Source of the DNA: a virus
Lineage: Duplodnaviria > Caudoviricetes
Virus record (IMG/VR): IMGVR_UViG_3300023108_000002
DNA length: 64,000 bases
Direction: 5' to 3' (one strand)
The notes under the pieces were generated by a model, which did not search any database, was not told where the DNA came from, and worked only from the letters and a program-made list of their open reading frames with translations. This document shows, piece after piece, positions 1-64,000 of the stretch. The position numbers were made by a program, and so were the translations under genes. Numbering within the stretch: position 1 is the first letter of the stretch; every line of letters starts with the position of its first letter.

Positions 1-32
1 CAGAGTTGATGATGGAGTGTGATTGGAAATGA
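1..32 (+). CDS. gp44: 3' end of probable clamp loader large subunit (partial)
   Basis: Frame starting at base 3 reads ELMMECDWK-stop (TGA 30-32), resembling T4-like gp44 C-termini; lies just upstream of gp62 and regA as in T4 gene order. Confidence 0.5.
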   Translation, partial: ELMMECDWK

Positions 33-250
33 TAAAACCAAATACATCATTCTATTTAAATGTGAGAGACATTGAAATTATTGAACAAGCTCTCAGGGCA
101 AAAGCAGGCCGAAGAGGCCTTGCTATCGCTCAGGGAGAAACAAGCGATAAACTTAGAGAAGAGATGCATGAAATTCAAGATTTATTAGGAAGAATTCATG
201 AACAAAAAACATGGTATCGGCCTCAAAAAGATATATATGTGAGTGGATAA
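29..250 (+). CDS. hypothetical protein (73 aa)
   Basis: ORF track 23..250; ATG at 29 overlaps the upstream TGA (ATGA) and its TAA overlaps the next ATG (TAATG). Confidence 0.7.
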   Translation: MIKPNTSFYLNVRDIEIIEQALRAKAGRRGLAIAQGETSDKLREEMHEIQDLLGRIHEQKTWYRPQKDIYVSG

Positions 251-636
251 TGAGTTACGATTTATTTAAAGATTATGTGCCAGCAATTTCTCATACTAAA
301 AAGAGATTGATGGATTCTTTGGACGAAGAATGGGAAAAGAAGTATCAATCATTTTTGGTAAATAGAAACTTTTCTAATTATCACGATACTATTATGTATG
401 CAAATGAAATGAATATGCGTCCTCATATGGACAAAAAAATGCAATTTGATTATTTACTAAATAGTATACGTCCAAGGAAAAGATTTTCGCCTTGGCATAA
501 AAAGTCTATTCATAATGATTTTAATCATGTAAAAGAATATTATGGATATAATAATAAAAAAACAGAGGAAGCTCTTAATATCCTCTCAAGCGAACAGATT
601 GATGAAATTAAGAGCAAACTGAATAAAGGCGGATAA
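250..636 (+). CDS. gp62: clamp loader small subunit
   Basis: YQSFLVNRNFS...YANEMNMRPHMDKKMQFDYLLNSIRPRKRFSPW...VKEYYGYN is typical gp62; start refined to ATG 250; followed by regA. Confidence 0.9.
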   Translation: MSYDLFKDYVPAISHTKKRLMDSLDEEWEKKYQSFLVNRNFSNYHDTIMYANEMNMRPHMDKKMQFDYLLNSIRPRKRFSPWHKKSIHNDFNHVKEYYGYNNKKTEEALNILSSEQIDEIKSKLNKGG

Positions 637-638
637 TT

Positions 639-1028
639 ATGTCGATTTTAGAATCACTAGTAGAAGTCACTCTTAGCGATCAAGAGGACTTCTTAAAAAT
701 AAGAGAAACACTCACTAGAATTGGTGTTGCATCTAAAAAAGATAAAAAACTTTATCAATCTTGTCACATTCTTCACAAACAGGGTAAATACTACATTGTT
801 CATTTCAAAGAGCTATTTAAGCTTGATGGAAAATCATCTGATTTTTCAGAAAATGATAGAGCAAGAAGAAATACAATCGTTAACCTTTTAAAAGAATGGG
901 GATTGATTAATATTATCAAAGAAGATGAACATGTTGATGCACCAATTTCACAGATAAAAATTCTCTCTCATAAAGAAAAAGATGATTGGGAATTAGTACC
1001 TAAATATAATATTGGAAGAAAGAAATAA
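639..1028 (+). CDS. regA: translational repressor RegA
   Basis: EVTL...DFLKIRETLTRIGVAS...LYQSCHILHKQGKYYIVHFKELFKLDG signature. Confidence 0.97.
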   Translation: MSILESLVEVTLSDQEDFLKIRETLTRIGVASKKDKKLYQSCHILHKQGKYYIVHFKELFKLDGKSSDFSENDRARRNTIVNLLKEWGLINIIKEDEHVDAPISQIKILSHKEKDDWELVPKYNIGRKK

Positions 1029-1402
1029 TGACTAACTTCGAAAAAGTGAAAGAATTTATGGAAACATACGGGCAAGAAGTGTTAACTGATGCTCGTTTTC
1101 CAGATGCAAATACTATCGCACTTAGAAATGAGTTGATAGAAGAAGAACTAAATGAACTGAAACAAGCCTCGCTTGAGGATGAAGAATTGGTTGATGTTGC
1201 AGATGCACTAACTGACTTATTATATGTCGTTTATGGAGCTGGACATGCATATGGAATTGATTTAGATAGATGTTTTGAAGAAGTACATCGTTCTAACATG
1301 TCTAAATTAGGCGAAGATGGAAAGCCAATTTACAGAGAAGATGGAAAAGTACTCAAGGGCCCAAATTTTTTTGACCCTGATTTGAGAAAAATTGTTTTTT
1401 GA
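1028..1402 (+). CDS. all-alpha NTP pyrophosphohydrolase (MazG-like, DR2231/PRA-PH type)
   Basis: EExxE...EVADALTDLLYVVYG-like acidic motif (IEEELNEL...DVADALTDLLYVVYG) and EVHRSNMSK...REDGKVLKGPNF. Confidence 0.85.
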   Translation: MTNFEKVKEFMETYGQEVLTDARFPDANTIALRNELIEEELNELKQASLEDEELVDVADALTDLLYVVYGAGHAYGIDLDRCFEEVHRSNMSKLGEDGKPIYREDGKVLKGPNFFDPDLRKIVF

Positions 1403-1420
1403 TTATATATAGTATAGGAT

Positions 1421-1510
1421 CGTGGATTCCTTCACGCTTTGCGGTAAAATCCACTTGGTGCTCATTAGAGGCCAATTTCAAAACCTTGCTTAATAGGAGG
1501 AAAAAACATG
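1421..1510 (+). promoter_or_regulatory. ROSE-like RNA thermometer in the hsp20 5' UTR
   Basis: Three hairpins; the last, CCTTGCT-TAAT-AGGAGG (1484-1500), pairs a U(U/C)GCU motif with the SD and leaves a bulged G. Confidence 0.75.
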
Positions 1511-1966
1511 GTTACGAAATTTAAAACTTTAGACCCTTTTATGCGTTATAGTGTCGGGTTCGATAGATTGTTTAATGAACTTGAGAATTTGTCTCAAACA
1601 ACAACGCAAAACTATCCCCCATACAATGTAGTAAAAGTAAACGATTCTGATTATCGTATTGAAATTGCTGTATCGGGATTTTCTGAAGATGAACTTGATG
1701 TTGAAGTTAAAGAAGATACTCTTACAGTAACAGGTACAGTAACAGAACGCGAAGAATCTAACTACTTGCATAAGGGAATTTCGTCTAGAAATTTTGCTAG
1801 AACATTCACTCTCAATCCAGACATTGTTGTGAATGATGCGAAACTTTCTAATGGAATGCTTGTAATCGAATTGGAACATGTAATTCCAGAAGAAAAACAG
1901 CCTAGAAAGATTGAGATTAATCGATCAATTGGCAAAAAGGGAAAGAAAACTCTTTTAGTTGAATAA
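1508..1966 (+). CDS. hsp20: small heat shock protein (Hsp20/IbpA-like)
   Basis: VGFDRLFNEL...NYPPYNVVK...YRIEIAVSGFSEDELDVEV...YLHKGISSRNFARTFTL...A.LSNGMLVIEL. Confidence 0.97.
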   Translation: MVTKFKTLDPFMRYSVGFDRLFNELENLSQTTTQNYPPYNVVKVNDSDYRIEIAVSGFSEDELDVEVKEDTLTVTGTVTEREESNYLHKGISSRNFARTFTLNPDIVVNDAKLSNGMLVIELEHVIPEEKQPRKIEINRSIGKKGKKTLLVE

Positions 1967-1975
1967 TAAATTATC

Positions 1976-1994
1976 GGGGAGCATTTTGCTCCCC
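1976..1994 (+). terminator. GC-rich hairpin after hsp20 (terminator-like or RNA-stabilising)
   Basis: GGGGAGCA-TTT-TGCTCCCC perfect 8-bp stem; no clear U-tract follows. Confidence 0.5.
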
Positions 1995-2014
1995 AACTAA
2001 CCAAGGATAGAAAA

Positions 2015-2200
2015 ATGGAAACTCATGATCAGCTAACTATTGAATTGGAACAATATAAAATAGAAAACGAGAAGTTTAAAAATGGAAATAAATCTGCCGG
2101 AGTTCGGGCAAGAAAACATTTGAATGAACTTGTAAAACTTTGCAAAACACGCCGAATGGAAATTCAAGATGAAAAGGAATGGATTGTAAAGGGAACATAA
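2015..2200 (+). CDS. small basic protein, histone H1-like (Hc1-type)
   Basis: ENEKFKNGNKSAGVRARKHLNELVKLCKTRRMEIQ matches the GNKxAGxRARK motif of Hc1-like proteins. Confidence 0.6.
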   Translation: METHDQLTIELEQYKIENEKFKNGNKSAGVRARKHLNELVKLCKTRRMEIQDEKEWIVKGT

Positions 2201-2203
2201 ATT

Positions 2204-2548
2204 ATGTCAGATAATGAAAATCAGGTGAATGAAGAACCTATCGAAGAGCCAATTCTATATCGGACTAGTTCAAATGGTAAAGATATTAGATTCAATCCAG
2301 GCCTTCCGCACGATAAACTGATGCAAGAACTTTTAAACAATAGACAAATTGTAGAGGCAAGTCCTCATATTGTTCAGAAAGTTTTGAACATGGAATGGAA
2401 ATGGTTTGAACGCAGAGTAATTAAATGGTTAGGAGATACGGAGTATTCTAGAAAGTTGCAGCAATCTCTGAGAAACCATATTAAAAATGAGAAAAAATGG
2501 GTTGAGCGTGGTGCAAAAGCCGAAGAAGTTCAAAAATATCAAGGATAA
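2204..2548 (+). CDS. hypothetical protein
   Basis: 114-aa ORF tightly packed in the operon. Confidence 0.75.
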   Translation: MSDNENQVNEEPIEEPILYRTSSNGKDIRFNPGLPHDKLMQELLNNRQIVEASPHIVQKVLNMEWKWFERRVIKWLGDTEYSRKLQQSLRNHIKNEKKWVERGAKAEEVQKYQG

Positions 2549-2563
2549 CATAGGAGTGATATA

Positions 2564-2842
2564 ATGAAATTAGATTATACAAGCAGTTTAAAATTACGAG
2601 CATTAATTCGTAAATATGAATTTGAAAGAGATGCAGCAATTGCAAATCTTCAAGTATATTTCGAAAATGGTGCTGGTGTAGGGGATCATGGAGATACTAT
2701 TGGATCTATGGATGATTTAGTTACGCAGTTGAATGAAGCGGAAACTAAACTAAAAACTATTATTGCTTATTTTGCAAATGTTCCACAATCACAACCAGTA
2801 CCAGTTTCTACAGAAGAAGCACCATCAACAGATGGCAATTAA
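2564..2842 (+). CDS. hypothetical protein (T4-like conserved type)
   Basis: 92-aa ORF with AGGAG SD; YFENGAGVGDH helical protein. Confidence 0.75.
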   Translation: MKLDYTSSLKLRALIRKYEFERDAAIANLQVYFENGAGVGDHGDTIGSMDDLVTQLNEAETKLKTIIAYFANVPQSQPVPVSTEEAPSTDGN

Positions 2843-3179
2843 GGTAGTCAGACTTCTATCTGGCGAAGAATTGATGGGAGATATTGAAGATAAAGGCGAA
2901 GGTAAGTATTTCTTAAAAAATGCTTGTCAAATTGTCACTTCATATGCAGATACAACAACAGCAACAGCAAGAGTTGGTCTGTCTCCCTTCATGCCTTATA
3001 CAAAATCGTCTGATGGAATAGAATTAGAAAAAGCATATATTGGATTTATTGTTGATCCTGTAAATGAACTAACTACGGAATATAATAAAGTATTTGGTAG
3101 TGGTTTAGTTCTTCCCCCAAGCAAACCAACACTTACTACATCTCCGCCCCGCGGCAATCATGGTTTTGTAAAAATATAA
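2832..3179 (+). CDS. conserved hypothetical protein upstream of DNA polymerase (possible Sm-like fold)
   Basis: Start refined to MAIKVVRLLSGEELMG (ATG 2832); IKxxxLxSGE start is typical of this T4-like family. Confidence 0.7.
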   Translation: MAIKVVRLLSGEELMGDIEDKGEGKYFLKNACQIVTSYADTTTATARVGLSPFMPYTKSSDGIELEKAYIGFIVDPVNELTTEYNKVFGSGLVLPPSKPTLTTSPPRGNHGFVKI

Positions 3180-3184
3180 AAACC

Positions 3185-3214
3185 TTGACAATTTGAATTT
3201 TATAGTATATATTA
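3185..3214 (+). promoter_or_regulatory. sigma70-type early/middle promoter for gp43
   Basis: TTGACA-17 nt-TATATTA. Confidence 0.75.
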
Positions 3215-3223
3215 TGAGGTATT

Positions 3224-5755
3224 ATGCGTTTTTATACTAATGTACAAAATATTGGAAACAAAATTCTTGTTAGAGAATATAACAATGGTGAACGAAAAAA
3301 ATTAAGGTTAGATTATAAACCATCTTTATTTTTTGAAACAAAAGACAGAACATCAAAATATAAATCTCTTGATGGAAAAAATCTAAAAAAAGTAACATTT
3401 TCGGCCATTAACGAAGCAAGAAGTAAGATGCGAGAAGTCGAAGGACTGTCTCCTATTTACGGAATGACGCCTTTTATCTATCCATTTATATCTGATACTT
3501 ATAATGATATGGAATTTGATATTGATAAAATCAATATCGCAACACTTGATATTGAGGTTGAATGTGAACAGGGATTTCCAGAACCAGCAGCTGCGGCTGA
3601 ACGAGTGAATGCTATTACTTTAAAATATAATGGACTTTATACAGTTCTTGGTCTTGGAGATTGGGAACATAAAACTCCAGAAGTCGAACATCTGAATATC
3701 AAATATTACAAATGTACAAGTGAAATGGAACTTCTACGTTCATTTCTGAATTTGTGGGAGTCTGCTGATATTGATATTGTAACTGGATGGAATGTAAACT
3801 CTTTCGATATATTATATCTTGTAAATAGAATTACTAAAATCTTGGGCGAAGAACAGATGAAACGTCTGTCACCTTGGCGTTCTGTAAACAAAGTTCAAAA
3901 AAATATTAGAGGACAACTTACAGAACATGTTCAGCTACTTGGATTAAACATTATTGATTATCTTGACTTGTATAGAAAATTTACATATGTCACCAGAGAA
4001 TCTTATCGATTAGACCATATTGCATTTGTTGAACTTGGCCAAAGAAAACTTGACCACTCTGAATTTTCATCGATGCATCTATTTTATAAGATGGACTATC
4101 AGAAATATATAGATTATAACATCATTGATGTTGAACTTGTCGATAGACTTGAAGATAAACTAAAATTGTTGGAACTTCTCATTACTATTGCATATCAGGC
4201 AAAGGTTAATTATGATGAAGTTTTTTCTCCAATCAAAACATGGGACTCGATTGCGTTTAATCTTCTAAGACGAAACAAGATAGTAATTCCACCAAAAACA
4301 ATAAGTCAAAAGACTGAGGCCTATGCCGGTGCATATGTAAAAGATCCAATTGTTGGAATGCATGATTGGGTCATGTCTTTTGATTTGAATAGTTTGTATC
4401 CACATCTTATCATGCAATATAATATCTCACCAGAAACATTAGTTGAAACAGATCGTGTTGATACAAATGTAAATACTTTGTTAGAGAAAGGAACGGACAC
4501 AGAAGCATGTCAACAATATGGATATTCTCTCACACCAAATGGCGTTCTTTATGATAATTCAAAAAAAGGATTTCTTCCAAAATTGATGCAAGGTATGTAT
4601 GATGACCGTGTACAATATAAGAAAGAAATGTTAAAATGTAAACAGAGAAAGATTGACGGCGACGGCGATCCAGTGGAATTAGATAAGAAAATCGCCGCAC
4701 TAAACAACAAACAAATGGCAGCAAAAATTCTTCTCAATTCAGCTTATGGTGCGTTAGGAAATCAATATTTTAGATATTTTGATATTAGACAGGCTGAGTC
4801 GATTACTTTATCTGGTCAACTAAGTATTCGTTGGATTGAGAAAAAAGTAAACGAATACATGAACAAGGTATTAGGAAATGAAGAACAGAAAGAATATGTC
4901 ATTGCAAGCGATACAGATTCGATATATGTTGTTTTTGGTGACTTGGTACAAAGAGTGTTTGGAAAAGGAGATTCGATATCGGAGAGTGATGGTGGTATAC
5001 AAACCGAGCGAGTGGTATCATTTCTTGATAGAGTTGCTCAGGAGAAATTGGAACCTTTTATTGATAAGGCTTATAAAGAACTTGCTGAATATATGAATGC
5101 ATATGACCAAAAGATGGTAATGGCTAGAGAGGTGATTGCATCAAAGGGTTTGTGGACTGCGAAGAAGAGATATATCTTAAATGTTCATGATAACGAAGGA
5201 GTCAGATATAAAACCCCAGAACTAAAAATTATGGGTATTGAGGCTGTTCGTTCTTCAACTCCGGCTGCGTGTAGAGATAAACTAAGAGAATCCTTTAAAG
5301 TTATAATGAAGGGTGATAATGATGAGTTGATTGAGTTTATTGATAAATTTAGAGAAGAATTTAAAACAATGGATGTACCAGACATTTCTTTTCCAAGAAG
5401 TGTTAATGGCCTAAAGAAATACTTTGATTCGAAAGATTTATATACAAAAGGCACACCAATTCATGTGAAAGGTGTGATTCATTATAATAATTTGGTGCAA
5501 AAACACAAACTTGGAATGTCTTATCCTTTAATTAAGGAAGGCGAAAAGATTAAGTTTGTATATTTGAAAGAGCCAAATCCGATAGGAAACAATACAATTG
5601 CAATTCAAGATTCTTTACCAGAAGAATTTGACTTGCATCGATATATTGACTACAACAAACAATTTGAAAAGGCGTTTCTTGACCCTATTCAAACTATCAC
5701 AGACACAATTGGTTGGAAAACTGAAAAAATATTTACAATTGATGACTTTTTTTAA
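3224..5755 (+). CDS. gp43: family B DNA polymerase
   Basis: Exo motifs LDIEVEC and GWNVNSFD; Pol motifs SFDLNSLYPHLI, KILLNSAYGALGN, ASDTDS; KKRY. Confidence 0.98.
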   Translation: MRFYTNVQNIGNKILVREYNNGERKKLRLDYKPSLFFETKDRTSKYKSLDGKNLKKVTFSAINEARSKMREVEGLSPIYGMTPFIYPFISDTYNDMEFDIDKINIATLDIEVECEQGFPEPAAAAERVNAITLKYNGLYTVLGLGDWEHKTPEVEHLNIKYYKCTSEMELLRSFLNLWESADIDIVTGWNVNSFDILYLVNRITKILGEEQMKRLSPWRSVNKVQKNIRGQLTEHVQLLGLNIIDYLDLYRKFTYVTRESYRLDHIAFVELGQRKLDHSEFSSMHLFYKMDYQKYIDYNIIDVELVDRLEDKLKLLELLITIAYQAKVNYDEVFSPIKTWDSIAFNLLRRNKIVIPPKTISQKTEAYAGAYVKDPIVGMHDWVMSFDLNSLYPHLIMQYNISPETLVETDRVDTNVNTLLEKGTDTEACQQYGYSLTPNGVLYDNSKKGFLPKLMQGMYDDRVQYKKEMLKCKQRKIDGDGDPVELDKKIAALNNKQMAAKILLNSAYGALGNQYFRYFDIRQAESITLSGQLSIRWIEKKVNEYMNKVLGNEEQKEYVIASDTDSIYVVFGDLVQRVFGKGDSISESDGGIQTERVVSFLDRVAQEKLEPFIDKAYKELAEYMNAYDQKMVMAREVIASKGLWTAKKRYILNVHDNEGVRYKTPELKIMGIEAVRSSTPAACRDKLRESFKVIMKGDNDELIEFIDKFREEFKTMDVPDISFPRSVNGLKKYFDSKDLYTKGTPIHVKGVIHYNNLVQKHKLGMSYPLIKEGEKIKFVYLKEPNPIGNNTIAIQDSLPEEFDLHRYIDYNKQFEKAFLDPIQTITDTIGWKTEKIFTIDDFF

Positions 5756-5767
5756 TAGGAGAATAAT

Positions 5768-6787
5768 ATGACATCTGGACTAATGAGTAAGTTAAGAAAG
5801 AATACGTCTTTCAAAGATGGAAGAGTTAATACTTTATCAGAATCGCCGTTTTTACATGAAAAGGATAATATTCCTACAAATATTCCAGCAATGAATGTTG
5901 CATTTTCTGGATCACTGGAAAAAGGATTTACTTCTGGTTTGACAATGATTGCAGGTCCAAGTAAACACTTTAAAACGGCATTTGGTTTGATTATGATGAA
6001 ATCGTATCTAGACAAATATCCAGATGCGGTTGCTCTTTTTTATGACAGTGAATTTGGAACTCCACAGAACTATTTTGATGTATTTGAAATTGATACCACA
6101 AGAGTAGTTCACATTCCAGTTACTGATTTGGAAGAATTGAAATTTGATATGGTTTCTCAGCTAAAAGAAATAGAAACAGAAGATAAACTTTTTATCATGG
6201 TTGATTCTGTAGGAAACCTTGCATCGAAAAAAGAAGTAGAAGATGCGGAGAATCAAAAGTCTGCCGCTGATATGACAAGAGCAAAACAATTCAAATCTTT
6301 GTTTAGAATGGTAACACCACATCTAACAATGAAAGATATTCCAATGGTTGCAATTAACCACACATATGACTCACAGGGGTTATATCCAACTAAGGTTGTA
6401 TCTGGTGGCACTGGAATGTATTATAGTGCTGATACTATTTGGATTATTGGTAGACAACAAGACAAGGTTGGTACAGAAATTCAAGGATATCATTTCGTAA
6501 TCAATGTAGAGAAATCTAGATTTGTAAAAGAAAAATCTAAAATTCCAATTTCAGTTTCATGGGAAAATGGTATAGATAAAACTTCAGGTCTTCTTGACAT
6601 GGCGGTAGATTATGGTGTAATATCCAAATCAGGTGGATGGTATCAGATGGTTGATCCAGAAACTGGAGAAGTAGACGATAAAAAGTTTCGTGAAAAAGAA
6701 ACACATAATATGGAATTTTGGGAAACTTTATTACAAGATTCTAAATTTGATGGATTTTTGAAAAAGAAATATAGAGTAGGTAACTAA
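5768..6787 (+). CDS. uvsX: RecA-like recombinase
   Basis: Walker A AGPSKHFKT, FYDSEFG, VDSVGNLASKKE, SGGTGMYYSAD. Confidence 0.97.
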   Translation: MTSGLMSKLRKNTSFKDGRVNTLSESPFLHEKDNIPTNIPAMNVAFSGSLEKGFTSGLTMIAGPSKHFKTAFGLIMMKSYLDKYPDAVALFYDSEFGTPQNYFDVFEIDTTRVVHIPVTDLEELKFDMVSQLKEIETEDKLFIMVDSVGNLASKKEVEDAENQKSAADMTRAKQFKSLFRMVTPHLTMKDIPMVAINHTYDSQGLYPTKVVSGGTGMYYSADTIWIIGRQQDKVGTEIQGYHFVINVEKSRFVKEKSKIPISVSWENGIDKTSGLLDMAVDYGVISKSGGWYQMVDPETGEVDDKKFREKETHNMEFWETLLQDSKFDGFLKKKYRVGN

Positions 6788-7113
6788 TGGCAATTTGGGC
6801 TTCTGATTTTATATATCAACAGAGAATGCAGATTTGTAATTCTTGTGAAGAGTTTGTAAAAACATTAAAGGTATGTAAATCTTGTGGATGTTTTATGCCT
6901 GCCAAAGCTAAAATTGCTAATCTAAGATGTCCAAAAGACAAATGGACAGAAGTTTATGGAACAGAAGATCAAGAACCAAAAACTTTGTCTTTACATAAAG
7001 GCTCAGATGATATAGAGAAAAAGAAAGAGTCTTTATTAAGACAGGCACAACATTTAAAAGATGAGTCCGATAGGTTGTTTAGAGAGGCTAAAAAATTAGA
7101 TGGAACTAACTGA
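6787..7113 (+). CDS. Cys-rich hypothetical protein (probable metal-binding)
   Basis: RMQICNSCEE...VCKSCGCFMPAKAK...CPKDKW. Confidence 0.7.
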   Translation: MAIWASDFIYQQRMQICNSCEEFVKTLKVCKSCGCFMPAKAKIANLRCPKDKWTEVYGTEDQEPKTLSLHKGSDDIEKKKESLLRQAQHLKDESDRLFREAKKLDGTN

Positions 7114-8485
7114 ACAAGTTGTTATGAATTGTTTGTTTTCGGATGATGCTTATGTAAGAAAGGCATTGCCGTTTATAGAACGAGAATATTTTCAAACCGA
7201 ATCCAATAAAATTATTTTTGATATGATTAAGAATCATATCGAAAAATATAATGATTTGCCTACCAAAGAATCTTTATTGATTTCTTTAGACGATATAAAT
7301 GTTTCTGAAAATATTTACACAGAATGTTCTCAGTTTATAAATTATCTCCATAATCAAAGAGATGAACATAGAAATAGTGAATGGCAATTGGATGCAACTG
7401 AAAAGTGGTGTCAAGATAGAGCTATATATAATGCGGTGATGAAATCTATCAATATCATTAATGAAGATTCTCCAGAAAAAGGAAACATGCCAAAGATTTT
7501 GAGTGAGGCTCTTGCAGTTTCATTTGATAGTAATATTGGTCATGATTTTATTGATGATTGGGAAGAACGATTTGACTTTTATCAGAGAGTTGAAGAAAAA
7601 ATTCCATTTCATCTTGATATGTTAAATCGTATCACGAAGGGTGGACTTCCAAAGAAAACATTGAATGTTGCACTTGCTGGAACTGGTGTTGGTAAATCTC
7701 TGTTTATGTGTGATTGTGCAGCAAACCATCTTCTAATGGGATATGATGTTTTGTATATTACATGTGAAATGGCAGAAGAAAAGATTGCAGAAAGAATTGA
7801 TGCAAATCTTTTAAACACCAGCATTCAAGATGTTTCTGCAATGGCAAGAGGTACATTTGATAAAAAGATTGATCGAATCAAGAAAAAGACAACTGGTAAA
7901 ATGATTATCAAAGAGTATCCAACAGCTGTCGCAAATGCAAATCATTTCAGACACTTGTTGAATGAGTTATCTTTGAAGAAGAATTTTAGACCAAAAGTTA
8001 TCTATATTGATTACCTAAATATATGTGCATCTGCAAGAATTAAACCTGGCGCTGGTGCAAACTCATATACATTGATAAAATCAATTGCAGAAGAACTAAG
8101 AGGTCTTGCTGTTGAAAATGATGTGCCTATTGTGACTGCAACACAGACGACCAGAGGTGGTTATGCAAACAGTGATGTTGATTTGACTGACACATCTGAG
8201 AGTTTTGGTTTGCCTGCTACAGCAGATTTGATGTTTGCTCTAATATCAACAGAAGAACTTGAAGATATGGGACAGATATTGATTAAACAATTGAAGAATC
8301 GATATAATGATCCAAATGAAAATAAAAGATTTGTTGTTGGAATTGATAGACCAAAAATGAGGTTGTATGATGTTGAAGATGACGCACAGGATGAATTAAT
8401 ACAGGAAAGAACTGATAATACTTATAGAGAAACATTCTCTAATAAATCTAGCAAAAAGATAGGAAAAGTGGAGATTAAACTATGA
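7100..8485 (+). CDS. gp41: replicative DnaB-like helicase
   Basis: Walker A AGTGVGKS, YITCEMAEEKI, IIKEYPT, IDYLNIC, TATQTTR, SESFGLPATAD, KQLKNRY. Confidence 0.97.
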   Translation: MELTEQVVMNCLFSDDAYVRKALPFIEREYFQTESNKIIFDMIKNHIEKYNDLPTKESLLISLDDINVSENIYTECSQFINYLHNQRDEHRNSEWQLDATEKWCQDRAIYNAVMKSINIINEDSPEKGNMPKILSEALAVSFDSNIGHDFIDDWEERFDFYQRVEEKIPFHLDMLNRITKGGLPKKTLNVALAGTGVGKSLFMCDCAANHLLMGYDVLYITCEMAEEKIAERIDANLLNTSIQDVSAMARGTFDKKIDRIKKKTTGKMIIKEYPTAVANANHFRHLLNELSLKKNFRPKVIYIDYLNICASARIKPGAGANSYTLIKSIAEELRGLAVENDVPIVTATQTTRGGYANSDVDLTDTSESFGLPATADLMFALISTEELEDMGQILIKQLKNRYNDPNENKRFVVGIDRPKMRLYDVEDDAQDELIQERTDNTYRETFSNKSSKKIGKVEIKL

Positions 8486-9114
8486 CGGACGAAAAAGAAG
8501 TAGTAAATTTTGAGGTAGACCAAGAAACTTTTAGAGTTAAACCACCAGATGGTAACATGGCTTGGATTTCTGTATGGGACAATGTTTTGTCAGCAGAAAA
8601 GTGTGAAGAAATTATTGAAGAGTTTGAAAAGGCTTCTGAATATCATAAGAAAACAGAACATCCAGAATATAGAAGTTTTACTGAATTGAATTTTTTTGAT
8701 CCAGCACTTCTTTCTGCAAATCCGAAGTTTGAAGAACTATCAATGGAACTTTTAGGGAAAGTTTCCGAATATGTTGAGAGTTATAGACAACACAATAATA
8801 TCGCATTTTTTCCTCAACAATGTCATAATGAAGAAGTGAGAATGAAAAAATATTTTGCTGGTTCTGAGGATGATTTCAAGTATCATGCGGATGTTGGTGA
8901 TTATGCTTCTGCAAGAAGATTTCTTGTGTGCTTCTTTTATCTCAATACTGTAGAGGAAGGGGGAGAGACCGTATTTCCTGATTACAATACAAGTATCTCA
9001 CCAGTACAGGGCAGACTCGCAGTGTTTCCGCCTTTTTGGACGCATCCACACCAAGCTCAGCCCGCTGTATCCAATGATAAGTACATTGTAGGTACATATC
9101 TACACTACATGTAA
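8482..9114 (+). CDS. 2OG-Fe(II) oxygenase (prolyl hydroxylase-like)
   Basis: HxD (YHAD), FFYLN..EEGGET.F, distal His (THPH), KY. Confidence 0.92.
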   Translation: MTDEKEVVNFEVDQETFRVKPPDGNMAWISVWDNVLSAEKCEEIIEEFEKASEYHKKTEHPEYRSFTELNFFDPALLSANPKFEELSMELLGKVSEYVESYRQHNNIAFFPQQCHNEEVRMKKYFAGSEDDFKYHADVGDYASARRFLVCFFYLNTVEEGGETVFPDYNTSISPVQGRLAVFPPFWTHPHQAQPAVSNDKYIVGTYLHYM

Positions 9115-9117
9115 AAT

Positions 9118-9125
9118 TATAAATA
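9118..9125 (+). promoter_or_regulatory. T4-type late promoter
   Basis: Exact TATAAATA in an intergenic region, about 40 nt upstream of ATG 9164. Confidence 0.8.
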
Positions 9126-9163
9126 GTGGTATTAACTCAATATATAAAGGGTAATTCCATTTC

Positions 9164-10492
9164 ATGGCTTATAATTATAGACCAAAATCATCCCAAGATA
9201 TAAAAGATCTTGGGGTGGTAATGAGTAAAGAAAAAGTTTTGGTTTCATTATTCGAAGAAATGAAATCGAACTTTGGAAAATCTTTTGATGAATTTATTAC
9301 AATAGAGACAGGTAGCGCAGGATTCGGAAACGCAAAGATTCTTAATGATTTTAAGAATATGGTCGATATAAATTCATATAAGAAAAAATATATAGGAATA
9401 TCTCTTAAATTTGGAAATGGATCTAATCCAAGTAGTAATGCTCCTACTACTCAACAACAAGAATTAATTACTCTTAAAATATTTGAAGAATTATTATCTA
9501 GTAAAACAAAAAATTACAAGAAATTCGACCAATTGCTTCCGACACTCTTAGAAATATATCCCAATCTTCCATATGAAAAGTCTTGGTATAATTCGTTTGA
9601 ATTGCAATTTAATCAAATCGAAAAAGAAACCAAACTACCCAATAGTACATTTGATGTTTATAATCGTGATGGTGGATTTATGGATTATATATCAAAATTA
9701 GTAAATAGTAAGTTTGATATTGCAAAGAAAGATTCGTGGAATCCTGCTGATATATGGCTTTTAAGGTCGTCTGCTTATAAAAAATACGAAGCGATGTTAA
9801 ATGAAGCGGTTAGTATTCAAGAGTGTAATGCCATATTAGTTTCTGCGTATAATAATACAGACATTGTTGGTATTTCTTTGAAAAAGAATGATGGAAAAAA
9901 ATTAAATTATGATTTAATAAATTTAAAATCTTCTACTAAAGAAAGTTCTGTAGACTATTCAAAGTTTCTTTTAAATATTCCATATAATGAAAAAACAAAG
10001 TCTTTTACTTCGGTTACTAGTCAATTAGAAGTAAAATACCAAAACAAAACTTATCGTATGGGAGTAAAAAGCAATCAGGCTCAAATTGGAAACATCACAT
10101 ATGAGTTTGTTGGAACTGGAGCTGCTGCGTTTTTAGGAAAAGTTCCAAAAGATATGTTGAAACTTGAATTAAAAAAAGATGGATACTTGATGCCAGAACA
10201 CACTCATTATATGAAGTTTGATAGGAAAGATTTTGAAAATAAAATATCGGTTATAAAAAGAAATAAAACACTTTTTACAATTGATGGAAATTTAGATAAA
10301 TTTGTAGACCAACTTGAAGAATCTTGGTCAAAAGGAAGAAGTAAAGATAATGTTGTTATATCTCAAATCGTATGTTTTGCATATATTATAGCAAATTTAT
10401 CATTATCTAGAAGAAAAGAGTTTATAAGGGATTTATTTTTTATGGCACAGAAAAAAGGCCCAATGTTCGGCCCATTTGGAAAGTTATACTAA
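9164..10492 (+). CDS. hypothetical protein with putative PD-(D/E)xK-like nuclease motifs
   Basis: TTQQQE helix, WNPADIW, IVGISLKK. Confidence 0.55.
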   Translation: MAYNYRPKSSQDIKDLGVVMSKEKVLVSLFEEMKSNFGKSFDEFITIETGSAGFGNAKILNDFKNMVDINSYKKKYIGISLKFGNGSNPSSNAPTTQQQELITLKIFEELLSSKTKNYKKFDQLLPTLLEIYPNLPYEKSWYNSFELQFNQIEKETKLPNSTFDVYNRDGGFMDYISKLVNSKFDIAKKDSWNPADIWLLRSSAYKKYEAMLNEAVSIQECNAILVSAYNNTDIVGISLKKNDGKKLNYDLINLKSSTKESSVDYSKFLLNIPYNEKTKSFTSVTSQLEVKYQNKTYRMGVKSNQAQIGNITYEFVGTGAAAFLGKVPKDMLKLELKKDGYLMPEHTHYMKFDRKDFENKISVIKRNKTLFTIDGNLDKFVDQLEESWSKGRSKDNVVISQIVCFAYIIANLSLSRRKEFIRDLFFMAQKKGPMFGPFGKLY

Positions 10493-11748
10493 TGAAAAGT
10501 TTTAGAACACATTTAAACGAATCAAAAGAAGGTAAAAATTTACACCTAGAACATCTTGAAGATGAAATTATTAATAATGGTATTAATGGTGCAAGAGGCG
10601 CAGTAAACTTTTTAAGAGCCCTTAGAGATATGTTATCTGGTTCTGCTACTTCTAAGATCAATATGACCGTAAAGTGGGACGGAGCTCCAGCAATTTTTGC
10701 TGGTACTGATCCTTCCGATGGTAAGTTTTTTGTCGCAAAAAAGTCTGTATTTAATGCAGTGCCATTGTTGTATAAAAGCATAGATGAAATTGAAACAACT
10801 TCCGACTTGTCGCCAAACCTAAAGTCAAAATTTAAAGTTGCATTTTCAGAGTTTTCCAAGTTGGGAATCAAAGATGTTATTCAGGGCGACCTGATGTATA
10901 CTGATGAAAGAGAAGAAAAAACTTTGGATGGCAAAACTTATATTACATTTCAACCAAATACATTAGTATATGCTGTTCAAAAAGACTCTTCTATTGGAAA
11001 AGAAATTTCTGCATCTAAGGTTGGTGTTGTTTGGCATACAACATATAAAGGAAAAGATTTGCAAGGAATGACAGCTTCATTTGGAGTTAATATTTCTGGG
11101 CTCAAGAAAACATCTTCAGTTTGGATGGATGATGCAACATTTAAAGATGTTTCTGGGACTGCTAAGTTTACTGCATCTGAATTGAAAACTCTTAATGGAC
11201 AACTCTCATCTGTCGGTAGAAAATTCAAAAAAATCAAAGCAAATGAATTTAATTCATTTTTAGAAATTCAGAATAAAACATTGGTGAAAGGATTGTCTGG
11301 TGCAAGTTTCAAAACTTTCTTGAATGCATACATCAGAGAAGGAAAGAATATTTCGACAAAAAATTTGAAAAACTTTGATTATTCAATGTATGTCAAAAAT
11401 TATTTTGATAATAAGATAATTTCCAAATTGAAAACAGAAAAATCACGTCAAATAAAAGAAGAATTAAGAGATGAATTGGTCAAAAAACTAATCAAGTTAG
11501 ATTCGGTTGTATATGCGATAGTTGACTTTATGGAAGAAATGATTGCAGCTAAAACTCTAATCGTAAATAAACTAAATAGTATTAAACAAATGACGGATAT
11601 TTTTGTTAGAACTGATAATGGTTATAAAGTAACAAATCCAGAGGGATATGTTGCAATTGACCACACTGGAACTAATGCTGTGAAACTTGTAGATAGAATG
11701 GAATTTAGTTATAACAACTTTACCGCAGCAAAGGCATGGGACAAGTAA
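10492..11748 (+). CDS. putative ATP-dependent ligase-like covalent nucleotidyltransferase with capsid-targeting-like N-terminus
   Basis: KWDG (K61, motif I), QGDLMY, PEGYVAID, VKLVDR; N-terminus MKSFRTHLNE. Confidence 0.6.
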   Translation: MKSFRTHLNESKEGKNLHLEHLEDEIINNGINGARGAVNFLRALRDMLSGSATSKINMTVKWDGAPAIFAGTDPSDGKFFVAKKSVFNAVPLLYKSIDEIETTSDLSPNLKSKFKVAFSEFSKLGIKDVIQGDLMYTDEREEKTLDGKTYITFQPNTLVYAVQKDSSIGKEISASKVGVVWHTTYKGKDLQGMTASFGVNISGLKKTSSVWMDDATFKDVSGTAKFTASELKTLNGQLSSVGRKFKKIKANEFNSFLEIQNKTLVKGLSGASFKTFLNAYIREGKNISTKNLKNFDYSMYVKNYFDNKIISKLKTEKSRQIKEELRDELVKKLIKLDSVVYAIVDFMEEMIAAKTLIVNKLNSIKQMTDIFVRTDNGYKVTNPEGYVAIDHTGTNAVKLVDRMEFSYNNFTAAKAWDK

Positions 11749-12852
11749 ATGGACATAATAAGAATTATAGAAAGACTTAGATTGGAAGAAGGTGTTAACG
11801 ATCCTTCTATTTTTAAAGCAGTATTTCTTGCCGGCGGGCCCGGTTCAGGAAAATCTTTTATTGTGGGAAAAACTGCACTTACTTCTCTTGGAATGAGAGT
11901 TGTAAATTCAGACCCAGCGTTTGAAAAGGCACTTGCAAAGGCTGGACTTGAAATGACACCAGACGATATTTGGTCTGATGCTGGTCAGACTGCCAGAGTT
12001 CGAGCAAAAAAAGTAACATCCAAACAACAATCTCTCTATGTACAGGGTAGATTGGGATTGGTTATTGATGGTACGGGAAAAGATTATGAAAAGATTGCAA
12101 AACAAAAAGCTCAGTTAGAAAAACTTGGTTATGAAACTGCAATGATTTTTGTAAACACAAATTTAGAAACGGCCGTTGCTAGAGATGCCGCGAGAAGCAG
12201 GACGCTTGGTGCCGCCGAAGTTGGTAAGATGTGGAAAGGAGTTCAAGATAACATTGGAAAGTTCCAAAGAGCATTCAAATCAAAAATGTTCATTGTTGAT
12301 AATTCTGATGGCGCAGATTTTGAAAGAGATGTTATGGCAACATATAGAGCAATTTCATCATGGGCAAAGAAAACTCCTGAAAATAAAGCTGCTCAAAAAT
12401 GGATTTCTGGACAAAAGGCAAAAAGAAATATTAAAGAAGAAACTTTAGAGGAACAAAAGTTTTCGGACAAAGAAATCAAAATGGCTATAGGCGTTGCATC
12501 TGATAAGCGTTATAAAGATGGTAATATGACAGGCGCAGTTAAAGCAATTGATAAAATCAAAAAAGGTTTATCTGACCACCCACAAGTTAGGGCTGTTTTG
12601 CGGAGACAAAATGAAAATATTTCTGAAGAAAGAGATTTTGTGGGCGAGACTGCCGAAATGATGATGCGCGACATGATAATCATGCAAAACAAATTAGATG
12701 AACTTATAGATGCAATGGAAGAAGAGATGGGAAGACCTCAGATAGAGAAATTTGAAATCGAACCTTGGATTGTATCTAAAATTACAAAAGCCAAAGATTA
12801 CATCGATTCCGTGTATGATTATAGTATAATGGATGATCTGGATTTTGAATGA
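11749..12852 (+). CDS. P-loop kinase (zeta-toxin/AAA_33-like) fused to two small C-terminal domains
   Basis: FLAGGPGSGKS, NSD, LVIDGTG, lid R..R; C-terminal blocks separated by IKEETLEE and ENISEE. Confidence 0.75.
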   Translation: MDIIRIIERLRLEEGVNDPSIFKAVFLAGGPGSGKSFIVGKTALTSLGMRVVNSDPAFEKALAKAGLEMTPDDIWSDAGQTARVRAKKVTSKQQSLYVQGRLGLVIDGTGKDYEKIAKQKAQLEKLGYETAMIFVNTNLETAVARDAARSRTLGAAEVGKMWKGVQDNIGKFQRAFKSKMFIVDNSDGADFERDVMATYRAISSWAKKTPENKAAQKWISGQKAKRNIKEETLEEQKFSDKEIKMAIGVASDKRYKDGNMTGAVKAIDKIKKGLSDHPQVRAVLRRQNENISEERDFVGETAEMMMRDMIIMQNKLDELIDAMEEEMGRPQIEKFEIEPWIVSKITKAKDYIDSVYDYSIMDDLDFE

Positions 12853-13145
12853 TGCAAAGCTTTGCTCAATTTTTGGACGAAGGAATTAAATTCAAGTTAA
12901 TCCGTGGCAAAGACATGGATGTTTTAAAGATGTGGAATAAGGGCGATAACAAATGGGTAGAATTAAGAGGCAAGCCTGGTTTTGAAACCAGATATGACCC
13001 TAAAGACCCATTACATAAAGCAATAACTGCGTTAGGAAAATCTGCTAACATATCAGATTTTATGAATGGAGATGAAGTAAGTATTAATCCAAAACATCCA
13101 GACGCTAAGAAGGCGTTGAAAACAATACAGGGTTTGATGAAATGA
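12849..13145 (+). CDS. hypothetical protein with capsid-targeting-like N-terminus
   Basis: (M)MQSFAQFLDE start; overlaps both neighbours (ATGA). Confidence 0.7.
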   Translation: MMQSFAQFLDEGIKFKLIRGKDMDVLKMWNKGDNKWVELRGKPGFETRYDPKDPLHKAITALGKSANISDFMNGDEVSINPKHPDAKKALKTIQGLMK

Positions 13146-13678
13146 AAAGTTTTAGACAGTTTCAAAATATTGAAGAGATGGTAGAATATCATGTTATTAG
13201 TGAAATTCCATTATTAGATAATGTATTTCGTTTAGGATCGAATGCATTTTTTGAAACTTTTAATATTGCAAGAAAAATGTATGAAGAAGGAAAACTAGAA
13301 TTCGATTCATATGATATAGAAATTCTTGAAACAGATATTGGAAAGTGGGAATTGTTTGAAAATGAACATGTCCCGCTCGATTGTCCTTTTTTGGTTGAGG
13401 AAGAAAAAGATGTAGAATTAAATTCTCCCAAAAGAGGCGGTAACAAGAAATACTATGTTTATGTGAAAAATGAAAAGGGAAATGTTATAAAGGTTGAGTT
13501 TGGAGATACAACTGGATTGACTGCAAAAATTAATAACAAAGAAGCTGCTAGAAATTTTGCAGCAAGACATAATTGCGATCAGAAAAACGACAAAACAAAA
13601 CCTGGCTACTGGGCATGTAGATTGCCTAGATATGCAAAACAACTTGGATTGAGTGGAGGCGGAAGCTATTTTTGGTGA
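13142..13678 (+). CDS. two-domain hypothetical protein with capsid-targeting-like N-terminus
   Basis: MKSFRQFQNIEE start; C-terminal KKYYVYVKN...V.FG...ARHNCD...GYWAC domain after LVEEE. Confidence 0.75.
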   Translation: MKSFRQFQNIEEMVEYHVISEIPLLDNVFRLGSNAFFETFNIARKMYEEGKLEFDSYDIEILETDIGKWELFENEHVPLDCPFLVEEEKDVELNSPKRGGNKKYYVYVKNEKGNVIKVEFGDTTGLTAKINNKEAARNFAARHNCDQKNDKTKPGYWACRLPRYAKQLGLSGGGSYFW

Positions 13679-13682
13679 TACT

Positions 13683-13958
13683 ATGAGACCTTATATGGAA
13701 TGGATGGAAGAAGAAAGCTGTATTTTAAGAGAATTTAATGAGGATGTAGATAGTGAAGAATTGGTTTGGCATAGAGACAAAAATGATAGACTAGTTCGTA
13801 TTATGGAATCTGATGGATGGTTTTTTCAATTTGAAGATGAATTTCCTTTTGAGTTATTGAAAGGAATGTGGTTGAAGATAGATAACCACAGATATCATAG
13901 AGTAATAAAAGGCGATAACAATGGGAGTTTATTAATCAAAATTTACGAAGGGGGATAG
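13683..13958 (+). CDS. cupin-like small protein
   Basis: ELVWHRD...GWFFQ...YHRVIKG; start refined to ATG 13683. Confidence 0.55.
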   Translation: MRPYMEWMEEESCILREFNEDVDSEELVWHRDKNDRLVRIMESDGWFFQFEDEFPFELLKGMWLKIDNHRYHRVIKGDNNGSLLIKIYEGG

Positions 13959-13959
13959 A

Positions 13960-14181
13960 ATGTTTCATCAGTTGCTTGATATTCATTTATCTAATATAAA
14001 AAAGTTTGATGATGTAATGAATACCAATTATTTACAAGAATATAAAAAAATAATGTGGCATGCCCTGAATGAATTTGAAAAACCGTTGATGAGTGCTGTT
14101 TTTACAAATGGTAGACAGTGGAGAAAACTCAAAGACCAATTTTTGTATGTGCCAGAGGAAGGAACTAAAAATGACAGATGA
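13960..14181 (+). CDS. hypothetical protein
   Basis: 73-aa ORF with GGGG SD, packed between neighbours. Confidence 0.6.
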   Translation: MFHQLLDIHLSNIKKFDDVMNTNYLQEYKKIMWHALNEFEKPLMSAVFTNGRQWRKLKDQFLYVPEEGTKNDR

Positions 14182-14551
14182 CATAGATTTTGGATTTACT
14201 GCCGTTGACGAAGAAGAGCTGAGAAGTATTGCACCTTCTCCGGCATCTAATGAAGTGTCAGAAAAACTTGAAAGCACTGGAGAAGGACTCAAGTTATTAG
14301 AATATAAAATGGACAATTTAGTTGATAAACTTGGTGAAATGTTAGACGAAGTTGAAACGGTGAAGGAATTTTATAATAACGAAAAAGTAATTGTAAATTC
14401 TAAGTTGAAAGATGTTGAAAATCTAATTTTACCTCTACTAAATAATTTGATGAAAAATAAAGAAAAAGAGTATATTTACTGGCCAAACCGCGAAGCAATT
14501 ATCACTCAACAAATAAATCGTATAACGAATATAACAAGAGCAGAAGAATGA
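14171..14551 (+). CDS. conserved hypothetical coiled-coil protein
   Basis: Start refined to MTDDIDFGFTAVDE; PLLNNL...YIYWPNR motif. Confidence 0.75.
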   Translation: MTDDIDFGFTAVDEEELRSIAPSPASNEVSEKLESTGEGLKLLEYKMDNLVDKLGEMLDEVETVKEFYNNEKVIVNSKLKDVENLILPLLNNLMKNKEKEYIYWPNREAIITQQINRITNITRAEE

Positions 14552-17013
14552 AAGATACTGTAGTTTTTACATTTGGTAGATTTAATCCACCAACAACTGG
14601 ACATGAAAAACTAATAGAGAAAGTTGCTGCCGTCGCAAGAAGCGAAAAGGCGGATTTTATGGTATTTCCAAGTCAATCTACAAATCCTAAAAAAGACCCT
14701 CTAGATTTTAGAACAAAAGTTTCTTATATGAAGAAAATGTTTCCAAAATATTCTAAGAATATCATGTCCAATAAAGATGCAAAATCTGCTTTTAATATCG
14801 TTCCTATGCTATATAAGATGGGATATGAAAGATGTATTATGGTTGTAGGTGGCGATAGAGTTTCAGAATTTGAAACAATATTGAATAAGTACAATGGTGT
14901 TTCTGGTAGTCATGGTTTCTATGAGTTTGAAAATGGAGTTGAAATTGTTTCTGCCGGAGAAAGAGATGAAAATGCTACTGATGTAAGTGGTATGTCTGCA
15001 TCTAAAATGAGAGCAGCTGCAGCTGCTAATAGATACGAAGATGAAAAGATTGGTGGAAAAATTCTTCAAGGATTCAAGAGTGGACTTCCAAGTAAATTTG
15101 AAAGAACGCATGGAAAGAAACTCTTTGCAGACCTAAGAAAAGCAATGAACCTCAGCGAAGAAATGATCGAATTTCTTAATTCCGTTGGAGATGATTTGCT
15201 AGAGTTTATGCAAACAGATTATATGGGATATGTAGACGATGCAACTGATAACAACCTGTACAACGAGATATATGAAGAATTTTTTGCGGAAAGAAAGGTT
15301 GCTCAGGACAAAGATATCGAAGATAGAGAAGGTACACAACCTAAAAAATACTACGCAAAAGATGCAGACGGCGATGAAATGTCAAAGTCAACAAAACAAG
15401 CTCGCGCAAGACATTTCGCAAAATATGGAAAAAAATCAGACGATTCAGACAGTTCTTACAAACCAGCACCTGGCGATGCGAATGCAAAAACAAAACCCTC
15501 AAAATACACCAACCTATATCATAAAATGTATGGAGAGGATGTATCTCAAAAACAAATAGACGATTTGGAAAAATTTGCAGATAGAATGCTTGCAAAATAT
15601 GATATTGATATTACATTTACAAGACATTTTGTTGATAGAATGAATGACAATAGAAACGATCCAGAGATCAAAGTTGCAGAACTTCAAAAGTTTTTCAAAA
15701 AGATTCAGAAGAAAAAAGGTTCTCAGATCAAGGCGAACCCCGATATCGAAGCAGTTCTCAAAGACATGTCAACTAACTTAAATCTGCCTGTAGTTATCAA
15801 CTATAAGAATGGTGAGTTTGAAGTTGTACATAAAACAATCATGCGTAAGAAAAACTTCTCTACATCAAGTAAAGAATTAAAATACGAAGAGGTAGATATG
15901 AATATTGAAGAAAAACTTAACGAAATATCTAACATGCGCCGTTTGAAGCTTGTCAGCAAAATTAAGAATTCTGGTGTTGTAAAACAGGGTTCTATGTCTA
16001 AGGATAATAAAAAAGAAGCAGCAAATCCAGCTCAACAAGCTGCCATTGCTATTGCAAAGAAAAAATCGGGAAAATACGATGATGATGGAAATCTTAAAGA
16101 ATTGACATCAGCAGAAAAAAAACTTATTGATAAAATGTATGACAAAAAAGGTAACTTGACGCCATTGGGTAAAAAAGTTATGGAATATGGTAAGAAAAAT
16201 GAAAAACTAGGCAAAGATGCTGATGCTGGTGATTACATCGATGATTTTAGAAAATCAGATGCTCCGCAATTCAAAGGTAAGTCCGATGAAAAAATAAGAC
16301 AAATGGCGGTTGCCGCATATCTTAAAGCAAAAGAAAAAAATGAAACTGTTGATGAAAAAATTGCAACCAATAAAGAAAGAATGAATATGGCTGCTCTTGA
16401 TGCGTTAAAAAAATTGATTGCATCAAAAGGTGATAAACAGTCTTTAAAATCATATGTATATACTATCGCTAAATCTTTCAGTGGAGTGTCGGGTAAAGAT
16501 TTAGAGACTCTTTATAGAAATTCTATTAAAGAACAAGTTGAACTTGATGAAGAAAGATGGAAATATAAGGGCGACACAAATTACAAAGTAGGTGGTAATC
16601 TAAGATATGATGATAAGTTAGATTACAAACTTTCAAAGGCAGATGCTGATATTTTAAACAAATACATGAAACAAGCTAAAAATGATGCAGCACGTAGTAA
16701 AGTGTGGAATATGTTCTGGGATTCAAAAGAAACAGGTAATACGGCCAAGGGCCCAGAAAAAGCGATCAAATTTGCCAAAAATTCTATCAAAGAAGAACTA
16801 GATGAACAAATCGAGGGACTTAAAAAGAAAGCAGAAAAGTCGGGTATTTCATATGGTATTCTAAAAAAGGTATATGACAGAGGTATGGCTGCTTGGAAAA
16901 CAGGACATAGGCCAGGAACTACTCCACAACAGTGGGCATTTGCTAGAGTCAATTCATTTATCACTGGCGGTGGCGCACGGAAGTCGGATGCAGACCTTTG
17001 GGCTGAAAGATAG
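14548..17013 (+). CDS. multidomain protein: N-terminal HIGH-superfamily (cytidylyltransferase-like) nucleotidyltransferase plus several small domains
   Basis: FGRFNPPTTGHEKL, VVGGDRV, SAGERD, SASKMR; later FTRHFVDR domain and C-terminal KVYDRGMAAWKTGHRPG..QQWAFARVNSF domain. Confidence 0.85.
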   Translation: MKDTVVFTFGRFNPPTTGHEKLIEKVAAVARSEKADFMVFPSQSTNPKKDPLDFRTKVSYMKKMFPKYSKNIMSNKDAKSAFNIVPMLYKMGYERCIMVVGGDRVSEFETILNKYNGVSGSHGFYEFENGVEIVSAGERDENATDVSGMSASKMRAAAAANRYEDEKIGGKILQGFKSGLPSKFERTHGKKLFADLRKAMNLSEEMIEFLNSVGDDLLEFMQTDYMGYVDDATDNNLYNEIYEEFFAERKVAQDKDIEDREGTQPKKYYAKDADGDEMSKSTKQARARHFAKYGKKSDDSDSSYKPAPGDANAKTKPSKYTNLYHKMYGEDVSQKQIDDLEKFADRMLAKYDIDITFTRHFVDRMNDNRNDPEIKVAELQKFFKKIQKKKGSQIKANPDIEAVLKDMSTNLNLPVVINYKNGEFEVVHKTIMRKKNFSTSSKELKYEEVDMNIEEKLNEISNMRRLKLVSKIKNSGVVKQGSMSKDNKKEAANPAQQAAIAIAKKKSGKYDDDGNLKELTSAEKKLIDKMYDKKGNLTPLGKKVMEYGKKNEKLGKDADAGDYIDDFRKSDAPQFKGKSDEKIRQMAVAAYLKAKEKNETVDEKIATNKERMNMAALDALKKLIASKGDKQSLKSYVYTIAKSFSGVSGKDLETLYRNSIKEQVELDEERWKYKGDTNYKVGGNLRYDDKLDYKLSKADADILNKYMKQAKNDAARSKVWNMFWDSKETGNTAKGPEKAIKFAKNSIKEELDEQIEGLKKKAEKSGISYGILKKVYDRGMAAWKTGHRPGTTPQQWAFARVNSFITGGGARKSDADLWAER

Positions 17014-17020
17014 ATAAATA
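17013..17020 (+). promoter_or_regulatory. possible late promoter (1 mismatch)
   Basis: GATAAATA, about 22 nt upstream of ATG 17043. Confidence 0.4.
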
Positions 17021-17042
17021 GTAAAAAAACTGGAGAACTCTC

Positions 17043-19001
17043 ATGACTAATAGGAAAAATATTCCCGAAGAAATTTTAGACGATGATGTAGCAGATTTCA
17101 TCGGCGCAGCTTCTGCTGCGAAGGCGGCAGGAAAAAAGAAATTTAAATTTGGTGATAAAGAATATCCTGTCACAATTTCTGATAAAATTGCAAAGACTGT
17201 TAATAAAGAAGCCGTTGTTGGTATTATGCAAAACAAGGACGATGAAAAGGTTTCCAAGGGTTCACAAAAAATGGGAAGTGCAAAAAATGAATCTTTAGAT
17301 GGAAGAACTAAAGCATTTAAAGAAAAATTGCAAAAGCTTTCCTATTCAGAGAAGAAAAAAGATGACCTAGAAAACGAGAAGAATTTTGATGGCCGCGGCA
17401 AAGAGTTCAAAGAAAAACTAGTCAAACTTGGATATAAAAAGCCTACTATGGAAGAAAGACTTCTAGAAAAAATGGGCAAATCTTCAACTGGTTATGATTT
17501 GTATCACAAAGATTTTTCATCTGCAATGAAACATGCATACGAATTTGCAAAGAAAAAATATGGTATTGATATTGATCCAAAAGAAATTGATGATAAAGTT
17601 GCCACTGGGCCTCGCAAACCAACATCTGGTAAAACCAATTCTTATCGTTTACTTGATAAAGATGGTAAAAAAGCAGTTCAAATTCAAGTATACAATATGG
17701 ACAATAAGAAATATGAATTGAATATGTATAAAGAGGAAAAGGAATTTGAACCTCATATGATGTACGACCCAAAAACTGGTAAAGGTTATAAAGCCGAAAA
17801 ACCAGAAGATCATGAACGTATGTCTAAGATGGGATATACTCATGAAAAACCAAAAATGGAAGAATTTCATTTACATGAAGCATCAATTCAAATGGTAGCA
17901 AGAGATCTCGAATCATATGCTAAAAAAGATAAAAAGGGTATGGATTATGATGATTTCATGAAAGCAGCAAAAATGATGAAAGATAATCAATTGAAAGCTT
18001 TGATTTCATTTGTGAATGATTTGGACACAGAACCAAGAGAAAAAATCCTCATGATTGTTAAGAATGTTCTTGGTAAGAAAACTGCTGAGAAAATGTTTGG
18101 GGTAAGATTTTTTGATAGTAAAATTAATGAGATTAAAGAAATGAAACAGCCCTTCGTAGTTGTTGATACTGCTGATGGTAACAAAGTCGTAGGTATGGCT
18201 TCTGATGAAAAGGGAGCAAAATCAATTATTTCCACTTCTCAACTTCCACCAATGAAAATTAAAGACAAGAAAACTTTGAAGATTGTAAAGACAAGCAAAA
18301 AACAAGATATTGGATTTCCTGTGAAAGAAGATCAAGAGGTCGATGAAGTCTCTCAAGATACTTTACGTAATTATCATGGTAAAGCAGGTGCTCAACTTAA
18401 TAAATTAAGAGATAAAAATGCTAAAGGAAAGTTAACTTTTGCTGATCTTAAAAAGGGCCAAAACAGAGCAAAAGGTCTTAATAGAGCTGCTAATAAGATG
18501 GAAGAGATTGAACTAAAAGAATTTGAAACAGAGATTGATTTACAAGAAAAACTTTCTCCAGCCCAAATCAAAAAATTAAAAAGTGAATTTGAAGACCTGA
18601 GAGGAAAGAAAATCTCTGCACAGTCAGGAATGAAACTTTCCAAAGCTTTGGACAAATTGGACAAGGAACAAACGATTGCTCTTGTTAATTTAGATTTGCC
18701 ATTCGTTTCTACTCTTGCTGTTAGCAAACTAATGATGAATTTTAACATGTCTCCAAGCGAAGTCAATAAAATAATTGATGGAAAAGATGAATCATTTGAT
18801 CCAAAACTCAAAGAAGAACTAAAAATTAAAGAATTGATTGAAAGTTCTGATAAAAAAGATGCAGAGGAAATGAAAGAAATTGTTCTTGCAATGAACCCTA
18901 AATATAATAAAAAACAGGTTCAAAAAGAAGTTGAAAAAATGGCGATGGAGAAATATGGAAATTCCTCTCGCGCTAAAAAGATTGCTAGCTACGTTAAATA
19001 A
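17043..19001 (+). CDS. large Lys/Glu-rich multidomain protein (candidate internal head polyprotein)
   Basis: 652 aa made of short blocks separated by (L/I/V)xE-rich linkers; internal duplication DGRTKAFKEKLQKL / DGRGKEFKEKLVKL. Confidence 0.7.
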   Translation: MTNRKNIPEEILDDDVADFIGAASAAKAAGKKKFKFGDKEYPVTISDKIAKTVNKEAVVGIMQNKDDEKVSKGSQKMGSAKNESLDGRTKAFKEKLQKLSYSEKKKDDLENEKNFDGRGKEFKEKLVKLGYKKPTMEERLLEKMGKSSTGYDLYHKDFSSAMKHAYEFAKKKYGIDIDPKEIDDKVATGPRKPTSGKTNSYRLLDKDGKKAVQIQVYNMDNKKYELNMYKEEKEFEPHMMYDPKTGKGYKAEKPEDHERMSKMGYTHEKPKMEEFHLHEASIQMVARDLESYAKKDKKGMDYDDFMKAAKMMKDNQLKALISFVNDLDTEPREKILMIVKNVLGKKTAEKMFGVRFFDSKINEIKEMKQPFVVVDTADGNKVVGMASDEKGAKSIISTSQLPPMKIKDKKTLKIVKTSKKQDIGFPVKEDQEVDEVSQDTLRNYHGKAGAQLNKLRDKNAKGKLTFADLKKGQNRAKGLNRAANKMEEIELKEFETEIDLQEKLSPAQIKKLKSEFEDLRGKKISAQSGMKLSKALDKLDKEQTIALVNLDLPFVSTLAVSKLMMNFNMSPSEVNKIIDGKDESFDPKLKEELKIKELIESSDKKDAEEMKEIVLAMNPKYNKKQVQKEVEKMAMEKYGNSSRAKKIASYVK

Positions 19002-19011
19002 GGAGAAAAAA

Positions 19012-19329
19012 ATGGATTTACCAAGTTGGGCAAGGCCAAAAAACTGGATGAAGAATGCAGTTGCAACTAATCGCGGTTGGGTCAACGAAAAAACTGGAGA
19101 GATGTATAAAAAGCACTCAAATTTGAAAGACAAAATTGATGCACTTGCGCCTGCAAAACCAGCACCAAAACCAAAACCAAAACCAACATCAGCACCGAAA
19201 GATGAAGGTGTAGATCTTTCAAGTATGACAAAGGACGAATTGGAAGAGTTGGGTAGAGAACATGGAATTGAGTTGGACAAGAGAAAAACTAAAAAGGATT
19301 TAGTTGCTGAAATCAAAGACGTAATATAA
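19012..19329 (+). CDS. hypothetical protein with Pro/Lys linker and C-terminal Rho-N/HeH-like motif
   Basis: AGGAG SD before ATG 19012; MTKDELEELGREHGIELDKRKTKKDLV. Confidence 0.65.
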   Translation: MDLPSWARPKNWMKNAVATNRGWVNEKTGEMYKKHSNLKDKIDALAPAKPAPKPKPKPTSAPKDEGVDLSSMTKDELEELGREHGIELDKRKTKKDLVAEIKDVI

Positions 19330-19349
19330 TATTATAAAGAACAATAATA

Positions 19350-19745
19350 ATGGATCACTTTGAAATTTTGAATGAAAACAATGTTTTCAATTATCAGATG
19401 AAATCTTATGATAATCCTCAGTGTCATAGCATGGAAGAGTTTCTTGACGATATGAAACGTATCAAATATGTCAAGAGACTCTTTCACAAATATCACACTA
19501 AAGGTTTATTAAAAGAGAGATTGATAATAAATCATCTGGTAATTTTGTTTAATGTTTTGGGAAATGTTCCGTGTAGTAGAATTTTATTTTTGAAAATTGA
19601 CAAAAATCAACACTACATCTTAGCAAGTTTTTTGCACTTTTTACACAAACTTCCAAAAGAAGTAAAAGGAATTGAGGGTAGAACTATAAATTTAGAAGAA
19701 ATTGTTCTTGATAAATATATATTAGAAACATTAGGAAAAATTTAA
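19350..19745 (+). CDS. conserved T4-like hypothetical protein
   Basis: YDNPQC...EEF.DD.KRIKYVKRLF...LKERLIINHLVILFNV family motif. Confidence 0.8.
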   Translation: MDHFEILNENNVFNYQMKSYDNPQCHSMEEFLDDMKRIKYVKRLFHKYHTKGLLKERLIINHLVILFNVLGNVPCSRILFLKIDKNQHYILASFLHFLHKLPKEVKGIEGRTINLEEIVLDKYILETLGKI

Positions 19746-19746
19746 G

Positions 19747-20409
19747 ATGGCCTCAGTATTTAATGCATATCTAGCATATCAATTTATAAAAATTCTCACT
19801 ACGCCGTGGGAAGAAACTGAAGCATATAAAAACGGCGTGGTTGATGCATCTGGAAAACAACTTAAAAAATCTGGTGATTTAAAAACGGATGCAGAAAAAA
19901 AATCTTTCACCATTTTTCATAAAATCATTTTCAATTTAAAAAGAATTCTTTCAAAGTTTCCAGGCGGAAAATCTAGAATTGCATCTTACGCAGCTGCTAT
20001 GGCACTTCTTAGAGAAAATAATGAAAATCTAAAAGAAGAAGATTTAAATCTTCTTGAAAATCTTCTTATAGATTATATCAATAAACAAGAGGAAGAATTA
20101 TATGAAAGTGGTATTCTTATCGAAGAGATGGGGTCGGGAGGAATAGCTAATTCGGTTGGTGATGGTTCGAAGTTAGGAAACTTTATAAACAATCCATATA
20201 AATTTTCTGGTATGCAAATTTTCAAAGTCGATCCAGATAGTTTTGATAAATTTATGAAAGGTAAGAAAAAGTATTCTCGTTGGGATAATTTTATTCGCAG
20301 AGAAGATGCTTTACATATAAGAAAATATATAAAGAACAACCCAACTAAAAGAGTTGTGTTGCAGGATTCACAAAACGGTTCTATGATTATCTTACACAGA
20401 GATTTGTAA
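19747..20409 (+). CDS. conserved T4-like hypothetical protein with C-terminal extension
   Basis: YQFIKILTTPWEETEAYKNG.VD..GK...FHK...NLKR...GGKS..ASYAAA..LLRE. Confidence 0.8.
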   Translation: MASVFNAYLAYQFIKILTTPWEETEAYKNGVVDASGKQLKKSGDLKTDAEKKSFTIFHKIIFNLKRILSKFPGGKSRIASYAAAMALLRENNENLKEEDLNLLENLLIDYINKQEEELYESGILIEEMGSGGIANSVGDGSKLGNFINNPYKFSGMQIFKVDPDSFDKFMKGKKKYSRWDNFIRREDALHIRKYIKNNPTKRVVLQDSQNGSMIILHRDL

Positions 20410-20801
20410 TGTTTGGTATTTTCAGTACAGCAAAAATAGCGGTAGTAGTTGTCGCTCTCACAGTAGCCGGCGGGGGCTATTGGTATGTACAAAAACTACA
20501 AACTCAGGTAAAAACTCTAGAGGCAAACCAAGTTATCTTGAGTGGTGCTATGGAGTCAAAAGATTCAGAAATTGCAAGATTGAATGCAGATATTAAAGAA
20601 GTAAAAGAAATCAATAATCGAATTTCTACAGAAAGTAAAGTCTTGAACGGACAAGTCGATGAACTTAGGAGAAAACTTTCAGAACACGATTTGGGGTTCT
20701 TGGCAGAAAACAAACCTGGCCTTGTAGAAAAAATAATAAATAATGATATACAAAATACTTTGAAAAGTGATTTAGAAGATATTATGGAAACAGAAAAATG
20801 A
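20409..20801 (+). CDS. putative inner-membrane spanin (Rz-like)
   Basis: N-terminal TM helix followed by a coiled coil; overlaps the downstream lipoprotein gene. Confidence 0.65.
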   Translation: MFGIFSTAKIAVVVVALTVAGGGYWYVQKLQTQVKTLEANQVILSGAMESKDSEIARLNADIKEVKEINNRISTESKVLNGQVDELRRKLSEHDLGFLAENKPGLVEKIINNDIQNTLKSDLEDIMETEK

Positions 20802-21148
20802 ATAAATATATACAATTGACTCTTATATTATTTATTGGCTTGAGTATCACAGGATGTAGTAGTACACAGGAAAAGATTGTTACTGAAGAAGTTCTAGTAA
20901 ACAAAGTTCCTCTTGATCTTGAAATGCCAAAACCAGTGACATGGCAAAATTTTGAATTTGTTGTGGTTACTCCTGATAACTATCAGGAAACTGTTGATAA
21001 ATTGAAATCCGGCGGTAAGAGTATTGCGCTGTTTGCATTAGATGAAGATTCTTATAAGAATTTATCTATTGTAGTAAATGATATGAAAAGATATATGGGT
21101 GAACAGAAAATTATAATTTTAGAATATAAAAAATATTATGAACAATAA
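20798..21148 (+). CDS. putative outer-membrane spanin lipoprotein (Rz1-like)
   Basis: Signal peptide with lipobox ITGC; Pro-containing; directly after the i-spanin candidate. Confidence 0.7.
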   Translation: MNKYIQLTLILFIGLSITGCSSTQEKIVTEEVLVNKVPLDLEMPKPVTWQNFEFVVVTPDNYQETVDKLKSGGKSIALFALDEDSYKNLSIVVNDMKRYMGEQKIIILEYKKYYEQ

Positions 21149-21171
21149 TAAAAATAATAAGGCGCAAACTA

Positions 21172-21453
21172 ATGACCGATTATGATTCTAGATTAGAAAG
21201 AATAGAAAGCAAGATTGATCAACTTGCAGATGCAATGATATCTATGGCTCGGGCCGAAGAAAAAATGACTGCTTTACGAACCGACCATGAAAAAATGTAT
21301 GAAAGAATAAACAAACTTTCTATAAAAATGGATGAATTAGATCGGATGGCGCGAGAAAACGCAAGAACAACTGCTATATTTTTGAAGGCATTTTGGATAG
21401 TTTTTGCTGCAGCTGTATCATCTGTCGCAGCACATTTTTATCTCTGGCAATAG
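21172..21453 (+). CDS. coiled-coil protein with C-terminal TM helix (XhlA-like/holin-like)
   Basis: RLERIESKIDQL... followed by a hydrophobic C-terminal segment. Confidence 0.5.
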   Translation: MTDYDSRLERIESKIDQLADAMISMARAEEKMTALRTDHEKMYERINKLSIKMDELDRMARENARTTAIFLKAFWIVFAAAVSSVAAHFYLWQ

Positions 21454-21461
21454 AATAATTA

Positions 21462-21490
21462 TTGACAACCCCTAAAAAATAGTATAATAT
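21462..21490 (+). promoter_or_regulatory. sigma70-type promoter for primase
   Basis: TTGACA at 21462; TATAAT at 21483 or TAATAT at 21485 (17-nt spacer). Confidence 0.65.
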
Positions 21491-21513
21491 GAACTTTACT
21501 TACATGTGGAGTT

Positions 21514-22539
21514 GTGATGATATATATTGATCGAGCATACATTCAGAGATTATCCCCACAATTAGAAGGTTTCGTACAGAAGAAAAATAATCTGTACAAC
21601 TTCCGTTGTCCTATCTGTGGCGATTCTCAGAAAAAAACCTACAAGATGCGTGGGTTTATTTACGAAAAAAAGAATAGTTTTAGATATATGTGTCATAATT
21701 GTGGCGCAAGTATGTCTTTTGCTAATTTCATAAAAGAACAAAATCATTCTTTATATGAAGAATATGTAATGGAAAAGTGGAAAGAAGGACAAAACAAATC
21801 TGGCCCTACTCAAAATCTTCAAAACACAGAAAAAGATGTTAAGTATGATTTTGACTTCAAGCCTAAATTTTCTACGAAATGTGTTTTTGAATATGGAGAG
21901 AAAATATCCGATTTGCATCCAACACACCCATCTAGAATGTATTGTGAGAAAAGAAAACTTCCAAAACTAGATGTATTGTATCATACACCAGATTTCAAAT
22001 TTGTAGTAGATAAGGTGGCAAAAGGATATAATATTCCTAAAAATGAAAAAAGAATAGTCATTCCATTCTTTAATGAGAAATGTGAACTGATTGCCTTACA
22101 AGGAAGGAGTATGGACCCTAAAAATCCTATGCGATATATCACCATTAAGGTAAAAGATGTCCCAAAAGTATATGGATTGGATAGAATTGATCCAGCAAAA
22201 ACTACATATGTAACAGAAGGCCCTTTTGATTCTCTTTTTCTTGATAACTGTCTTGCTATGGCAGGTAGTGATGTAGATAAAAAATATTTCAAATCATTTT
22301 CGGATATTGTTTTTATATACGATAATGAACCAAGAAACAGAGAGATAGTGAAGAAAATGGAACGGACTATTGACTCAGGATTTTCTATTTTTATATGGCC
22401 AAAAAATATTAAAGAAAAAGATATTAATGATGTAATATTGTCTGGAATGGACACTTTAGAATTACAATCACTTATAAGTATAAACACCTACAAAGACCTA
22501 CAAGCAAAACTCACTTTTTCTGCTTGGAAAAAATGTTAA
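21514..22539 (+). CDS. gp61: DNA primase
   Basis: Zn finger FRCPICGDS...CHNCG; Toprim VTEGPFDSLFL, YDNEPRN, KDINDVIL. Confidence 0.96.
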   Translation: MMIYIDRAYIQRLSPQLEGFVQKKNNLYNFRCPICGDSQKKTYKMRGFIYEKKNSFRYMCHNCGASMSFANFIKEQNHSLYEEYVMEKWKEGQNKSGPTQNLQNTEKDVKYDFDFKPKFSTKCVFEYGEKISDLHPTHPSRMYCEKRKLPKLDVLYHTPDFKFVVDKVAKGYNIPKNEKRIVIPFFNEKCELIALQGRSMDPKNPMRYITIKVKDVPKVYGLDRIDPAKTTYVTEGPFDSLFLDNCLAMAGSDVDKKYFKSFSDIVFIYDNEPRNREIVKKMERTIDSGFSIFIWPKNIKEKDINDVILSGMDTLELQSLISINTYKDLQAKLTFSAWKKC

Positions 22540-22574
22540 TTACCACCAAAAAATATCAAAAAAGAGGATAAGCT

Positions 22575-24800
22575 ATGTTGAAATTAGTCAATACACAAAA
22601 AGATTTGGATGCAAGAAAAATTATGTCTCAGGCAAAATTTTATGAGTCATATTCTAGATGGATGGAAGATGAAGGAAGATATGAATCTTGGGATGAATCT
22701 GTAAAACGTGTAATGGATATGCACAGAGCATATTACAGTGACAAAATTTCTCCAGAACTTAATCTATTAATTGATGAAGCAGAATCTCTTTATAAATTAC
22801 AATACACATTAGGCGCACAAAGAGCGCTTCAGTTTGGTGGTGAACAACTTCTGAAACATCAAATGCGTATGTATAACTGCACTTCTTCTTATGCAGATCG
22901 TGCTGCGTATTTCCAAGAGTTGTTTTACATTCTTCTTTGTGGTGCTGGAGCAGGATTTTCTGTACAGAAACATCATGTCGCAAAACTACCTGCTATAGCA
23001 GAGAGAAAGAAACAAGCGAAAGGTTGGAAAGTAGAAGATTCTATAGAAGGCTGGGCAGATGCTCTAGGGGTGCTAATGTCCTCTTATTTTGTAGGTGGTG
23101 GAACTTTTCCAGATTTCGAAGGGCGTAGAGTATATTTTGACTTGTCAGAGATTAGACCTCAAGGTGCAGAGATTTCTGGTGGATTTAAGGCGCCAGGCCC
23201 AGAACCACTCAGGAAAGCATTAGATAAGATTGAACATCTTGTGCAATCTTTAATTCTCAGCGGCGAAACTACTCTCAGGCCAATTCATGTATATGATATT
23301 TCAATGCACGCTGCCGACGCGGTTCTGGCCGGTGGAGTTAGACGTTCTGCGACCATTGCATTGTTTTCGCATGATGATGAAGAGATGACCAAGGCTAAAA
23401 CTGGAAATTGGTTTGTCGAAAATCCACAAAGAGGACGTAGCAACAATTCAGCAGTTTTAGTGAGAAGTGAAGTTACGAAAGAACAGTTTAAAGAATTGAT
23501 GCAACCAATTAAAGAATTTGGTGAGCCTGGTTTTTATTTTGTAGACAATAAAGAACATACCACAAACCCATGTGTAGAAATTGGAATGTATCCTCAAATT
23601 GATGGAATATCTGGATGGCAGGGTTGTAATTTGACAGAAATCAATGGTGGCAAGTGTGTTTCCAAAGAAGAATTTTTTAAGGCGTGTCGTGCCGCCTCTA
23701 TTCTTGGAACACTTCAAGCCGGTTACACAGATTTCAAATATATATCAGAAGATTCTAAAAGAATTTTTGAGAGAGAAGCCTTGTTGGGAGTTTCTATCAC
23801 AGGATGGATGAACAATCCAGAGATTCTTTTAGATGCAGATATTCAACGAGAAGGAGCAGAAATTGTTAAAAGAGTTAATAAAGAAGTTGCTGCGCTTATT
23901 GGAATTAACCAAGCCGCGCGTACTACTTGTGTAAAACCATCTGGTAATGCATCTGTTCTTCTGCAAACTGCCTCTGGTATTCATGCAGAACATTCACCAA
24001 AGTATATTCGTCATGTACAGATGAATAAAGACGCTGAAGTTGCACAACTGATTGCACAGACAAATCCATACATGGTCGAAGAGTCTGTCTGGTCAAGTAG
24101 TAGAACTGATTACTGTATCGGTTTCCCTGTCATCTCTCCAAAAGGTTCTCTTTACAAAGAAGATCTATTTGGAACCGATTTGTTGAAAAAAGTTCAACTC
24201 GTTCAACAGAATTGGGTCGAAGCGGGAACTAATGTAGATTTGTGTGCAGACCCAACAGTTCGTCATAATGTTTCTAATACAGTAACTGTTGCATCGCATA
24301 TGTGGAATGAGGTAGAAGATTTTCTTTATGAAAATAAAGACTACTTTGCTGGAGTTTCTTTCTTATCTGGCATGGGAGATAAGGATTTTCATCAAGCTCC
24401 AATGACAGAAGTATTAGATGAAACAGAAATTGTGAATAAGTACGGAAGAGGTGCAATGTTTGCTGCTGGATTGATTGTTGATACTAGAAAAGGGTTTAAC
24501 AATCTATGGGAAGCATGTTCAATTGCACAAATGCCAATTGAACACCAAGGAGAGATTTCTGATCTTCGAGCTGAATGGATTCGTAGGTTTAAGAAATTTG
24601 CCGATAATTACTTTTATGGTGATATGAAAGATGCAGAATATTGTTTGAAGGATGTTTTCTTGTTGCATAAATGGACAAAAATTCAACAGAATTTGACACA
24701 TATAGATTTTAATACGCAACTCGAAACTAAAAAATTCACAGACATTGATACTATGGGCGCGATTGCGTGTCAAGGTGGTGCCTGTGAAATAACCTTTTGA
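22575..24800 (+). CDS. nrdJ: class II (adenosylcobalamin-dependent) ribonucleotide reductase, RTPR-like
   Basis: TNPCVEI, GCNLTEIN, TTCVKPSGNAS, C-terminal ACQGGACE; no nrdB nearby. Confidence 0.88.
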   Translation: MLKLVNTQKDLDARKIMSQAKFYESYSRWMEDEGRYESWDESVKRVMDMHRAYYSDKISPELNLLIDEAESLYKLQYTLGAQRALQFGGEQLLKHQMRMYNCTSSYADRAAYFQELFYILLCGAGAGFSVQKHHVAKLPAIAERKKQAKGWKVEDSIEGWADALGVLMSSYFVGGGTFPDFEGRRVYFDLSEIRPQGAEISGGFKAPGPEPLRKALDKIEHLVQSLILSGETTLRPIHVYDISMHAADAVLAGGVRRSATIALFSHDDEEMTKAKTGNWFVENPQRGRSNNSAVLVRSEVTKEQFKELMQPIKEFGEPGFYFVDNKEHTTNPCVEIGMYPQIDGISGWQGCNLTEINGGKCVSKEEFFKACRAASILGTLQAGYTDFKYISEDSKRIFEREALLGVSITGWMNNPEILLDADIQREGAEIVKRVNKEVAALIGINQAARTTCVKPSGNASVLLQTASGIHAEHSPKYIRHVQMNKDAEVAQLIAQTNPYMVEESVWSSSRTDYCIGFPVISPKGSLYKEDLFGTDLLKKVQLVQQNWVEAGTNVDLCADPTVRHNVSNTVTVASHMWNEVEDFLYENKDYFAGVSFLSGMGDKDFHQAPMTEVLDETEIVNKYGRGAMFAAGLIVDTRKGFNNLWEACSIAQMPIEHQGEISDLRAEWIRRFKKFADNYFYGDMKDAEYCLKDVFLLHKWTKIQQNLTHIDFNTQLETKKFTDIDTMGAIACQGGACEITF

Positions 24801-24848
24801 AAAAATACATAATTCTAAATAATAAAATATTTCAAAAGGGAGTAGTAA

Positions 24849-25013
24849 ATGGAGCATATTGGATGTACAGAATGTGCAGCGGAATTTTCCGTAGAAACTC
24901 ATAATGAAGAAGTTGTAAGGTTTTGTCCCATCTGTGGAGAGGCTCTTGAAGATTGTATAAATATAATCAAAGAGTTCGACATGGAAGAGGATGAAGAGTG
25001 GTTAGAAGAATAG
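24849..25013 (+). CDS. 54-aa zinc-ribbon protein (below the ORF-track cutoff)
   Basis: Manual translation MEHIGCTECAAEFSVETHNEEVVRFCPICGEALEDCINIIKEFDMEEDEEWLEE; GGGAG SD. Confidence 0.75.
   Translation: MEHIGCTECAAEFSVETHNEEVVRFCPICGEALEDCINIIKEFDMEEDEEWLEE
24956..24963 (+). promoter_or_regulatory. T4-type late promoter upstream of the resolvase
   Basis: Exact TATAAATA, about 35 nt upstream of GTG 24998. Confidence 0.6.
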
Positions 25014-25558
25014 GTGGTATTGATTACAGCTTAACTTGCCCATCAGTGTGCATATATACAGGAGAGAAAGAAGATTTTAGTTTTGAAAAATGCTTAATCT
25101 TCTTTCTTTCAAATACAAAAAAATACGAAGATTTTCAATATAAAAATATTGAAGGTTCGCAACAAATTCAAAATTGGCAGACAGCAGAGGAAAGATATGA
25201 TTTTATCTCAGACTGGGCCTTAGACATTTTCATACATCATAATATCGAAGAAATAGTCTTAGAGGACTATAGTTACGGATCGAAAGGAAAAGTGTTTCAT
25301 ATTGCCGAAAACACTGGAATTTTGAAGTGGAAACTGTGGAATTCAGAACTAGAATATCATGTAGTGCCTCCGACAGTGATAAAGAAGTTTGCCACTGGTA
25401 AAGGTAATGCTAATAAAGAAATGATGTACGAATCATTTTTAGAAGAAACTAATGTAAATTTGAACGAAAGTTTAGAAATAAAATCAGAAAAAATAGGAAA
25501 CCCTGTTTCAGATATTGTAGATTCTTATTATATTTGTAAATTAGCCCTTGACTTATAA
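24998..25558 (+). CDS. RuvC-like Holliday junction resolvase
   Basis: GGIDYSLTCP (D), IVLEDYSYG (E), IAENTGILK, PTVIKKFATGKGNANKE, SDIVDSY (D..D). Confidence 0.8.
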   Translation: MVRRIGGIDYSLTCPSVCIYTGEKEDFSFEKCLIFFLSNTKKYEDFQYKNIEGSQQIQNWQTAEERYDFISDWALDIFIHHNIEEIVLEDYSYGSKGKVFHIAENTGILKWKLWNSELEYHVVPPTVIKKFATGKGNANKEMMYESFLEETNVNLNESLEIKSEKIGNPVSDIVDSYYICKLALDL

Positions 25559-25577
25559 ACACATAGTTGTTATATTA
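25548..25577 (+). promoter_or_regulatory. sigma70-type early promoter
   Basis: TTGACT-17 nt-TATATTA. Confidence 0.7.
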
Positions 25578-25592
25578 TATGTGTATTAACAA

Positions 25593-26165
25593 ATGGTAAA
25601 TTCAATGAACATTTTTGTACTAGATGAAAATCCAACTGTAGCCGCACAACTTCAATGCGACAAACATGTAGTAAAGATGATTGTCGAATCGGCACAAATG
25701 CTTTCCACGGCGCATAGAATGTTGGATGGTAAACATGAGAAACGACCATCTATCTCAGGAAAACGCATGGTCGACTATTGGGTTCATCCTAACCCAAACC
25801 TAGAGAAAACTCTTTACAAGGCTGTACACTTCACTCATCCCTGCACAGAGTGGACCACCGAGTCTCTTGCAAATTATATCTGGCATTACAACCATTGGGT
25901 GGCTCTATGTGACGAATACACATACAGATATGGAAAAATACATTCTACCGATGAATTATTGCGAGAGGTTTTGATCACACCTCCAATAAACATTGCAGAA
26001 GATGGACTCACTCCATTCAAACTTGCAATGAAAGATTCTCCTCAATGTCAATTTCCAGATGATCCTGTAAAGTCTTATCAGTTATTTTACCAAACAAAGC
26101 AAGAAAGGTTCAATATGGTATGGAGTAAACGGAACATTCCAGAATGGTTTCAAAAAACTCCTTGA
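25593..26165 (+). CDS. pyrimidine-dimer DNA glycosylase family protein (DenV-like)
   Basis: MNIF.LD..P..AA...CDKHVVKMIVESAQMLSTAH, HPCT.W, Y..RYGKIH; likely start at ATG 25605. Confidence 0.8.
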   Translation: MVNSMNIFVLDENPTVAAQLQCDKHVVKMIVESAQMLSTAHRMLDGKHEKRPSISGKRMVDYWVHPNPNLEKTLYKAVHFTHPCTEWTTESLANYIWHYNHWVALCDEYTYRYGKIHSTDELLREVLITPPINIAEDGLTPFKLAMKDSPQCQFPDDPVKSYQLFYQTKQERFNMVWSKRNIPEWFQKTP

Positions 26166-26191
26166 CAGACTAGAATGAAATATGTTATAAG
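26162..26191 (+). promoter_or_regulatory. sigma70-type promoter for rnh
   Basis: TTGACA at 26162; TG-T-TATAAG extended -10 at about 26183-26191. Confidence 0.55.
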
Positions 26192-26224
26192 TAATAGTAT
26201 GTAAAACAAAATAGAGACAAAATT

Positions 26225-27127
26225 ATGATTTTGATAGATCTAAGTCAAGTTATCATTTCTAATCTCATGACTCAGGTAGGCCCCAATACTGAAGATATTG
26301 ATGATGGCTTGATTCGACACATGATACTGAATAGTATTCTAAGAATTAAGAAAAAGTTTTCAGCAGAGTATGGAAATATCGTAATCTGTTGTGATAACAA
26401 AAATTATTGGAGAAAGGACATTTATCCATACTATAAATTCTCTCGCAAAAAAGAGAGAGAAGATTCTGGTATTGATTGGAGTCTTATCTTCAACACAATG
26501 AATGAAGTAAAGACAGACCTCAAGGAAGTCTTTCCTTACAAAATCATTGAACATGACCGTGTTGAAGCGGATGATATTATTGCAACCTTGACTCAGGCTT
26601 TTGCTCCTTATGAGAAAATCTTGATTATGTCTAGTGATAAAGACTTCAAACAACTGCAAAAATATCCCAATGTTTCTCAATATAGTCCTATGCAAAAAAG
26701 ATATCTCGTAGAGAAAAATCCTCAAAGATATTTAAGAGAGCATATTATTCGTGGTGATAAATCAGATGGAATACCTAACTTTTTGAGTGATGATGAAGTT
26801 TTTATAGAAAATCGTAGACAAAAACCCATCACAAAGAAAAACTTAGGAGATTGGCTTGATATGAGTCGTTGTCCAGAAGATTTCTGTGATGCAAATATGT
26901 TGAAACGATGGAAGAGAAACGAAGCACTTGTTGATCTTACATTGGTTCCAGAAGATATCAGAACTAAAATACTTGAAAAATTTGAAAATGAACCAGAAGG
27001 AGATATGAAAAAGGTATTCAATTATTTTATCAAGAACCGTATGATGATGTTGATGGAAGAAATTGACGGATTCAAAGAAAGTAAATATAAAACCTATCAT
27101 GAAGAAGATGTTATGAGGACAGCATGA
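26225..27127 (+). CDS. rnh: RNase H / 5'-3' exonuclease
   Basis: MILIDLSQ, CCDNKNYWRK..YPYYK..RK, VEADDIIA, SSDKDFKQL, GDKSDGIPN. Confidence 0.95.
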   Translation: MILIDLSQVIISNLMTQVGPNTEDIDDGLIRHMILNSILRIKKKFSAEYGNIVICCDNKNYWRKDIYPYYKFSRKKEREDSGIDWSLIFNTMNEVKTDLKEVFPYKIIEHDRVEADDIIATLTQAFAPYEKILIMSSDKDFKQLQKYPNVSQYSPMQKRYLVEKNPQRYLREHIIRGDKSDGIPNFLSDDEVFIENRRQKPITKKNLGDWLDMSRCPEDFCDANMLKRWKRNEALVDLTLVPEDIRTKILEKFENEPEGDMKKVFNYFIKNRMMMLMEEIDGFKESKYKTYHEEDVMRTA

Positions 27128-27321
27128 AAGAGAAATCCAAAAATTACAAGTGTTACTCAAAGGTAACACCAATCGTCTTTGAAAACCATTGTTATGGTTT
27201 TGAAGTAAAGGTAACTGAGGTGAACAGTAAATGGTCAAGAGATGGTCGTTCAATTGTAACCAAAAAGTTTTTTATCGATGAAACTAAAGCCACAGAGTTT
27301 GCAGAAAGTGTTAGAGTGTAA
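27124..27321 (+). CDS. hypothetical protein
   Basis: 65-aa ORF overlapping the rnh stop (ATGA) with a GAGGA SD. Confidence 0.6.
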   Translation: MKEKSKNYKCYSKVTPIVFENHCYGFEVKVTEVNSKWSRDGRSIVTKKFFIDETKATEFAESVRV

Positions 27322-27353
27322 TCAACGATTCCGTGGCGGAAATAGAGGAAAAA

Positions 27354-27848
27354 ATGAAAAGATTATTCGCTATATTAACAATGTCAATCCTATCAACAGC
27401 TGCATATGCTCAGAGTTATGCAGAAGGAACGATTGTTGATGTACAAACAATCTATGGTTCTAATTCTTATAATGTTCCAAAAAGAATTTGTAGTGATGTA
27501 GATGTTCCTGTTTATCGAAATGGCAATAATTCAAATAATATTATCACTGGTGCTATTATTGGTGGTGTTATTGGACATCAATTTGGTAAGGGGGATCAGA
27601 GAAAAGATAATAGAAATGCTGGTGCAATTATTGGTGGATTGATTGGAAGTCAAAATCAGAATGGAAATGTTGTGCAATATCGCAGAGAAACGCAATGTAG
27701 AACTGAGTATCAGCGTCAAGAAGAAAGTTTTATTTCACATTATATTGTTGTAATTAATGTGCATGGTAACACTATTCGTCAACAAACAGGAATTGCATAT
27801 AATGTAGGAGATACGGTAAGATTGAGAGTTTCTTATTCTCTAAATTAA
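27354..27848 (+). CDS. secreted glycine-zipper 2TM protein
   Basis: Signal peptide MKRLFAILTMSILSTAAYA; GAIIGGVIGHQFGKG...AGAIIGGLIG; start refined to ATG 27354. Confidence 0.85.
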   Translation: MKRLFAILTMSILSTAAYAQSYAEGTIVDVQTIYGSNSYNVPKRICSDVDVPVYRNGNNSNNIITGAIIGGVIGHQFGKGDQRKDNRNAGAIIGGLIGSQNQNGNVVQYRRETQCRTEYQRQEESFISHYIVVINVHGNTIRQQTGIAYNVGDTVRLRVSYSLN

Positions 27849-27864
27849 TTGAAAAAAACTTAGC

Positions 27865-27902
27865 TCGGGCCCTTGACTTTTGGGCCCGAATCACTTATAT
27901 TA
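27865..27902 (+). promoter_or_regulatory. early promoter whose -35 box lies inside an inverted repeat
   Basis: TCGGGCCC-TTGACTTTT-GGGCCCGA; TTGACT-17 nt-TATATTA. Confidence 0.7.
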
Positions 27903-27934
27903 TATATGTAAGTTAAGAAAAAGAGAGAAACAAT

Positions 27935-28273
27935 ATGATGAATACCGCCCTTGAAAATCTTCTTGAAAACATCAAAACTGACTATTACAACTGGACAAGT
28001 CGTAATGGTACTAAAGAGTTGACTCATATCAATCTAGATATGATTGAAGAATTCAACAACGGATTGTCATGGACAGTTGGTAGTAAATATATCAAAATTA
28101 TCTCAAACGGTGGTGTCTGGGGATTTGTTGTCAACACTGAAAATGACAAAAAATTCCGCATGGGTGATATCTTGAAAGCTGCTGGTTGGAACGCTCCTGC
28201 TCGAAATGCGGCGCGTGGAAATGTCTTTGAAGATTATGATATTCGGTGGACTGGACCTAACTACTTGATATAG
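27935..28273 (+). CDS. hypothetical protein (probable early gene)
   Basis: GSKYIKI...VWGFV...GDILKAAGWNAPA..ARGN motif typical of marine phage early genes. Confidence 0.75.
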   Translation: MMNTALENLLENIKTDYYNWTSRNGTKELTHINLDMIEEFNNGLSWTVGSKYIKIISNGGVWGFVVNTENDKKFRMGDILKAAGWNAPARNAARGNVFEDYDIRWTGPNYLI

Positions 28274-28281
28274 GAGTTACT

Positions 28282-28530
28282 ATGGAAGATATGATTGTAA
28301 GTTCTCTAGGCTATACAAAAGCGCAACTCACTGTTGCGTTTGACAAACTTACAGAAGGAATGGATAACTGGAAAATGCCAATCAGTTCTACCATTCATAT
28401 TTCTGATTGGAATGTGATGTGTGAAGCATGTGCGTTTTTCACAGGTTCCGAACTTTATCAAACATACGACAATGGTGATGGGACCATGAATGTAAAAGCG
28501 GAGGGCTATTATAACGCAATTGGCCCTTGA
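28282..28530 (+). CDS. hypothetical protein
   Basis: 82-aa ORF with AGGAG SD. Confidence 0.7.
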   Translation: MEDMIVSSLGYTKAQLTVAFDKLTEGMDNWKMPISSTIHISDWNVMCEACAFFTGSELYQTYDNGDGTMNVKAEGYYNAIGP

Positions 28531-28556
28531 CAATTCAAACCGAATCGGTTATATTA
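28526..28556 (+). repeat. 31-bp direct repeat copy 1, equal to an early promoter
   Basis: CTTGACAATTCAAACCGAATCGGTTATATTA; 30/31 identical to 29873-29903. Confidence 0.9.
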
Positions 28557-28582
28557 TACCCCTAACAAAAAGAGATGATCCC

Positions 28583-29143
28583 ATGCAACTAACATCTGAA
28601 CAAATATACAATGTGGCAAACTCAGCCGTAATTCAAAACTACATTCAAGAAAATCTTTATGATCCTTGGATAGATACTCCATTTGAGGGATATCGCTATA
28701 TGGATAGTAAACAAAAAGGGGCGCTGGGCGAAATATATGTCAGCCTTCTTTTTGAGGCTTGTGGATATGATGTGGAATTTGCTGAAACTTCTACGGCTGG
28801 TCACGATAGAGTTATAAACGGAATTCGCACTGAGATTAAATTTTCTCTTGCACACACCAACAACAAAAAAAGAATTCTAAAAGAAGATTGTTTTACTATG
28901 AATCATGTTGCTGTCGGTAAAGACTGGGAACGATTGATCTTCCTTGCGATTAACGGTGATCCCAACAAAGTTCGCGCCATGTATATGACGAAGAAAGAAT
29001 TCAAGCAGGCACTTGATACTAGTGAATATTTCTCTCATCAACAAGGTGGCAAGAGCGGTGACAATGATGATTATATGATTGCATCTGGTAAAATCGTAAA
29101 ACTAATGAACTCTGGATATATGAAGTCTCTTAGCGAATGGTAA
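28583..29143 (+). CDS. putative PD-(D/E)xK restriction-type endonuclease
   Basis: KGALGE...GHDRVING..EIKFS; stop overlaps the MTase start; start refined to ATG 28583 downstream of the promoter. Confidence 0.65.
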   Translation: MQLTSEQIYNVANSAVIQNYIQENLYDPWIDTPFEGYRYMDSKQKGALGEIYVSLLFEACGYDVEFAETSTAGHDRVINGIRTEIKFSLAHTNNKKRILKEDCFTMNHVAVGKDWERLIFLAINGDPNKVRAMYMTKKEFKQALDTSEYFSHQQGGKSGDNDDYMIASGKIVKLMNSGYMKSLSEW

Positions 29144-29877
29144 AACTAGACTTATATAATGGTGATTGTTTGGAAATCATGAAGACTATTGAAGACAATA
29201 GTGTTGACATGATTATGGCCGATCTACCATATGGCACCACAGCATGTAAATGGGATTCAATCATACCACTTGATGTGCTGTGGGAGCAATACAATCGTAT
29301 TTGTAAGAAGAATGCTGCCATGGTGTTTACAGCAGCACAGCCTTTTACTACGATTCTTGCTGCCTCTAATATTAAGAATCTTCGTTATGAATGGATATGG
29401 GAGAAGCCTCAGGGTACTAATCCTATGAATGCAAAGATTATGCCTCTTAAATCGCATGAGAATATTCTTGTATTCTACAGAGAGAAGCCTACATATAATC
29501 CACAAATGTGGTATAGCACTCCATATTCTGGTTATAAGAGTGATACTGCAACGATTGGTGAGGTTTATGGTAATGCAAAATCAAAGCATCGTGATAATCC
29601 AGATGGATCACGATATCCCAAAACAATCATCAAACATAAACAAGAGAAAGGATTTCATCCAACTCAAAAGCCAGTTGGTCTTATGGAATATCTGATCAAG
29701 ACTTATACAAATGAAGGAGATGTTGTTTTAGATAATACTATGGGGTCTGGTACAACTGGTGTTGCTGCGCAAAACCTTTGTCGTGGGTTTATTGGGATTG
29801 AAATGGACGAAAATTATTTCAACATCGCCAAAGAAAGAATTGAAAATAATTCTAATCTTTCTCGCTTTTTGTCTTGA
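29137..29877 (+). CDS. amino-DNA methyltransferase (N6A/N4C, beta class)
   Basis: Motif IV DLPYG near the N-terminus, WIWEK, HPTQKPV.L.EYLI, motif I VLDNTMGSGTTG near the C-terminus. Confidence 0.93.
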   Translation: MVKLDLYNGDCLEIMKTIEDNSVDMIMADLPYGTTACKWDSIIPLDVLWEQYNRICKKNAAMVFTAAQPFTTILAASNIKNLRYEWIWEKPQGTNPMNAKIMPLKSHENILVFYREKPTYNPQMWYSTPYSGYKSDTATIGEVYGNAKSKHRDNPDGSRYPKTIIKHKQEKGFHPTQKPVGLMEYLIKTYTNEGDVVLDNTMGSGTTGVAAQNLCRGFIGIEMDENYFNIAKERIENNSNLSRFLS

Positions 29878-29903
29878 CAATTCAAACCGAATCAGTTATA
29901 TTA
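29873..29903 (+). repeat. 31-bp direct repeat copy 2, equal to an early promoter
   Basis: CTTGACAATTCAAACCGAATCAGTTATATTA. Confidence 0.9.
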
Positions 29904-29927
29904 ATAATGTAATAAGAAAGACTGTTA

Positions 29928-30512
29928 ATGATTGCTAAAAAAGAAAAAACAATACTAGTAGACTGCGATGGCGTTCTCCTTGATTGGGAGTACGCCTTTG
30001 ATTGTTGGATGACTCGGCATGGATATGAAGTTGTCCAAGAAGGCGAATACAAAATGGATTTGAAATATGGACTTGCACGGGCCGAAGCAAAACGGCTGGT
30101 ACGAATGTTCAATGAATCTGCTTGGATTCGGAAATTGCCTCCTTTACGGGATGCGATCAAATATGTGAAAAAACTTCATGAAGAACATGGTTATATTTTC
30201 CACGCAATTACTAGTTTGAGTAACGATCAATATAGTCAACATCTTCGGACTAAAAACCTTCGGGAGTTGTTTGGAGATAGTGTCTTTGAACGGTATGTCT
30301 ATCTTGACACTGGTGCTGACAAAGACGAAGCTCTTTTGGAATACTCTGGTTGTGGATGTTTTTGGGTTGAAGATAAACCTGAGAACGCAGACCTTGGTTT
30401 GCGGATGGGTTTAGAAAGTCTTTTGGTTGCTCATGAACATAACTCTGGATACACTGGTAGTGCTCTTCGGGTTCAAAACTGGAAAGAAATCTATGGATTG
30501 ATTACCGATTAA
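29928..30512 (+). CDS. HAD-family 5'(3')-deoxyribonucleotidase-like protein
   Basis: ILVDCDGVLLDW (DxDGV), ITSL, K.., WVEDKPEN. Confidence 0.85.
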   Translation: MIAKKEKTILVDCDGVLLDWEYAFDCWMTRHGYEVVQEGEYKMDLKYGLARAEAKRLVRMFNESAWIRKLPPLRDAIKYVKKLHEEHGYIFHAITSLSNDQYSQHLRTKNLRELFGDSVFERYVYLDTGADKDEALLEYSGCGCFWVEDKPENADLGLRMGLESLLVAHEHNSGYTGSALRVQNWKEIYGLITD

Positions 30513-32665
30513 CTCATTTCATATAACCAAATTTTTCCAACCCCTGTTACAATAAATCTTGTTGTTCCAGGCAGTACGTGAATACCTGTGGCGAGATATC
30601 CAATGCCGGTATTTGTTATTGAAGATATTACCGAATCCCACGTATTGTTTGAATAATTATAATTCCTAAGATTAATACTATCGTGGTCGGTATAAAGAAG
30701 TGTCAATTTTTGGTTTGTACTATCGTGAGAAATACAGGTAGCTGTAGTACATTCAAGAAGTCCTGTGTCTACTAACCCACTATCTCCTGAGTTCGCACTA
30801 AATCCTGCTGATTTCGACCCACCATAAGTAGCAGCATCAATGTTTGCTGACATATCTCTATAAAAAAGTTTATATTTTTCTGATGTTGCACTACCCGAAT
30901 CCACTTCATTTGTAGTTACTATAAATGAATGAGGCCATTGGGAGTGTACTGATCTTGATAAATCCCAAGAATTCGCAAAATCCTGACTAGTTCCACTTAC
31001 TGTATTGAATTCACTCGTATAGGCGAAGTGTTGGTCTATTAAATTTCTGTCTAGAGAATTGAAAGTATCAGTCGAAGATTGTTGATCATAATTGTCTACA
31101 ACCCAGTGGCCAGTTCCGGCTGAAATATCCCAATCAAAAACTTCAATTTTGTGTCCTCTATATGTACCAGCGCTATGATGTTGATAAAATGACAGATAGT
31201 ATGAACGTAATATATCACTTCCGCCAACACTGAGTTGATGTTGTGCTAATAATTGTCCACGTTTAGTGCTATGTGTTGGATGAGTATTATGATTTCTATC
31301 CCCAGAAGGCAAATTCGGTTGTTGTTTTGGGTGGTTACTTGATACAAACTTAAAATAAGTATCTGAAGTCACAGCCGATGTGTAGTACGTAGCATCATTG
31401 ATGTATGATTCATTAAATTTTTTCATATAAAATTCTGTCGGCTGACCGCCACTATTGTAAGAGGTTCCTGGCACAACATTTAGATTGGACGAACGGGTTC
31501 CTGACTGATCTTTACCAACAAGTCCAATAACGTATTGAGAAGTATCCGGCGCCCCCATATATCTTGTAGTACCTTGGTCGGGTGACGCAAGTGAACCATA
31601 TGCAGTTGCGTGTGATTTATGACCTAAAGTTTCTGTACCACTCACCCAAATTATATGTTGGGGTGTACTATCGGGTGAAAACGAGGATCCGCTGTCTCCT
31701 ATCATCATTGCATGATAGCCATATGGTTTAGTACCACCACTATCTGTGACTTTACCTATACCTATTGTGCCATGTGTGTTAATTGACCAACCACCAGAGG
31801 CAGTTGGTGTATAATTACTGTTAGTTGGAGCTTCTGTGATTTGTGCAGCCCCCGTTACTGCCCCCCAATCAACCGTTGGATAGAATATTGAAGGTTCGCC
31901 TGCGCTTCTATTTGAGTAACCACTAGTAATTACACGAGCTCTTGCTTCCTCTATTCTAGTAGGATATGCCAACAATCCAGAAGTTCTCATTCCACCACCA
32001 CTATTAGTATATTCGTTGGTGACTTGAGAGGTTCCTTTTACGGCAACTAGAGAAAGAGATGAAACTGACTGTAATAAATCATAACTGGATTGTCCATATG
32101 AAGTGAATTCTAAACTCGCAAATGCAAGCGAGAAGTTTGCAGTTTTATTTACTGTATTGACACCTTCTGTCGCAGAAAATGTTAAATCGAAAGTACCTTC
32201 GTCCGCTGGGTCATTTGTGCCTGGAGTAACTGTGAATTGATTTGTATTTGCACCAGTTCCTTGTTGAACTGTCGCAGTAGTACCAAGAGAACCAGATGTG
32301 ACTGCATAACTCCAAGTTAAAGGTATTCCTTCTGGGTCTGAAGAAACGGCAGTAACAACTGTAGGTGTTCCATCTACAGCAAGATCGTATGTTGCATCCA
32401 CTCCAGTAATAGCTGTGGGACTTTCATTTACTAATGCAACACTATACCAACCATTTCCATCATGGATATAAAAATGTCGTGTACTAGATACAAATGCCAT
32501 GTCGCCAGTTGTATTTCCAGTTGAAGGCAAATTACTTATCGTTGCATAAACAGTTACGCCTCCGCCACCAATTTCACTAGTGGTGCCAGAAGAATCAATC
32601 TGGGTGTCCAGTGAACCACCTTCGGACATCAATTGTGATAATTTTCTTGCTCTAGATGCAGGCAT
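30509..32665 (-). CDS. virion fibre/adhesin-like protein
   Basis: S/T/G-rich; shared Y...W..VALVNESPTAITG...DPEGIPLTWSY Ig-like module; unique C-terminal domain. Confidence 0.7.
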   Translation of the reverse strand: MPASRARKLSQLMSEGGSLDTQIDSSGTTSEIGGGGVTVYATISNLPSTGNTTGDMAFVSSTRHFYIHDGNGWYSVALVNESPTAITGVDATYDLAVDGTPTVVTAVSSDPEGIPLTWSYAVTSGSLGTTATVQQGTGANTNQFTVTPGTNDPADEGTFDLTFSATEGVNTVNKTANFSLAFASLEFTSYGQSSYDLLQSVSSLSLVAVKGTSQVTNEYTNSGGGMRTSGLLAYPTRIEEARARVITSGYSNRSAGEPSIFYPTVDWGAVTGAAQITEAPTNSNYTPTASGGWSINTHGTIGIGKVTDSGGTKPYGYHAMMIGDSGSSFSPDSTPQHIIWVSGTETLGHKSHATAYGSLASPDQGTTRYMGAPDTSQYVIGLVGKDQSGTRSSNLNVVPGTSYNSGGQPTEFYMKKFNESYINDATYYTSAVTSDTYFKFVSSNHPKQQPNLPSGDRNHNTHPTHSTKRGQLLAQHQLSVGGSDILRSYYLSFYQHHSAGTYRGHKIEVFDWDISAGTGHWVVDNYDQQSSTDTFNSLDRNLIDQHFAYTSEFNTVSGTSQDFANSWDLSRSVHSQWPHSFIVTTNEVDSGSATSEKYKLFYRDMSANIDAATYGGSKSAGFSANSGDSGLVDTGLLECTTATCISHDSTNQKLTLLYTDHDSINLRNYNYSNNTWDSVISSITNTGIGYLATGIHVLPGTTRFIVTGVGKIWLYEMS

Positions 32666-33105
32666 TAGATAAGACCTTTTTCTTTTAGTTTCTCTCTATT
32701 TATGAGATGCAATTCTACTAATTCTTCTTTACTTTGGCCTTTATATGGGACAGCATGATGATTTTCTAACATTAGTGAAGTAATACTTCTTCGTGAAAAG
32801 TTATTTTTAGAGTCTTTGTATTCAATTTCAAAATCTCCAAGAATTCTTCCAAATTTTCCTGTCTTGTCTTTTTGTGTTTTGATAGTTTGAATGGAACCAA
32901 TTGGAAGCAATTCTTTTAGATATTCTTTTGCGGCCAGTCCATAAACTTTTTCTTCTTCGTTTTTCGTTCTGGATTCTGGTGTATCAATACCCATAATACG
33001 CACTCTTTCTCTATGCATCCAAATTCCGAATCCTAAATCAATGTCCACGTCTACTGTATCACCATCCACAATTCTTAAAATTTTACAATTATACTCATAT
33101 GCCAT
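32665..33105 (-). CDS. thermonuclease (SNase-like)
   Basis: RIVDGDTVD..IDLGF...RVRIMGIDTPESRT...GKFGRILG; start refined to MAYEY (33105). Confidence 0.88.
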   Translation of the reverse strand: MAYEYNCKILRIVDGDTVDVDIDLGFGIWMHRERVRIMGIDTPESRTKNEEEKVYGLAAKEYLKELLPIGSIQTIKTQKDKTGKFGRILGDFEIEYKDSKNNFSRRSITSLMLENHHAVPYKGQSKEELVELHLINREKLKEKGLI

Positions 33106-33109
33106 TATA

Positions 33110-35650
33110 TTATCCTTTAAACGGTGCTGTTGGTATGTTTGTAGTTTCATCTTCTGCACTGTATCTTGCATAATTACTTATTCTTAGATCTTGAACATAA
33201 CCATGATAAGGCCAATTAATACCTGTAGCACTAGAGTATTCACCTCCAATTATTATATGGTCTTTATCATAAGTAGTTGTTTTAGTACCAGATTGAGTGC
33301 TTCGTACACCATCAATCCAAGCTCTAAAAACATTACTAGAATCTCTACACACCGCTATATGATACCAAGTTCCTGTGCTCATAGCACCTGCTGCTCTAGA
33401 GAAGTTTATGTATCCACTATCATATATATCTACTCCAGTTCCGTTTGAATTAATTCTCATTTCAAGTTGATAATTTTCTAAACACCAAACATATCCAGAA
33501 TTGAACGTACTTGTATTAACCCAGCATTCTATTGTCAATTCGCCTGGAAGATAAATTTGGCTGTAGTGTCTTATATGATTAGGATTTGAGCCGGGGAAAT
33601 ACATTGATTTTGTATTAGCAAACTTAGCTTCAGCTGATGAACCTGTTGCAGTGCCAAAAACTTTCATATTGCCTGTTTGAGCTTTATCTATAACAGATGC
33701 GTCTGTGCCTTTAACATGTAATACAGAATTTGTAGTGCTCTGTGGTGCTGTAGGTACAGTAATAGTAGAAGCTGTAGCATCAAACTGACTCGTGCCGACC
33801 TCATACTTAAAATCTGCAATAGTTCCCATTGCTGAATTCATTGCGGTGCCTGTTGATTCTCCAGCATAACCTACATAAAAATTAGCTAAACCAGACGCTG
33901 ATATATTAATATTAGAAGTTGTTGTATTACATCTTTTTCCGTTTAAATAGTAAGATAAAGAGCCTCCGCTTCTACAGAACGCAATGTGATTCCAAGCATT
34001 AACCTGAACAGTGCTGTTTGTTTTTCCAGAAGCCATATCTGCATAATTTGGATATCCCCATCTTACATCTAATTGACTACCACTTTGATATAATATGTCC
34101 CAGCCAGGACAGTTTGTCGGATATGAAACATAATTAGCATCTCCGACAAGTTGTCTAGTAGTGCCTGGAGATGTTGTTGGATAATACCAAAATGAAACAC
34201 AGAATGGATCTGTGCCTGATGGTTTTAGTGTGCTGGAATGTGGAACAGAAAGATAATCATTGTCATTGGGCATGGAGACAGACCCACCGTGATCGCTTGC
34301 TGAGTATTCTAAGTTGTCGTAAGGGCCGAATGGTTTTGTTGAAGTATTGCCGTTTACTGTGATTGAGAGAGCGCTAGAAGAACCATCTGCTATATATGGA
34401 AGGTGGCAAGCAAGAAGTTGTGTATTTGTAATTGCAGTTAAGTGTGCGGTTGGTGGAGTGAACGCAGCAGAATATACAGCGGCACCTTTAACAAATCTAA
34501 AATCAGCAATATAACCAGTGAAATGTCTATTTACGGTAGTATTTGAAGAAGCCCCAATACGGATATTACTACCTCCTGTGGTAGATGCAGTTATTGAGGA
34601 TGTGTAATTCTGAACACCATCAACATAAGCTGTAACTGTTGTTCCACTGTTCGTAATTACCCAAGCAAGATGATGCCAATTACCATCATTTATTGTACTA
34701 ACTCCTGTATTGGGTGGATTATTAATCCAACCGGCTGAGTTTGAATAAAAAACTTGATAGCCGTTGTATAATCCAACTTCCATTCCGTTGTAGGGAGAAG
34801 ATGGATCAAAATTACTAAATATTGCAACGTGTCCAGTTACTGTCGTATTTACCCACGCTTCGATTGTTGTGTTTGATGTTTCGGGGAGAAGGTTAGTTGC
34901 TGTGGCAGATAGCTGTAAATAATCTGATCCATCGAAGTAAGTGCTATATCCACCATGCCGATATGGACTAAACGTACCTGCATGAGCATCGCCGTTTGCT
35001 GTGATTGTATGGTTGTTAACTGAACTATCGGTTATATTGTTGTTGTCTGATGTATCTACTGCTGTTGCTAAAAGAGTTGTATAATTACTGTTTGCAATAA
35101 AAAATTCCAGAGTGATTGATGTATTTGCATTCACTGCTCCACTAACACCATCAGTTGCATTAATTGTAAGAGTAAATGTTCCGAAATTAGCTTCATCGGT
35201 GCTAGGTGTAATAGTAAATACATTATCCGTTTGACTTATCGTAGCAATACTACCAAGTCCAGATGTTGAATAACTCCATGTCAAAGGGAATCCTTCAGGG
35301 TCTGTAGAAACCCCTGTGATTACAGTAGGTGTTCCATCTATAGCAAGCGAATAAGTTCCATCTACTCCAGTGATTGCACTTGGAGAATCGTTTTGAACAG
35401 TTGCCACTTTATACCAACCAGTACCAGAATAGATATAAAGATTATTGTTTGCTTGAACGAATACTTGGTCACCATCAGTCATTCCAGTTTTTGCAATCAG
35501 TGCAGCCATATCTGCAACAGTCGAAACTGATGAACTGCCAGCCGCCGCGGCCCTCCATACTGTTTTTGTTGCATTGTATGTATATGTAACACCATTCGCT
35601 ACATGCGTATCACCGTCTACTGGACTATTTGGAAAATTTACTGCTGCCAT
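33110..35650 (-). CDS. fibre/adhesin with tandem LamG (ConA-like) domains
   Basis: MAAVNFPNSP N-module; Ig-like module; TIEAWV...WHHLAWV...YVDG...FTGYIADFR repeats. Confidence 0.8.
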   Translation of the reverse strand: MAAVNFPNSPVDGDTHVANGVTYTYNATKTVWRAAAAGSSSVSTVADMAALIAKTGMTDGDQVFVQANNNLYIYSGTGWYKVATVQNDSPSAITGVDGTYSLAIDGTPTVITGVSTDPEGFPLTWSYSTSGLGSIATISQTDNVFTITPSTDEANFGTFTLTINATDGVSGAVNANTSITLEFFIANSNYTTLLATAVDTSDNNNITDSSVNNHTITANGDAHAGTFSPYRHGGYSTYFDGSDYLQLSATATNLLPETSNTTIEAWVNTTVTGHVAIFSNFDPSSPYNGMEVGLYNGYQVFYSNSAGWINNPPNTGVSTINDGNWHHLAWVITNSGTTVTAYVDGVQNYTSSITASTTGGSNIRIGASSNTTVNRHFTGYIADFRFVKGAAVYSAAFTPPTAHLTAITNTQLLACHLPYIADGSSSALSITVNGNTSTKPFGPYDNLEYSASDHGGSVSMPNDNDYLSVPHSSTLKPSGTDPFCVSFWYYPTTSPGTTRQLVGDANYVSYPTNCPGWDILYQSGSQLDVRWGYPNYADMASGKTNSTVQVNAWNHIAFCRSGGSLSYYLNGKRCNTTTSNINISASGLANFYVGYAGESTGTAMNSAMGTIADFKYEVGTSQFDATASTITVPTAPQSTTNSVLHVKGTDASVIDKAQTGNMKVFGTATGSSAEAKFANTKSMYFPGSNPNHIRHYSQIYLPGELTIECWVNTSTFNSGYVWCLENYQLEMRINSNGTGVDIYDSGYINFSRAAGAMSTGTWYHIAVCRDSSNVFRAWIDGVRSTQSGTKTTTYDKDHIIIGGEYSSATGINWPYHGYVQDLRISNYARYSAEDETTNIPTAPFKG

Positions 35651-35651
35651 G

Positions 35652-36437
35652 TTACGCTCCCAATTCCAATGCAATAATTGTACTGATATATCTTCCACCA
35701 GTAGCATTATCCTGATCGTTGTTTGATCTATTAAGATGAAATGCGAAATTATTATCGTTATTTACATATAATTGATATATAACCTCAGATGTAGTTGCTG
35801 GTTCATCGATAAACTGTAAAATAAATGAATTTGCTTGATTTGCATCAGAAGCAAGAGCTAAAGGAATAGATGTCCTTTGCCGAGACCCTGCCGCATCACC
35901 TATGAATATATCTTGATATGCGCCACCATCAATACTTCTTTTAAACCACGCTTTATATGTTGTTCCTTGTGTTCCATATGAGATTTGTGCAGTGAGATAA
36001 ATTTTATTTGATGCAGAACTTGGTGTTATTGTAACAGACATACCAGTTACTGCCATTTCTGTTCCGTTTGCAGTTCCAACAAATGTATCAGTTTTTGATG
36101 TAAATTGAGACTGTATGATACCGCTTGCCCCATCTGCTCCATCCGCGCCTGCTGTTCCATCTGCTCCATCTGTTCCCGCTGGACCTGCTGGGCCCTGTGA
36201 ATTATTTGAGATTACCCATTGAGAACTTGTTCCATCATTATAATATACATATGTTTCCAGAACACTTGGATCAAACCACATATCACCTTCTTTTGGATTT
36301 GTCGGCGCAGTTTCAGATACGGTATATAGAGAACCACTAGCATCCCACGCTCCAGATGTAGAGTCGAATGTGTAGGTTGTGTTTCCTACTAGTATAGTGT
36401 CTCCGTTATTTGGATTGCTTGGAAAATTGATTGCCAT
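35652..36437 (-). CDS. short fibre-like protein
   Basis: MAINFPSNP N-module, VSETAP..EGDMWFD module, short collagen-like GPAGPAG segment, beta-sandwich C-terminus. Confidence 0.75.
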   Translation of the reverse strand: MAINFPSNPNNGDTILVGNTTYTFDSTSGAWDASGSLYTVSETAPTNPKEGDMWFDPSVLETYVYYNDGTSSQWVISNNSQGPAGPAGTDGADGTAGADGADGASGIIQSQFTSKTDTFVGTANGTEMAVTGMSVTITPSSASNKIYLTAQISYGTQGTTYKAWFKRSIDGGAYQDIFIGDAAGSRQRTSIPLALASDANQANSFILQFIDEPATTSEVIYQLYVNNDNNFAFHLNRSNNDQDNATGGRYISTIIALELGA

Positions 36438-36450
36438 TTACTTTAGTTCC

Positions 36451-38202
36451 TTAAAATGTAATAGATCCTGATTGAGTAAATTGATATATATTATATGATC
36501 CGTCCGTAGTAATTGTTGGAGAGCCTGTAGTTGAGGTGGCGGTGTCAATTGAGCGAATGATTACAATACCATCTGCACCCGCTGTTGGCGTTCCGTGATT
36601 TGGCACCGCGCCGCCACCAGAGCCACCACCCCCCGAACCCGTATTTGGCGTGGGGCTACCCGCTGCACCCGTTCCGGCACCACCGTTTCCTCCAACACCA
36701 GATCCACCAGCTGCGTTGCCGGCCGTGTTGTATGTGCCACCGCCGCCACCCCCAGCATAGTAAAGTGCGGTTCCAGTTATACTATTTTGAAGACCTGCGC
36801 CTCCAGCACCTCCGATACTGCCAGCATTTGCACCAGCCCCGCCAGCGCCACCACCACCACCAGCATGGTATGGAGCGGATGTATGGCCTACGCCGCCATC
36901 GTTACCCTGTCCAACTGTGCCTGTTCCCGCTGTTACTCCATTATGTCCACCCCCGCCGCCAGATCCACCATCCAGAGCGGCGCCGGTTGTCCCTCCCCCA
37001 CCACCACCAATAGCTGTTATTGTATTGAATGCTGTGCCGGAAATAGAACTATCGAGGCCGTTTGAACCTGGCGCTGATTGACCATTCCCGGCCGCCCCAC
37101 CAGTTCCAACAACAATATTGTATGTAGTACCAATATTTAATGTTTGATTTGTAGAATAGATATAGCCGCCAGCACCGCCACCGCCGCCGTGACGCATACC
37201 TCCACCACCACCACCACCGACTACTAGATAATCAACGGTACTAATAAATGCCAATGAAAGAGTGCAAAATCGGGTTGTGGTTTTTGCGCCATCACTGGCA
37301 CTTAATCTGACCTTTACGCTTCCAGCATCAGCAATATTTGTAGATGGAGTAAAAGTATATACTCCATTTGAATCTACAGATGCGGCACTCGACAGTAAGC
37401 TTGGCAAAGTATTGTTTGTTGTTCCATAAACAATACCATATGATATATCAAATCCTTCTGGGTCTTCCGCAACCATTGTAACTGTACTTGTGGTTCCATT
37501 ACTATTAAGAGTGTGTGTTGTTGGTGGTTCAGTAATAATTATAGGACTTTCATCATTTCCAGAAGATATTCTATCCCATTCGGTTCCATCCCATACATAT
37601 AATGCTTTGGTATCTTGTGCAAATGCGAAGTCACCTTCTGTAGTTCCATTTGCAAATGCAGCAAAGTTTGCATATGCAGTGACTGAAGAACCAGCTGCTC
37701 CCGCAGCCCCATCTGCACCATCCACTCCAAGAGGATTTGTTGCAACCCATTGTGCGCTTGAACCATCATCATAGTATACATATGTTTTTAAGTTTGCAGA
37801 ATTGAACCACAAATCTCCGCTAGATGCGCCGCTTGGTGCTGTATCAGAGACACTATGTCTTGTTAGATTTGATGCTGTCGGTTGATGAAAGACAATATCA
37901 ACTTCATCTGATAGTGACAATGCAGTATCAAAAGTGATAGAGGTTCCGCTTGTAGCTGTCACATCTTGTGGGTTTAACATAACACCATTTACTGACACAA
38001 TAACTGCTGCGGCCGGATCGTAGTTTACATTATGAACTGTTTGTCCTGCCGTTGCAACAAATGTGGAACGAGAAGTAGAGGCAACAATCTGCTCTTGTTT
38101 TTTGACTAGCCAATAACCTCTTGTGGAGTCAAAAACAAAGATTTGTCCATTTTCTGTATGAGTTTGTCCATTCACAGGACTTGCTGGAAATGATATGGCC
38201 AT
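36451..38202 (-). CDS. fibre/adhesin with C-terminal glycine-rich domain
   Basis: MAISFPASP N-module; VDYLVVGGGGGGG...GGGGAGG...DGIVIIR glycine-rich domain. Confidence 0.8.
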   Translation of the reverse strand: MAISFPASPVNGQTHTENGQIFVFDSTRGYWLVKKQEQIVASTSRSTFVATAGQTVHNVNYDPAAAVIVSVNGVMLNPQDVTATSGTSITFDTALSLSDEVDIVFHQPTASNLTRHSVSDTAPSGASSGDLWFNSANLKTYVYYDDGSSAQWVATNPLGVDGADGAAGAAGSSVTAYANFAAFANGTTEGDFAFAQDTKALYVWDGTEWDRISSGNDESPIIITEPPTTHTLNSNGTTSTVTMVAEDPEGFDISYGIVYGTTNNTLPSLLSSAASVDSNGVYTFTPSTNIADAGSVKVRLSASDGAKTTTRFCTLSLAFISTVDYLVVGGGGGGGMRHGGGGGAGGYIYSTNQTLNIGTTYNIVVGTGGAAGNGQSAPGSNGLDSSISGTAFNTITAIGGGGGGTTGAALDGGSGGGGGHNGVTAGTGTVGQGNDGGVGHTSAPYHAGGGGGAGGAGANAGSIGGAGGAGLQNSITGTALYYAGGGGGGTYNTAGNAAGGSGVGGNGGAGTGAAGSPTPNTGSGGGGSGGGAVPNHGTPTAGADGIVIIRSIDTATSTTGSPTITTDGSYNIYQFTQSGSITF

Positions 38203-38229
38203 GACTTACCTTTTATAATGCATTCGTTC

Positions 38230-38243
38230 TATTTATATAAATA
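38230..38243. promoter_or_regulatory. overlapping divergent T4-type late promoters
   Basis: Perfect palindrome TATTTATATAAATA containing TATAAATA on both strands, between divergent genes 38202(-) and 38275(+). Confidence 0.8.
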
Positions 38244-38274
38244 AAACATACTATAATTTTTAGTGGAGAACTAA

Positions 38275-39546
38275 ATGATACTATCTGTAACTTTATTATT
38301 GGTCGCGATTGCATTATCTGTAGTCGCTGCATATTACTCCATTGCTGGATTGATTACAATCTTTGCAGCGGCAGTAATGCCAGTAATTGTTATGGCTTCT
38401 GTTTTAGAAGTTGCCAAGGTTTTAACGGCTGCTTGGTTGTCGCATAATTGGAAAAGAGTTAACTTTTTTCTAAAATCATACTTGACTCTTGCAGTTATTG
38501 TACTTATGTTTATAACCAGTTTAGGTATATTTGGATTTCTATCAAAGGCACATATTGAACAAACTGCTGGAAATAGAGAAAATGTTGCTCAAATTGAGAT
38601 TGTAGAAAAGAATATTGCAAGATTAGAAGAGTCTATTAATGAGTATGAACTTCAAATTGAAAAGATAGAAAATTCTGATATGAATAAGAATGCTGAAATC
38701 AATTCTGAAATATCAAAAGAAGAGAGCAGAGTCGAATCTGCAATTCGAAACTATCAATTATTAGTTGATGAACAAAATGAAATAATCTCATCCGCAAGTA
38801 AAAAACTAGAACTGATTGAAAAGTATATTGAAGAGAATGATATTGTTTCTTTGCAGGCGCTTGTTGGTACAACTCCAGACGGAAGATATGGACCAAATAC
38901 TGCATCAAAAGTAAATGACTTTAGAGAGAAAGAAGAGGATCGTGTAGATACAATAATTTCATCTGCAAGAATTCGTATTAATGATTTGAGAGATTTGCAA
39001 GCAGCAGAAAGAACTCAAAGTAATGAGTTAATTGATAGACTTCGTAGTAAAATAAAACTGGATGAATTGGATGAAAAAGATCGTGAAAGAATTGAAAATT
39101 TAAAGCAAAAAATTATTGACACAGAGAATGATTTGGGTGTATTAAGGAATGATAAATTTGAATTCGAAAAGGAAGTAAGAAAAATAGAAGCCGAAGTGGG
39201 ACCAGTAAAATATGTCGCAGAAGTACTTTATGATAATGTAGATGAAGATATACTTGAGGATGCTGTCAGATTTGTGATTTTATGTTTAATTTTTGTTTTT
39301 GACCCACTTGCAATTCTTTTGGTTATTGCTAGCACATCATCAATAGTATATTATAGAGAAATTAAAAAGGGAACAAATCTTACACATTTATCCGAAAAGG
39401 ATTTTGAACAAGAAAGTGTTATTCCGCCACTTGGAATGGATATGTTAAAACCTAGAACGGAAGAAATAAAAAAAAAGCCTAACTTCAACGATCCGATTGA
39501 GAGATGGACAGAAGAGAGACTTGAAGACCACATTAGATTAGAATAG
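38275..39546 (+). CDS. membrane protein with long coiled coil and a peptidoglycan-binding-like motif
   Basis: About 3 N-terminal TM helices, heptad-rich middle, LQALVGTTPDGRYGPNT, C-terminal TM. Confidence 0.75.
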   Translation: MILSVTLLLVAIALSVVAAYYSIAGLITIFAAAVMPVIVMASVLEVAKVLTAAWLSHNWKRVNFFLKSYLTLAVIVLMFITSLGIFGFLSKAHIEQTAGNRENVAQIEIVEKNIARLEESINEYELQIEKIENSDMNKNAEINSEISKEESRVESAIRNYQLLVDEQNEIISSASKKLELIEKYIEENDIVSLQALVGTTPDGRYGPNTASKVNDFREKEEDRVDTIISSARIRINDLRDLQAAERTQSNELIDRLRSKIKLDELDEKDRERIENLKQKIIDTENDLGVLRNDKFEFEKEVRKIEAEVGPVKYVAEVLYDNVDEDILEDAVRFVILCLIFVFDPLAILLVIASTSSIVYYREIKKGTNLTHLSEKDFEQESVIPPLGMDMLKPRTEEIKKKPNFNDPIERWTEERLEDHIRLE

Positions 39547-39555
39547 GAGATTGAC

Positions 39556-40263
39556 TTGAAAGTTAAATTGATTAGTTACACTAAATCAGCAGAAGATTTG
39601 AGTGAAGAGGGAGTAGAAACTTTACAAGACTTGGTTGCATATTGTGCAAAAGTTTCAAACCCATCAAATCAAATAAACAAGAAAACAAGCGATAAATTGA
39701 TAAAATATCTTATCAAACATGCCCATTGGTCTCCATTAGAAATGGTGGATGTGACTTTGGAAATTGAAACAACAAGAGATATTGCTCATCAAATTGTTCG
39801 CCATCGTAGTTTTTCTTTTCAAGAGTTTTCGCAGAGATATGCAGAACCAAAAGAGATGGGCGAGTGGTTTGTAAAAAGAGAATGTAGACTTCAAGATACA
39901 AAAAACAGACAAAACAGCATTGAAATTGAAAATGATCCGAGTTTAGTAGAAAACAGAGAACATCAAGATTTGATTGCAGAATGGGGTCGTAGACAATCGG
40001 GCGTAATTGAAACTGCAAGAAAGGCCTATGAGTGGGCAATTGAAAATGGAATTGCAAAAGAACAAGCTAGAGTTTTGCTTCCAGAAGGACTTACAAAAAC
40101 AAGACTATATATGAAAGGAAGTTTGCGTAGTTGGCTACATTATATTGCTCTTAGAGGAGCAAACGGCACGCAAAAAGAGCATATGATAATAGCAAAACAA
40201 TGTGCAGAAATCATTAGCGACATATTTCCCATGATTTGGGATCTCAATAATATAAATAGATAG
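39556..40263 (+). CDS. thyX: flavin-dependent thymidylate synthase
   Basis: HWSPLE, RHRSFSFQEFSQRY, EQARVLLP, SLRSWLHY..LR; TTG start with GGAG SD. Confidence 0.96.
   Translation: MKVKLISYTKSAEDLSEEGVETLQDLVAYCAKVSNPSNQINKKTSDKLIKYLIKHAHWSPLEMVDVTLEIETTRDIAHQIVRHRSFSFQEFSQRYAEPKEMGEWFVKRECRLQDTKNRQNSIEIENDPSLVENREHQDLIAEWGRRQSGVIETARKAYEWAIENGIAKEQARVLLPEGLTKTRLYMKGSLRSWLHYIALRGANGTQKEHMIIAKQCAEIISDIFPMIWDLNNINR
40251..40258 (+). promoter_or_regulatory. T4-type late promoter
   Basis: Exact TATAAATA at the end of thyX, upstream of ATG 40345. Confidence 0.6.
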
Positions 40264-40344
40264 AAAGCGATTGATATCGAGGTGAATATTTTTCTCATGT
40301 TTTAATATAATTTTTTATTATAAAAAAATAATTAGGAGAAAAAT

Positions 40345-40827
40345 ATGATTGACCCGATTACAGCAATTGGGGCAGCAACGGCTGCGTTCAATGGAGTTAA
40401 AAAGTTAGTCCATGCCGGAAGAGAGATAGAAGATGTTGTCGGTCAATTGGGCAAATGGTATGGGGCTGCAGCAGATTTAGGGCGTGCTGAAACGCAAAGA
40501 AAAAATCCACCAATATTTACTAAGCTTTTTAGTAGCGGTTCTGTTGAACAGGAAGCTTTAGAGATTCTTGTTCATAAGAAAAAATTACAAGAACAAGAGA
40601 AACAACTAGAAGAGATGTTAAATATTCGGTTTGGTTTTGGAACTTGGCGCGAAATGATTGAACTTCGTAGAAAAATTCGCAAAGAAAGAGAAGAAACAGT
40701 TTATAGGCAACAAGAAAGACGCAGAGCATTTTTAGAAGGAATTGCTGTTATTTTTCTTACAGTATTTCTATTTGGACTTATTGTGTTTATTATTTGGTTT
40801 CTTGGCACAGGAGCCAACTGGTGGTAA
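40345..40827 (+). CDS. hypothetical membrane-anchored protein
   Basis: MIDPITAIGAATAAFNGVKK start, coiled coil, C-terminal TM. Confidence 0.75.
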   Translation: MIDPITAIGAATAAFNGVKKLVHAGREIEDVVGQLGKWYGAAADLGRAETQRKNPPIFTKLFSSGSVEQEALEILVHKKKLQEQEKQLEEMLNIRFGFGTWREMIELRRKIRKEREETVYRQQERRRAFLEGIAVIFLTVFLFGLIVFIIWFLGTGANWW

Positions 40828-41046
40828 ATGACACATGTATTTTTATTAGTTGTTATACTTGGATCAAAAACTATTAGCCAAGACATGTATTTTTGGGATA
40901 TAAACCGTTGTAATTATTTTGCATCGCAGATTGTAAAAAGATACGGAAACTATAGATATTATCGTAGTGTTCCAGAAGAACATCGTGCAACAGCATATTG
41001 CAAACCAGTTCTAACTGATCCTAAAAAAATCAAAATATATGAATAA
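40828..41046 (+). CDS. small hypothetical protein
   Basis: 72 aa; hydrophobic N-terminus, C...C pair. Confidence 0.6.
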   Translation: MTHVFLLVVILGSKTISQDMYFWDINRCNYFASQIVKRYGNYRYYRSVPEEHRATAYCKPVLTDPKKIKIYE

Positions 41047-41061
41047 TTAGACCAAGAAATA

Positions 41062-43314
41062 CTAACTAATTGCTTTATAAACATGAAATGAACCTTTATG
41101 ACTAAAGGACTGACCAGAGTGTGCAGTAGCCAAATATTCTCCAACTATGATGTGGTAGCCGTCCGCTGATATACCAATATCGGTTCCAAAATCTTCTTGG
41201 CTACTTGTTGGGTTTGGTTCTAAAACTTCTTTCCATTCCCAGTTACCGCTTGTAGTATTTTTTCTAAAAATGTAAACAGAGCCCATTCGACTAAGATAGC
41301 TAGCATAATATGACATTGCTGATGCTACTATTGTTTTGCCATCGCCATTAATTCCTACTGCTCTACCAAAGTAATATGAGTTGCCCCATGTTCCTTTTTC
41401 AGAGCTTGTTAGTTGAGACCAGCTGATAGTTTGTGTCGGTGTCATTGATTGTGAAGATGGAAGGGTTGTTATATCAAAAATGTTTATCTTACCATTGGTT
41501 GCAGCATTTGCTCCACCGGCGACAATAGTGTTTCCATCTGCGGAAATAGAGACATCCGCACCGTTCCACTCACCACTTTCTTGAAAATATTTAATTTGTG
41601 ATGATGTATTAGACCAATTGGTTGAAGTATCAGGACGAGTTATTAAGTAAACCCTAGATTGTGTACTATTGTTGTAACTAGGACAACCTACCACTAATCG
41701 TGTGCCGATTTCATTCATTTCCATTGCACCTCTATAGTTAGATTTAGTGCCTCGTCCTCTTCCTAGATATGAGTTTGTGGAATTTAAACTGCTTATGTCG
41801 GTCATATTAAATGATTCAGTAAAGGTTGTATTTTTATCTGCTCTTGAGTAAAATTTTATTCCGCCTCTATTACTGTACCAAGTAGGTCTGGCAGCTGCTA
41901 ATACTAATCCGTCACCTGAAATAGCAATAGAAAAGCCGAACTGCCCGCCGTCAGAAATAGTTTGATCTAGTGTCCAAGATGTTCCAGATCTTTTATAAAT
42001 TTTTACTTCATTTCTGCCTGGGTCACCAATAGCTACTGTAACACCTTCGTCGTCGATGGCTAAATCGGTTCCAAAATCCCCACTTTGGCTAGTAAATTCT
42101 GCTTGCTTGGCCCAGCTACCGTTTCCTGTTGAATCATGCCATATTTGCACCCATTCCGTAGTGTTCTGATCATGGCCTGTTGAGATTACGGCGTAGGTGC
42201 CGTCTTTATTTATTTCAGTCATAGATCCCCATTCTCTATTACTTTGATAATAGGGCATACTTTGAAGGTTATCAGCAGTTTTAGCATATGAATCCCACTC
42301 AGGGCTAGGAGCTACAAAAATCAAACTAAACACACTCGAAGCGGTTTCTTGATTTTCTCCATTGGACGCAATAAACGAAATTGTGAACTCCCCCGCATCC
42401 GCATTGTTTGTTGATGGAGTAATTGTAAATACATTACCTACATTAGTGATTGTGGTTTCGCCTAAGGTTCCGGCAGTAACTTGATGACTCCATTGCAAAG
42501 GAATTCCATCTGGGTCAGAACTTGAAAGTGTGATTGATAAAGGGGTTCCATCATTTGCAAGTTCATATGTTGCTGCATTTCCAGTAACTGCTGTGATTGG
42601 ATTGCTTATCAATGCAATATTATACCAACCTGTTCCATTAAACAAATATAATTTATTGTTCTCTGCAACATATGCTTGTGTTCCAGTATTTACTCCAGAT
42701 GTGGGTAATTGTGATAATAGATTATATGCGCTCATTGCTGGTGCTGAAGCTTGTTCTTGTGTTTCAATAGAATTATCAGAACTATCTAGAAACTGAATTG
42801 TGTTTCCAGCACCTCTTTTCATTTTAATAGGATTTCCTGTTCCATCATCAATAGTTACTTCTTTTGCTTTGATAGTTCTTGGATTTCCAGAAGTATCTCT
42901 GATATCAATACCAGTACCATCATCGGATATTTTACTGTCTCCGATAACAGCAGTATTTCCACTCAGATACAAATCTTTGAATCTATTTGTAGATGAACCT
43001 AAATCGTGTACAATATTTTGATCTGGTATCAAATCTCCAGTGATTGTGGAAAGAGTTGTGACTGTGATTGATGCAGGGTTTAGAACTTGTTTGATTGCTC
43101 CTGCAAGTCTTGCGACATCATCAGCTGATGCAGAACCAACCAACGCATTTGCTCTTGCATTGATTGCATCTTCTAAAGACTTGTCTTCTCCAAGATTTAA
43201 TGCCTTTACTGCTCTCGCAAGAGAAACTAACTCTGCAACATTTGCAGTTGGAATTCCATTCTCAATTTTTGTTTTGAGTGCTGCAATTGATGTGGATAGA
43301 TCGCTGTCTGCCAT
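41062..43314 (-). CDS. fibre/adhesin with FG-GAP-like beta-propeller
   Basis: Repeats FGTDLAIDDEG..VAIG, FGFSIAISGDG, FGRAVGINGDG, FGTDIGISADG; N-terminus paralogous to 43324..45231. Confidence 0.8.
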   Translation of the reverse strand: MADSDLSTSIAALKTKIENGIPTANVAELVSLARAVKALNLGEDKSLEDAINARANALVGSASADDVARLAGAIKQVLNPASITVTTLSTITGDLIPDQNIVHDLGSSTNRFKDLYLSGNTAVIGDSKISDDGTGIDIRDTSGNPRTIKAKEVTIDDGTGNPIKMKRGAGNTIQFLDSSDNSIETQEQASAPAMSAYNLLSQLPTSGVNTGTQAYVAENNKLYLFNGTGWYNIALISNPITAVTGNAATYELANDGTPLSITLSSSDPDGIPLQWSHQVTAGTLGETTITNVGNVFTITPSTNNADAGEFTISFIASNGENQETASSVFSLIFVAPSPEWDSYAKTADNLQSMPYYQSNREWGSMTEINKDGTYAVISTGHDQNTTEWVQIWHDSTGNGSWAKQAEFTSQSGDFGTDLAIDDEGVTVAIGDPGRNEVKIYKRSGTSWTLDQTISDGGQFGFSIAISGDGLVLAAARPTWYSNRGGIKFYSRADKNTTFTESFNMTDISSLNSTNSYLGRGRGTKSNYRGAMEMNEIGTRLVVGCPSYNNSTQSRVYLITRPDTSTNWSNTSSQIKYFQESGEWNGADVSISADGNTIVAGGANAATNGKINIFDITTLPSSQSMTPTQTISWSQLTSSEKGTWGNSYYFGRAVGINGDGKTIVASAMSYYASYLSRMGSVYIFRKNTTSGNWEWKEVLEPNPTSSQEDFGTDIGISADGYHIIVGEYLATAHSGQSFSHKGSFHVYKAIS

Positions 43315-43323
43315 GAGATTTCC

Positions 43324-45231
43324 TTATACTGTTGTTTCGCCTGCTGTCGAAGATGCCTGATCTACATTGGTTGATGGGAAAGATCTTCCATCTCCCCAAA
43401 TGATCCGAACAACGCCTTGACCGGCAGTTTCCCCATTGTAGTTGCTATTAAAATTAAAGGATCCAGGCCCACCGGCGCCGTAATTTTTGTCGTTATTAGA
43501 ATCTAATGGATCAATGCTCGTTCCACCAGAACCTGATCTTCCAGATGATGCGTTACCATTTCGGCCCTGACCATATACACCAACACCACCACCAGCAGTT
43601 CCATGAGCACTACCAAAAGCTTGCATTGTTTTTCCTCCCGCTCCAGAACCACCAGTACCATTTTGTCCTGAATTGGTGTCGGGAGATGCATCGCCGCCAT
43701 TGCCAGAATATCCTCCAGCACCACCGCCCCCTCCGGCGGCCATTGATTGAGTACCTCTATCACCTTTTCCTCTACCACCTCCATGGCCACCAGTGGTCGC
43801 ACTGCCCAATACAGTCGAGTTACCAAACACATTGGTTCCACCAGAAGCTTCGGGCGCGGGCCCGCCTGCAACACGATTGCCACCCGAACCACCGCCCGCT
43901 TGAAAGATGATGACTCCATCTTTACTTACAAAACTCGCCTCGCCGCTATTTCCGCTGTTATGGGTGCTTGCCCCGCCGGTTACGGGAGCGCCCCCTGCCC
44001 CCACTTTTACTGTATATTGTTCTCCAGCTGTGACTGAAAAATTATTAACATATGCAAGCGCTGCTCCACCACCACCAGTACCACTATTTTCTGGTTGATG
44101 TCCGACTACCGCACCACTTCCGCCTCCACCAACACCAACCATAGATATACTAGTTACACCATCTGGCACAGTCCAAGTATGAGTTCCCACAGATGTAAAG
44201 AGAACGCCAGCTGGCGGCGGCGCAAATGCCAGTGAAAAATCACTACTCGCAATAGATTGATTAACGCCATCAGATGCTGAGAATGTTAGAGTAAATGTTC
44301 CAGCATCAGCTTCTGTTGCACTTGGTGTGATGGTAAATACATTATCTGCTTGGGCCACTGTTGCGGTGGAACCTAATGCTCCAGTTGTTACCTGATAACT
44401 CCATGTTAAAGGAAGTCCTTCTGGATCGGTTGCATTCAAAGTTACAACAGTAGGAGTTCCATCAATTGCAAGATCATATGTTGCATTTGCTCCAGAGATC
44501 GCAGATGGAGTTTGATTGACAAGCGCAATATTATACCAACCAGTTCCTGTCCATAAGAACAATTTATTATTTTCAGACACAAAGGCTTGAGTTCCAGCAT
44601 CTACTCCAGTGAGTGGTAGTTCAGACATCAAAGAATATGCACCAACTGTTGCTCCAGTAGATGCAGTTGAAACTGCTCCAGTATCATTTCCAGAATTATC
44701 TATTGTTCTAAAATCTAACTTACCCTGTGCATTTCTTTTTAACCGAATCTTTCCAGAACCATCGTCCAGATCAATCTCTTTAGCTTTCATTTTTCTTGGA
44801 TTATCTGATGAGTCTAAGAATTTAAGTTCTGTTCCATCATCTTGTATCTTAGTGTCTCCCAAGAACATTGTATTTCCGCTGATATACAAGTCTTTGAATC
44901 TATTAGATGCGCTACCTAAATCATATGCTTCATTAGTATCTGGAATTAAATCTCCAGTTACTGATGTAAAATTGGTAACAGTGATTGCAGCAGGGTTTAG
45001 AAATTGTTTTATGACTGTTGCGAGTTTAGAAACTTCATCACTTGTTGCAGTTGATGCCAGAGCATTTACTCTAGTGTTGATTGCTTGTTCCAGAGAAGAA
45101 TCTTCTCCTAGATTCATACCTTTCGCAGACCTTGCAATACTTACCAGTTCATCTACAGTAGCAGTAGGAATTGCGTTCAAGAGTTCTGTTTTGAGAGCTG
45201 CTATTGAGGTGTCTAAATTGCTGTCCGCCAT
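43324..45231 (-). CDS. fibre/adhesin with C-terminal glycine-rich domain
   Basis: N-terminal about 330 aa paralogous to 41062..43314; HTWTVPDGVTSISMVGVGGGGSG glycine-rich domain. Confidence 0.8.
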   Translation of the reverse strand: MADSNLDTSIAALKTELLNAIPTATVDELVSIARSAKGMNLGEDSSLEQAINTRVNALASTATSDEVSKLATVIKQFLNPAAITVTNFTSVTGDLIPDTNEAYDLGSASNRFKDLYISGNTMFLGDTKIQDDGTELKFLDSSDNPRKMKAKEIDLDDGSGKIRLKRNAQGKLDFRTIDNSGNDTGAVSTASTGATVGAYSLMSELPLTGVDAGTQAFVSENNKLFLWTGTGWYNIALVNQTPSAISGANATYDLAIDGTPTVVTLNATDPEGLPLTWSYQVTTGALGSTATVAQADNVFTITPSATEADAGTFTLTFSASDGVNQSIASSDFSLAFAPPPAGVLFTSVGTHTWTVPDGVTSISMVGVGGGGSGAVVGHQPENSGTGGGGAALAYVNNFSVTAGEQYTVKVGAGGAPVTGGASTHNSGNSGEASFVSKDGVIIFQAGGGSGGNRVAGGPAPEASGGTNVFGNSTVLGSATTGGHGGGRGKGDRGTQSMAAGGGGGAGGYSGNGGDASPDTNSGQNGTGGSGAGGKTMQAFGSAHGTAGGGVGVYGQGRNGNASSGRSGSGGTSIDPLDSNNDKNYGAGGPGSFNFNSNYNGETAGQGVVRIIWGDGRSFPSTNVDQASSTAGETTV

Positions 45232-45250
45232 TGTAAATCCTTTTTAGTAT

Positions 45251-45258
45251 TATTTATA
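45251..45258 (-). promoter_or_regulatory. T4-type late promoter
   Basis: TATTTATA on + equals TATAAATA on -, 20 nt upstream of the start at 45231. Confidence 0.75.
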
Positions 45259-45285
45259 ATTAATTTTTATCTTTTGTTTATCCAA

Positions 45286-46782
45286 TTAAACTGTATATTT
45301 GTCTATTTGACTGTTTTGACGGTCAAAAACGAACATTGAAGTGCCATCGTTTAAGAAACAGGCACCTAATGGATTGACGTTTGCGGAAGCGGCACCACTA
45401 CTTGAAAATTGTTTTGAGCCACCTGTCACAGTAGATAAATTGTTTAAATCTAAAGGATTTGCTGGATCAAATTGTTTTTGGGTATATGTTCTTGAAAAAT
45501 TGCCCGCTGAATAGATTAGGTATTTATCGTCAGGACTAAGTTGGACATCGTTGCATGGCGTACTTCCTGCAACCTGAACTTCTTGTGCTGGTGAAGTTCC
45601 TATAGTATTGATATCAAAGGGAGTAGAGAGATCCCAACGAGCAATGTAGTTGTAGTTGACAGCACAGAGAAATAATTTTGTTCCATCACTAGACAAAGCT
45701 ATTCCAGTAATATCAAAGCCAGGTTGGTTTGAAGGCCTATTCCTAGTAACCGTACCAGTACAACTACTAGAGCCTACTGTTCCACTTAATCCGTTACCAT
45801 TAGTATTTACTGTCGTATTTAAATTATAATTCCATTGATAAAATTTTAAATTGCCGCCCCCAGAATTATGCTCCGCAGCAAATATTCTAGTACCGTCTTG
45901 GCTTGCAGTAATCGCCCAATAACCTCCAAGTGTACTATTACCAGTACTACCTATATTGCGTTGTGTTGTAGTAGGACTTTTATGAGTGGTGTGTTCTAAT
46001 ACTACAGGATTGTAGGCGGCACTTACAAAAGAAAAATCTCCTTCGGGAGTACAATAATAATCATTGGCTTGACTTGGAACAGTTACAGACCCACTAGTAA
46101 CACTACCACTAAGTGTATTTAAAATAGGATATTGTACCCCAAAAGTCAAAGAAAATTCACTACTTGCATTTACTGCTCCATTGATACCGTCAGTAGCACT
46201 AAATGTCAACTCAAATGTTCCAGCATCTGACTCTGTAGTGCTGGGTGTAATCGTGAAAACATTATCTACTTGTGATACGGTTGCTATTGTTCCTAAAGAA
46301 CCAGATGTGACTGCATAACTCCATGTCAGAGGGAATCCTTCTGGGTCTGTAGACACCGCTGTGATTACAGTTGCCGTACCATCAGTTGCTAATTCATAGG
46401 TTCCATCTACTCCAGTAATCGCACTAGGAGAATCATTTTGTACTGTAGCAATCTTATACCAACCAGAACCATTATAAACGTATATATTATTTGTTGCGGT
46501 AACTAATCCAAAATCTCCATTAGACATACCAGTAGCGGCTATTAATGCTGCCATATCTGCGTAAATCGCCGCGCCGGCATTGCCCAATACTCCTCCAGTA
46601 TCAGTTAAATCAGACACATCTGCTGGAATGAGACTTGTTGTATCTGTCAAATCTGATAGATCGGATATTGCACCAGAAGTTACTATTTTCCAAACTCCTG
46701 ATGCTGAATTATATCTATATGTTCTTCCATTAGTGACAAATGTTTGGTTGTCACTTGGACTATTTGGAAAGTTTATCGCCAT
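45286..46782 (-). CDS. fibre/adhesin with beta-propeller-like C-terminus
   Basis: MAINFPNSP module, SDLTDT repeats, Ig-like module; S.DGT.LF repeats. Confidence 0.75.
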   Translation of the reverse strand: MAINFPNSPSDNQTFVTNGRTYRYNSASGVWKIVTSGAISDLSDLTDTTSLIPADVSDLTDTGGVLGNAGAAIYADMAALIAATGMSNGDFGLVTATNNIYVYNGSGWYKIATVQNDSPSAITGVDGTYELATDGTATVITAVSTDPEGFPLTWSYAVTSGSLGTIATVSQVDNVFTITPSTTESDAGTFELTFSATDGINGAVNASSEFSLTFGVQYPILNTLSGSVTSGSVTVPSQANDYYCTPEGDFSFVSAAYNPVVLEHTTHKSPTTTQRNIGSTGNSTLGGYWAITASQDGTRIFAAEHNSGGGNLKFYQWNYNLNTTVNTNGNGLSGTVGSSSCTGTVTRNRPSNQPGFDITGIALSSDGTKLFLCAVNYNYIARWDLSTPFDINTIGTSPAQEVQVAGSTPCNDVQLSPDDKYLIYSAGNFSRTYTQKQFDPANPLDLNNLSTVTGGSKQFSSSGAASANVNPLGACFLNDGTSMFVFDRQNSQIDKYTV

Positions 46783-46812
46783 TTGTCTGTCCTTTAAGTT
46801 ATCTCTTATGGT

Positions 46813-48285
46813 TTAAGGTTGTTGTCTCCAATATAATCTTACAGAGTTATCTTGCTGATCTCTAAGTCCGTAAACCCAATTTCCATCCCAAGAAATATGT
46901 GCCTTTTGAATATTCGCACCTACTCCAAAGCTTCCTCCAGTTGTGTAGGAACCTGCTGTTGATAAATCCCAAGCGGTAGTTAATGGAATAGTAGAAGCTG
47001 TTCCGCCATATGCAGAGACTACATATAAAACTGTTCCAAGAGGATTAAATTGTATTGAAGTAATAGTTCTCACTGAATTATTAGCATATGTACTCCAGAA
47101 ATTAAATGTGTTTGCCAATGTACGAGATGATGTGTCAAAGGCCGCGCCTAAGTTATATGTTTTAACTTGATTGTCACTAGTTTGGTTGCCAGAAAGAACA
47201 AATAATTTCATTCCATCTGTAGAGAATTTTAAATCATATATAATAGCCGACTCAGTAAATACACTTACTGTGCTTGCTTGGGTATTACTGTTGAATGCAG
47301 TATTTAAATTTGCATATTTTACTGTTTGCTGATCACCATAGTATAATTTTGTTCCATCTTCAATATAATCTAAAGCATAAAGCGCTTTTATATTAATATC
47401 TCCTGTTTGAGCAAATGCAAGAGTGCTTGGATCATATGGAGTAGACATAGTAAAATCAACGGGCTTCCCGCCGCCAATTTGATCACTAATTGTCATTTTT
47501 GTACCATCTCTGCTTACAGATATTGCACCAGACCTATACCACGTACTCCCTACTCCATTTGCAAACCCGCCATAAGTGCTCAATAAAACATTGGAAGTAG
47601 ATCCCCAAGTACTGGTCATAGTTGAAAATGTAGTTGTCCAATTAGGTGTAAAGATTAGAGTTAAACTTGTATTCGCACTAACCGCACCATTAACACCATC
47701 AGTGGCACTAATTGTAAGAGTGAATGTCCCATCATTGGCACTATCAGTACTAGGTGTAATAGTAAATACATTATCCACTTGACTCACTGTAGCAATATTT
47801 CCCAAACCAGAAGTAGAATAAGTCCATGTAAGAGGAAATCCATCTGGGTCTGTAGAAACTGCTGTAATAACTGTTGGAGTTCCATCAGTTGCTAGTTCAT
47901 AGGTTCCATCTACTCCAGTGATTGCTGATGGAGAATCATTCTGCACAGTTGCTATTTTATACCAACCAGAACCATTATAAACGTATATATTATTGTTTGC
48001 AGTGACTAATCCAAAATCTCCATTAGACATACCAGTTGCAGCTATTAGTGCTGCCATATCCGCATATACAGTAGCACCACCACTATCTAATAAACCAGTG
48101 TTGTCTGCCAAATCAGAAACATCTGCTGGAATGAGACTTGTTGTATCAGTTAGTTCAGAAATATCTGAACCTACACCAGCAGCTAATATTTTCCAGGCTC
48201 CTGTTGCTGAATTATATCTATATGTTCTTCCATTTGTAGTAAATGTTTGATTATCACTAGGACTATCTGGAAAGTTTACTGCCAC
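46813..48285 (-). CDS. fibre/adhesin with beta-propeller-like C-terminus
   Basis: N-terminal about 210 aa nearly identical to 45286..46782; different head with DGTK/TAWDLSTA repeats. Confidence 0.75.
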   Translation of the reverse strand: MAVNFPDSPSDNQTFTTNGRTYRYNSATGAWKILAAGVGSDISELTDTTSLIPADVSDLADNTGLLDSGGATVYADMAALIAATGMSNGDFGLVTANNNIYVYNGSGWYKIATVQNDSPSAITGVDGTYELATDGTPTVITAVSTDPDGFPLTWTYSTSGLGNIATVSQVDNVFTITPSTDSANDGTFTLTISATDGVNGAVSANTSLTLIFTPNWTTTFSTMTSTWGSTSNVLLSTYGGFANGVGSTWYRSGAISVSRDGTKMTISDQIGGGKPVDFTMSTPYDPSTLAFAQTGDINIKALYALDYIEDGTKLYYGDQQTVKYANLNTAFNSNTQASTVSVFTESAIIYDLKFSTDGMKLFVLSGNQTSDNQVKTYNLGAAFDTSSRTLANTFNFWSTYANNSVRTITSIQFNPLGTVLYVVSAYGGTASTIPLTTAWDLSTAGSYTTGGSFGVGANIQKAHISWDGNWVYGLRDQQDNSVRLYWRQQP

Positions 48286-48286
48286 T

Positions 48287-51200
48287 TTAGATTACCCTTA
48301 TCTTTAAGTTTTGTGCTGCAAGAGATTTGATTTTTACTTTATTTAGAGCCGGAAACTCTGCTTCATAATCAGTTCCATTGATTGCCTGTCTCACTAATGC
48401 TTCTGCCTGATATCCAATAGTAACACCATCCGATAGTGGAGATGCTCCAGATGTTGCATATGGTGCAATCATCAAGTCTAGTGTATCTCCAAGAACATAG
48501 TGGTTTGGATCTGTGACTGCTTGGAGTTGTGCTTTGTCCATTCTGTTAAATGACTGAGCCCCTAGTGCTTCTTGTAGTGTTGCATGTTCGTTGTTATTTG
48601 TGCCGTTAACCCAAGTTTCAGATGTGGAATAACCAACAGTAGTTGAGCCTGTAGAATATTGATAAATTGTGTCGTTGCCGTCATTACCCACAATATACAT
48701 TTTCTGACCGCTATTACCAAAACATAACCCCTGTGAATTGTTATCTTGTTCAAAAGTATCATATGATACTAATGGCGAAGATATAGAAGCTGTACTTATG
48801 TCAAAAGCAACACTTAAATTATGTAACTCAACTTTATCATTGCCAGATATGTTAAGTATGAATAATTTTGTACCGTCACCATTAAAGGCAAAGCTTTCGC
48901 TGTATGCTGTATAAGTATATGCATCAACATAAGTTAAATTAGTTATATCCCATGCTGTAGAGAGAGTATATTCATGAATTTTATATGCATTTCTATCCAT
49001 GGCAAACAACTTAGTGCCGTTATTATTAAAGTTAAAATCAAAGAGTCCCGTTTGAGCATTACTGCTGACAGTGGTTAAGGCAGTACTCGTTGTTCCTGAG
49101 CCTGCTGTTGAAAGATCATAAGCAGTACTAAGATCAAAACTTTCAACTTTATATGTATTAGCGTCACAAGTAAACACTTTGTGACCTGTAGAGGAAAATC
49201 TACATCCTACAAGAGTTGTTCCATGAGGATCAATTTTATTTACATAAGTGGCTGTACTTACATCAAAAGCAGTTGAAAGTGTAAAATAGTGGAGATCATC
49301 AACAAATGAACCAGCCACAATCAAGTGCAACCCATCACTACTAATATCTACGGCCCGCGCCGTAGATTCGTATGCATTAACATCTAAACTTTTACTATCG
49401 TAAGATGCATTTGCAATATCAAATCCTACTGTAACAGTTGTTCCAGCATCATTATTATACTGCCAAGTTCCAGAGTTATTCTTAACAATCTTTCTTACGC
49501 CGTCACCATCTTTGATAACACTCCAAGATGTTCTGTCATCTGTAGAAACTGCATAGAATACATCACCATCATTCTTGGTTTCATCTGCAACCATAGAATC
49601 GAGATCGACCCACGATGATGAATTGATTTGACCAGTAGAACCAGTTAGGACTGGAGAATATTGAGAGTATGGATGTGCTGATGAAGTTCCGCCCGTAATT
49701 TCAAAAATTTTCTTTGTTGACATATCACATAACCACAACCTTTTTTTATCATAAGACATTAATGTTCTAGCAGCGTAAGCACTGACACCAGCATCGCCCG
49801 TAAGAGTTCTGAAATCAATGTTACCAATATTATTCAAGGAGCTGCTTCCTACACTAAAATAACTTGGCAATGTCAAACTATAGCCTAAACCAGCCGTGCC
49901 GCCTGAATATCCCCGTAGCACTGAAAGTCCATCCTCAGATACTACGAAAGAATAAGGTATAGTTCCAGTTGTTACGTCTGCATACGATACATATGTCATT
50001 GTTGACATGTCATAAGCCGTGCTAAGTGTATATTCTGCAAGTCCGTCATAAGCACTATTGTCATAATATCCGACTAGAAGTTTTGTCCCATCAGAATTAA
50101 ATTCGAAAGCATATGGTTGCAAGGTTGTTGTGCTTGGTGCTCCACCACCACCACTTGTACTGTTCCAAGATCCTCCACTATTGAAATAATAGTAACCAAC
50201 GTAACTAGCTGTACTAGGATCCCAAGCAGTACTCATAGTAAAATATTTTATACGATTTGCGCCAGTGTCACTAATCCAAATTTTTGTACCGTCTGGATGA
50301 ACCCACAGCCATTTCACACCTGAAGTCATTTCATTAGTATTTACTTTTGTAGCATCTTCAGTTAATGTACTAAGATCAAATGGTATCGACAAATCATATC
50401 TAGTGAATTTATATCCAGTACTTAATCCCGCCACCATAACTATTGCGATAGTACCCTCGCTATTAAATCCCACATGTACTATATTAGTTATTGCACTTGA
50501 AACATTATTATTATAATTCATTGTTGCTCCTACACCATTACCACTCGTAGGAAATATGACAGGAGTAGAAGTAGAATAGCCACTCAATTCAATACCAGAC
50601 CCATCAGCCTTACCTTCAGCACCAAATAGCTGCCAAGAAGAAATTGTAGAAGTATCTGCAAAAGCAGTAACTGACTTATATGCACCAGCAGTAGATGTAA
50701 TAATAGCGGATCCAGAGTTACCTATAACTTTTTTACCTACGTCAGATGAAGAGAAAGCAGATGGTATAGATGTTTGAGCAATACGAATAGGCGCGGCCGC
50801 CCCCGTTCCACCAATCATGTAAGTATTTCCCGAATTATCTCTGGAAAATCTTGGATAGTATCCCCATCCATGCACGCCCGTTTCTTCTACATATACAGCA
50901 GTCGTAATATCAAATGCTGTTGATAAATTAAATTTATATGCAAACTGTTGTGGATATGAATTGCCTCTTGCACTTACCAACAATAAAGTTCCGTCATTAC
51001 TAAACATTGCATTATATAAATTGCCCCAATCTATAGTTACCCCAGCAGCAGTCAATATGGTAGATAAATCTACTTCTTGCTTCGATCCAGCAGTAGTAAT
51101 ATCCCATGCAGTTGACATTGTGTATCTTGCTACATAGTTCCCATTGCAATATAAAATATAATCACCATTATTGGAAGGATTTGGAGGGCCTGCTTGCCAA

Positions 51201-52144
51201 TTTGTTGTAGATGGAATACCGTTTCCGCTCGGTATAAATGTTTTGTTTTGATAGGAAATTGTACTAGCATCCCAAGGAGTACTTAATTGGTATTGATGCG
51301 TTGTCTCTTTTCTATGAATATACATATAAGTACCACTTTCATCAATTCCAAAATTACTTGTTCTATGGTCACTTGTAGTGCCTCCTTGAGTCACATCAAA
51401 ATAAGCAGATTGATTTGAATAATCTGCCACTGTAGTACTATAAGCAACGGCAACATTAAATCCATGAATTCTTTGTTTATGTATTTGAGAGGTATGAACC
51501 TGCAATGTCAGAGCTTTGGTTCCGTCAGGACTCATAGCAAAAGTGTATAATTCTGGTGAACTCCCATCAGTGAGATTATTATTAATAAGTAAATTGCTTA
51601 AAGTAACCTCATATCCGGCCTCATTTCCATAATCTGGAATGGTCGCCGCTATTTGGTGTGTTGAAATTATAGGATCGCTACTTGTAAAAGTACCATCGCC
51701 AGTTGCGCTTGGAGTTAAACTAATCGATGAATAAGAAATAGGCTTTTCATCAAAGAAGTCATAATTGGTTGCGTTTGCGTTAACATCCCAATTTCCTTTG
51801 GATGTCAGTCCTCCTTGTGGGACTTCTTTGAACACACTTACATTTGGAACTGGAGAGATGTTTTCTGAGAGTGTTATTTCAGTTTCTTCGTTTTGTGTAA
51901 ATGTTTTTGTGAGTGTGCCCAAAGCACCAGCAGTAGATGAAGTTGGCGCTCCAGCAAGACTTGAATATTGGCCATCAAAGAGCAGATTGGTTGTATCTGT
52001 TAAATCTGATATATCTGCTGGAATAGGACTTGTTGCCTCTGGTCTTCTATTCCACACTCCAGTGGTTGAATTGTATTCATACGACTTTCCACCAGATGTA
52101 AAAATCTGTCCATTTGTCGGTGAATTTGGAAAATTGATTGCCAT
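48287..52144 (-). CDS. large fibre/adhesin with multiple STAWD-type beta-propeller domains
   Basis: 1285 aa; MAINFPNSP module; many F..DGTK...Y.LSTAWD..TA repeats. Confidence 0.78.
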   Translation of the reverse strand: MAINFPNSPTNGQIFTSGGKSYEYNSTTGVWNRRPEATSPIPADISDLTDTTNLLFDGQYSSLAGAPTSSTAGALGTLTKTFTQNEETEITLSENISPVPNVSVFKEVPQGGLTSKGNWDVNANATNYDFFDEKPISYSSISLTPSATGDGTFTSSDPIISTHQIAATIPDYGNEAGYEVTLSNLLINNNLTDGSSPELYTFAMSPDGTKALTLQVHTSQIHKQRIHGFNVAVAYSTTVADYSNQSAYFDVTQGGTTSDHRTSNFGIDESGTYMYIHRKETTHQYQLSTPWDASTISYQNKTFIPSGNGIPSTTNWQAGPPNPSNNGDYILYCNGNYVARYTMSTAWDITTAGSKQEVDLSTILTAAGVTIDWGNLYNAMFSNDGTLLLVSARGNSYPQQFAYKFNLSTAFDITTAVYVEETGVHGWGYYPRFSRDNSGNTYMIGGTGAAAPIRIAQTSIPSAFSSSDVGKKVIGNSGSAIITSTAGAYKSVTAFADTSTISSWQLFGAEGKADGSGIELSGYSTSTPVIFPTSGNGVGATMNYNNNVSSAITNIVHVGFNSEGTIAIVMVAGLSTGYKFTRYDLSIPFDLSTLTEDATKVNTNEMTSGVKWLWVHPDGTKIWISDTGANRIKYFTMSTAWDPSTASYVGYYYFNSGGSWNSTSGGGGAPSTTTLQPYAFEFNSDGTKLLVGYYDNSAYDGLAEYTLSTAYDMSTMTYVSYADVTTGTIPYSFVVSEDGLSVLRGYSGGTAGLGYSLTLPSYFSVGSSSLNNIGNIDFRTLTGDAGVSAYAARTLMSYDKKRLWLCDMSTKKIFEITGGTSSAHPYSQYSPVLTGSTGQINSSSWVDLDSMVADETKNDGDVFYAVSTDDRTSWSVIKDGDGVRKIVKNNSGTWQYNNDAGTTVTVGFDIANASYDSKSLDVNAYESTARAVDISSDGLHLIVAGSFVDDLHYFTLSTAFDVSTATYVNKIDPHGTTLVGCRFSSTGHKVFTCDANTYKVESFDLSTAYDLSTAGSGTTSTALTTVSSNAQTGLFDFNFNNNGTKLFAMDRNAYKIHEYTLSTAWDITNLTYVDAYTYTAYSESFAFNGDGTKLFILNISGNDKVELHNLSVAFDISTASISSPLVSYDTFEQDNNSQGLCFGNSGQKMYIVGNDGNDTIYQYSTGSTTVGYSTSETWVNGTNNNEHATLQEALGAQSFNRMDKAQLQAVTDPNHYVLGDTLDLMIAPYATSGASPLSDGVTIGYQAEALVRQAINGTDYEAEFPALNKVKIKSLAAQNLKIRVI

Positions 52145-52155
52145 TTGTTTGTTCC

Positions 52156-53928
52156 TTATACTGGTGCAGTGATAGAGACTGTTGGAGTGCTATTAATACC
52201 TTTCATGTGTCCATATGTAGAACCATTGTCTGTATATGTATAATCAGTACCAAAAGACACACTCGTTTGATTCGTTCCATTAGCATTTACAGAACTATTA
52301 TAACCACCGGCAAAAGCGCAGTCCGTAATTCTTACTCTATTAAAGTCACCACTATAGTTAGTCAGCCATGAAGAATAATTTACAAACGAACAGTTTATAA
52401 ATGAACCATATCTTGTTGATCCACTACCATAAACCCACGAAACAGGGTTTCCATTTAAATCAACGATACAGTTTTGTACATATCCACCACCATCATCTCT
52501 TCTTAAAGCGCTTCTGTAACTATCGGCGGCCGGATTAGGGACCCCCAATCTAACTACTCTCATGTTGGCAAAATGGTGGTCATGATCTGTCGGAACTGTA
52601 CCATTAGAGAAAATTGGTTTTTCTCTCGCGCCAGCATCTTTCAAATTTAAAACAACATCAGCAGGGTCTTTTGTTTTTCCTACAATCGCAATAGCTTTTC
52701 CCCTCCAGTTACTACTGTTATAACCATCCCAATTAGTAGGATCCAATTCATATACGCCGGGGTCTAATAATAATGCATCTCCATCACTGGCAGCATCTAT
52801 GATAGAGTTTAAACTATCAGTCCCAGATCCCGAATAACTTACAGTTGTTAAATTCCCACTTGTAAGTGCTAAATATTGAGATGCATATCCATTATAGAAT
52901 GAAAGAGAAAATGTAGAAGTTCTTGAAGATACATGAGTTCCATCAGATGCTCTAAATCTTAAAGAAAAACTTCCTTCGTCACTAGAATTAGTTGATGGTG
53001 TAATGGTAAATGTACCACCACTATTTGTTATGGTTGCTTGGGTTTGGTTTGATGGATTTGTAACATGGTCATAAACTATTGGAAATCCTTCAGGATCAGA
53101 TGCTGCGATTGCAACAGTAGTTGCTGTTCCAGTAGTAGCTAATTCATATTCACTCGCTGGTTCTGTACTAAAAATAGGACTTTCGTTTGTACCACTAGAA
53201 ATCCTATCCCACTCAGTTCCATCCCAAATATACAATGCTTTAGTATCTTGTGCAAATGCAAAATCACCTTCAGTATTTCCAGTAGATGGAAATGCTGCTA
53301 AATTTGCATAAGCGGTAACGCCGCCACCCAATAAACCAGTGGTGTCAGTCAAATCAGAAACATCCGTAGGAACGGCTGTTGCCTCTGAATTCATCTGCAC
53401 CCATTGATTAGATGAACCATCTGAATAGTAAACAAAGAGATTGAGATTTGCAGTATCAAACCAAAGTTGTCCTGTGGATGGACTTGTTGGTGCGGTATCA
53501 GATGCCGTCACTTGGACAGTTGTGGCTTGTCCGGCAAGGTCTAACCATTGCTGACTGTCTCCATCATCATAGTATGTATACCATGTGAGAGTGGAACTAT
53601 CGAACCAAAAGTCTCCGTTTGCTGGAGAAGAAGGTGCGGTGTCAGAAACCGTTGCTCCCATTTGAGCATCATTTGAAGATAGCTCAATCCACTGTTGACT
53701 GTCTCCATCGTCATAATATGCATATAAATTTAGAGATGTGCTATTAAACCACATATCTCCATCAGAAGGACTTGAAGGGGCAGTATCAGAGATTGAGAGA
53801 GAACCCCCACCACTACTAGCAGATGATTGAACATTCCAAGTTCCAGTTGCTGAACTCCACACTAATGTTTTGTTTGCAAGAACTACGGTTTGTCCATTTG
53901 TTGGTGAATTTGGAAAATTAATTGCCAT
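52156..53928 (-). CDS. fibre/adhesin with three SDTAP-GDxWF modules and a probable beta-helix C-terminus
   Basis: Three copies of SDTAP.SP..G..WF...YY.DG.S.QW; C-terminal DGDALLLDPGVY...NCIVD...NCSFVN..DCAF. Confidence 0.75.
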   Translation of the reverse strand: MAINFPNSPTNGQTVVLANKTLVWSSATGTWNVQSSASSGGGSLSISDTAPSSPSDGDMWFNSTSLNLYAYYDDGDSQQWIELSSNDAQMGATVSDTAPSSPANGDFWFDSSTLTWYTYYDDGDSQQWLDLAGQATTVQVTASDTAPTSPSTGQLWFDTANLNLFVYYSDGSSNQWVQMNSEATAVPTDVSDLTDTTGLLGGGVTAYANLAAFPSTGNTEGDFAFAQDTKALYIWDGTEWDRISSGTNESPIFSTEPASEYELATTGTATTVAIAASDPEGFPIVYDHVTNPSNQTQATITNSGGTFTITPSTNSSDEGSFSLRFRASDGTHVSSRTSTFSLSFYNGYASQYLALTSGNLTTVSYSGSGTDSLNSIIDAASDGDALLLDPGVYELDPTNWDGYNSSNWRGKAIAIVGKTKDPADVVLNLKDAGAREKPIFSNGTVPTDHDHHFANMRVVRLGVPNPAADSYRSALRRDDGGGYVQNCIVDLNGNPVSWVYGSGSTRYGSFINCSFVNYSSWLTNYSGDFNRVRITDCAFAGGYNSSVNANGTNQTSVSFGTDYTYTDNGSTYGHMKGINSTPTVSITAPV

Positions 53929-53958
53929 TTATTTTACCCTTATTTTATTTCATGTGCC

Positions 53959-56538
53959 TTATGTCATCATTTGTAGTTGAATGATACCAGGCCTTTTGTC
54001 ATTTACTATATATAGATATCGCCCGTTTGAAGACCAAGTAAAATATGCAGGATTGTCTATACCTGTATATAATCTTTTTCCATCTGGAACCGTAAAAGTT
54101 CCAGTATTACCATTGTGTTGTATTGACCATCTACCGCCAGTATTAGCGTCAGTGTGGGTATAGTCAGTTATTAATTGCACTATACTTTTATCTTCAGGTC
54201 CAACATATATATTCTTACCTCTTCCATCATATCTAAATCCATCAATTGAAGCAACTACTGGCATTTCTTCTCTATTATTTGCAGTAACAAGAACTCTAGT
54301 TGCAGTATTAAGATCCCAAGCAGTAGATAAATTCCACTGATGCATCCAACCACCACCAACCATAAATACTCTTGTTCCATCTAGTTTGAACTGAAGATCT
54401 GTAGGTTGTGAAAATGCTGGGGCGTCAGTTCCGCCAAAAGCAGCTGAATCGAAATCATAATATGAGTTATGAGTTAGTGTAGTAATATCGTATGGCGTTG
54501 TCATGTCAAACTCGTCAATACCATCTCCCACTGTTCCACATACATACAGTTTTGTTCCGTCTGGTTTTAACGCAATCCCTCTAGCACTAGTTTCATATGT
54601 AAATATGCTTATACTACTTTTTCCATCATAGGTTGCTGTATTTACCATAAAGGGAGTAGCTAATGTGTATCCTATAATAACATATTCTCCACCCCAAACT
54701 AAGATATACATTTTTGTTCCATCTTCACTAATACACATTGATTGAGTTTTAGTAGCTTTATCAACAAATACATTATCTATATCAACATGCATATAGTCAT
54801 TAAAGTCTGGAAGATTTGCAGTATTTAAATCCCAAGCAGTAGATAAAGTATATCTAACAACAATATCTGATTGAGCGCCGACCTGATACATATAAACTCC
54901 GTCAGGACTAAATGTAATACCTTCTGGAGAACCTTCATCCTGATAGCGTCCAAGATATACAGGCCTTATTGTATAGTCATAAACAGCAGTTGTAACATCC
55001 CAGGCAGTACCTAAATTGTATATGTCTATATCAGCACCTGTTCCCCCTTGTATATACATTATCGTTCCATCAGATTTAAATGCTAAATCATATGGATTAG
55101 CTTGTTGTCCAGAAACTGAGAAAGATCCTAGTTGAGTTGCTACAGATATTTCCCAAGGAGTTGGGCAGCTATAATTGTAGACAGTTTTATCGCCAGTCCC
55201 CACATAATACCAAGAAGACCCGTCTGGCTTAAAGAAAAGTCCGTGAGGATTTAGGCCAGGGCCTGGACCTACAGTCCTAGTTAAAGATGCAGTGCTAATA
55301 TCCCAAGCAGTACTTAAAGTATATTGATGAAAAGTATCATTTACATATCCAGTCATATAGAGTTCAGTGCCATCAGGTTTCCAAAAAGTAGCCTCTGGAT
55401 TTGCCTCTTGAGAAGAAAAAGAAAATTCTTGAGTGTAGGTAACATTACTAAGATCCCATGCTGTAGCTAGGGTATACTCTCTTATTTTATCGCTATTCAT
55501 CCCAGTAACATACATTTTCGTTCCATCTGTTTTAAATTTTACATCAGTAGGAACCAACTCCCTACCCCCAATAAAAGCGGCATTGGAAGTGCTCACAAAA
55601 GAAGCCGTAGAAATATCCCAAGCGGTTGATAGATTTACTTCTATGATAGATTGAGTATTGTTACCTCGCGTAAAAAAAGAAGTACCATCAGGTTTGAAGA
55701 AAAGATCAGAAATACCTGAATCAAAATCAAAAGCACTCAAAATATACGTATCATGAGAAATAGTACTAATGTCCCACGCAGTTCCTAAAGTAAAAGAATT
55801 TACTTCATCATGCCCGGGCCCCGCCACATAAAGCTTTGTTCCATCAGGTTTAAAATCAAATGCATAGGGGTTAGTGTTATAAGAACTAAGTGAAATCTCT
55901 TGATTAAAAGTAGCAGTGCTTGTATCCCACGCAGTACTTAGATTATATTCAACCAATCTATCGCTGCTTCTTGATAATAGATACATTTTAGTTCCATCTG
56001 AACTCATACGCATACATACCTGAAGGTTAGCCATTTCTGCTTGAACATTAAGCGTTTTAGAAGAAGAACCAGAAGCGGTAGATATATCCCAGGCAGTACT
56101 CAACGTATAGTAATTAATTTCATCATTTCCTGTAGTGGGGTCGTTATTTCCACCAACGTACATTATCGTACCTTCTGGATTAAAGTAAATAGAGCGGCCG
56201 CCGTTATTTTGGTTTGTAGTTTCTTTTGTTTGATCAGGCACATAAGAAAGAGTCCTAACATCAAAGGGCACCCCAAAACTATACTTACGAACTATTTCAT
56301 CATCGGCAAGAGTAAATAAATAATTACCATCATTTGATATATACAGATCTTCCCAGTCTACATCAAGTCTATGAATAGGAATACGACTACCTACATTATA
56401 AGGACCCTTTTCAATGCTAAACCCAATGTCATTGTTTGAAAAAACATTTAACTTAGTTTTTAAGAAATGCTCTTCTATATCAAATACCCCAGAAGTTCCT
56501 GTGATATTTTTGCCAATTATACCACCATTTGAGCTCAT
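53959..56538 (-). CDS. STAWD-repeat beta-propeller protein (virion-associated)
   Basis: More than 10 repeats of F(K/S)PDGTK.Y...Y.LSTAWDISTA; MSSNGGIIG start. Confidence 0.78.
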   Translation of the reverse strand: MSSNGGIIGKNITGTSGVFDIEEHFLKTKLNVFSNNDIGFSIEKGPYNVGSRIPIHRLDVDWEDLYISNDGNYLFTLADDEIVRKYSFGVPFDVRTLSYVPDQTKETTNQNNGGRSIYFNPEGTIMYVGGNNDPTTGNDEINYYTLSTAWDISTASGSSSKTLNVQAEMANLQVCMRMSSDGTKMYLLSRSSDRLVEYNLSTAWDTSTATFNQEISLSSYNTNPYAFDFKPDGTKLYVAGPGHDEVNSFTLGTAWDISTISHDTYILSAFDFDSGISDLFFKPDGTSFFTRGNNTQSIIEVNLSTAWDISTASFVSTSNAAFIGGRELVPTDVKFKTDGTKMYVTGMNSDKIREYTLATAWDLSNVTYTQEFSFSSQEANPEATFWKPDGTELYMTGYVNDTFHQYTLSTAWDISTASLTRTVGPGPGLNPHGLFFKPDGSSWYYVGTGDKTVYNYSCPTPWEISVATQLGSFSVSGQQANPYDLAFKSDGTIMYIQGGTGADIDIYNLGTAWDVTTAVYDYTIRPVYLGRYQDEGSPEGITFSPDGVYMYQVGAQSDIVVRYTLSTAWDLNTANLPDFNDYMHVDIDNVFVDKATKTQSMCISEDGTKMYILVWGGEYVIIGYTLATPFMVNTATYDGKSSISIFTYETSARGIALKPDGTKLYVCGTVGDGIDEFDMTTPYDITTLTHNSYYDFDSAAFGGTDAPAFSQPTDLQFKLDGTRVFMVGGGWMHQWNLSTAWDLNTATRVLVTANNREEMPVVASIDGFRYDGRGKNIYVGPEDKSIVQLITDYTHTDANTGGRWSIQHNGNTGTFTVPDGKRLYTGIDNPAYFTWSSNGRYLYIVNDKRPGIIQLQMMT

Positions 56539-56891
56539 GATATTATCTCATACGAACAAACAAATTGAATTAAAGTGCTTCCAGCCTTAACTTGAATTTT
56601 TTCATCTTCACGAAGATAAATTCCATGATCTCTTGAAATCGCCACTAACATTGCATTATATGGTATAGTAATTGCAGAACCTATAGCATAAGAATTTCCA
56701 CCACTTACAAAGTTTACTGATATGTCTACATCATTTGCTAAATCCGTATTTGTAGCAATTAGGGAGTTAATTTTATATACTTTCCCACTGGATGCCGGAT
56801 TTGATACTAAATCTGCAAAAGAAGTGGTTGCAACTGCCCCCACCGTTTCTCCAAGAATTGATGTTACAGTGACTATATTTGGATTAGCCAT
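56535..56891 (-). CDS. small virion structural beta-sandwich protein
   Basis: MANPNIVTVTSILG...KVYKINSLIATN...YLREDEKI...CSYEII, a recurrent marine phage tail-module family. Confidence 0.65.
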   Translation of the reverse strand: MANPNIVTVTSILGETVGAVATTSFADLVSNPASSGKVYKINSLIATNTDLANDVDISVNFVSGGNSYAIGSAITIPYNAMLVAISRDHGIYLREDEKIQVKAGSTLIQFVCSYEIIS

Positions 56892-56903
56892 AGATTTTCT
56901 CCT

Positions 56904-57167
56904 TTATCTTCCAAATACAATAGACAGGGCTATTGCTTTATTTTCTGTTACTCCACTACCACCTAATAATCCACCAGTGTCAGTCAAATCTGATATATCT
57001 GCTGGAATAACACTCGTTGTATCAGTTAATTCGGATACATCAGTTACGGTTGCGATTGTGGTAGTTTTTCTGTCCCACACCCCTGAAGTTGAGTTATATA
57101 CATATGTCTTTCCGCCAGAGCTGAAACTCTGTCCGTCTGTGGGTGAATTTGGAAAATTGATTGCCAT
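56904..57167 (-). CDS. stand-alone fibre adaptor peptide
   Basis: Contains only the MAINFPNSP module, SDLTDT repeats and C-terminal KAIALSIVFG. Confidence 0.7.
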   Translation of the reverse strand: MAINFPNSPTDGQSFSSGGKTYVYNSTSGVWDRKTTTIATVTDVSELTDTTSVIPADISDLTDTGGLLGGSGVTENKAIALSIVFGR

Positions 57168-57224
57168 TTATCTATCCTATTTTCTTTCTACTATTTATTA
57201 TAACATATGAATGGTTGCTAAATA

Positions 57225-60200
57225 TTATCCTATTTTCTTTATCGTTAATATTGCTTGTCCAATCCAATAGTCTCCACTTTGATCGCTTTCTAAAATATAT
57301 CTAATCCAATTATTTGCAGGCGTAGCATCTTCAAACGTAACTATTATACTATCGGGTACAGTTACTCCATTAATGTTAAAAGAGCCAGTGCCTGGGCTTA
57401 ACCAACCAGCAGAACTAAAAGCACCAGTGCTTGCTTCCCATCCATGATATCTTTGGCCTGCTGTACTATTTCTTTCATATACTTCCGGCTGTACTGATAT
57501 TTCGTATGTACCATTCTGAACAAAGCCTGAGAATTTATCTCCACTAAATGTAATGCCAGTTAGTGTAGGATCTCTGTCTGAGCTATCTGGTGATAATCCG
57601 GCTGTATTAGCAGCATTTGCAAATGTTGCTTCGTACCAAGTTCCTACATTTTGTCCTAGATATGAACTACTTGAAACAGTTGAACCAGGCTGACTTGCAC
57701 TTAGATAAAATTTTGTAAATGGAGTTGTTGAAGAAGAACTTGAAGAACCAGTTGTAGTACTAGCAGCAGCACCACCAACTTGTATCCATTGAGAACTATC
57801 AGCATCAGTGTAATACAAATACAAATCAGCTGAATCTGATTTGAACCAGAACTCTCCAGCACTTGGTGAAGTTGGTGCAGTATCAGATGTGGTTGCACCA
57901 CCAGCAACATCTGCCCAAGAATAATCAGAACCATTCCAAGACAATACTTGTCCTGTAGACGCTGAAGATTGATTGAGATGTGTATCTACCATACTATCTG
58001 AATATGGAGTTGGGGTTCCAGTAAGATCTGAATATGAACCTGAGAAGTTTCCAACAACAGAACCGGCGCCCATTCCACTATGATTTGTACAATAATAATA
58101 TAAATCTGGTGTTGCGTGTGTGATTGCAATTTCAGTATATGCACCGGCAGAACCAGCAGTTCCGTTTGTAGTAACTCCTACCGTATATTCAACACCGCTG
58201 GCATGAGTGCCATCAGAGGTTGTTGAGAATCTTAGTGGATGTGATCCATTTGAGGCATCTGATTGATCAAAACGATAAGTTCTGCCAGGCTCAAATGAAA
58301 GAGTTGCTTGTTGAATTCCATCAATGTAGAAATATCCACCAGATGCAGTCACTGTCACAGTACTATACGCATTTGCTTTTGAAGCAATTTGATTGGTGAT
58401 AGTTGTTGCAAAGTTAGGATCATCTCCTAGTGCAGCAGCCAGTTCATTGAGTGTATCAAGTGTTGCTGGAGCAGAATCCACAAGGTTTGCTACAGAAGTA
58501 TCTACATAAGTTTCAGTTGCATATCCAGTAAGAGATGGAATTTGTGATGCAACGTATGCTTTTGTTGCATATGTACCCAAATCTGCACTTGTAAGTTCAT
58601 CAGCAAAATCTAGAGCAAGAGATGTTGCATTGATAGCAGTACCAAGTTTTGCAACACCGCTAGTTGAAATTCCACCGCCATCTGTTACAAAATATTTTGT
58701 TCCCGTAGTAAGTCCAGAAAGTCCTGTATGAATTCCATACTCTAATGTTACATCAATAGTTGTTCCTGCTGATGCTGCAACCCCATGTAATTTAGTTGCA
58801 TCAAAGTTAGATTCACCATATGCACCTTGTGTCATAACTACTTCTGGATAGTTGCTAGCTAATGTATATGCTGCTGTATCTCCATCATTGAAGGGACTTG
58901 AATAAATCCATTTGTTAATGTTTTGAGGAAAGTCATCAGGCCCATTGATCTGACTGTCATTGGAACTGACCAAGTTTCCAGAATTGTCAAAATGATAATA
59001 TCTAGTTACTGGATAGGTATCATTTGTATTCCACCAAGGAATAATCAATGTGGGTGCATTTGGAGAACTTCCAGTATTGCTGCCCTTTGTCCAACAGATA
59101 TTTCCACGAACCTTTCCGACTTGGACATTGGCGCCACCCTGTATTGTAATATTACCAGATACATTTGTTACATTTAGATTCGCATCTGCACTATATAGCG
59201 CCATCTTCAGTCTATAAGGAGCATCTCCACCACCATCAGCCGGAGTAGTTGTGACTGTAGCAAGTAGTCCGTTTGTTGGGTGGAATTCCTGATGGTTTTG
59301 AATTTCGCTTGCACCTACACTATGTGTTCCAGATCTTGTAAACAAATCTGTTTGCGGCCCAAGGACTATAGTACCAATATCCCAATCTACTGTCGCAAAT
59401 TTAATAATACCTTTTCGTGTGGCGCCAGACCCTTCTTGTCTGTAAACAGCAATTCTTGTTGGGGTTGCTGGATCAACTGCTGTATGTTCCCATTCAAATA
59501 CTTCTGAAGATGAAGTTTCAATTTCTGGATAACTAGTATCGAAAGTTTCAGTTGCAAAATCATAAGTAAATTTTCTTAAAGCAGCTTTATTGTTTGAATT
59601 TGGAAATTTTGCATACAGAGTTAATACATCACCACTAAATCCACCATGATAAAATAGGCATCTATTGCCGCTGTGCCCTATACTAACAGATCCATTTCCA
59701 CCCGAAAGATTGGATAGTCCATTTACTGTTGTGCCTGTGATAGTACCTACTTTTAAAATAGAGTTTCCATTACTTGAAGCAGCAAGATAAATGAAAGTAT
59801 CTTCGTATGTTCCTGCTGGTCCAAAAAATGCGTGTGGGTCTCTGATGGATAAATGGTTTCCGCTTGCGAAGGCAGTCCCAGCACTAATAGTAGAACCGCT
59901 TTTAATAAATGGAACAAGCATGTTGTTATCCGAATGCCCAGTGCCGCCCGGGAAAAGTAACATTGCTTTTTCTCTTGTGGAGTGGTGTGCAATCGTTCCA
60001 ACATAGGAACTCGCACCCCCGAAACCACTTGTCATTTGAGCGTTGTTTGCAGAAACACGAACAAATGGATAGTTTGTGGGTTCAACTACAGTCACAGTTC
60101 CATCAGTATTCAGCATCACAACATCATTTACAGCAGCTGTATTTGTTGATGTATATTCTACAACACTAGGATTTGGTACATCAGATGCCGTAATATAACC

Positions 60201-63200
60201 AGCACCGTTAGTCAATTGATTGTTGTTTGTTGGAATTGTTGGTGTATTGGTTAAGTCATTATATGAACCAGATGTTGCAACTGTTGCAAGAGATGGTGTA
60301 TTAGATAAGTCATTATAGTTACCAGATGTTGCTACTGCTGCAAAATCACTTACTGGTATGTCATATTGAAAAATTCTCCCCCCATAGGAGCCCTTATCAG
60401 ACATAATGTATAGTTTTGTACCGTCTGGTTTGAAGAATATATCTGCTGGGCCATTACCACCATGAATAGATGCGGGCCATTGACTCCAAGAACTGGCTGT
60501 TGTTAAATCAAACGCTGTTGAGAAAGTTGTGTAGTAAACAATATCGACACCATTTTTTATAAATGCGCCGGTTTTACCATCAGGGCTAATTGCAAATCTT
60601 GCCCCCGAATGTCCTGTGGTTGGAGTTGCTAGAGTTTGTACTGCACTCGCTGATGCTGTTGATAAATCCCAAGCAGTTGTTAAATCAAATCTTTGAATTT
60701 CATTTGGATCTGAGTTTCCAGTATTACTTTGAAATGTAAGATAGATTTTAGTTCCATCTTGCGAGAACCTAAAATCCCACAGAGGAAATTCGTTTGTGGT
60801 GTATGTATTAAATGGTTGATACCAAGCGTTGCCGGAAACACCATCGTTGGGAGGCCTGATGATATTATTGAAGCCGGAACTTGAATATGTGTAAATTGCG
60901 CCGCTACTATTGTTTTGTGTATCTTGTCTATCAAGAACAAACGCTTTGATTCCATCGTATGAAATTCTATATGTTGTGGGTTTGGCATCTGTACTTGCAC
61001 TGCCATAATAATTACCACTTGTTGATGGTCTAATGTACGAACTACCAACATGCGTCCATGTACTGCTCGTATCCCATGGCGTTGCTAATGTGTAATATAT
61101 ACCAGAACCAAACATTTCTGCTTGAAAACGTATTGCAGTACCAGCCGCATACATTAGATTTCCATTGATATCAAATGTATCTGTTTCGTTGATATGTAAA
61201 CTTCCCTCGGACGATAGTAAATTAATATTCTGCGATTGCCCTTGGTCATTTGTTGCGTCCATATCGGCAAAACCACCTTCGATATTGATTTTCTCAGCTG
61301 GAGTGCTCCAAGCATAATCAGAACCATCCCACACAAGCATTTGATCGGTTGTCGCTGTACTTTGATTTAGATGTAAATCTACACTTGCATCGCTATAACT
61401 ACCAGCGGCTGTGATTTGATTGTTAACATAAGTTTCGGTTGCATATCCATTCAAATCGGATGCTTCTAGTTTATTTGCCAGTGAGTTAGTAATCGTTGTG
61501 GAGAAATTAGCGTCATCTCCTAGTGCAGCAGCCAGTTCATTGAGTGTATCAAGTGTTGCTGGGGCAGAATCTACTAGGTTTGCTACAGAAGTGTCTACAT
61601 ATGCTTTTGTTGCATAGGTAGCAAGACTTGCATCAGTTAATTCATCTAAAAGATCAACAGCAAGTGTTGTGCTTGACATAGCAAGTCCAACTTTAGCATT
61701 GTTTGTATCTGGAGTTGCCGAAAGACTACCATCTGATAATACATAATATTTTGACCCAGCTGTCAAACCAGAAAGTCCAGTATGAATACCTCCCTCTACA
61801 GTGACATCAATTGTTGTACCAGCAGACGCAGCAATACCATGAATTTTAGATGCATCTAGATTGGATTCTGTATATACACCTTGAGTTGGTTGGGCAAACA
61901 ATTTAACAACCAAACTGGTTGCATTTGTGTTGCCTGGCGCCGATATTGATCCTTTAGCACTCCTGAAAGGATCCATTTGTATTTTGCCTGGATATCCAAA
62001 TCCAGTGTTCTTTGCATAAGAGTTGTTGCCGTGCGTAACTCTACTTGTACCAATAACTATATTTAAAGATGAATTTACTGAGAAATGGGTTATGAACGAA
62101 CCATCCTTACTGTTACTAGTATTGTTTAGATAATAATACCCTGCGTTAGTTAGTGCAAACATATTACTGTTCTTGTAGAATGCCATATTTCCAGAAAGAT
62201 GGCCATAAGTTCCACCTTGATTATAGCCTAGTGAGTATTCTGAGCCTTCCGCCACTGCTGAATTTCCTGTTGTCGAAAATGCTCTAAGTTTTAGACTGTT
62301 ACTTCCTCCACCAACACTCCAAGCAACAACAAAATGTTCACTAGAATCTCTCCATGCCACATGCGCTGGTGCGTCAGTACCAAAATTTGTGTTGAACGAA
62401 GTCAATCCATATGCTGTTCCGACAGTAATATTTCCTGTACCCCAATCTATATCACCAATTCTGAGATTTCCAGAGGCATCAACTCCTGCAAATCTACCCT
62501 CTGTGAGTTTTGAGAAGTCCAATGATCTACTATCGATAGGATGTGGTATAGCAAAATCATCGCTATATTGGATTGTAGCATTTCCATCCCACGTAACTCT
62601 AAATATTCTACAATTACTAGAATTGTCTCTGTATGCGCCGATGATTTTGTAAGAACCGGCAGTACTTCCGGCATGGTCATAGTACCAATTAATATGATCG
62701 AGTCGAGAATTATAGGTAGGTCCGCTGTTAGAACTATTAGTTCCTGTATCACTCCAAGTGATTCCAACGCCACCCATTGTGCCTACGGCATGAATAATTA
62801 AATCTGATGATCCTCCATTCTTCTTCGGCCCTAAAATTAAAAATTTATCTGGATTGTCTGGACTTCCAATCACATACGGATTATCTGATGTAGCAAGTCC
62901 CAATGAGTTCCCCAATGAGGCAAGATCTTGATATTCGGTTCCATAAGTCCAAGTCTCAGTTGAACTATTATATTCAGCAGAAACAATTTTCATTTCAAAA
63001 ATACTGCCAGGCGCCTCATCAAAGGCTACAGAGATGTACTTGTTATCAGTTTGTGTTGGAAATAACCAATATCCAACATGAGCTGCGACCAAACCATTAG
63101 TATTACTAATAGTGTAGCCTTCATTATTTGGAAGAAGTTGTTGATATGACCCATTATAACCTTGATTTGTAAGTTGCTCTGGAGAAGTTGCAACTTCAAC

Positions 63201-63998
63201 TGGAGTCACAGTTCCATCAGTATTTAACATTACAACATCATTTACAGATGCAGAAGATGTAGATGTATATTCTACGATATTGGTGTTTGGAATATCGGCA
63301 GCGGTGATATATCCGGCACCATTAGCCAACTGATTATTATCTGTTGGTTGTGCTACCCATTCATAATCTGTACCATTCCAGCTTAAAACTTCATTTGATG
63401 TCGCTGTACTTTGGTTTAGATGTAAATCTACACTTGCATCGCTATAACTACCTGCCGCCGTGATTTGTTGACCGACATATGCTTTTGTCGCATATGTACC
63501 CAAATCTGCACTTGTAAGTTCGTCAGTAAAATCTAATGCAAGAGATGTTGCATTGATAGCAACACCAAGTTTGGCATTTTTAGAGTCTGGTGCCGTCGCC
63601 AAAGTTCCATTGTCTATTACATAATATGTTGACCCAGTAGTAAGTCCAGAAAGTCCTGTATGAATTCCAAACTCCAAAGTTACATCAATAGTTGTTCCGG
63701 CAGTTGCTGCAATACCATGAACTTTAGATGCATCTAGGTTGGACTCTCCATAAGGAAACTGAAGATGTTTTACTCTATATTCATGTCTATAGTTTCCACT
63801 ATCATATCTCCTATTTTTCCAAGAAATTGAAAACTGTCCCGATTGATGTGGATTATCAAATTGTAACGGAACTGAAGAATGACTCCATCCACTTGTTTGA
63901 ACGGCCCCGGCAGTGTTTGTAATACTTGTCCCATTCACATCCCATATTTCATAAAAAGACTCTAAGGTATAGTTGCTTTTGTCATCGTATGAAACCAT
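57225..63998 (-). CDS. giant repetitive tail fibre/adhesin (probably 5'-truncated by the window edge)
   Basis: At least 2257 aa, open to the window end; triplicated ESNLDASK...YATKAYV linker, duplicated SAPATLDTLNELAAALGDD, cupredoxin-like block. Confidence 0.8.
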   Translation of the reverse strand: MVSYDDKSNYTLESFYEIWDVNGTSITNTAGAVQTSGWSHSSVPLQFDNPHQSGQFSISWKNRRYDSGNYRHEYRVKHLQFPYGESNLDASKVHGIAATAGTTIDVTLEFGIHTGLSGLTTGSTYYVIDNGTLATAPDSKNAKLGVAINATSLALDFTDELTSADLGTYATKAYVGQQITAAGSYSDASVDLHLNQSTATSNEVLSWNGTDYEWVAQPTDNNQLANGAGYITAADIPNTNIVEYTSTSSASVNDVVMLNTDGTVTPVEVATSPEQLTNQGYNGSYQQLLPNNEGYTISNTNGLVAAHVGYWLFPTQTDNKYISVAFDEAPGSIFEMKIVSAEYNSSTETWTYGTEYQDLASLGNSLGLATSDNPYVIGSPDNPDKFLILGPKKNGGSSDLIIHAVGTMGGVGITWSDTGTNSSNSGPTYNSRLDHINWYYDHAGSTAGSYKIIGAYRDNSSNCRIFRVTWDGNATIQYSDDFAIPHPIDSRSLDFSKLTEGRFAGVDASGNLRIGDIDWGTGNITVGTAYGLTSFNTNFGTDAPAHVAWRDSSEHFVVAWSVGGGSNSLKLRAFSTTGNSAVAEGSEYSLGYNQGGTYGHLSGNMAFYKNSNMFALTNAGYYYLNNTSNSKDGSFITHFSVNSSLNIVIGTSRVTHGNNSYAKNTGFGYPGKIQMDPFRSAKGSISAPGNTNATSLVVKLFAQPTQGVYTESNLDASKIHGIAASAGTTIDVTVEGGIHTGLSGLTAGSKYYVLSDGSLSATPDTNNAKVGLAMSSTTLAVDLLDELTDASLATYATKAYVDTSVANLVDSAPATLDTLNELAAALGDDANFSTTITNSLANKLEASDLNGYATETYVNNQITAAGSYSDASVDLHLNQSTATTDQMLVWDGSDYAWSTPAEKINIEGGFADMDATNDQGQSQNINLLSSEGSLHINETDTFDINGNLMYAAGTAIRFQAEMFGSGIYYTLATPWDTSSTWTHVGSSYIRPSTSGNYYGSASTDAKPTTYRISYDGIKAFVLDRQDTQNNSSGAIYTYSSSGFNNIIRPPNDGVSGNAWYQPFNTYTTNEFPLWDFRFSQDGTKIYLTFQSNTGNSDPNEIQRFDLTTAWDLSTASASAVQTLATPTTGHSGARFAISPDGKTGAFIKNGVDIVYYTTFSTAFDLTTASSWSQWPASIHGGNGPADIFFKPDGTKLYIMSDKGSYGGRIFQYDIPVSDFAAVATSGNYNDLSNTPSLATVATSGSYNDLTNTPTIPTNNNQLTNGAGYITASDVPNPSVVEYTSTNTAAVNDVVMLNTDGTVTVVEPTNYPFVRVSANNAQMTSGFGGASSYVGTIAHHSTREKAMLLFPGGTGHSDNNMLVPFIKSGSTISAGTAFASGNHLSIRDPHAFFGPAGTYEDTFIYLAASSNGNSILKVGTITGTTVNGLSNLSGGNGSVSIGHSGNRCLFYHGGFSGDVLTLYAKFPNSNNKAALRKFTYDFATETFDTSYPEIETSSSEVFEWEHTAVDPATPTRIAVYRQEGSGATRKGIIKFATVDWDIGTIVLGPQTDLFTRSGTHSVGASEIQNHQEFHPTNGLLATVTTTPADGGGDAPYRLKMALYSADANLNVTNVSGNITIQGGANVQVGKVRGNICWTKGSNTGSSPNAPTLIIPWWNTNDTYPVTRYYHFDNSGNLVSSNDSQINGPDDFPQNINKWIYSSPFNDGDTAAYTLASNYPEVVMTQGAYGESNFDATKLHGVAASAGTTIDVTLEYGIHTGLSGLTTGTKYFVTDGGGISTSGVAKLGTAINATSLALDFADELTSADLGTYATKAYVASQIPSLTGYATETYVDTSVANLVDSAPATLDTLNELAAALGDDPNFATTITNQIASKANAYSTVTVTASGGYFYIDGIQQATLSFEPGRTYRFDQSDASNGSHPLRFSTTSDGTHASGVEYTVGVTTNGTAGSAGAYTEIAITHATPDLYYYCTNHSGMGAGSVVGNFSGSYSDLTGTPTPYSDSMVDTHLNQSSASTGQVLSWNGSDYSWADVAGGATTSDTAPTSPSAGEFWFKSDSADLYLYYTDADSSQWIQVGGAAASTTTGSSSSSSTTPFTKFYLSASQPGSTVSSSSYLGQNVGTWYEATFANAANTAGLSPDSSDRDPTLTGITFSGDKFSGFVQNGTYEISVQPEVYERNSTAGQRYHGWEASTGAFSSAGWLSPGTGSFNINGVTVPDSIIVTFEDATPANNWIRYILESDQSGDYWIGQAILTIKKIG
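58551..63746 (-). repeat. three dispersed about 270-bp repeats inside the giant fibre gene (63474-63746, 61596-61868, 58551-58814)
   Basis: Each encodes ESN(L/F)DA(S/T)K.HG.AA.AGTTIDVT.E.GIHTGLSGLT.G..Y.V...LA.D..DELT...L.TYATKAYV, with visible nucleotide similarity. Confidence 0.85.
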
Positions 63999-64000
63999 GA

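Follow-up and report, generated by a model that had tools for sequence, protein, structure and literature searches.

Genome setting of hsp20

Does a virus that carries a small heat-shock gene control it by an RNA of the kind that serves bacteria as a thermometer? The question arises from the short sequence upstream of hsp20 in an uncultured T4-like phage of about 204 kb, whose record (IMGVR_UViG_3300023108_000002) comprises 203,815 bases and is complete by CheckV; the window, i.e. the whole stretch of DNA analyzed here, is a part of this record with a length of 64,000 nucleotides. By its predicted pairing, the Shine-Dalgarno (SD) sequence of the phage hsp20 gene is sequestered in the same type of bulged-G hairpin as in bacterial thermometers, and many related phages keep this leader.

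T4-like replication genes occupy the left end of the window. The genes for the clamp-loader protein gp62 (211-636) and for RegA (639-1028) are followed by mazG, which encodes a MazG/PRA-PH pyrophosphohydrolase (1028-1402), by hsp20 on the plus strand (1508-1966) and, further downstream, by the gene for a family-B DNA polymerase (3224-5755) that is about 52% identical to the polymerases of cyanomyophages. The product of hsp20 is an IbpA-like small heat-shock protein of 152 amino acids (Pfam HSP20, 7e-20), which shares 47-49% identity with Salmonella IbpA. RegA was also considered as a regulator of the hsp20 leader, and no specific support for this role was found.

Directly after hsp20 lies a gene for a protein of 61 amino acids (2015-2200) that matches Pfam Hc1 (2e-11), the chlamydial histone H1-like protein; a DNA-compacting protein of this kind is unusual in a phage. 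A G+C-rich stem-loop of 11 pairs was listed among the inverted repeats at 1973-1997 on the plus strand, 7 nt past the hsp20 stop codon. No T-run follows it on this strand, a T-run being present on the minus strand only, and the structure may represent the 3' end of the hsp20 transcript, a stabilizer of the transcript or a terminator of minus-strand transcription. When positions 1000-2300 were compared with cultured phages by blastn, the mazG portion was the sole part to give a match. Contigs that match the hsp20 region (1100-2300) with at least 99% identity were recovered in metatranscriptome libraries of salt-marsh, freshwater and aquatic origin, produced by several studies.

Architecture of the leader

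The gap between mazG and hsp20 measures 105 nt and contains a box resembling a T4-type late promoter (TATATATA, 1404-1411, plus strand), two 5' hairpins and a third hairpin that includes the SD; the leader proper (1412-1507) lies directly 5' of the HSP20 open reading frame. An earlier note on this DNA, which had read the region as a ROSE-type RNA thermometer, had listed these elements, and every one of them was recovered to the base. Hairpin 1 (1422-1454, plus strand) consists of an outer stem, GUGGAUU (1422-1428) with AAUCCAC (1448-1454), and an inner stem, CGC (1435-1437) with GCG (1441-1443). It is immediately followed by hairpin 2 (1455-1475, plus strand), which reads UUGGU, G1460 and CUC, then the loop AUUA and GAGGCCAA, with U1459 opposite G1471 in a U.G pair, G1460 bulged and an inner CUC/GAG stem. 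This second hairpin is the counterpart of hairpin I of the Rfam family ROSE_3.

A single-stranded, A/U-rich spacer (1476-1483, plus strand) leads to the SD hairpin (1484-1500, plus strand); such a spacer is present in all relatives, variable in length and mostly A/U-rich. In the SD hairpin, the last of the three, the anti-SD sequence CCUUGCU (1484-1490) is followed by the loop UAAU (1491-1494) and by the SD itself, AGGAGG (1495-1500), which forms the 3' arm. The motif UUGCU occupies 1486-1490, and the pairs are C-G, C-G, U-A, U.G (U1487 with G1497), the bulged G1488, C-G and U-A; G1488 remains unpaired in the sole register that joins CUU and C to GGAG. The AUG at 1508 follows the SD at a distance of 7 nt. 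In isolation the SD hairpin has a calculated dG37 of -3.0 kcal/mol, compared with -4.6 kcal/mol for that of Salmonella ibpA in the same calculation.

Hairpin 2 and the SD hairpin carry the same triad of a U.G pair, a bulged G and a C-G pair (1459-1461/1470-1471 and 1487-1489/1496-1497, respectively). In hairpin 2 the triad is kept in nearly all relatives and also occurs in hairpin I of the ROSE_3 consensus. The ROSE core motif thus appears to be present twice in the leader, but only once over an SD.

A putative late promoter

T4 late promoters start transcription about 6 nt past the box. By this rule, transcription of the hsp20 leader would be predicted to begin around G1417, at or just before hairpin 1. 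Among 45 distinct leaders of related phages, described below, 38 have a TATA(A/T)ATA box, and in 29 of these leaders 5-8 nt separate the end of the box from the core of the first hairpin; for the clade of the window, the distance from the end of the box to hairpin 1 is 10-12 nt. It is the placement of the box, not its count across the window, that is informative: with 12 copies against 12.5 expected, the motif TATAWATA shows no enrichment in the window. Seven of nine boxes of the TATA(A/T)ATA type in the window lie no more than 100 nt upstream of a correctly oriented open reading frame, and several of the reading frames downstream of such boxes carry Gly-rich or Ig-like domains. Domains of these kinds are seen in phage structural proteins.

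The box upstream of hsp20 is TATATATA and not the T4-type TATAAATA, and the late promoter proposed from the single sequence is a putative one, its support being the conservation of the box at a fixed spacing in relatives. Fifteen metatranscriptome runs hold the stretch in the form of contigs, which are no proof of transcription; two of the contigs cross the gap between mazG and hsp20 and two end near 1349-1389, which is neutral with respect to a start at about 1417. Elsewhere in the window, two overlapping TATAAATA boxes on opposite strands were found at 38230-38243, between divergent open reading frames (36451-38202 on the minus strand, with a Gly-rich domain, and 38275-39546 on the plus strand). 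This arrangement looks like a divergent pair of late promoters.

Conservation and covariation among related phages

The single copy in the window is within chance, and the case for the leader is carried by the comparison with relatives. The pattern CTTGC-N3-10-GGAG is expected to occur by chance 1.66 times per window of such composition, and the region 1412-1515 folds no better than shuffled sequences (MFE z-score of -0.80); moreover, the MFE structure at 37°C is a long-range fold that differs from the hairpin model of the earlier note. The poor fold of the single sequence is not counter-evidence to the hairpin model, however, because the model is supported by covariation. Once the ATG is included, the full pattern occurs a single time in the genome of 203.8 kb, and a covariance model derived from the relatives (R2) likewise has a single match in this genome, located at the leader (49.8 bits, E 6.5e-10).

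With the Hsp20 protein as query, viral contigs yielded 80 loci with 41-100% identity to the protein of the window, and these loci correspond to the 45 distinct leaders. All 45 contain CUU(G/A)C, 5-10 further bases and GGAG just 5' of the start codon, and in all 45 a G+C-rich hairpin lies further upstream; its 5' arm has one bulged purine, and its inner stem reads CC.../...GG. In nearly all of the leaders, folding with ViennaRNA gave the same pair of 3' hairpins, each containing one bulged base. The sequence CUUGC is present in every distinct leader but one, which has CUUAC, at a mean column identity of the leaders of 56-58%. Among 50 leaders compared, CUUGC was found in 46, CUCGC in three (all from cyanophages) and CUUAC in one; the bulged position opposite the SD is a G in 49 of the 50 and an A in the remaining one.

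With the raw MAFFT alignment of the 45 leaders, in which the 3' arms had been misplaced, RNAalifold predicted no pairs at all. A covariance model was built from nine seed sequences and 40 leaders were realigned with it; in the resulting alignment (A5), 97.8% of the cells are paired, and 8 of the 14 pairs have undergone compensatory changes. Its covariation score is 0.372, as compared to 0.127 for shuffled alignments (none of 500 reached the observed value) and to at most 0.077 when the partners were slid. The helix of A5 that corresponds to hairpin 2 is 98.4% paired, and six of its eight pairs show compensatory changes. Since A5 was fitted to the structure and thus favours it, the SD helix was retested without an alignment, anchored on CUUGC and GGAG in the 50 leaders. 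The lower of the two pairs flanking the SD core is C-G in 30 leaders, U-A in 13, A-U in one and unpaired in six, and the upper one is U-A in 33, A-U in 13 and unpaired in four; both flanking pairs beat all 10,000 shuffles. The four core pairs are invariant and therefore uninformative on pairing. On the Hsp20 tree, each flanking pair amounts to about two independent contrasts, all of them concordant and too few for significance in a sign test.

Hairpin 1 is confined to the clade of the window. In a plain MAFFT alignment of eight distinct members of this clade (A7), all seven outer pairs are 100% paired and five of them show compensatory changes. As far as the comparison of sequences goes, these data establish hairpins 1 and 2 as selected structures and the CUUGCU/SD helix as a conserved pairing. 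The check on related phage hsp20 leaders that the earlier note had proposed thus came out in its favour, the UUGCU-type pairing with the SD being kept and its flanking pairs covarying.

Within hairpin 1, conservation across the clade is higher in the internal loop than in the stems; the 5' side of the loop reads UUCC(U/A)UC (1427-1433) and the 3' side GUAAAA (1444-1449). The UUCCUUC of this loop is complementary over its full length to the SD region GGAGGAA, with a mismatch in the subclade of locus L011 (UUCCAUC), and may act as a second anti-SD or as a site for protein binding. In two relatives, the TATA box is separated from the conserved hairpin by an additional, unrelated 5' hairpin, which is CAGGC...GCCUG in one (approximately at L066:1380-1412) and GCAGAC...GUCUGC in the other (approximately at L067:1385-1416). 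Both relatives sit in clades with two hairpins, and as each gained an extra one, forms with three hairpins arose more than once.

Relation to the ROSE families

ROSE-like elements as a class are characterized by two to four hairpins, an SD imperfectly paired with U(U/C)GCU, and a bulged G (PMC11182007). On the basis of its predicted pairing, the phage leader has all of these features that can be read from sequence. The architecture originally claimed for it is borne out: a 5' leader of a small heat-shock gene with three hairpins, an anti-SD with a bulged G, a covarying family, and ROSE_3 as the best Rfam family.

The comparison with the Rfam models themselves (ROSE, RF00435; ROSE_2, RF01832; ROSE_3, RF02523, with a gathering score of 43 bits) bore out the assignment in part: ROSE_3 is the top family and matches at the right place, but no ROSE model reaches its gathering score. 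A search of the whole window at gathering thresholds gave no match to Rfam. With lax settings, ROSE_3 aligned to 1455-1513 in the right architecture at 14.2 bits (E 0.88), below the cut-off of 43, whereas the ROSE and ROSE_2 models had no match in 1380-1540 at E values up to 10; the leader of Salmonella ibpA, our positive control, scored 95.2 bits with ROSE_2. No other Rfam family scores higher than ROSE_3 at the leader, and this holds not only for the window but also for 6 of 20 uncultured relatives and for four records of cultured or single-cell phages. The scores of these relatives range from 19 to 34.1 bits, all below 43, with the phage Melnitz (34.1) and the loci L068 (32.5) and L059 (32.3) as the best. 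The validated ROSE_2 element of Salmonella ibpA scores about 21 bits on ROSE_3, which indicates that sub-threshold scores are normal between accepted ROSE families. By this yardstick, the distance between the phage leaders and ROSE_3 is similar to that between two accepted ROSE families. In addition, hairpin I of the ROSE_3 consensus (..GAU[G]CCGAAgUCGGGUC..) is almost identical in sequence to the phage hairpin and shares its U.G pair and bulged G. In the reverse direction, R2 had no match at the ibpA leader of Salmonella and a weak one (14.9 bits) in the gap between ibpA and ibpB.

Distribution and host

The R2 leader precedes hsp20 in the cultured Synechococcus and Prochlorococcus phages Syn1, S-CREM1 and P-SSM2, where it has the CUCGCU variant, in the OM43 phage Melnitz (55 bits) and in Pseudomonas phage 30-2. 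Among the seven phage hsp20 records examined from the phages collection, the only one without the leader is that of Vibrio phage PWH3a-P1 (L087, NC_020863.1), whose Hsp20 is 32% identical to that of the window and whose hsp20 leader contains neither an R2 match nor a CUUGC-SD motif. The leader also precedes hsp20 homologs on contigs of bacterial metagenome-assembled genomes. On the chromosome of a member of candidate division WOR-3 (CP070705.1, L097:231-288), R2 scores 33.6 bits just 5' of an hsp20 homolog, with CUCGCU opposite AGGAG; judged by these features, this site is a ROSE-like leader outside the Proteobacteria.

It had been suggested from the sequence that a ROSE element hints at a proteobacterial host. 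This hint finds no support, because the same leader is found in cyanophages and on the WOR-3 chromosome and is thus not diagnostic of such a host. No psbA gene is present in the complete genome of 204 kb, which argues weakly against a cyanobacterial host. Together with the habitats of the libraries, the absence of psbA suggests an estuarine or freshwater phage with a non-cyanobacterial host.

Possible temperature sensing and competing explanations

We regard it as fairly probable (about 0.6) that the leader is a ROSE-like translational control element which is transcribed from a T4-type late promoter and senses temperature by melting of its SD helix. Transcription from TATATATA would set in at about 1417, and the mRNA would begin a few bases before hairpin 1. 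Hairpins 1 and 2 would scaffold or stabilize the RNA, by analogy to hairpin I of Pseudomonas ibpA. Pairing of CUUGCU with AGGAGG (C-G, U-A, U.G, bulged G, C-G) would produce a weak helix of about -3 kcal/mol at 37°C, which at low temperature would limit binding of the 30S subunit, by analogy to validated ROSE-like RNA thermometers, and which would melt on warming. More Hsp20 would then be made without any need for the host sigma-32, late phage transcription replacing sigma-32 control. A possible second input would be free Hsp20, which might bind the leader and add a second layer of repression.

Calculated melting does not discriminate between the readings considered here, since it also fails on a validated thermometer. 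For isolated SD hairpins, half opening is predicted at 39-75°C, with 66°C for the window and 70°C for Salmonella ibpA. For full leaders, the median probability that the SD is unpaired rises in the family from 0.38 at 10°C to 0.57 at 40°C, while in the nearest-neighbour ensembles of the window it rises unsteadily and shows no clear opening; the validated ibpA element of Salmonella stays closed in the same calculation (0.03 to 0.06). The ensembles of the window favour other folds, in which the distal UUCCUUC pairs with the SD or AACC pairs with GGUU at the AUG. The former, long-range pairing is the predicted MFE structure at 37°C, and its calculated weight increases as the temperature rises. At 10-30°C, the preferred alternative register pairs AACC (1482-1485) with GGUU (1510-1513) and 1475-1479 with 1516-1520 in the coding region, by which the start codon would be hidden. 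AUGGUU and AAACC are invariant within the clade of the window; other clades start with AUGAC, so this pairing is not general. The habitats, salt marsh and fresh water, may have only modest temperature swings, which would count against a thermometer.

IbpA proteins of E. coli, Cedecea and Vibrio repress translation via their own ROSE-like 5' UTRs, and this self-repression needs Y34, R93, R97 and K98, with R93 being irreplaceable (PMC10474464). The phage leader might thus act mainly as an operator at which free oligomers of Hsp20 block translation, until unfolded or aggregating proteins titrate Hsp20 during virion assembly; the leader would then be a sensor of aggregation and not a thermometer. 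We consider this unlikely, yet it is a live rival because the residues required in IbpA are mostly conserved. The Hsp20 of the window has Y36, R94 and R98 at the positions of Y34, R93 and R97, and among 50 phage Hsp20 proteins the first position is aromatic in all, the second is Arg in 46 and the third is basic in 48; IbpB, which lacks self-repression activity, has Gln at the R93 position. The bulged-G motif of hairpin 2 and the internal loop of hairpin 1 are conserved beyond the needs of a stem, which would suit a protein-binding site. On the other hand, the position of K98 is basic in only about 5 of the 50 proteins (T99 in the window), and K98A abolished repression in E. coli (PMC10474464). 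Since thermosensing and self-repression coexist in E. coli, self-repression may be an added layer rather than a replacement.

A constitutive role is less probable still. The 5' hairpins would shield the late mRNA against decay that depends on the 5' end, the SD hairpin would set translation at a fixed, moderate level, and the likeness to ROSE would be inherited from bacterial ibpA as the source of the gene. In most relatives, the predicted transcription start coincides with the first hairpin or lies just 5' of it; this agrees with such a role, as do the stabilizing function proposed for hairpin I of Pseudomonas (PMC3669281) and the small shift of the calculated SD accessibility between 10 and 40°C, although this measure is the very one that fails on Salmonella ibpA. 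A mere attenuator, however, has no need of an invariant CUUGC with a bulged purine across proteins that are as little as about 41% identical, while neighbouring stems vary freely. That the resemblance to ROSE arose by chance and has no function is highly improbable: the lone motif and its fold energy would be compatible with chance, but not the conservation and the compensatory changes in 45 distinct leaders, the occurrence in cultured phages, and the single site for R2 in the genome.

Besides control by melting of the SD helix, which we prefer, a combined model can be put forward tentatively. The phage lineage may have kept a dual sensor, in which temperature, through melting of the SD hairpin, and the level of free Hsp20 would together gate Hsp20 synthesis. 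Hsp20 would bind via the arginine equivalent to R93, perhaps to the copy of the triad in hairpin 2. Being transcribed only late and from a phage promoter, such a sensor would be uncoupled from the host sigma-32, and if this model is true, chaperone supply follows the folding load of virion assembly. As phages of cyanobacteria, OM43, Pseudomonas and other hosts carry the leader, a dual sensor would also place a regulatory RNA in hosts for which no ROSE element has been described.

Significance

Few host-like genes are as common in marine T4-like phages as hsp20, which was found in 508 records of cultured phages. If the leader acts like its bacterial relatives, abundant viruses tune their own chaperone post-transcriptionally and independently of the heat-shock sigma factor of the host, and late infection would respond directly to temperature or to the load of protein folding. 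The leader may also be of interest as a short natural regulatory part that, from its distribution, appears to work across very different hosts. Particular to the window are the form with three hairpins, a hairpin 1 that covaries and has a conserved internal loop, and the comparison of the residues required for self-repression.

Comparison with known systems

Searches limited to open-access papers and preprints turned up neither a ROSE-like element in a phage nor an RNA thermometer on a hsp20 gene of a phage, in agreement with the statement of the earlier note that no phage ROSE had been characterized. Phage RNA thermometers counted in a paper of 2024 are lambda cIII, which acts by alternative structures, and SPbeta blyA and a sigma-70 element in a gut Caudoviricetes phage, both of which act by fourU pairing (PMC11182007). 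Like the leader analyzed here, these three are phage-borne, cis-acting RNAs, and they gate ribosome access with temperature; unlike it, none of them is ROSE-like and none is located on a chaperone gene.

The enterobacterial ibpA elements of E. coli and Salmonella (ROSE_2) resemble the phage leader in the gene family they precede, in the anti-SD (CUCGCU/CUUGCU), in the bulged G and in the stability of the SD hairpin. They differ from it in their 5' hairpins and in the basic residue of their proteins at the K98 position, and the ROSE_2 model does not match the window.

The closest parallel is the ROSE_3 element of Pseudomonas ibpA (Krajewski et al. 2013, PMC3669281). Both are leaders of an ibpA-type small heat-shock gene; in both, a stable, G+C-rich 5' hairpin with the bulged-G motif AU[G]CC(G)...(C)GGGU is followed by an A/U-rich spacer and a short 3' hairpin, in which U(U/C)GCU faces the SD around a bulged G, and the AUG is unpaired. 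In the two-hairpin elements of Pseudomonas, the SD hairpin alone confers thermoregulation, whereas hairpin I stays folded on heating and has been proposed to function in folding or mRNA stability (PMC3669281). The leader of the window has an extra 5' hairpin, three in total, and the pairs flanking the SD core, which are G-C in Pseudomonas, are C-G below and U-A above. Finally, ibpA of Pseudomonas is a heat-shock gene of the host, whereas the leader described here is encoded by a phage and lies behind a TATA(A/T)ATA box that resembles a late promoter.

Follow-up and report, generated by a model that had tools for sequence, protein, structure and literature searches.

A Candidate Late-Transcribed Cargo Module with T4-Type Capsid-Targeting-Like Leaders in a Salt-Marsh T4-Like Phage

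Gene block between gp41 and gp61 and its late promoter

This study analyzed a 64,000-nucleotide stretch of DNA (the window) from an uncultured salt-marsh phage with a genome of 203,815 bp. A block of genes was located between the helicase gene gp41 and the primase gene gp61, inside the replication region; this interval is a conserved slot in marine T4-like (Kyanoviridae-type) phages. All genes from 9164 to 21453 lie on the + strand and are joined by overlaps or by gaps of at most 60 nt (Table 1), so the run of tightly coupled genes that an earlier, sequence-only reading had described behind position 9118 was confirmed through 21453. The block ends ahead of a sigma-70-like promoter (21462-21490), which is itself 5' of primase gp61 (21514).

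Table 1. Features of the gp41-gp61 block in window coordinates
Feature	Position	Strand	Remarks
T4-type late promoter TATAAATA	9118..9125	+	heads first gene of the block; octamer shared with structural genes
442-aa protein (phrog_1462)	9164..10492	+	function unassigned; without tag
DUF6267 protein, 418 aa	10492..11748	+	RNA-ligase-like motif set; leader MKSFRTHLNE (10492-10521)
P-loop kinase (Zeta_toxin / AAA_33), 367 aa	11749..12852	+	N-terminal extension ending L-E-E-G
97-aa basic protein	12852..13145	+	leader MQSFAQFLDE-G
178-aa protein (phrog_7595)	13142..13678	+	leader MKSFRQFQNIEE
91-aa protein	13683..13958	+	tentative leader MRPYMEWMEE
Small ORF, 73 aa	13960-14181	+	untagged
Small ORF, 127 aa	14168-14551	+	untagged
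821-aa multidomain protein	14548..17013	+	HIGH-motif nucleotidyltransferase first; without N-terminal tag
Relaxed late-promoter-like GATAAATA	17013..17020	+	22 nt 5' of the 652-aa gene
652-aa highly charged protein	17043..19001	+	without tag
105-aa protein	19012..19329	+	weak Rho_N-like C-terminus
DUF7207 protein	19350-19745	+	rest of block
220-aa relative of the Aeh1p012 type of T4-GC_1491 protein	19747-20409	+	judged by eye
Coiled-coil small proteins	within 19350..21453	+

The octamer TATAAATA at 9118 lies 38 nt 5' of the ATG at 9164. Its count in the window was not above chance (6 copies versus 6.7 expected). All six window copies were located 18-42 nt 5' of a same-strand ORF start, as were approximately 20 of the 27 copies across the genome, and the genes headed by it encode a gp13/14-like adaptor, the sheath, the tube, scaffold gp22, and the major capsid protein gp23. 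We accepted the octamer as a late promoter because its position, and not its count, is decisive. At 9118, the octamer is a genuine late promoter, belonging to the class that serves the structural genes, and the exact late promoter proposed at this site from the sequence was thereby borne out. Relaxed copies of the promoter were present inside the block, and no + strand terminator-like sites were found there. The interval between 9114 and 9164 also held no terminator, so early or middle read-through from the upstream genes is possible. The block sequence was present in RNA libraries as metatranscriptome contigs, which indicate presence and do not address timing. Judging from the DNA, the block is probably transcribed late.

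Capsid-targeting-like leaders and their conservation

The N-termini of four ORFs were compared, namely MKSFRTHLNE at 10492, (M)MQSFAQFLDE at 12849/12852, MKSFRQFQNIEE at 13142, and MDIIRIIERLRLEEG at 11749. The near-identical starts at 10492, 12852, and 13142 were found exactly as previously described. The kinase start at 11749 was likewise as reported, but its likeness to the T4 capsid-targeting sequence (CTS) was ambiguous, amounting to a weak L-x-E-G match. The leaders sit on mutually unrelated proteins of the block, and their consensus, as read from the peptides, is Met1, an aromatic residue at position 4, a hydrophobic or aromatic residue at position 7, Leu/Ile at position 8, and Glu at positions 10-12. 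Genetic studies of T4 have assigned CTS residues 4 and 7 to targeting and residues 8 and 10 to processing (PMC9026906). At the targeting positions, the leaders at 10492, 12852, and 13142 all carry F4, together with H7, F7, and F7, respectively. T4-type leaders span 10-19 residues, and their processing site is [L/I]-x-E at positions 8-10 with a small or acidic residue next; here, the three leaders carry LNE-S, LDE-G, and the variant IEE-M.

A pattern derived from the T4 CTS, M..[FYW]..[FHYW][LIVM].E, matched three times in the six frames of the genome. All three matches were ORF starts in the block (10492, 12852, and, tentatively, 13683), compared with approximately 0.037 matches expected among approximately 300 N-termini (Poisson P ~8e-6). 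Whether the ORF at 13683 has a leader hinges on which start codon is used, an in-frame GTG being present at 13653, and the leader at 13142 matched only a slightly looser version of the pattern. In the T4 control, the equivalent DNA pattern recovered ipII and ipIII, both of which start MKTYQEFIAE.

Similar N-termini could also be functionless, either as leftovers of duplication or recombination or as products of codon or structure constraints on A-rich translation starts. The first 15 nucleotides at 10492 and 13142 are identical, so the similarity of leaders within this genome may partly reflect recent recombination; moreover, MK starts are common, and 14 ORFs, many of them spurious, start with M[KRQ].[FYW]. 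Against this explanation, the leader was absent from all 339 minus-strand ORFs of IMG/VR relatives and from all 915 internal Met positions, and proteins without homology to one another carry it in Melnitz, HTVC008M, S-SM1, S-SZBM1, S-CREM2, and T4. Among the distinct + strand ORFs of the IMG/VR relatives, 43 of 294 carried it from DUF6267 onward, compared with 7 of 298 ORFs upstream (Fisher p = 3e-8); all seven upstream cases were the gene immediately before DUF6267. Elsewhere, the positional counterparts of the 9164 protein upstream of DUF6267 begin with MENFLSYISE or MEGFKKYLRE.

The 5' ends of 26 distinct DUF6267 orthologues also speak against a functionless leader. F4 (TTT/TTC), L/I8 (through five codons), and E10 (GAA/GAG) were each present in 26/26, and position 7 was F/M/I/Y/H/V/L in 24/26, whereas the intervening positions drift, with positions 2, 5, 6, and 9 varying freely. 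Both synonymous and non-synonymous codon changes left the three fixed residues in place among loci at 55-84% identity. The motif on which the sequence-only reading had relied was thus conserved across homologues, and we regard a functionless leader as very improbable. The leader of the DUF6267 protein is an add-on: in the cyanophage versions, the conserved HLEHLED core itself forms the N-terminus, and residues 1-16 of the AF2 model were of low confidence.

Predicted enzymes of the block

The product of 10492 matched DUF6267 in Pfam at 1.4e-98. Motif I (K61-W62-D63-G64), motif IV (E384-G385, within E384-G-Y-V), and a motif V-like K398 were invariant in 24 DUF6267 sequences. The KxDG, EGYV, and motif V-like lysine occur in the same order as in ATP-dependent RNA ligases (T4 Rnl2, T. 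brucei REL1, Naegleria NgrRnl, and fungal Trl1), and the next gene encodes a P-loop kinase, a combination that recalls Trl1 or the Pnkp/Rnl1 pair of T4. Unlike these ligases, the DUF6267 protein contains a helical insertion of approximately 135 residues (228-362) between the early motifs and motifs IV/V, which places motif V approximately 320 residues from motif I; it lacks the second lysine of motif V, which is replaced (K-L-V-D-R), and contains neither an OB domain nor any other known domain at the C-terminus. The AF2 model (pLDDT 73.6) was aligned with REL1, T4 Rnl2, NgrRnl, and Trl1 by VIA-align at Z 5.5-6.7, which is below the level separating true relatives from chance (rmsd 3.9-5.5 A; 163-201 residues aligned). 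The best ligase in a Foldseek search of the PDB had an E of ~0.09 and a probability of 0.54, and a PDB profile search with the protein gave no match. From its motifs, we propose that the widespread DUF6267 family is RNA-ligase-like.

The kinase at 11749 scored 36.4 bits against Zeta_toxin (Pfam cutoff 22.3) and 34.1 bits against AAA_33 (cutoff 27), carries a Walker A motif (GGPGSGKS) at residues 29-36, and matched the phrog_505 polynucleotide kinase at 1.2e-5. The N-terminal extensions of its orthologues end in [LY]-x-E-G-[IV]-N-D, and the extension may be a propeptide. The 9164 protein, considered as a candidate PD-(D/E)xK or restriction-endonuclease-like nuclease, has conserved residues (E100, K189-D190, P194-A-D196, and S238-L-K240) and no match in Pfam or NCBIfam. 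Its AF2 model (pLDDT 84.9) had no significant PDB match; the best relevant match in the fold searches was a Cas4-family protein at Z 4.4, its AFDB relatives are all uncharacterised, and an atlas feature lead to RE_HpaII (0.86) was below the trust level. The nuclease-like domains claimed for the block found no support in Pfam, the PDB profile search, or the fold searches.

The 821-aa protein at 14548 begins directly with its catalytic domain, an NMNAT/cytidylyltransferase-like HIGH-motif nucleotidyltransferase (residues 2-208) with the HxGH-type motif region FGRFNPPTTGHEKL at residues 9-22. It scored 25.9 bits against CTP_transf_like (Pfam cutoff 21), and its matches to the NCBIfam NMNAT models were all far below cutoff. 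After this domain come a charged linker, within which tag-like motifs occur (LYNEIYEEFFAE at 237-248 and LYHKMYGE at 323-330), a further domain at 332-441, and DUF5824 at 737-813. The protein is untagged both here and in the closest sub-clade, so the claim that the HIGH nucleotidyltransferase is among the CTS-addressed cargo could not be upheld. In relatives, the 97-aa module of 12852 is internal in long cytidylyltransferase polyproteins, and in Melnitz and many IMG/VR loci the 178-aa module of 13142 forms their C-terminal domain; the polyprotein linkers carry tag-like motifs, such as HTKKFKQMYGE in loci L053 and L045. As far as the sequences indicate, modules that in relatives follow a tagged cytidylyltransferase/NMNAT-like domain within one long polyprotein are split here, each with its own tag. 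The relatives' modules homologous to the 652-aa protein (137 K+R, 113 D+E) reside in proteins starting MTRY.KTM.EA..E. The 105-aa protein has only a short N-terminal motif in common with the Melnitz 'S-layer domain' proteins.

Packaged proteins might instead be structural or DNA-condensing, similar to T4 IPII and IPIII, and not enzymes acting after injection. In T4, small basic internal proteins are present in the hundreds (PMC9026906); the 97-aa protein is likewise small and basic (18 K+R, 13 D+E), and the large proteins of the block are highly charged. However, the KxDG / EG / K set of DUF6267 is intact, the kinase retains its Walker A motif, and the nucleotidyltransferase retains its HxGH-type motif. 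These intact motifs argue for a predicted catalytic function, and a purely structural role appears quite improbable.

Virion evidence from relatives and the proposed packaging of the cargo

Evidence for tagged orthologues in purified cyanophage virions was taken from published mass spectrometry studies. SSM1_190 (T4-GC190) was detected in virions of S-SM1 (PMC3037559), S-SZBM1_140 in those of S-SZBM1 (PMC9146016), and gp154 in those of S-CREM2 (PMC10665884). Inspection of their N-termini revealed that SSM1_190 starts MKKFSAFLNE, the only real pattern match in the S-SM1 genome; S-SZBM1_140 starts MRFRQFIIE; and S-CREM2 gp154, which a terminator and TATAAATA immediately precede, starts MKNFSSFLTE. 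The HIGH-motif domain of all three is orthologous to that of 14548, and their genes likewise occupy the gp41-gp61 slot adjoining DUF6267; 14548 differs from them in having no leader. None of the three papers mentions a CTS. The cytidylyltransferase is the only protein of the cluster with published virion evidence in relatives, and the copy of this phage is untagged. The suggestion that the block represents an undescribed system was too strong, given that the virion cytidylyltransferase has been published (PMC3037559, PMC9146016, PMC10665884) and the CTS is classic T4 biology (PMC9026906).

The block could alternatively encode ordinary cytoplasmic late or middle enzymes of nucleotide, NAD, or RNA-end metabolism, with the leader serving as an enzyme-complex dock, a timing degron, or a chaperone handle and the virion detection of orthologues reflecting co-purification. 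The location of the block within the replication region and the untagged cytidylyltransferase of this phage are compatible with such enzymes; in addition, only 2-3 virion peptides were recorded for the cytidylyltransferase (PMC10665884, PMC9146016), and the virion studies themselves caution that abundant proteins may co-purify (PMC10665884). Nevertheless, the four positions at which the leader fits the T4 CTS are precisely those defined by T4 genetics, the cytidylyltransferase was found in three independent virion preparations, the tagged protein is the sole pattern match in S-SM1, and the genes are under late promoters of the kind that serves structural genes. We therefore consider an exclusively cytoplasmic role unlikely.

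The genome also contains a gene for a prohead protease (Peptidase_S77, 2.6e-35, at G000:C1:10700-11338), whose presence, like the promoter class, the motif statistics, and the protein-level conservation, was observed directly, and a gene for a gp22-type head scaffolding protein (phrog_237, 1.7e-69). The system resembles the T4 CTS system of IPI, IPII, IPIII, and Alt, which is processed by gp21, in its leader of 10-12 residues with an aromatic residue at 4, a hydrophobic or aromatic residue at 7, L/I8, and E10, in its Peptidase_S77 protease and late promoters, and in placing the leader on unrelated cargo; T4 Alt is a precedent for an enzyme as capsid cargo. Unlike the T4 ip loci, the locus of this phage lies between gp41 and gp61, and unlike the T4 internal proteins, its putative cargo comprises, among others, a ligase-like enzyme of 418 aa and modules that form polyproteins in relatives.

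Taken together, the region from approximately 9118 to 21453 is likely a late-transcribed cargo module, at least three products of which carry a T4-type CTS and would be packaged into the head and cleaved there by the gp21-type protease. The three leader-bearing proteins that are probably packed into the virion are the putative DUF6267 RNA-ligase-like nucleotidyltransferase, the 97-aa basic protein, and the 178-aa protein. The leader would dock each protein onto the scaffolding core during prohead assembly, a gp21-type serine protease would cut after the leader Glu, and the mature proteins would remain in the head with the DNA, probably to be ejected into the next host. For the proteins of this uncultured phage itself, we infer targeting, cleavage, injection, and any role at infection, with ejection into the host proposed by analogy with T4. 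The leader-bearing cargo is an extension of the known T4 CTS mechanism to new cargo.

A broader and more speculative reading, which we consider unlikely, is that marine T4-like phages (pelagiphages, the methylophage Melnitz, cyanomyoviruses, and this salt-marsh phage) share a conserved modular set of enzymes that is pre-loaded into the head, addressed by the tag, cut by the protease, and injected. The set would comprise an RNA-ligase-like adenylyltransferase, a polynucleotide- or nucleoside-type kinase, and an NMNAT-like nucleotidyltransferase. If this is true, the injected enzymes would act before phage gene expression, for example by resealing tRNAs cut by anticodon nucleases or by restoring NAD+ against NAD-depleting defences.

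Several papers have recorded the cytidylyltransferase, along with hypothetical proteins encoded nearby, in virions of cyanomyoviruses and left its presence there unexplained; the CTS tag offers a mechanism. The leader may also allow capsid cargo of abundant ocean phages to be predicted cheaply from sequence, and the delivery of enzymes besides DNA by marine T4-like phages becomes testable in the cultured relatives HTVC008M, Melnitz, S-SM1, and S-CREM2.

Position of the block and its late promoter

The window spans bases 30244-94243 of one contig, 203,815 bp in length, has a G+C content of approximately 33%, and codes for a T4-type DNA polymerase, UvsX, gp41 helicase, gp61 primase, RNR, and baseplate and tail-fibre proteins. 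The phage DNA was found full-length in approximately 10 salt-marsh metagenomes. The gene run between the helicase and primase genes (the block) is flanked by gp41 and a 2OG-Fe(II) oxygenase on one side and by gp61 on the other, and the matching slot in relatives holds S-PM2 d138-d148, S-SZBM1_142-133, S-SM1_188-198, Melnitz genes 15-31, and HTVC008M gp126-139. The nearest named relatives of the block genes were Methylophilales phage Melnitz, Pelagibacter phage HTVC008M, and several hundred cyanomyoviruses, all Kyanoviridae. The DUF6267 protein shared 57% identity with its Melnitz counterpart, and the block was without match among GenBank phages by megablast.

Coordinates of the features discussed (plain numbers, window positions; G000:C1, whole contig of this phage; L002, S-PM2; L087, S-SZBM1; L088, T4)
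Position	Strand	Feature	Start or signal
7100-9114		gp41 and 2OG-Fe(II) oxygenase genes	
9118	+	Late promoter, 38 nt before the ATG at 9164	TATAAATA
9164-10492	+	442-aa protein	
10492	+	DUF6267 protein	MKSFRTHLNE
11749	+	Kinase	
12852	+	97-aa protein	MQSFAQFLDE
13142	+	178-aa protein	MKSFRQFQNIEE
13683	+	91-aa protein	
14548	+	821-aa HIGH nucleotidyltransferase	MKDTVVFTFGRF
17043, 19747		Relaxed octamer copies upstream of these positions	GATAAATA
19012	+	105-aa protein	
19152-19198		Pro/Lys/Ala repeat in the 105-aa protein	APAKPAPKPKPKPTSAPK
21462-21490		Sigma-70-like site	TTGACA-17-TAATAT
21514		gp61 gene	
G000:C1:12500	+	Major capsid protein gp23	MHDFNAIQIQE
G000:C1:126505	+	197-aa ORF	MPKFRDIFDVLEE
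L002:6992-8767		S-PM2 d138, 591 aa	
L087:1812-2626	-	S-SZBM1_191 and _192, 105 and 165 aa	MKSFKSFLSE, MKTFKQYITE
L088:1167-1331	-	T4 gp61.1, 54 aa	MKTFKEFIKE

The octamer heading the block is the late promoter of this phage, because its copies are placed just before ORF starts, including those of structural genes. Its count alone was not enriched (6 in the window versus 6.7 expected). Approximately 20 of the 27 genome copies fall outside long ORFs and precede a same-strand ORF start by 18-42 nt, and the ORFs behind them encode, among others, a head-tail adaptor, the sheath and tube proteins of the tail, scaffold gp22, and the major capsid protein gp23. The homologous block of S-SM1, S-SZBM1, S-CREM2, and HTVC008M also contains the octamer or close variants. 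The sequence-only reading had described a late promoter heading the block and similar leaders on the DUF6267, 97-aa, and 178-aa proteins, and both observations were confirmed.

A sigma-70-like site was observed in the 60-nt gap just before the primase gene. It marks early-type transcription resuming after the block, which is thus bracketed by late and early-type signals. Scanning 6500-22500 for sigma-70 promoters and for terminators gave counts no higher than shuffled expectation. The terminator scan revealed none between the block and the upstream genes, and earlier promoters may therefore read through into the block. Open papers and supplements held no usable entry on the expression timing of the cyanophage orthologues. 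Salt-marsh metatranscriptome contigs from three libraries provided short, 100% identical pieces across 5000-23000; these cover replication genes and block alike, do not inform on strand, start, or level, and may include DNA carry-over, and they show only the presence of block sequence in the RNA libraries.

Leader peptides and their conservation

Genetic studies of the T4 capsid targeting sequence MKTYQEFIAE assigned residues 4 and 7 to targeting and residues 8 and 10 to processing (PMC9026906). We built the scan pattern M..[FYW]..[FHYW][LIVM].E from these genetics and counted it before open frames of at least 40 codons. The six frames of the 204-kb genome contained three matches, all of which were gene starts in the block (the DUF6267, 97-aa, and 91-aa proteins, the last hinging on which start codon is used); the 178-aa protein matches if the Glu is allowed two residues later. 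The pattern rate within long ORFs (1.2e-4 per residue) corresponds to 0.037 matches expected in approximately 300 N-termini (P ~8e-6, a value that leaves out the clustering of all matches in 3.2 kb), and none of the 915 internal Met positions tested matched. Run on the complete T4 genome as a positive control, the DNA-level version of the pattern recovered ipII and ipIII, together with gene 61.1.

Gene 61.1 was the only real match in T4 apart from ipII and ipIII. Its product, the uncharacterised gp61.1, begins with a peptide almost identical to the IPII/IPIII targeting sequence, and the gene occupies the block's slot between genes 41 and 61. In the present phage, a looser tag pattern added a 197-aa ORF and gp23; the T4 protease removes an N-terminal piece of gp23.

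The leader is an add-on to the DUF6267 protein, since the Pfam model begins at residue 16, the AlphaFold pLDDT of residues 1-16 is 35-50, and cyanophage DUF6267 proteins start straight at the conserved HLEHLED core. DUF6267 relatives were present in 318 IMG/VR loci, 80 of which were taken for comparison, and the codons of 26 distinct 5' ends with equal leader length were compared. Phe-4 (TTT or TTC) and Glu-10 (GAA or GAG) were invariant, position 8 was always Leu or Ile, with five codons in use, and position 7 was hydrophobic or aromatic in 24 of the 26, with 6 to 8 residue types at each of positions 2, 5, 6, and 9. Because the codons vary while the key residues are fixed, selection acts on the leader as a peptide and not as RNA.

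Similar leaders were found on unrelated proteins, namely Melnitz genes 15, 17, 18, and 27 and HTVC008M gp126 and gp139. In the IMG/VR loci, most cytidylyltransferase polyproteins, which are orthologous to the HIGH-motif nucleotidyltransferase domain, were tagged (e.g., MKKFSELIEA and MRRFLDLYEA), and another tagged family starts MTRY.KTM.EA. Tags occurred on 43 of 294 distinct plus-strand ORFs from DUF6267 onward, on 7 of 298 upstream of it (all seven being the gene immediately preceding DUF6267), and on 0 of 339 minus-strand ORFs (Fisher p = 3e-8).

The 97-aa and 178-aa proteins have their counterparts as modules inside, and at the C-terminus of, cytidylyltransferase proteins of 650-1147 aa that occur in Melnitz and many uncultured relatives. 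In this phage the two modules are separate genes, each with its own leader, as a portable address tag would predict. The motif HTKKFKQMYGE was found at the junction preceding the 97-aa-like module in the polyproteins of two relatives (L053 and L045), and in the 821-aa protein the charged linker that joins the nucleotidyltransferase domain (2-208) to the next domain (332-441) contains LYNEIYEEFFAE and LYHKMYGE. These tag-like motifs fit a scheme in which the head protease would cut polyproteins at such linkers.

Proteins encoded by the block

The DUF6267 protein (Pfam E = 1.4e-98) has the invariant residues K61-W-D-G, E384-G-Y-V, and K398. The best non-helical matches of its AF2 model (pLDDT 73.6) were RNA ligase adenylyltransferase domains, and VIA-align aligned it with REL1, T4 Rnl2, NgrRnl, and Trl1 at Z 5.5-6.7; Foldseek against the PDB returned no match at E <= 0.001 for this model or that of the 442-aa protein. 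The ligase-like assignment is thus supported by the motifs and weakly by the fold. The kinase, of the P-loop type, scores above the Pfam cutoffs for Zeta_toxin and AAA_33 and more weakly matches a polynucleotide-kinase PHROG; PDB searches returned only an adenylate kinase (E 0.5). In the 821-aa protein, a nucleotidyltransferase domain of the HIGH type passes the Pfam cutoff, and its similarity to NMNAT is sub-threshold. PDB sequence and profile searches with the DUF6267 protein, the 442-aa protein, and the nucleotidyltransferase domain yielded nothing meaningful. In S-PM2 d138, and likewise in phrog_455, the DUF6267 and HIGH nucleotidyltransferase domains are fused, which suggests that the two enzymes may work together.

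The 442-aa protein is one of a large family of viral proteins (789 members), and its invariant residues E100, K189-D190, P194-A-D196, and S238-L-K240 recall PD...SxK restriction-enzyme active sites. Its confident AF2 model (pLDDT 84.9) had no match among solved structures, and VIA-align and AFDB clusters yielded weak or uncharacterised matches only; a restriction endonuclease is therefore a lead. The nuclease-like domains proposed earlier received no support, as no fold or family match of this protein pointed to a nuclease. An ESM Atlas feature search with the 442-aa and 178-aa proteins returned unnamed viral clusters only.

Homology of the 105-aa protein to the S-PM2 virion structural protein d145 was not supported; it has only a 23-residue motif in common with a Melnitz "S-layer" protein. 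It contains a low-complexity repeat, followed directly by a C-terminal domain with weak resemblance to Rho_N. No homology was found between the protein at 19747 and the virion-detected S-CREM2 gp160.

Virion proteomes of relatives and proposed capsid targeting

A Peptidase_S77 prohead protease gene adjoins the portal, scaffold, and capsid genes in this genome. Three independent virion proteomes of relatives contain the orthologous "cytidylyltransferase" of this block: T4-GC190 is flagged with proteomic data in S-SM1 (PMC3037559), S-SZBM1_140 was detected with its neighbour _139 (PMC9146016), and S-CREM2 gp154 was detected along with three other products of its block, gp155, gp156, and gp160 (PMC10665884). 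The leaders of these proteins are MKKFSAFLNE (SSM1_190, the sole genuine pattern match in the whole S-SM1 genome), MRFRQFIIE, and MKNFSSFLTE, respectively. The DUF6267 protein next to SSM1_190, SSM1_189, carries no tag, and for its assigned cluster, T4-GC71, no entry was found in the supplements. Predicting a complex between scaffold gp22 and the 97-aa protein returned "no answer" (score 0.02), an outcome that counts neither for nor against. Outside the gp41-gp61 slot, two tagged hypothetical proteins, S-SZBM1_191 and _192, are encoded beside S-SZBM1_190, a structural protein of the virion, and could be internal proteins in that cyanophage.

The proposal that the leaders are capsid targeting sequences is well supported for the DUF6267, 97-aa, and 178-aa proteins; for the locus as a whole the support is indirect. 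It did not hold for the nucleotidyltransferase, which starts without a leader both here and in the sub-clade closest to this phage, and it is weaker for the kinase, which has only an N-terminal extension ending L-x-E-G. We infer that this phage's own proteins would be packaged, cleaved, and injected, and that the specific cargo may form a kit acting at infection.

The three proteome papers do not mention a capsid targeting sequence, and a literature search found this term together with "cyanophage" only in a T4 review. The T4 targeting mechanism is already known, and the virion-borne cytidylyltransferase has been published; the link between them and the identities of the cargo are new.

Follow-up and report, generated by a model that had tools for sequence, protein, structure and literature searches.

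Two adjacent genes of an uncultured marine T4-like phage, ORF 14548–17013 (+), encoding P0001 (821 aa), and ORF 17043–19001 (+), encoding P0002 (652 aa), are mosaics that together hold ~17 modules, and a hydrophobic-x-Glu motif recurs at the joints between these modules (coordinates refer to the window, the whole 64,000-nt stretch analysed here). Both belong to a very large mosaic-protein family of marine T4-like myophages, with relatives in cyanophage, pelagiphage and OM43 phage, the Melnitz homologues being gp18 and gp20. The reading we favour, with moderate confidence, is that they are late-made, capsid-packaged internal proteins that would be cut by the gp21-type prohead protease at their module joints. 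A preliminary description of this DNA had proposed polyproteins released by that protease; the modules, linkers and joint motifs support the proposal, while the packaging of P0001 and P0002, cleavage at the joints and injection are steps that we infer.

Gene cluster and modular organisation

The two genes lie at the end of a tightly packed + strand cluster (9164–19001) that neighbours primase-helicase and ribonucleotide reductase genes, in the replication region and outside the head module. The same cluster encodes a 418-aa DUF6267 protein (10492..11748, +; PF19782, E = 1.4e-98) with the capsid-targeting-like leader MKSFRTHLNE, a 367-aa Zeta-toxin/AAA_33-type P-loop kinase (11749..12852, +; N-terminus MDIIRIIERLRLEE), and two small genes of 98 aa (12849..13145, +; leader MMQSFAQFLDE) and 178 aa (13142..13678, +; leader MKSFRQFQNIEE). 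The 13142 product is a stand-alone copy of the C-terminal module of Melnitz gp18, where it is preceded by ..SSLIE. Relatives carry this kinase head joined to modules of the mosaic proteins and to DUF5824.

The head of P0001 (14548..15159, +; residues 1–204) is a putative cytidylyltransferase/NMNAT-like nucleotidyltransferase that ends in LSE and has no N-terminal leader. It matches PF01467 (25.9 bits, cut-off 21), phrog_3041 (E = 2.5e-70) and phrog_395, is modelled by AlphaFold2 with pLDDT 85–92, and carries PPTTGH (14–19) and MSASKMR (149–155), which correspond to the N-terminal (T/H)xGH and C-terminal SxxxxR motifs of the PF01467 NMNAT/TagD group. With a predicted Rossmann fold and both motifs, the head can be assigned to the cytidylyltransferase-like nucleotidyltransferases, and it is 31% identical to the virion protein S-CREM2 ORF154. 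An acidic, low-confidence spacer follows (15160..15291, +; residues 205–248; net charge ~-12); its last residues, IYEEFFAE, are similar to the T4 leader core YQEFIAE. Module b1 (15292..15537, +; residues 249–330; core QDKDIEDREGTQPKKYY) ends in MYGE, and hydrophobic-x-E stands in 79% of its 43 distinct upstream contexts. Module b2 (15538..15924, +; residues 331–459; phrog_23027) has a confident alpha/beta fold, followed by IEEKLNE; it has no Pfam match and is weakly RelE/ParE-like in an Atlas structure comparison (TM 0.48/0.55 with a ParE_toxin cluster, across 85 residues). Residues 460–753 (15925..16806, +) form about four helical modules, namely b3 (460–518), b4/b5 (519–603), b6 (604–668) and b7 (669–753), separated by LKE (516), VDE (601), IKEQVELDE (660–668) and IKEELDE (747–753), and relatives shuffle b4 (516–552) and b5 (552–600) separately. 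The protein closes with a DUF5824 module (16807..17010, +; residues 754–821; PF19141, E = 5e-19), whose match spans residues 737–813 at 69 bits versus a Pfam gathering score of 25. In other phages DUF5824 also occurs as a stand-alone gene of 86–93 aa, and 97% of its 37 upstream contexts carry the motif.

P0002 opens (17043..17468, +; residues 1–142) with a short, atypical leader, MTNRKNIPE, module A (13–56) and a low-confidence stretch in which a ~30-aa unit occurs in two tandem copies, ending in LLE. Modules B (core KSSTGYDLYHKDFSSA) and C (PHMMYDPKTGKGY) occupy 17469..17879 (+; residues 143–279), ending in LHE; the motif is found in 98% of 90 contexts of module B, and stand-alone forms of this stretch follow leaders such as MKSFKEIRE and MKTIKQLLE. 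The next segment (17880..18347, +; residues 280–435) comprises the helical module D (280–366; pLDDT 87–90), with INEIKE at its C-terminus, and module E (367–435), with VKE..VDE at its own. The last (18348..18998, +; residues 436–652) comprises a helical hairpin F ending in LKE/LQE, module G (503–600) ending in LKE..IKELIE, and module H (601–652; pLDDT 91–94). A Foldseek comparison of the P0002 model with the PDB gave no match at E<=0.001, a weak test for a multidomain model, and single modules gave only sub-threshold noise against Pfam.

Blocks of both ORFs recur, shuffled or duplicated, in >2,600 and >5,900 metagenomic proteins, and modules of both are additionally found as stand-alone genes. 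The same modules carry alternative heads in relatives, including Zeta kinase, HNH, RelA/SpoT-HD, PAP2, SLT, GH19 and AcrVA2-like domains, and the architecture of the family, as read from its sequences, is an enzymatic head followed by small basic domains that include DUF5824 and a RelE-like domain. The blocks of 40–200 aa originally described are therefore real modules, as they recur in other orders, in other copy numbers and as single genes, so that both outcomes sought in other phages, stand-alone and reshuffled occurrence, were seen.

A comparison of linker DNA, aimed at a conserved recombination handle, found nothing beyond short similarities in the two genes, namely 24 nt at 83% between the two NSIKE joints and 19 nt between EIELKE and EIDLQE.

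Frequency and placement of the motif

Every motif string named in the preliminary description was located: in P0001, LSEE (202–205), IYEEFFAE (241–248), LKYEE (444–448), IEEKLNE (453–459), LKE (516–518), VDE (601–603), IKEQVELDEE (660–669) and IKEELDEQIE (747–756); in P0002, LLE (140–142), LHE (277–279), INEIKE (361–366), VDE (433–435), IELKE (489–493), LQE (500–502) and LIE (598–600); and in the kinase ORF 11749, IKEETLEE (228–235), which closes the kinase domain, and ISEE (291–294). The strings lie at module joints, whereas their raw frequency is ordinary for this phage. The density of (L/I/V)xE, 1.8 per 100 aa, ranks 46–47 of 117 genes, with gp22, the scaffold, first and gp21, the protease, second. 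Against shuffles, P0001 has 15 motifs versus 9.2 expected from composition (p = 0.03), P0002 12 versus 10.2 (p = 0.30) and the kinase 7 versus 5.8 (p = 0.35), and hydrophobic-Glu pairing at i/i+2 shows much the same rise across the rest of the proteome (1.25–1.31 versus 1.30–1.41). Whole-protein enrichment was dropped as an argument because shuffles, offset analysis and density rank were all undistinctive.

Placement was assessed at 542 start-type and 496 end-type homology breakpoints from 73 non-redundant relatives, over positions -8 to +6. Near these breakpoints [LIVFMY]xE was present in 66–68% of cases versus 30% at random positions (z ~18), and [LI]xE in 38–42% versus 16%, with z ~15–18 across the positional tests overall. 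The excess was specific to the residue and to its offset: Glu was enriched 3–4x exactly at breakpoints while Asp was not and [LIV]xD was depleted, and L/I stood two residues before the junction Glu in 23% of cases versus 12% for interior Glu, with other offsets no different. In each of 13 module types, the motif was found in 62–100% of distinct upstream contexts, with varying flanking residues. The expectation that LxE would be commoner at domain boundaries than within domains was thus borne out, with a 3–4x higher motif frequency at the boundaries than in module interiors. Because the linkers are Glu-rich, ExPhi and [KR]xE are also raised at joints; the motif occurs inside folded modules too (P0001 positions 22, 105, 376 and 544), and the residue after the proposed cut is uninformative (A/S/G in 31% at joints versus 26% within modules).

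In the AlphaFold2 models of both proteins, folded islands are separated by stretches of pLDDT below 50, and most motifs fall within or next to these stretches. In P0001, 9 of the 15 motifs fall inside low-confidence linkers and 11 within 5 aa of them, compared with 6 and 9 of the 12 in P0002 (binomial p between 0.002 and 0.02). The picture of folded islands joined by Glu-rich, low-confidence linkers that had been anticipated for these proteins was seen in both its parts.

Leaders, late expression and packaging

T4 gp21 cuts after Glu at (L/I)xE, and the targeting leader must be N-terminal. Positions 4, 7, 8 and 10 of the T4 capsid-targeting leader, MKTYQEFIAE, matter, and Asp in place of the cleavage-site Glu blocks processing (PMC9026906). 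The 10-residue leaders of the mosaic family are conserved at these same four positions. Common examples among relatives are MKSFKQYVSE, MKTIKEILAE and MRKFIDLVE, and those of isolates include MKKFSAFLSE (Syn9 gp184), MKSFLQFLKE (S-SCSM1 ORF91), MKNFSSFLTE (S-CREM2 ORF154) and MKKFSEIIE (Melnitz gp18). Within the cluster, T4-like leaders stand on three neighbour genes (10492, 12849 and 13142). The two mosaic proteins lack a leader of the T4 type: the N-terminus of P0001, MKDTVVFTFGRFNPP, is directly the enzyme core, and in the start of P0002, MTNRKNIPEE, only I-P-E fits.

The idea that every joint is a whole retained leader was rejected, as a leader position-weight matrix gave 9 internal hits versus 10 in shuffles, a weak test since it pooled the 9- and 10-residue registers. 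A whole leader is kept at single fused joints, as in P0144 (..IKSFSQFISE followed by RK) and P0158 (..MKDFSSFISE followed by RK, including the Met).

A T4-type late promoter octamer, TATAAATA, lies at 9118..9125 (+), ~40 nt upstream of the first cluster gene. The window contains six copies of the octamer, each of them intergenic and directed at a start codon. The octamer also stands ahead of gp22 and of gp23 in the same genome, of Melnitz gp15 (in its cluster) and of S-CREM2 ORF154, as would fit a cluster expressed late, in step with the head genes. A 7/8 match to the octamer, GATAAATA, occupies 17013..17020 (+), after the P0001 stop and ahead of the P0002 start, and is a possible second late promoter. 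The phage also encodes a gp21-type (S77) prohead protease homologue (PF03420, E = 1.4e-36; G000:C1:10718-11194), whose gene (G000 10700–11338) sits between the portal and scaffold genes.

Homologues of the nucleotidyltransferase head have been detected in virion proteomes as S-CREM2 ORF154 and S-SCSM1 ORF91 (PMC10665884, PMC9602691), and two further cyanophages with the same enzyme in their virions, as cited in the S-SCSM1 paper, would bring the total to four proteomes. These data from relatives establish no more than presence; S-CREM2 yielded 3 peptides, and carry-over is considered possible in the S-SCSM1 study (PMC10665884, PMC9602691).

Proposed mechanism and alternative explanations

Under the packaging and cleavage reading, the cluster would be transcribed late, alongside the head genes, and P0001 and P0002 would enter the prohead core in the manner of the T4 internal proteins and Alt. 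The gp21-type protease would then cut after the Glu of hydrophobic-x-Glu at nearly every joint, turning each protein into ~8 or 9 basic fragments of roughly 5–23 kDa, and P0002 would also give up its 9-residue leader. The fragments have basic predicted pI values (8.8–10.2), b2 being near-neutral (pI 7.0) and the 44-aa acidic spacer the exception. The fragments would remain with the DNA and be injected. In evolution, modules may alternate between leader-tagged stand-alone genes and fused strings.

It is also conceivable, though we consider it rather unlikely, that the proteins act as intact multidomain 'polyvalent' proteins or are trimmed at their ends like T4 Alt, with the hydrophobic-x-Glu at joints left uncut as a relic of the leaders of fused genes or as the acidic first turn of an N-terminal helix. 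Such an origin would fit the leaders of stand-alone modules and the whole leaders retained at some joints (P0144, P0158), and some motifs do lie at predicted helix starts (P0002 595–600; LDEQIEGLKKK of DUF5824); moreover, cleavage into every single domain is not known for most of the polyvalent proteins described (PMC5512222). An unselected relic should decay, yet the motif is kept across all 13 module types, and Asp would be accepted as a helix cap, yet it is unenriched at joints and depleted in [LIV]xD. Enrichment solely at two residues before the Glu is, in addition, not helical periodicity.

The adjoining primase-helicase and ribonucleotide reductase genes, together with the leaderless P0001, would suit cytoplasmic, late-expressed enzymes or accessory proteins (of NAD or nucleotide metabolism, or RNA repair) that stay out of the capsid; in that case the leader-like N-termini and the detection of relatives in virions would be coincidence or carry-over, and the mass-spectrometry signals are indeed weak, with their authors mentioning possible contamination. 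We regard this as improbable given that the enzyme recurs in four independent virion proteomes, counting those cited in the S-SCSM1 paper, that the 10-residue leaders match the T4 positions and recur on unrelated modules, and that the cluster promoter is the octamer of the head genes. If the pattern were an artefact of chance, or of composition in Glu/Lys-rich, low-GC phage proteins, the P0002 and kinase counts, which lie within expectation, and the proteome-wide i/i+2 pairing would agree with it, but this reading is very improbable and largely refuted, since the positional, Asp, offset and per-module tests all reject it.

More tentatively, the reading of late-packaged proteins cut at their joints may extend to marine T4-like phages broadly, including the cyano- and pelagimyophages that dominate the ocean, which would carry a combinatorial injected arsenal with the fused forms as true polyproteins. 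On that broader account, the cyanomyophage 'cytidyltransferase' found in most such genomes would be an injected enzyme, and the system may be the first polyprotein strategy described for internal proteins of tailed phages. If this is correct, a leader plus hydrophobic-x-Glu joints would give a simple rule for recognising the injected proteins of abundant ocean myophages, the repeated presence of NMNAT-like enzymes in cyanophage virion proteomes would be explained, and prohead proteases would also act as polyprotein processors. Thousands of 'hypothetical' mosaic proteins, with family heads that include kinase, RelE-like, ppGpp-hydrolase-like and AcrVA2-like domains, would become a catalogue of candidate injected effectors. 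The idea is testable by existing methods in the cultured phages Melnitz, Syn9 and S-SCSM1.

Comparison with known systems

A search of the literature on DUF5824, the cytidyltransferase, Syn9 gp184 and cyanophage capsid targeting found no description of this system, and several known systems share parts of it. As with IPI, IPII, IPIII and Alt of T4, the mosaic proteins occur in a T4-like phage with a gp21 homologue, their predicted mature products are small and basic, relatives and neighbours carry 9–11 residue leaders that follow the pattern M-K-(S/T)-Phi-x-x-Phi-Phi-x-E, the genes are located away from the head module, and the cargo includes enzymes, as with the ADP-ribosyltransferase Alt. 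In contrast, the T4 genes give one mature product each, while here ~8 or 9 modules are strung together with a candidate site per joint, P0001 has no leader, and V, F, M and Y also occur two residues before the Glu; the two groups share no sequence homology. T4 gp22, gp67 and gp68 likewise offer gp21 several L/I-x-E sites in one chain, but these scaffold proteins end up as short peptides, most of which exit the head, whereas the mosaic proteins consist of folded domains, and the motif is denser in gp22 of this phage (8.5 versus 1.8 per 100 aa).

Head and ejection proteins of the giant phages phiKZ, 201phi2-1 and SPN3US are comparable in being cut by their prohead protease after Glu at S/A-x-E; many of the head proteins cut in this way are non-structural, with fragments that remain in the capsid (PMC9026906, PMC5694885), a processing that we infer for the mosaic proteins. 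For most of the giant-phage proteins processing removes a propeptide, their residue preference two before the Glu differs, and they are not known as shuffled chains of modules with stand-alone counterparts. Polyvalent proteins likewise combine 2–15 unrelated effector domains per polypeptide in variable architectures (PMC5512222), an organisation found here, and the domain types also overlap (Zeta-toxin kinase, RelA/SpoT, lysozyme/SLT, BECR-type RNase-like and anti-defence domains). Iyer et al. 2017, who do not cover cyanophage or pelagiphage proteins, propose delivery with the DNA and processing into separate units by a built-in metallopeptidase (MPTase) (PMC5512222). No peptidase or hallmark anchor domain (MPTase, MuF, ArdC) was found in any module against Pfam at E<=1, and the proposed cutter of the mosaic proteins is therefore the prohead protease.

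Modular architecture of P0001 and P0002

P0001 (14548-17013, + strand; 821 aa) and P0002 (17043-19001, + strand; 652 aa) had been described as strings of blocks separated by (L/I/V)xE-type Glu clusters, and both ORFs, along with every string quoted in that preliminary description, were found in the sequence. Three parts of P0001 were recognised: residues 1-204 form a cytidylyltransferase/NMNAT-like head, residues 332-441 match a PHROG-defined module and residues 737-813 match DUF5824; domain-family profile searches returned no family matches for P0002. Homology searches recovered >2,600 relatives of P0002 and >5,900 of the P0001 tail, almost none of them colinear, and pieces of 40-130 aa recurred in these relatives reordered, duplicated, swapped between the P0001 and P0002 families, or behind other enzymatic heads (Zeta-toxin/AAA_33 kinase, HNH, RelA/SpoT-HD, PAP2, SLT, GH19, NTP_transf_2, DUF6267 and AcrVA2-like domains). 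Judged from sequence comparison, the blocks are real modules, and homologues in other phages carry them both reshuffled and standing alone, a check that the preliminary description proposed.

For example, modules B and C of P0002 (lettered A-H from the N-terminus) each occur as separate genes right behind a short leader. DUF5824 (window 16807-17010), the most conserved module, with identity reaching 89% in proteins that otherwise differ, is a separate 90-aa gene in phage C48C1, and in Atlas clusters occurs as stand-alone proteins of 86-93 aa or fused to AcrVA2-like (PF26125), DUF5661 and DUF6321 domains, and to DUF5754 in giant viruses. The P0001 module b2 (residues 331-459; window 15538-15924) is confidently modelled as an alpha/beta fold that weakly resembles RelE/ParE toxins in structure (TM 0.48/0.55); elsewhere the module is joined to PAP2, DUF6267, GH19 and NTP_transf_2 heads. 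ORF 13142-13678 (178 aa) corresponds, as a gene of its own, to the module that makes up the last ~150 residues of Melnitz gp18, at its C-terminus. The two share ..HVPLDCP..KKYYVYVK..RLPRYAKQLGLSGGG..FW, clearly the outcome of gene fusion or fission among related phages.

Placement of candidate cleavage sites

The number of (L/I/V)xE motifs was unremarkable in P0001 (15 versus 9.2 expected, p=0.03), P0002 (12 versus 10.2, p=0.30) and the neighbouring kinase ORF (11749-12852; 7 versus 5.8, p=0.35), and elsewhere in the proteome of the phage the occurrence of a hydrophobic residue two positions before Glu was raised to about the same degree. Ranked by motif density among 117 genes, P0001 and P0002 came 46th and 47th, while the scaffold and protease, the positive control, came first and second. 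The argument from raw frequency therefore fails, whereas that from motif placement does not.

Module joints were set without reference to the motif, as points where BLAST homology between two family proteins ends while both chains go on, yielding 542 start-type and 496 end-type breakpoints from 73 non-redundant family proteins. Within -8 to +6 of these, [LIVFMY]xE occurred at 66-68% of breakpoints versus 30% of random positions (z about 18), and was thus commoner at domain boundaries than elsewhere, as the preliminary description supposed; [LI]xE occurred at 38-42% versus 16%, and [LIV]xD was depleted. Exactly at breakpoints, Glu was 3-4x enriched and Asp was not; the richness of the linkers in Glu raised other Glu-containing patterns too. 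Leu or Ile stood two residues before Glu in 23% of cases at joints versus 12% for interior Glu, with no difference at any other offset from -5 to +5. As breakpoint counts are not phylogenetically independent, counting contexts per module type is the more conservative measure: the motif was present within 12 residues upstream of the conserved core in 62-100% of distinct upstream contexts for 13 of 13 module types tested (DUF5824, 97%; module B, 98%; module E, 96%).

AlphaFold2 models of the two proteins, built with fragment alignments, had low pTM and mean pLDDT values of 68 and 67, compatible with beads on a string, and their confident islands coincided with the homology modules. Low-confidence stretches covered residues 203-269, 316-330, 449-516, 598-606, 666-694 and 746-754 of P0001, with three additional short loops within modules (139-147, 629-631 and 730-737), and residues 1-12, 54-120, 135-137, 359-366, 431-441, 482-502 and 583-590 of P0002. 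Two tandem ~30-aa copies (LDGRTKAFKEKLQKLSY, FDGRGKEFKEKLVKLGY) lie at P0002 residues 85-131 (window 17295-17435), within a long low-confidence stretch. The models show folded islands and low-confidence linkers, with 9/15 P0001 and 6/12 P0002 motifs inside low-confidence stretches and 11/15 and 9/12 within 5 residues of one (overlap p between 0.002 and 0.02). Four P0001 motifs (positions 22, 105, 376 and 544) fall within folded domains, as three-residue motifs sometimes must. Predicted cuts at junction sites would release 17 pieces with masses of about 1-23 kDa; apart from a near-neutral b2 piece (pI 7.0) and one 44-aa acidic spacer, every piece would be basic (pI 8.8-10.2).

Genome setting and putative capsid-targeting leaders

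The window covers positions 30244-94243 of an IMG/VR virus record of 203.8 kb whose nearest cultured relatives are OM43 phage Melnitz, pelagiphage HTVC008M and cyanomyophages, all T4-like Kyanoviridae. The genome has the usual head module, comprising a portal, a small core protein, a gp21-type protease (PF03420, E=1.4e-36), a Glu-rich scaffold and a major capsid protein. P0001 and P0002 are the last two genes of a tightly packed run (9164-19001, + strand) flanked by primase-helicase and ribonucleotide reductase genes and preceded at 9118 (+) by the T4 late-promoter octamer TATAAATA. The window holds six copies (9118, 24956, 38230(-), 38236, 40251 and 45251(-)), a number equal to chance expectation, and all six are intergenic, correctly oriented and pointing at the next start codon. 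The octamer also precedes gp22 (scaffold) and gp23 (major capsid protein) of the head module, the homologous Melnitz cluster and S-CREM2 ORF154, and its positions could serve as a usable late-promoter map for the phage. GATAAATA (17013-17020), between the P0001 stop and P0002 start, and CTAAATA, ahead of the homologous HTVC008M cluster, are possible variant late promoters. Downstream lies ORF 19012-19329 (105 aa), preceded by AAGGAG, a strong ribosome-binding site. Its product contains the spacer PKPKPKP and, at the C-terminus, a helix-extension-helix (SAP/Rho_N-like) motif, LSSMTKDELEELGREHGIELDKRKTKKDLVAEI, and is probably a small DNA-binding protein.

T4 internal proteins enter the prohead via a 10-residue N-terminal leader, MKTYQEFIAE, in which targeting depends on positions 4 and 7 and gp21 cleavage, which occurs after L/I-x-E, on positions 8 and 10, with Asp at position 10 blocking it (PMC9026906). 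This leader sequence was confirmed, and many family members start with the same pattern (MKSFKQYVSE, MKSFSSYLTE, MRKFIDLVE, MKTIKEILAE, MKTIKQLLE, MKSFKEIRE, MKTFRQLQE and MITFKKYLEE). Leaders also begin the nucleotidyltransferase proteins of isolates, namely Syn9 gp184 (MKKFSAFLSE), S-SCSM1 ORF91 (MKSFLQFLKE), S-CREM2 ORF154 (MKNFSSFLTE) and Melnitz gp18 (MKKFSEIIE), and, in the window, the DUF6267 gene (MKSFRTHLNE), ORF 12849 (MMQSFAQFLDE) and ORF 13142-13678 (MKSFRQFQNIEE). Adjoining gp184, Syn9 gp185 (147500-152600 region) is annotated 'cytidyltransferase' but consists of 529 aa of low-complexity sequence rich in Lys, Ala and Ser, including a poly-Ser run, and shows no obvious enzyme domain. 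P0001 has no N-terminal leader, its first residues already belonging to the enzyme core; in close relatives the sole difference is a leader placed before the same residues (MRKFIDLVE-AKDTVVFTF...). The first nine residues of P0002 end in I-P-E and otherwise fit a leader poorly, IYEEFFAE inside P0001 resembles the T4 leader core, and complete leaders are not generally retained at internal joints. A search of the accessible literature found no paper that describes, for proteins of cyanophages or pelagiphages, either leaders for capsid targeting or processing of this kind.

Proposed processing and alternatives

P0001 and P0002 may be expressed late and their products taken into the prohead core, where gp21 would cut at the module joints, so that small basic domains and one enzyme would be delivered together with the phage DNA. 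We consider this full chain about evenly balanced between right and wrong; the absent P0001 leader, the poor P0002 leader and the finding that joints do not generally keep complete leaders count against it. The main alternative, that the proteins act intact and the junction motif is a structural feature or was inherited from fused leader-tagged genes, is a serious but rather unlikely one. The preference for Glu over Asp and the enrichment at one single position argue, though not decisively, against a pure relic or helix-capping origin. Purified virions have been shown to contain S-CREM2 ORF154 and S-SCSM1 ORF91 (31% and 45% identical to the P0001 head, respectively), and the S-SCSM1 paper notes the same enzyme in two further cyanophage virion proteomes (PMC10665884, PMC9602691); what these proteomes record is the presence of the protein. 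That the products are late enzymes that are not packaged is less likely than the main alternative and seems improbable, and a junction pattern arising by chance is more improbable still, to the point of being hardly credible.

In its leader and gp21 site, the family would work like the T4 internal proteins and Alt; it also resembles the head proteins of phiKZ-type phages, which undergo extensive processing, and has the same architecture as polyvalent proteins (PMC5512222). In contrast to these known systems, P0001 and P0002 each combine, in a single chain, many modules capable of standing alone, carry candidate sites at every joint, have no built-in peptidase, and belong to a family of marine T4-like phages.
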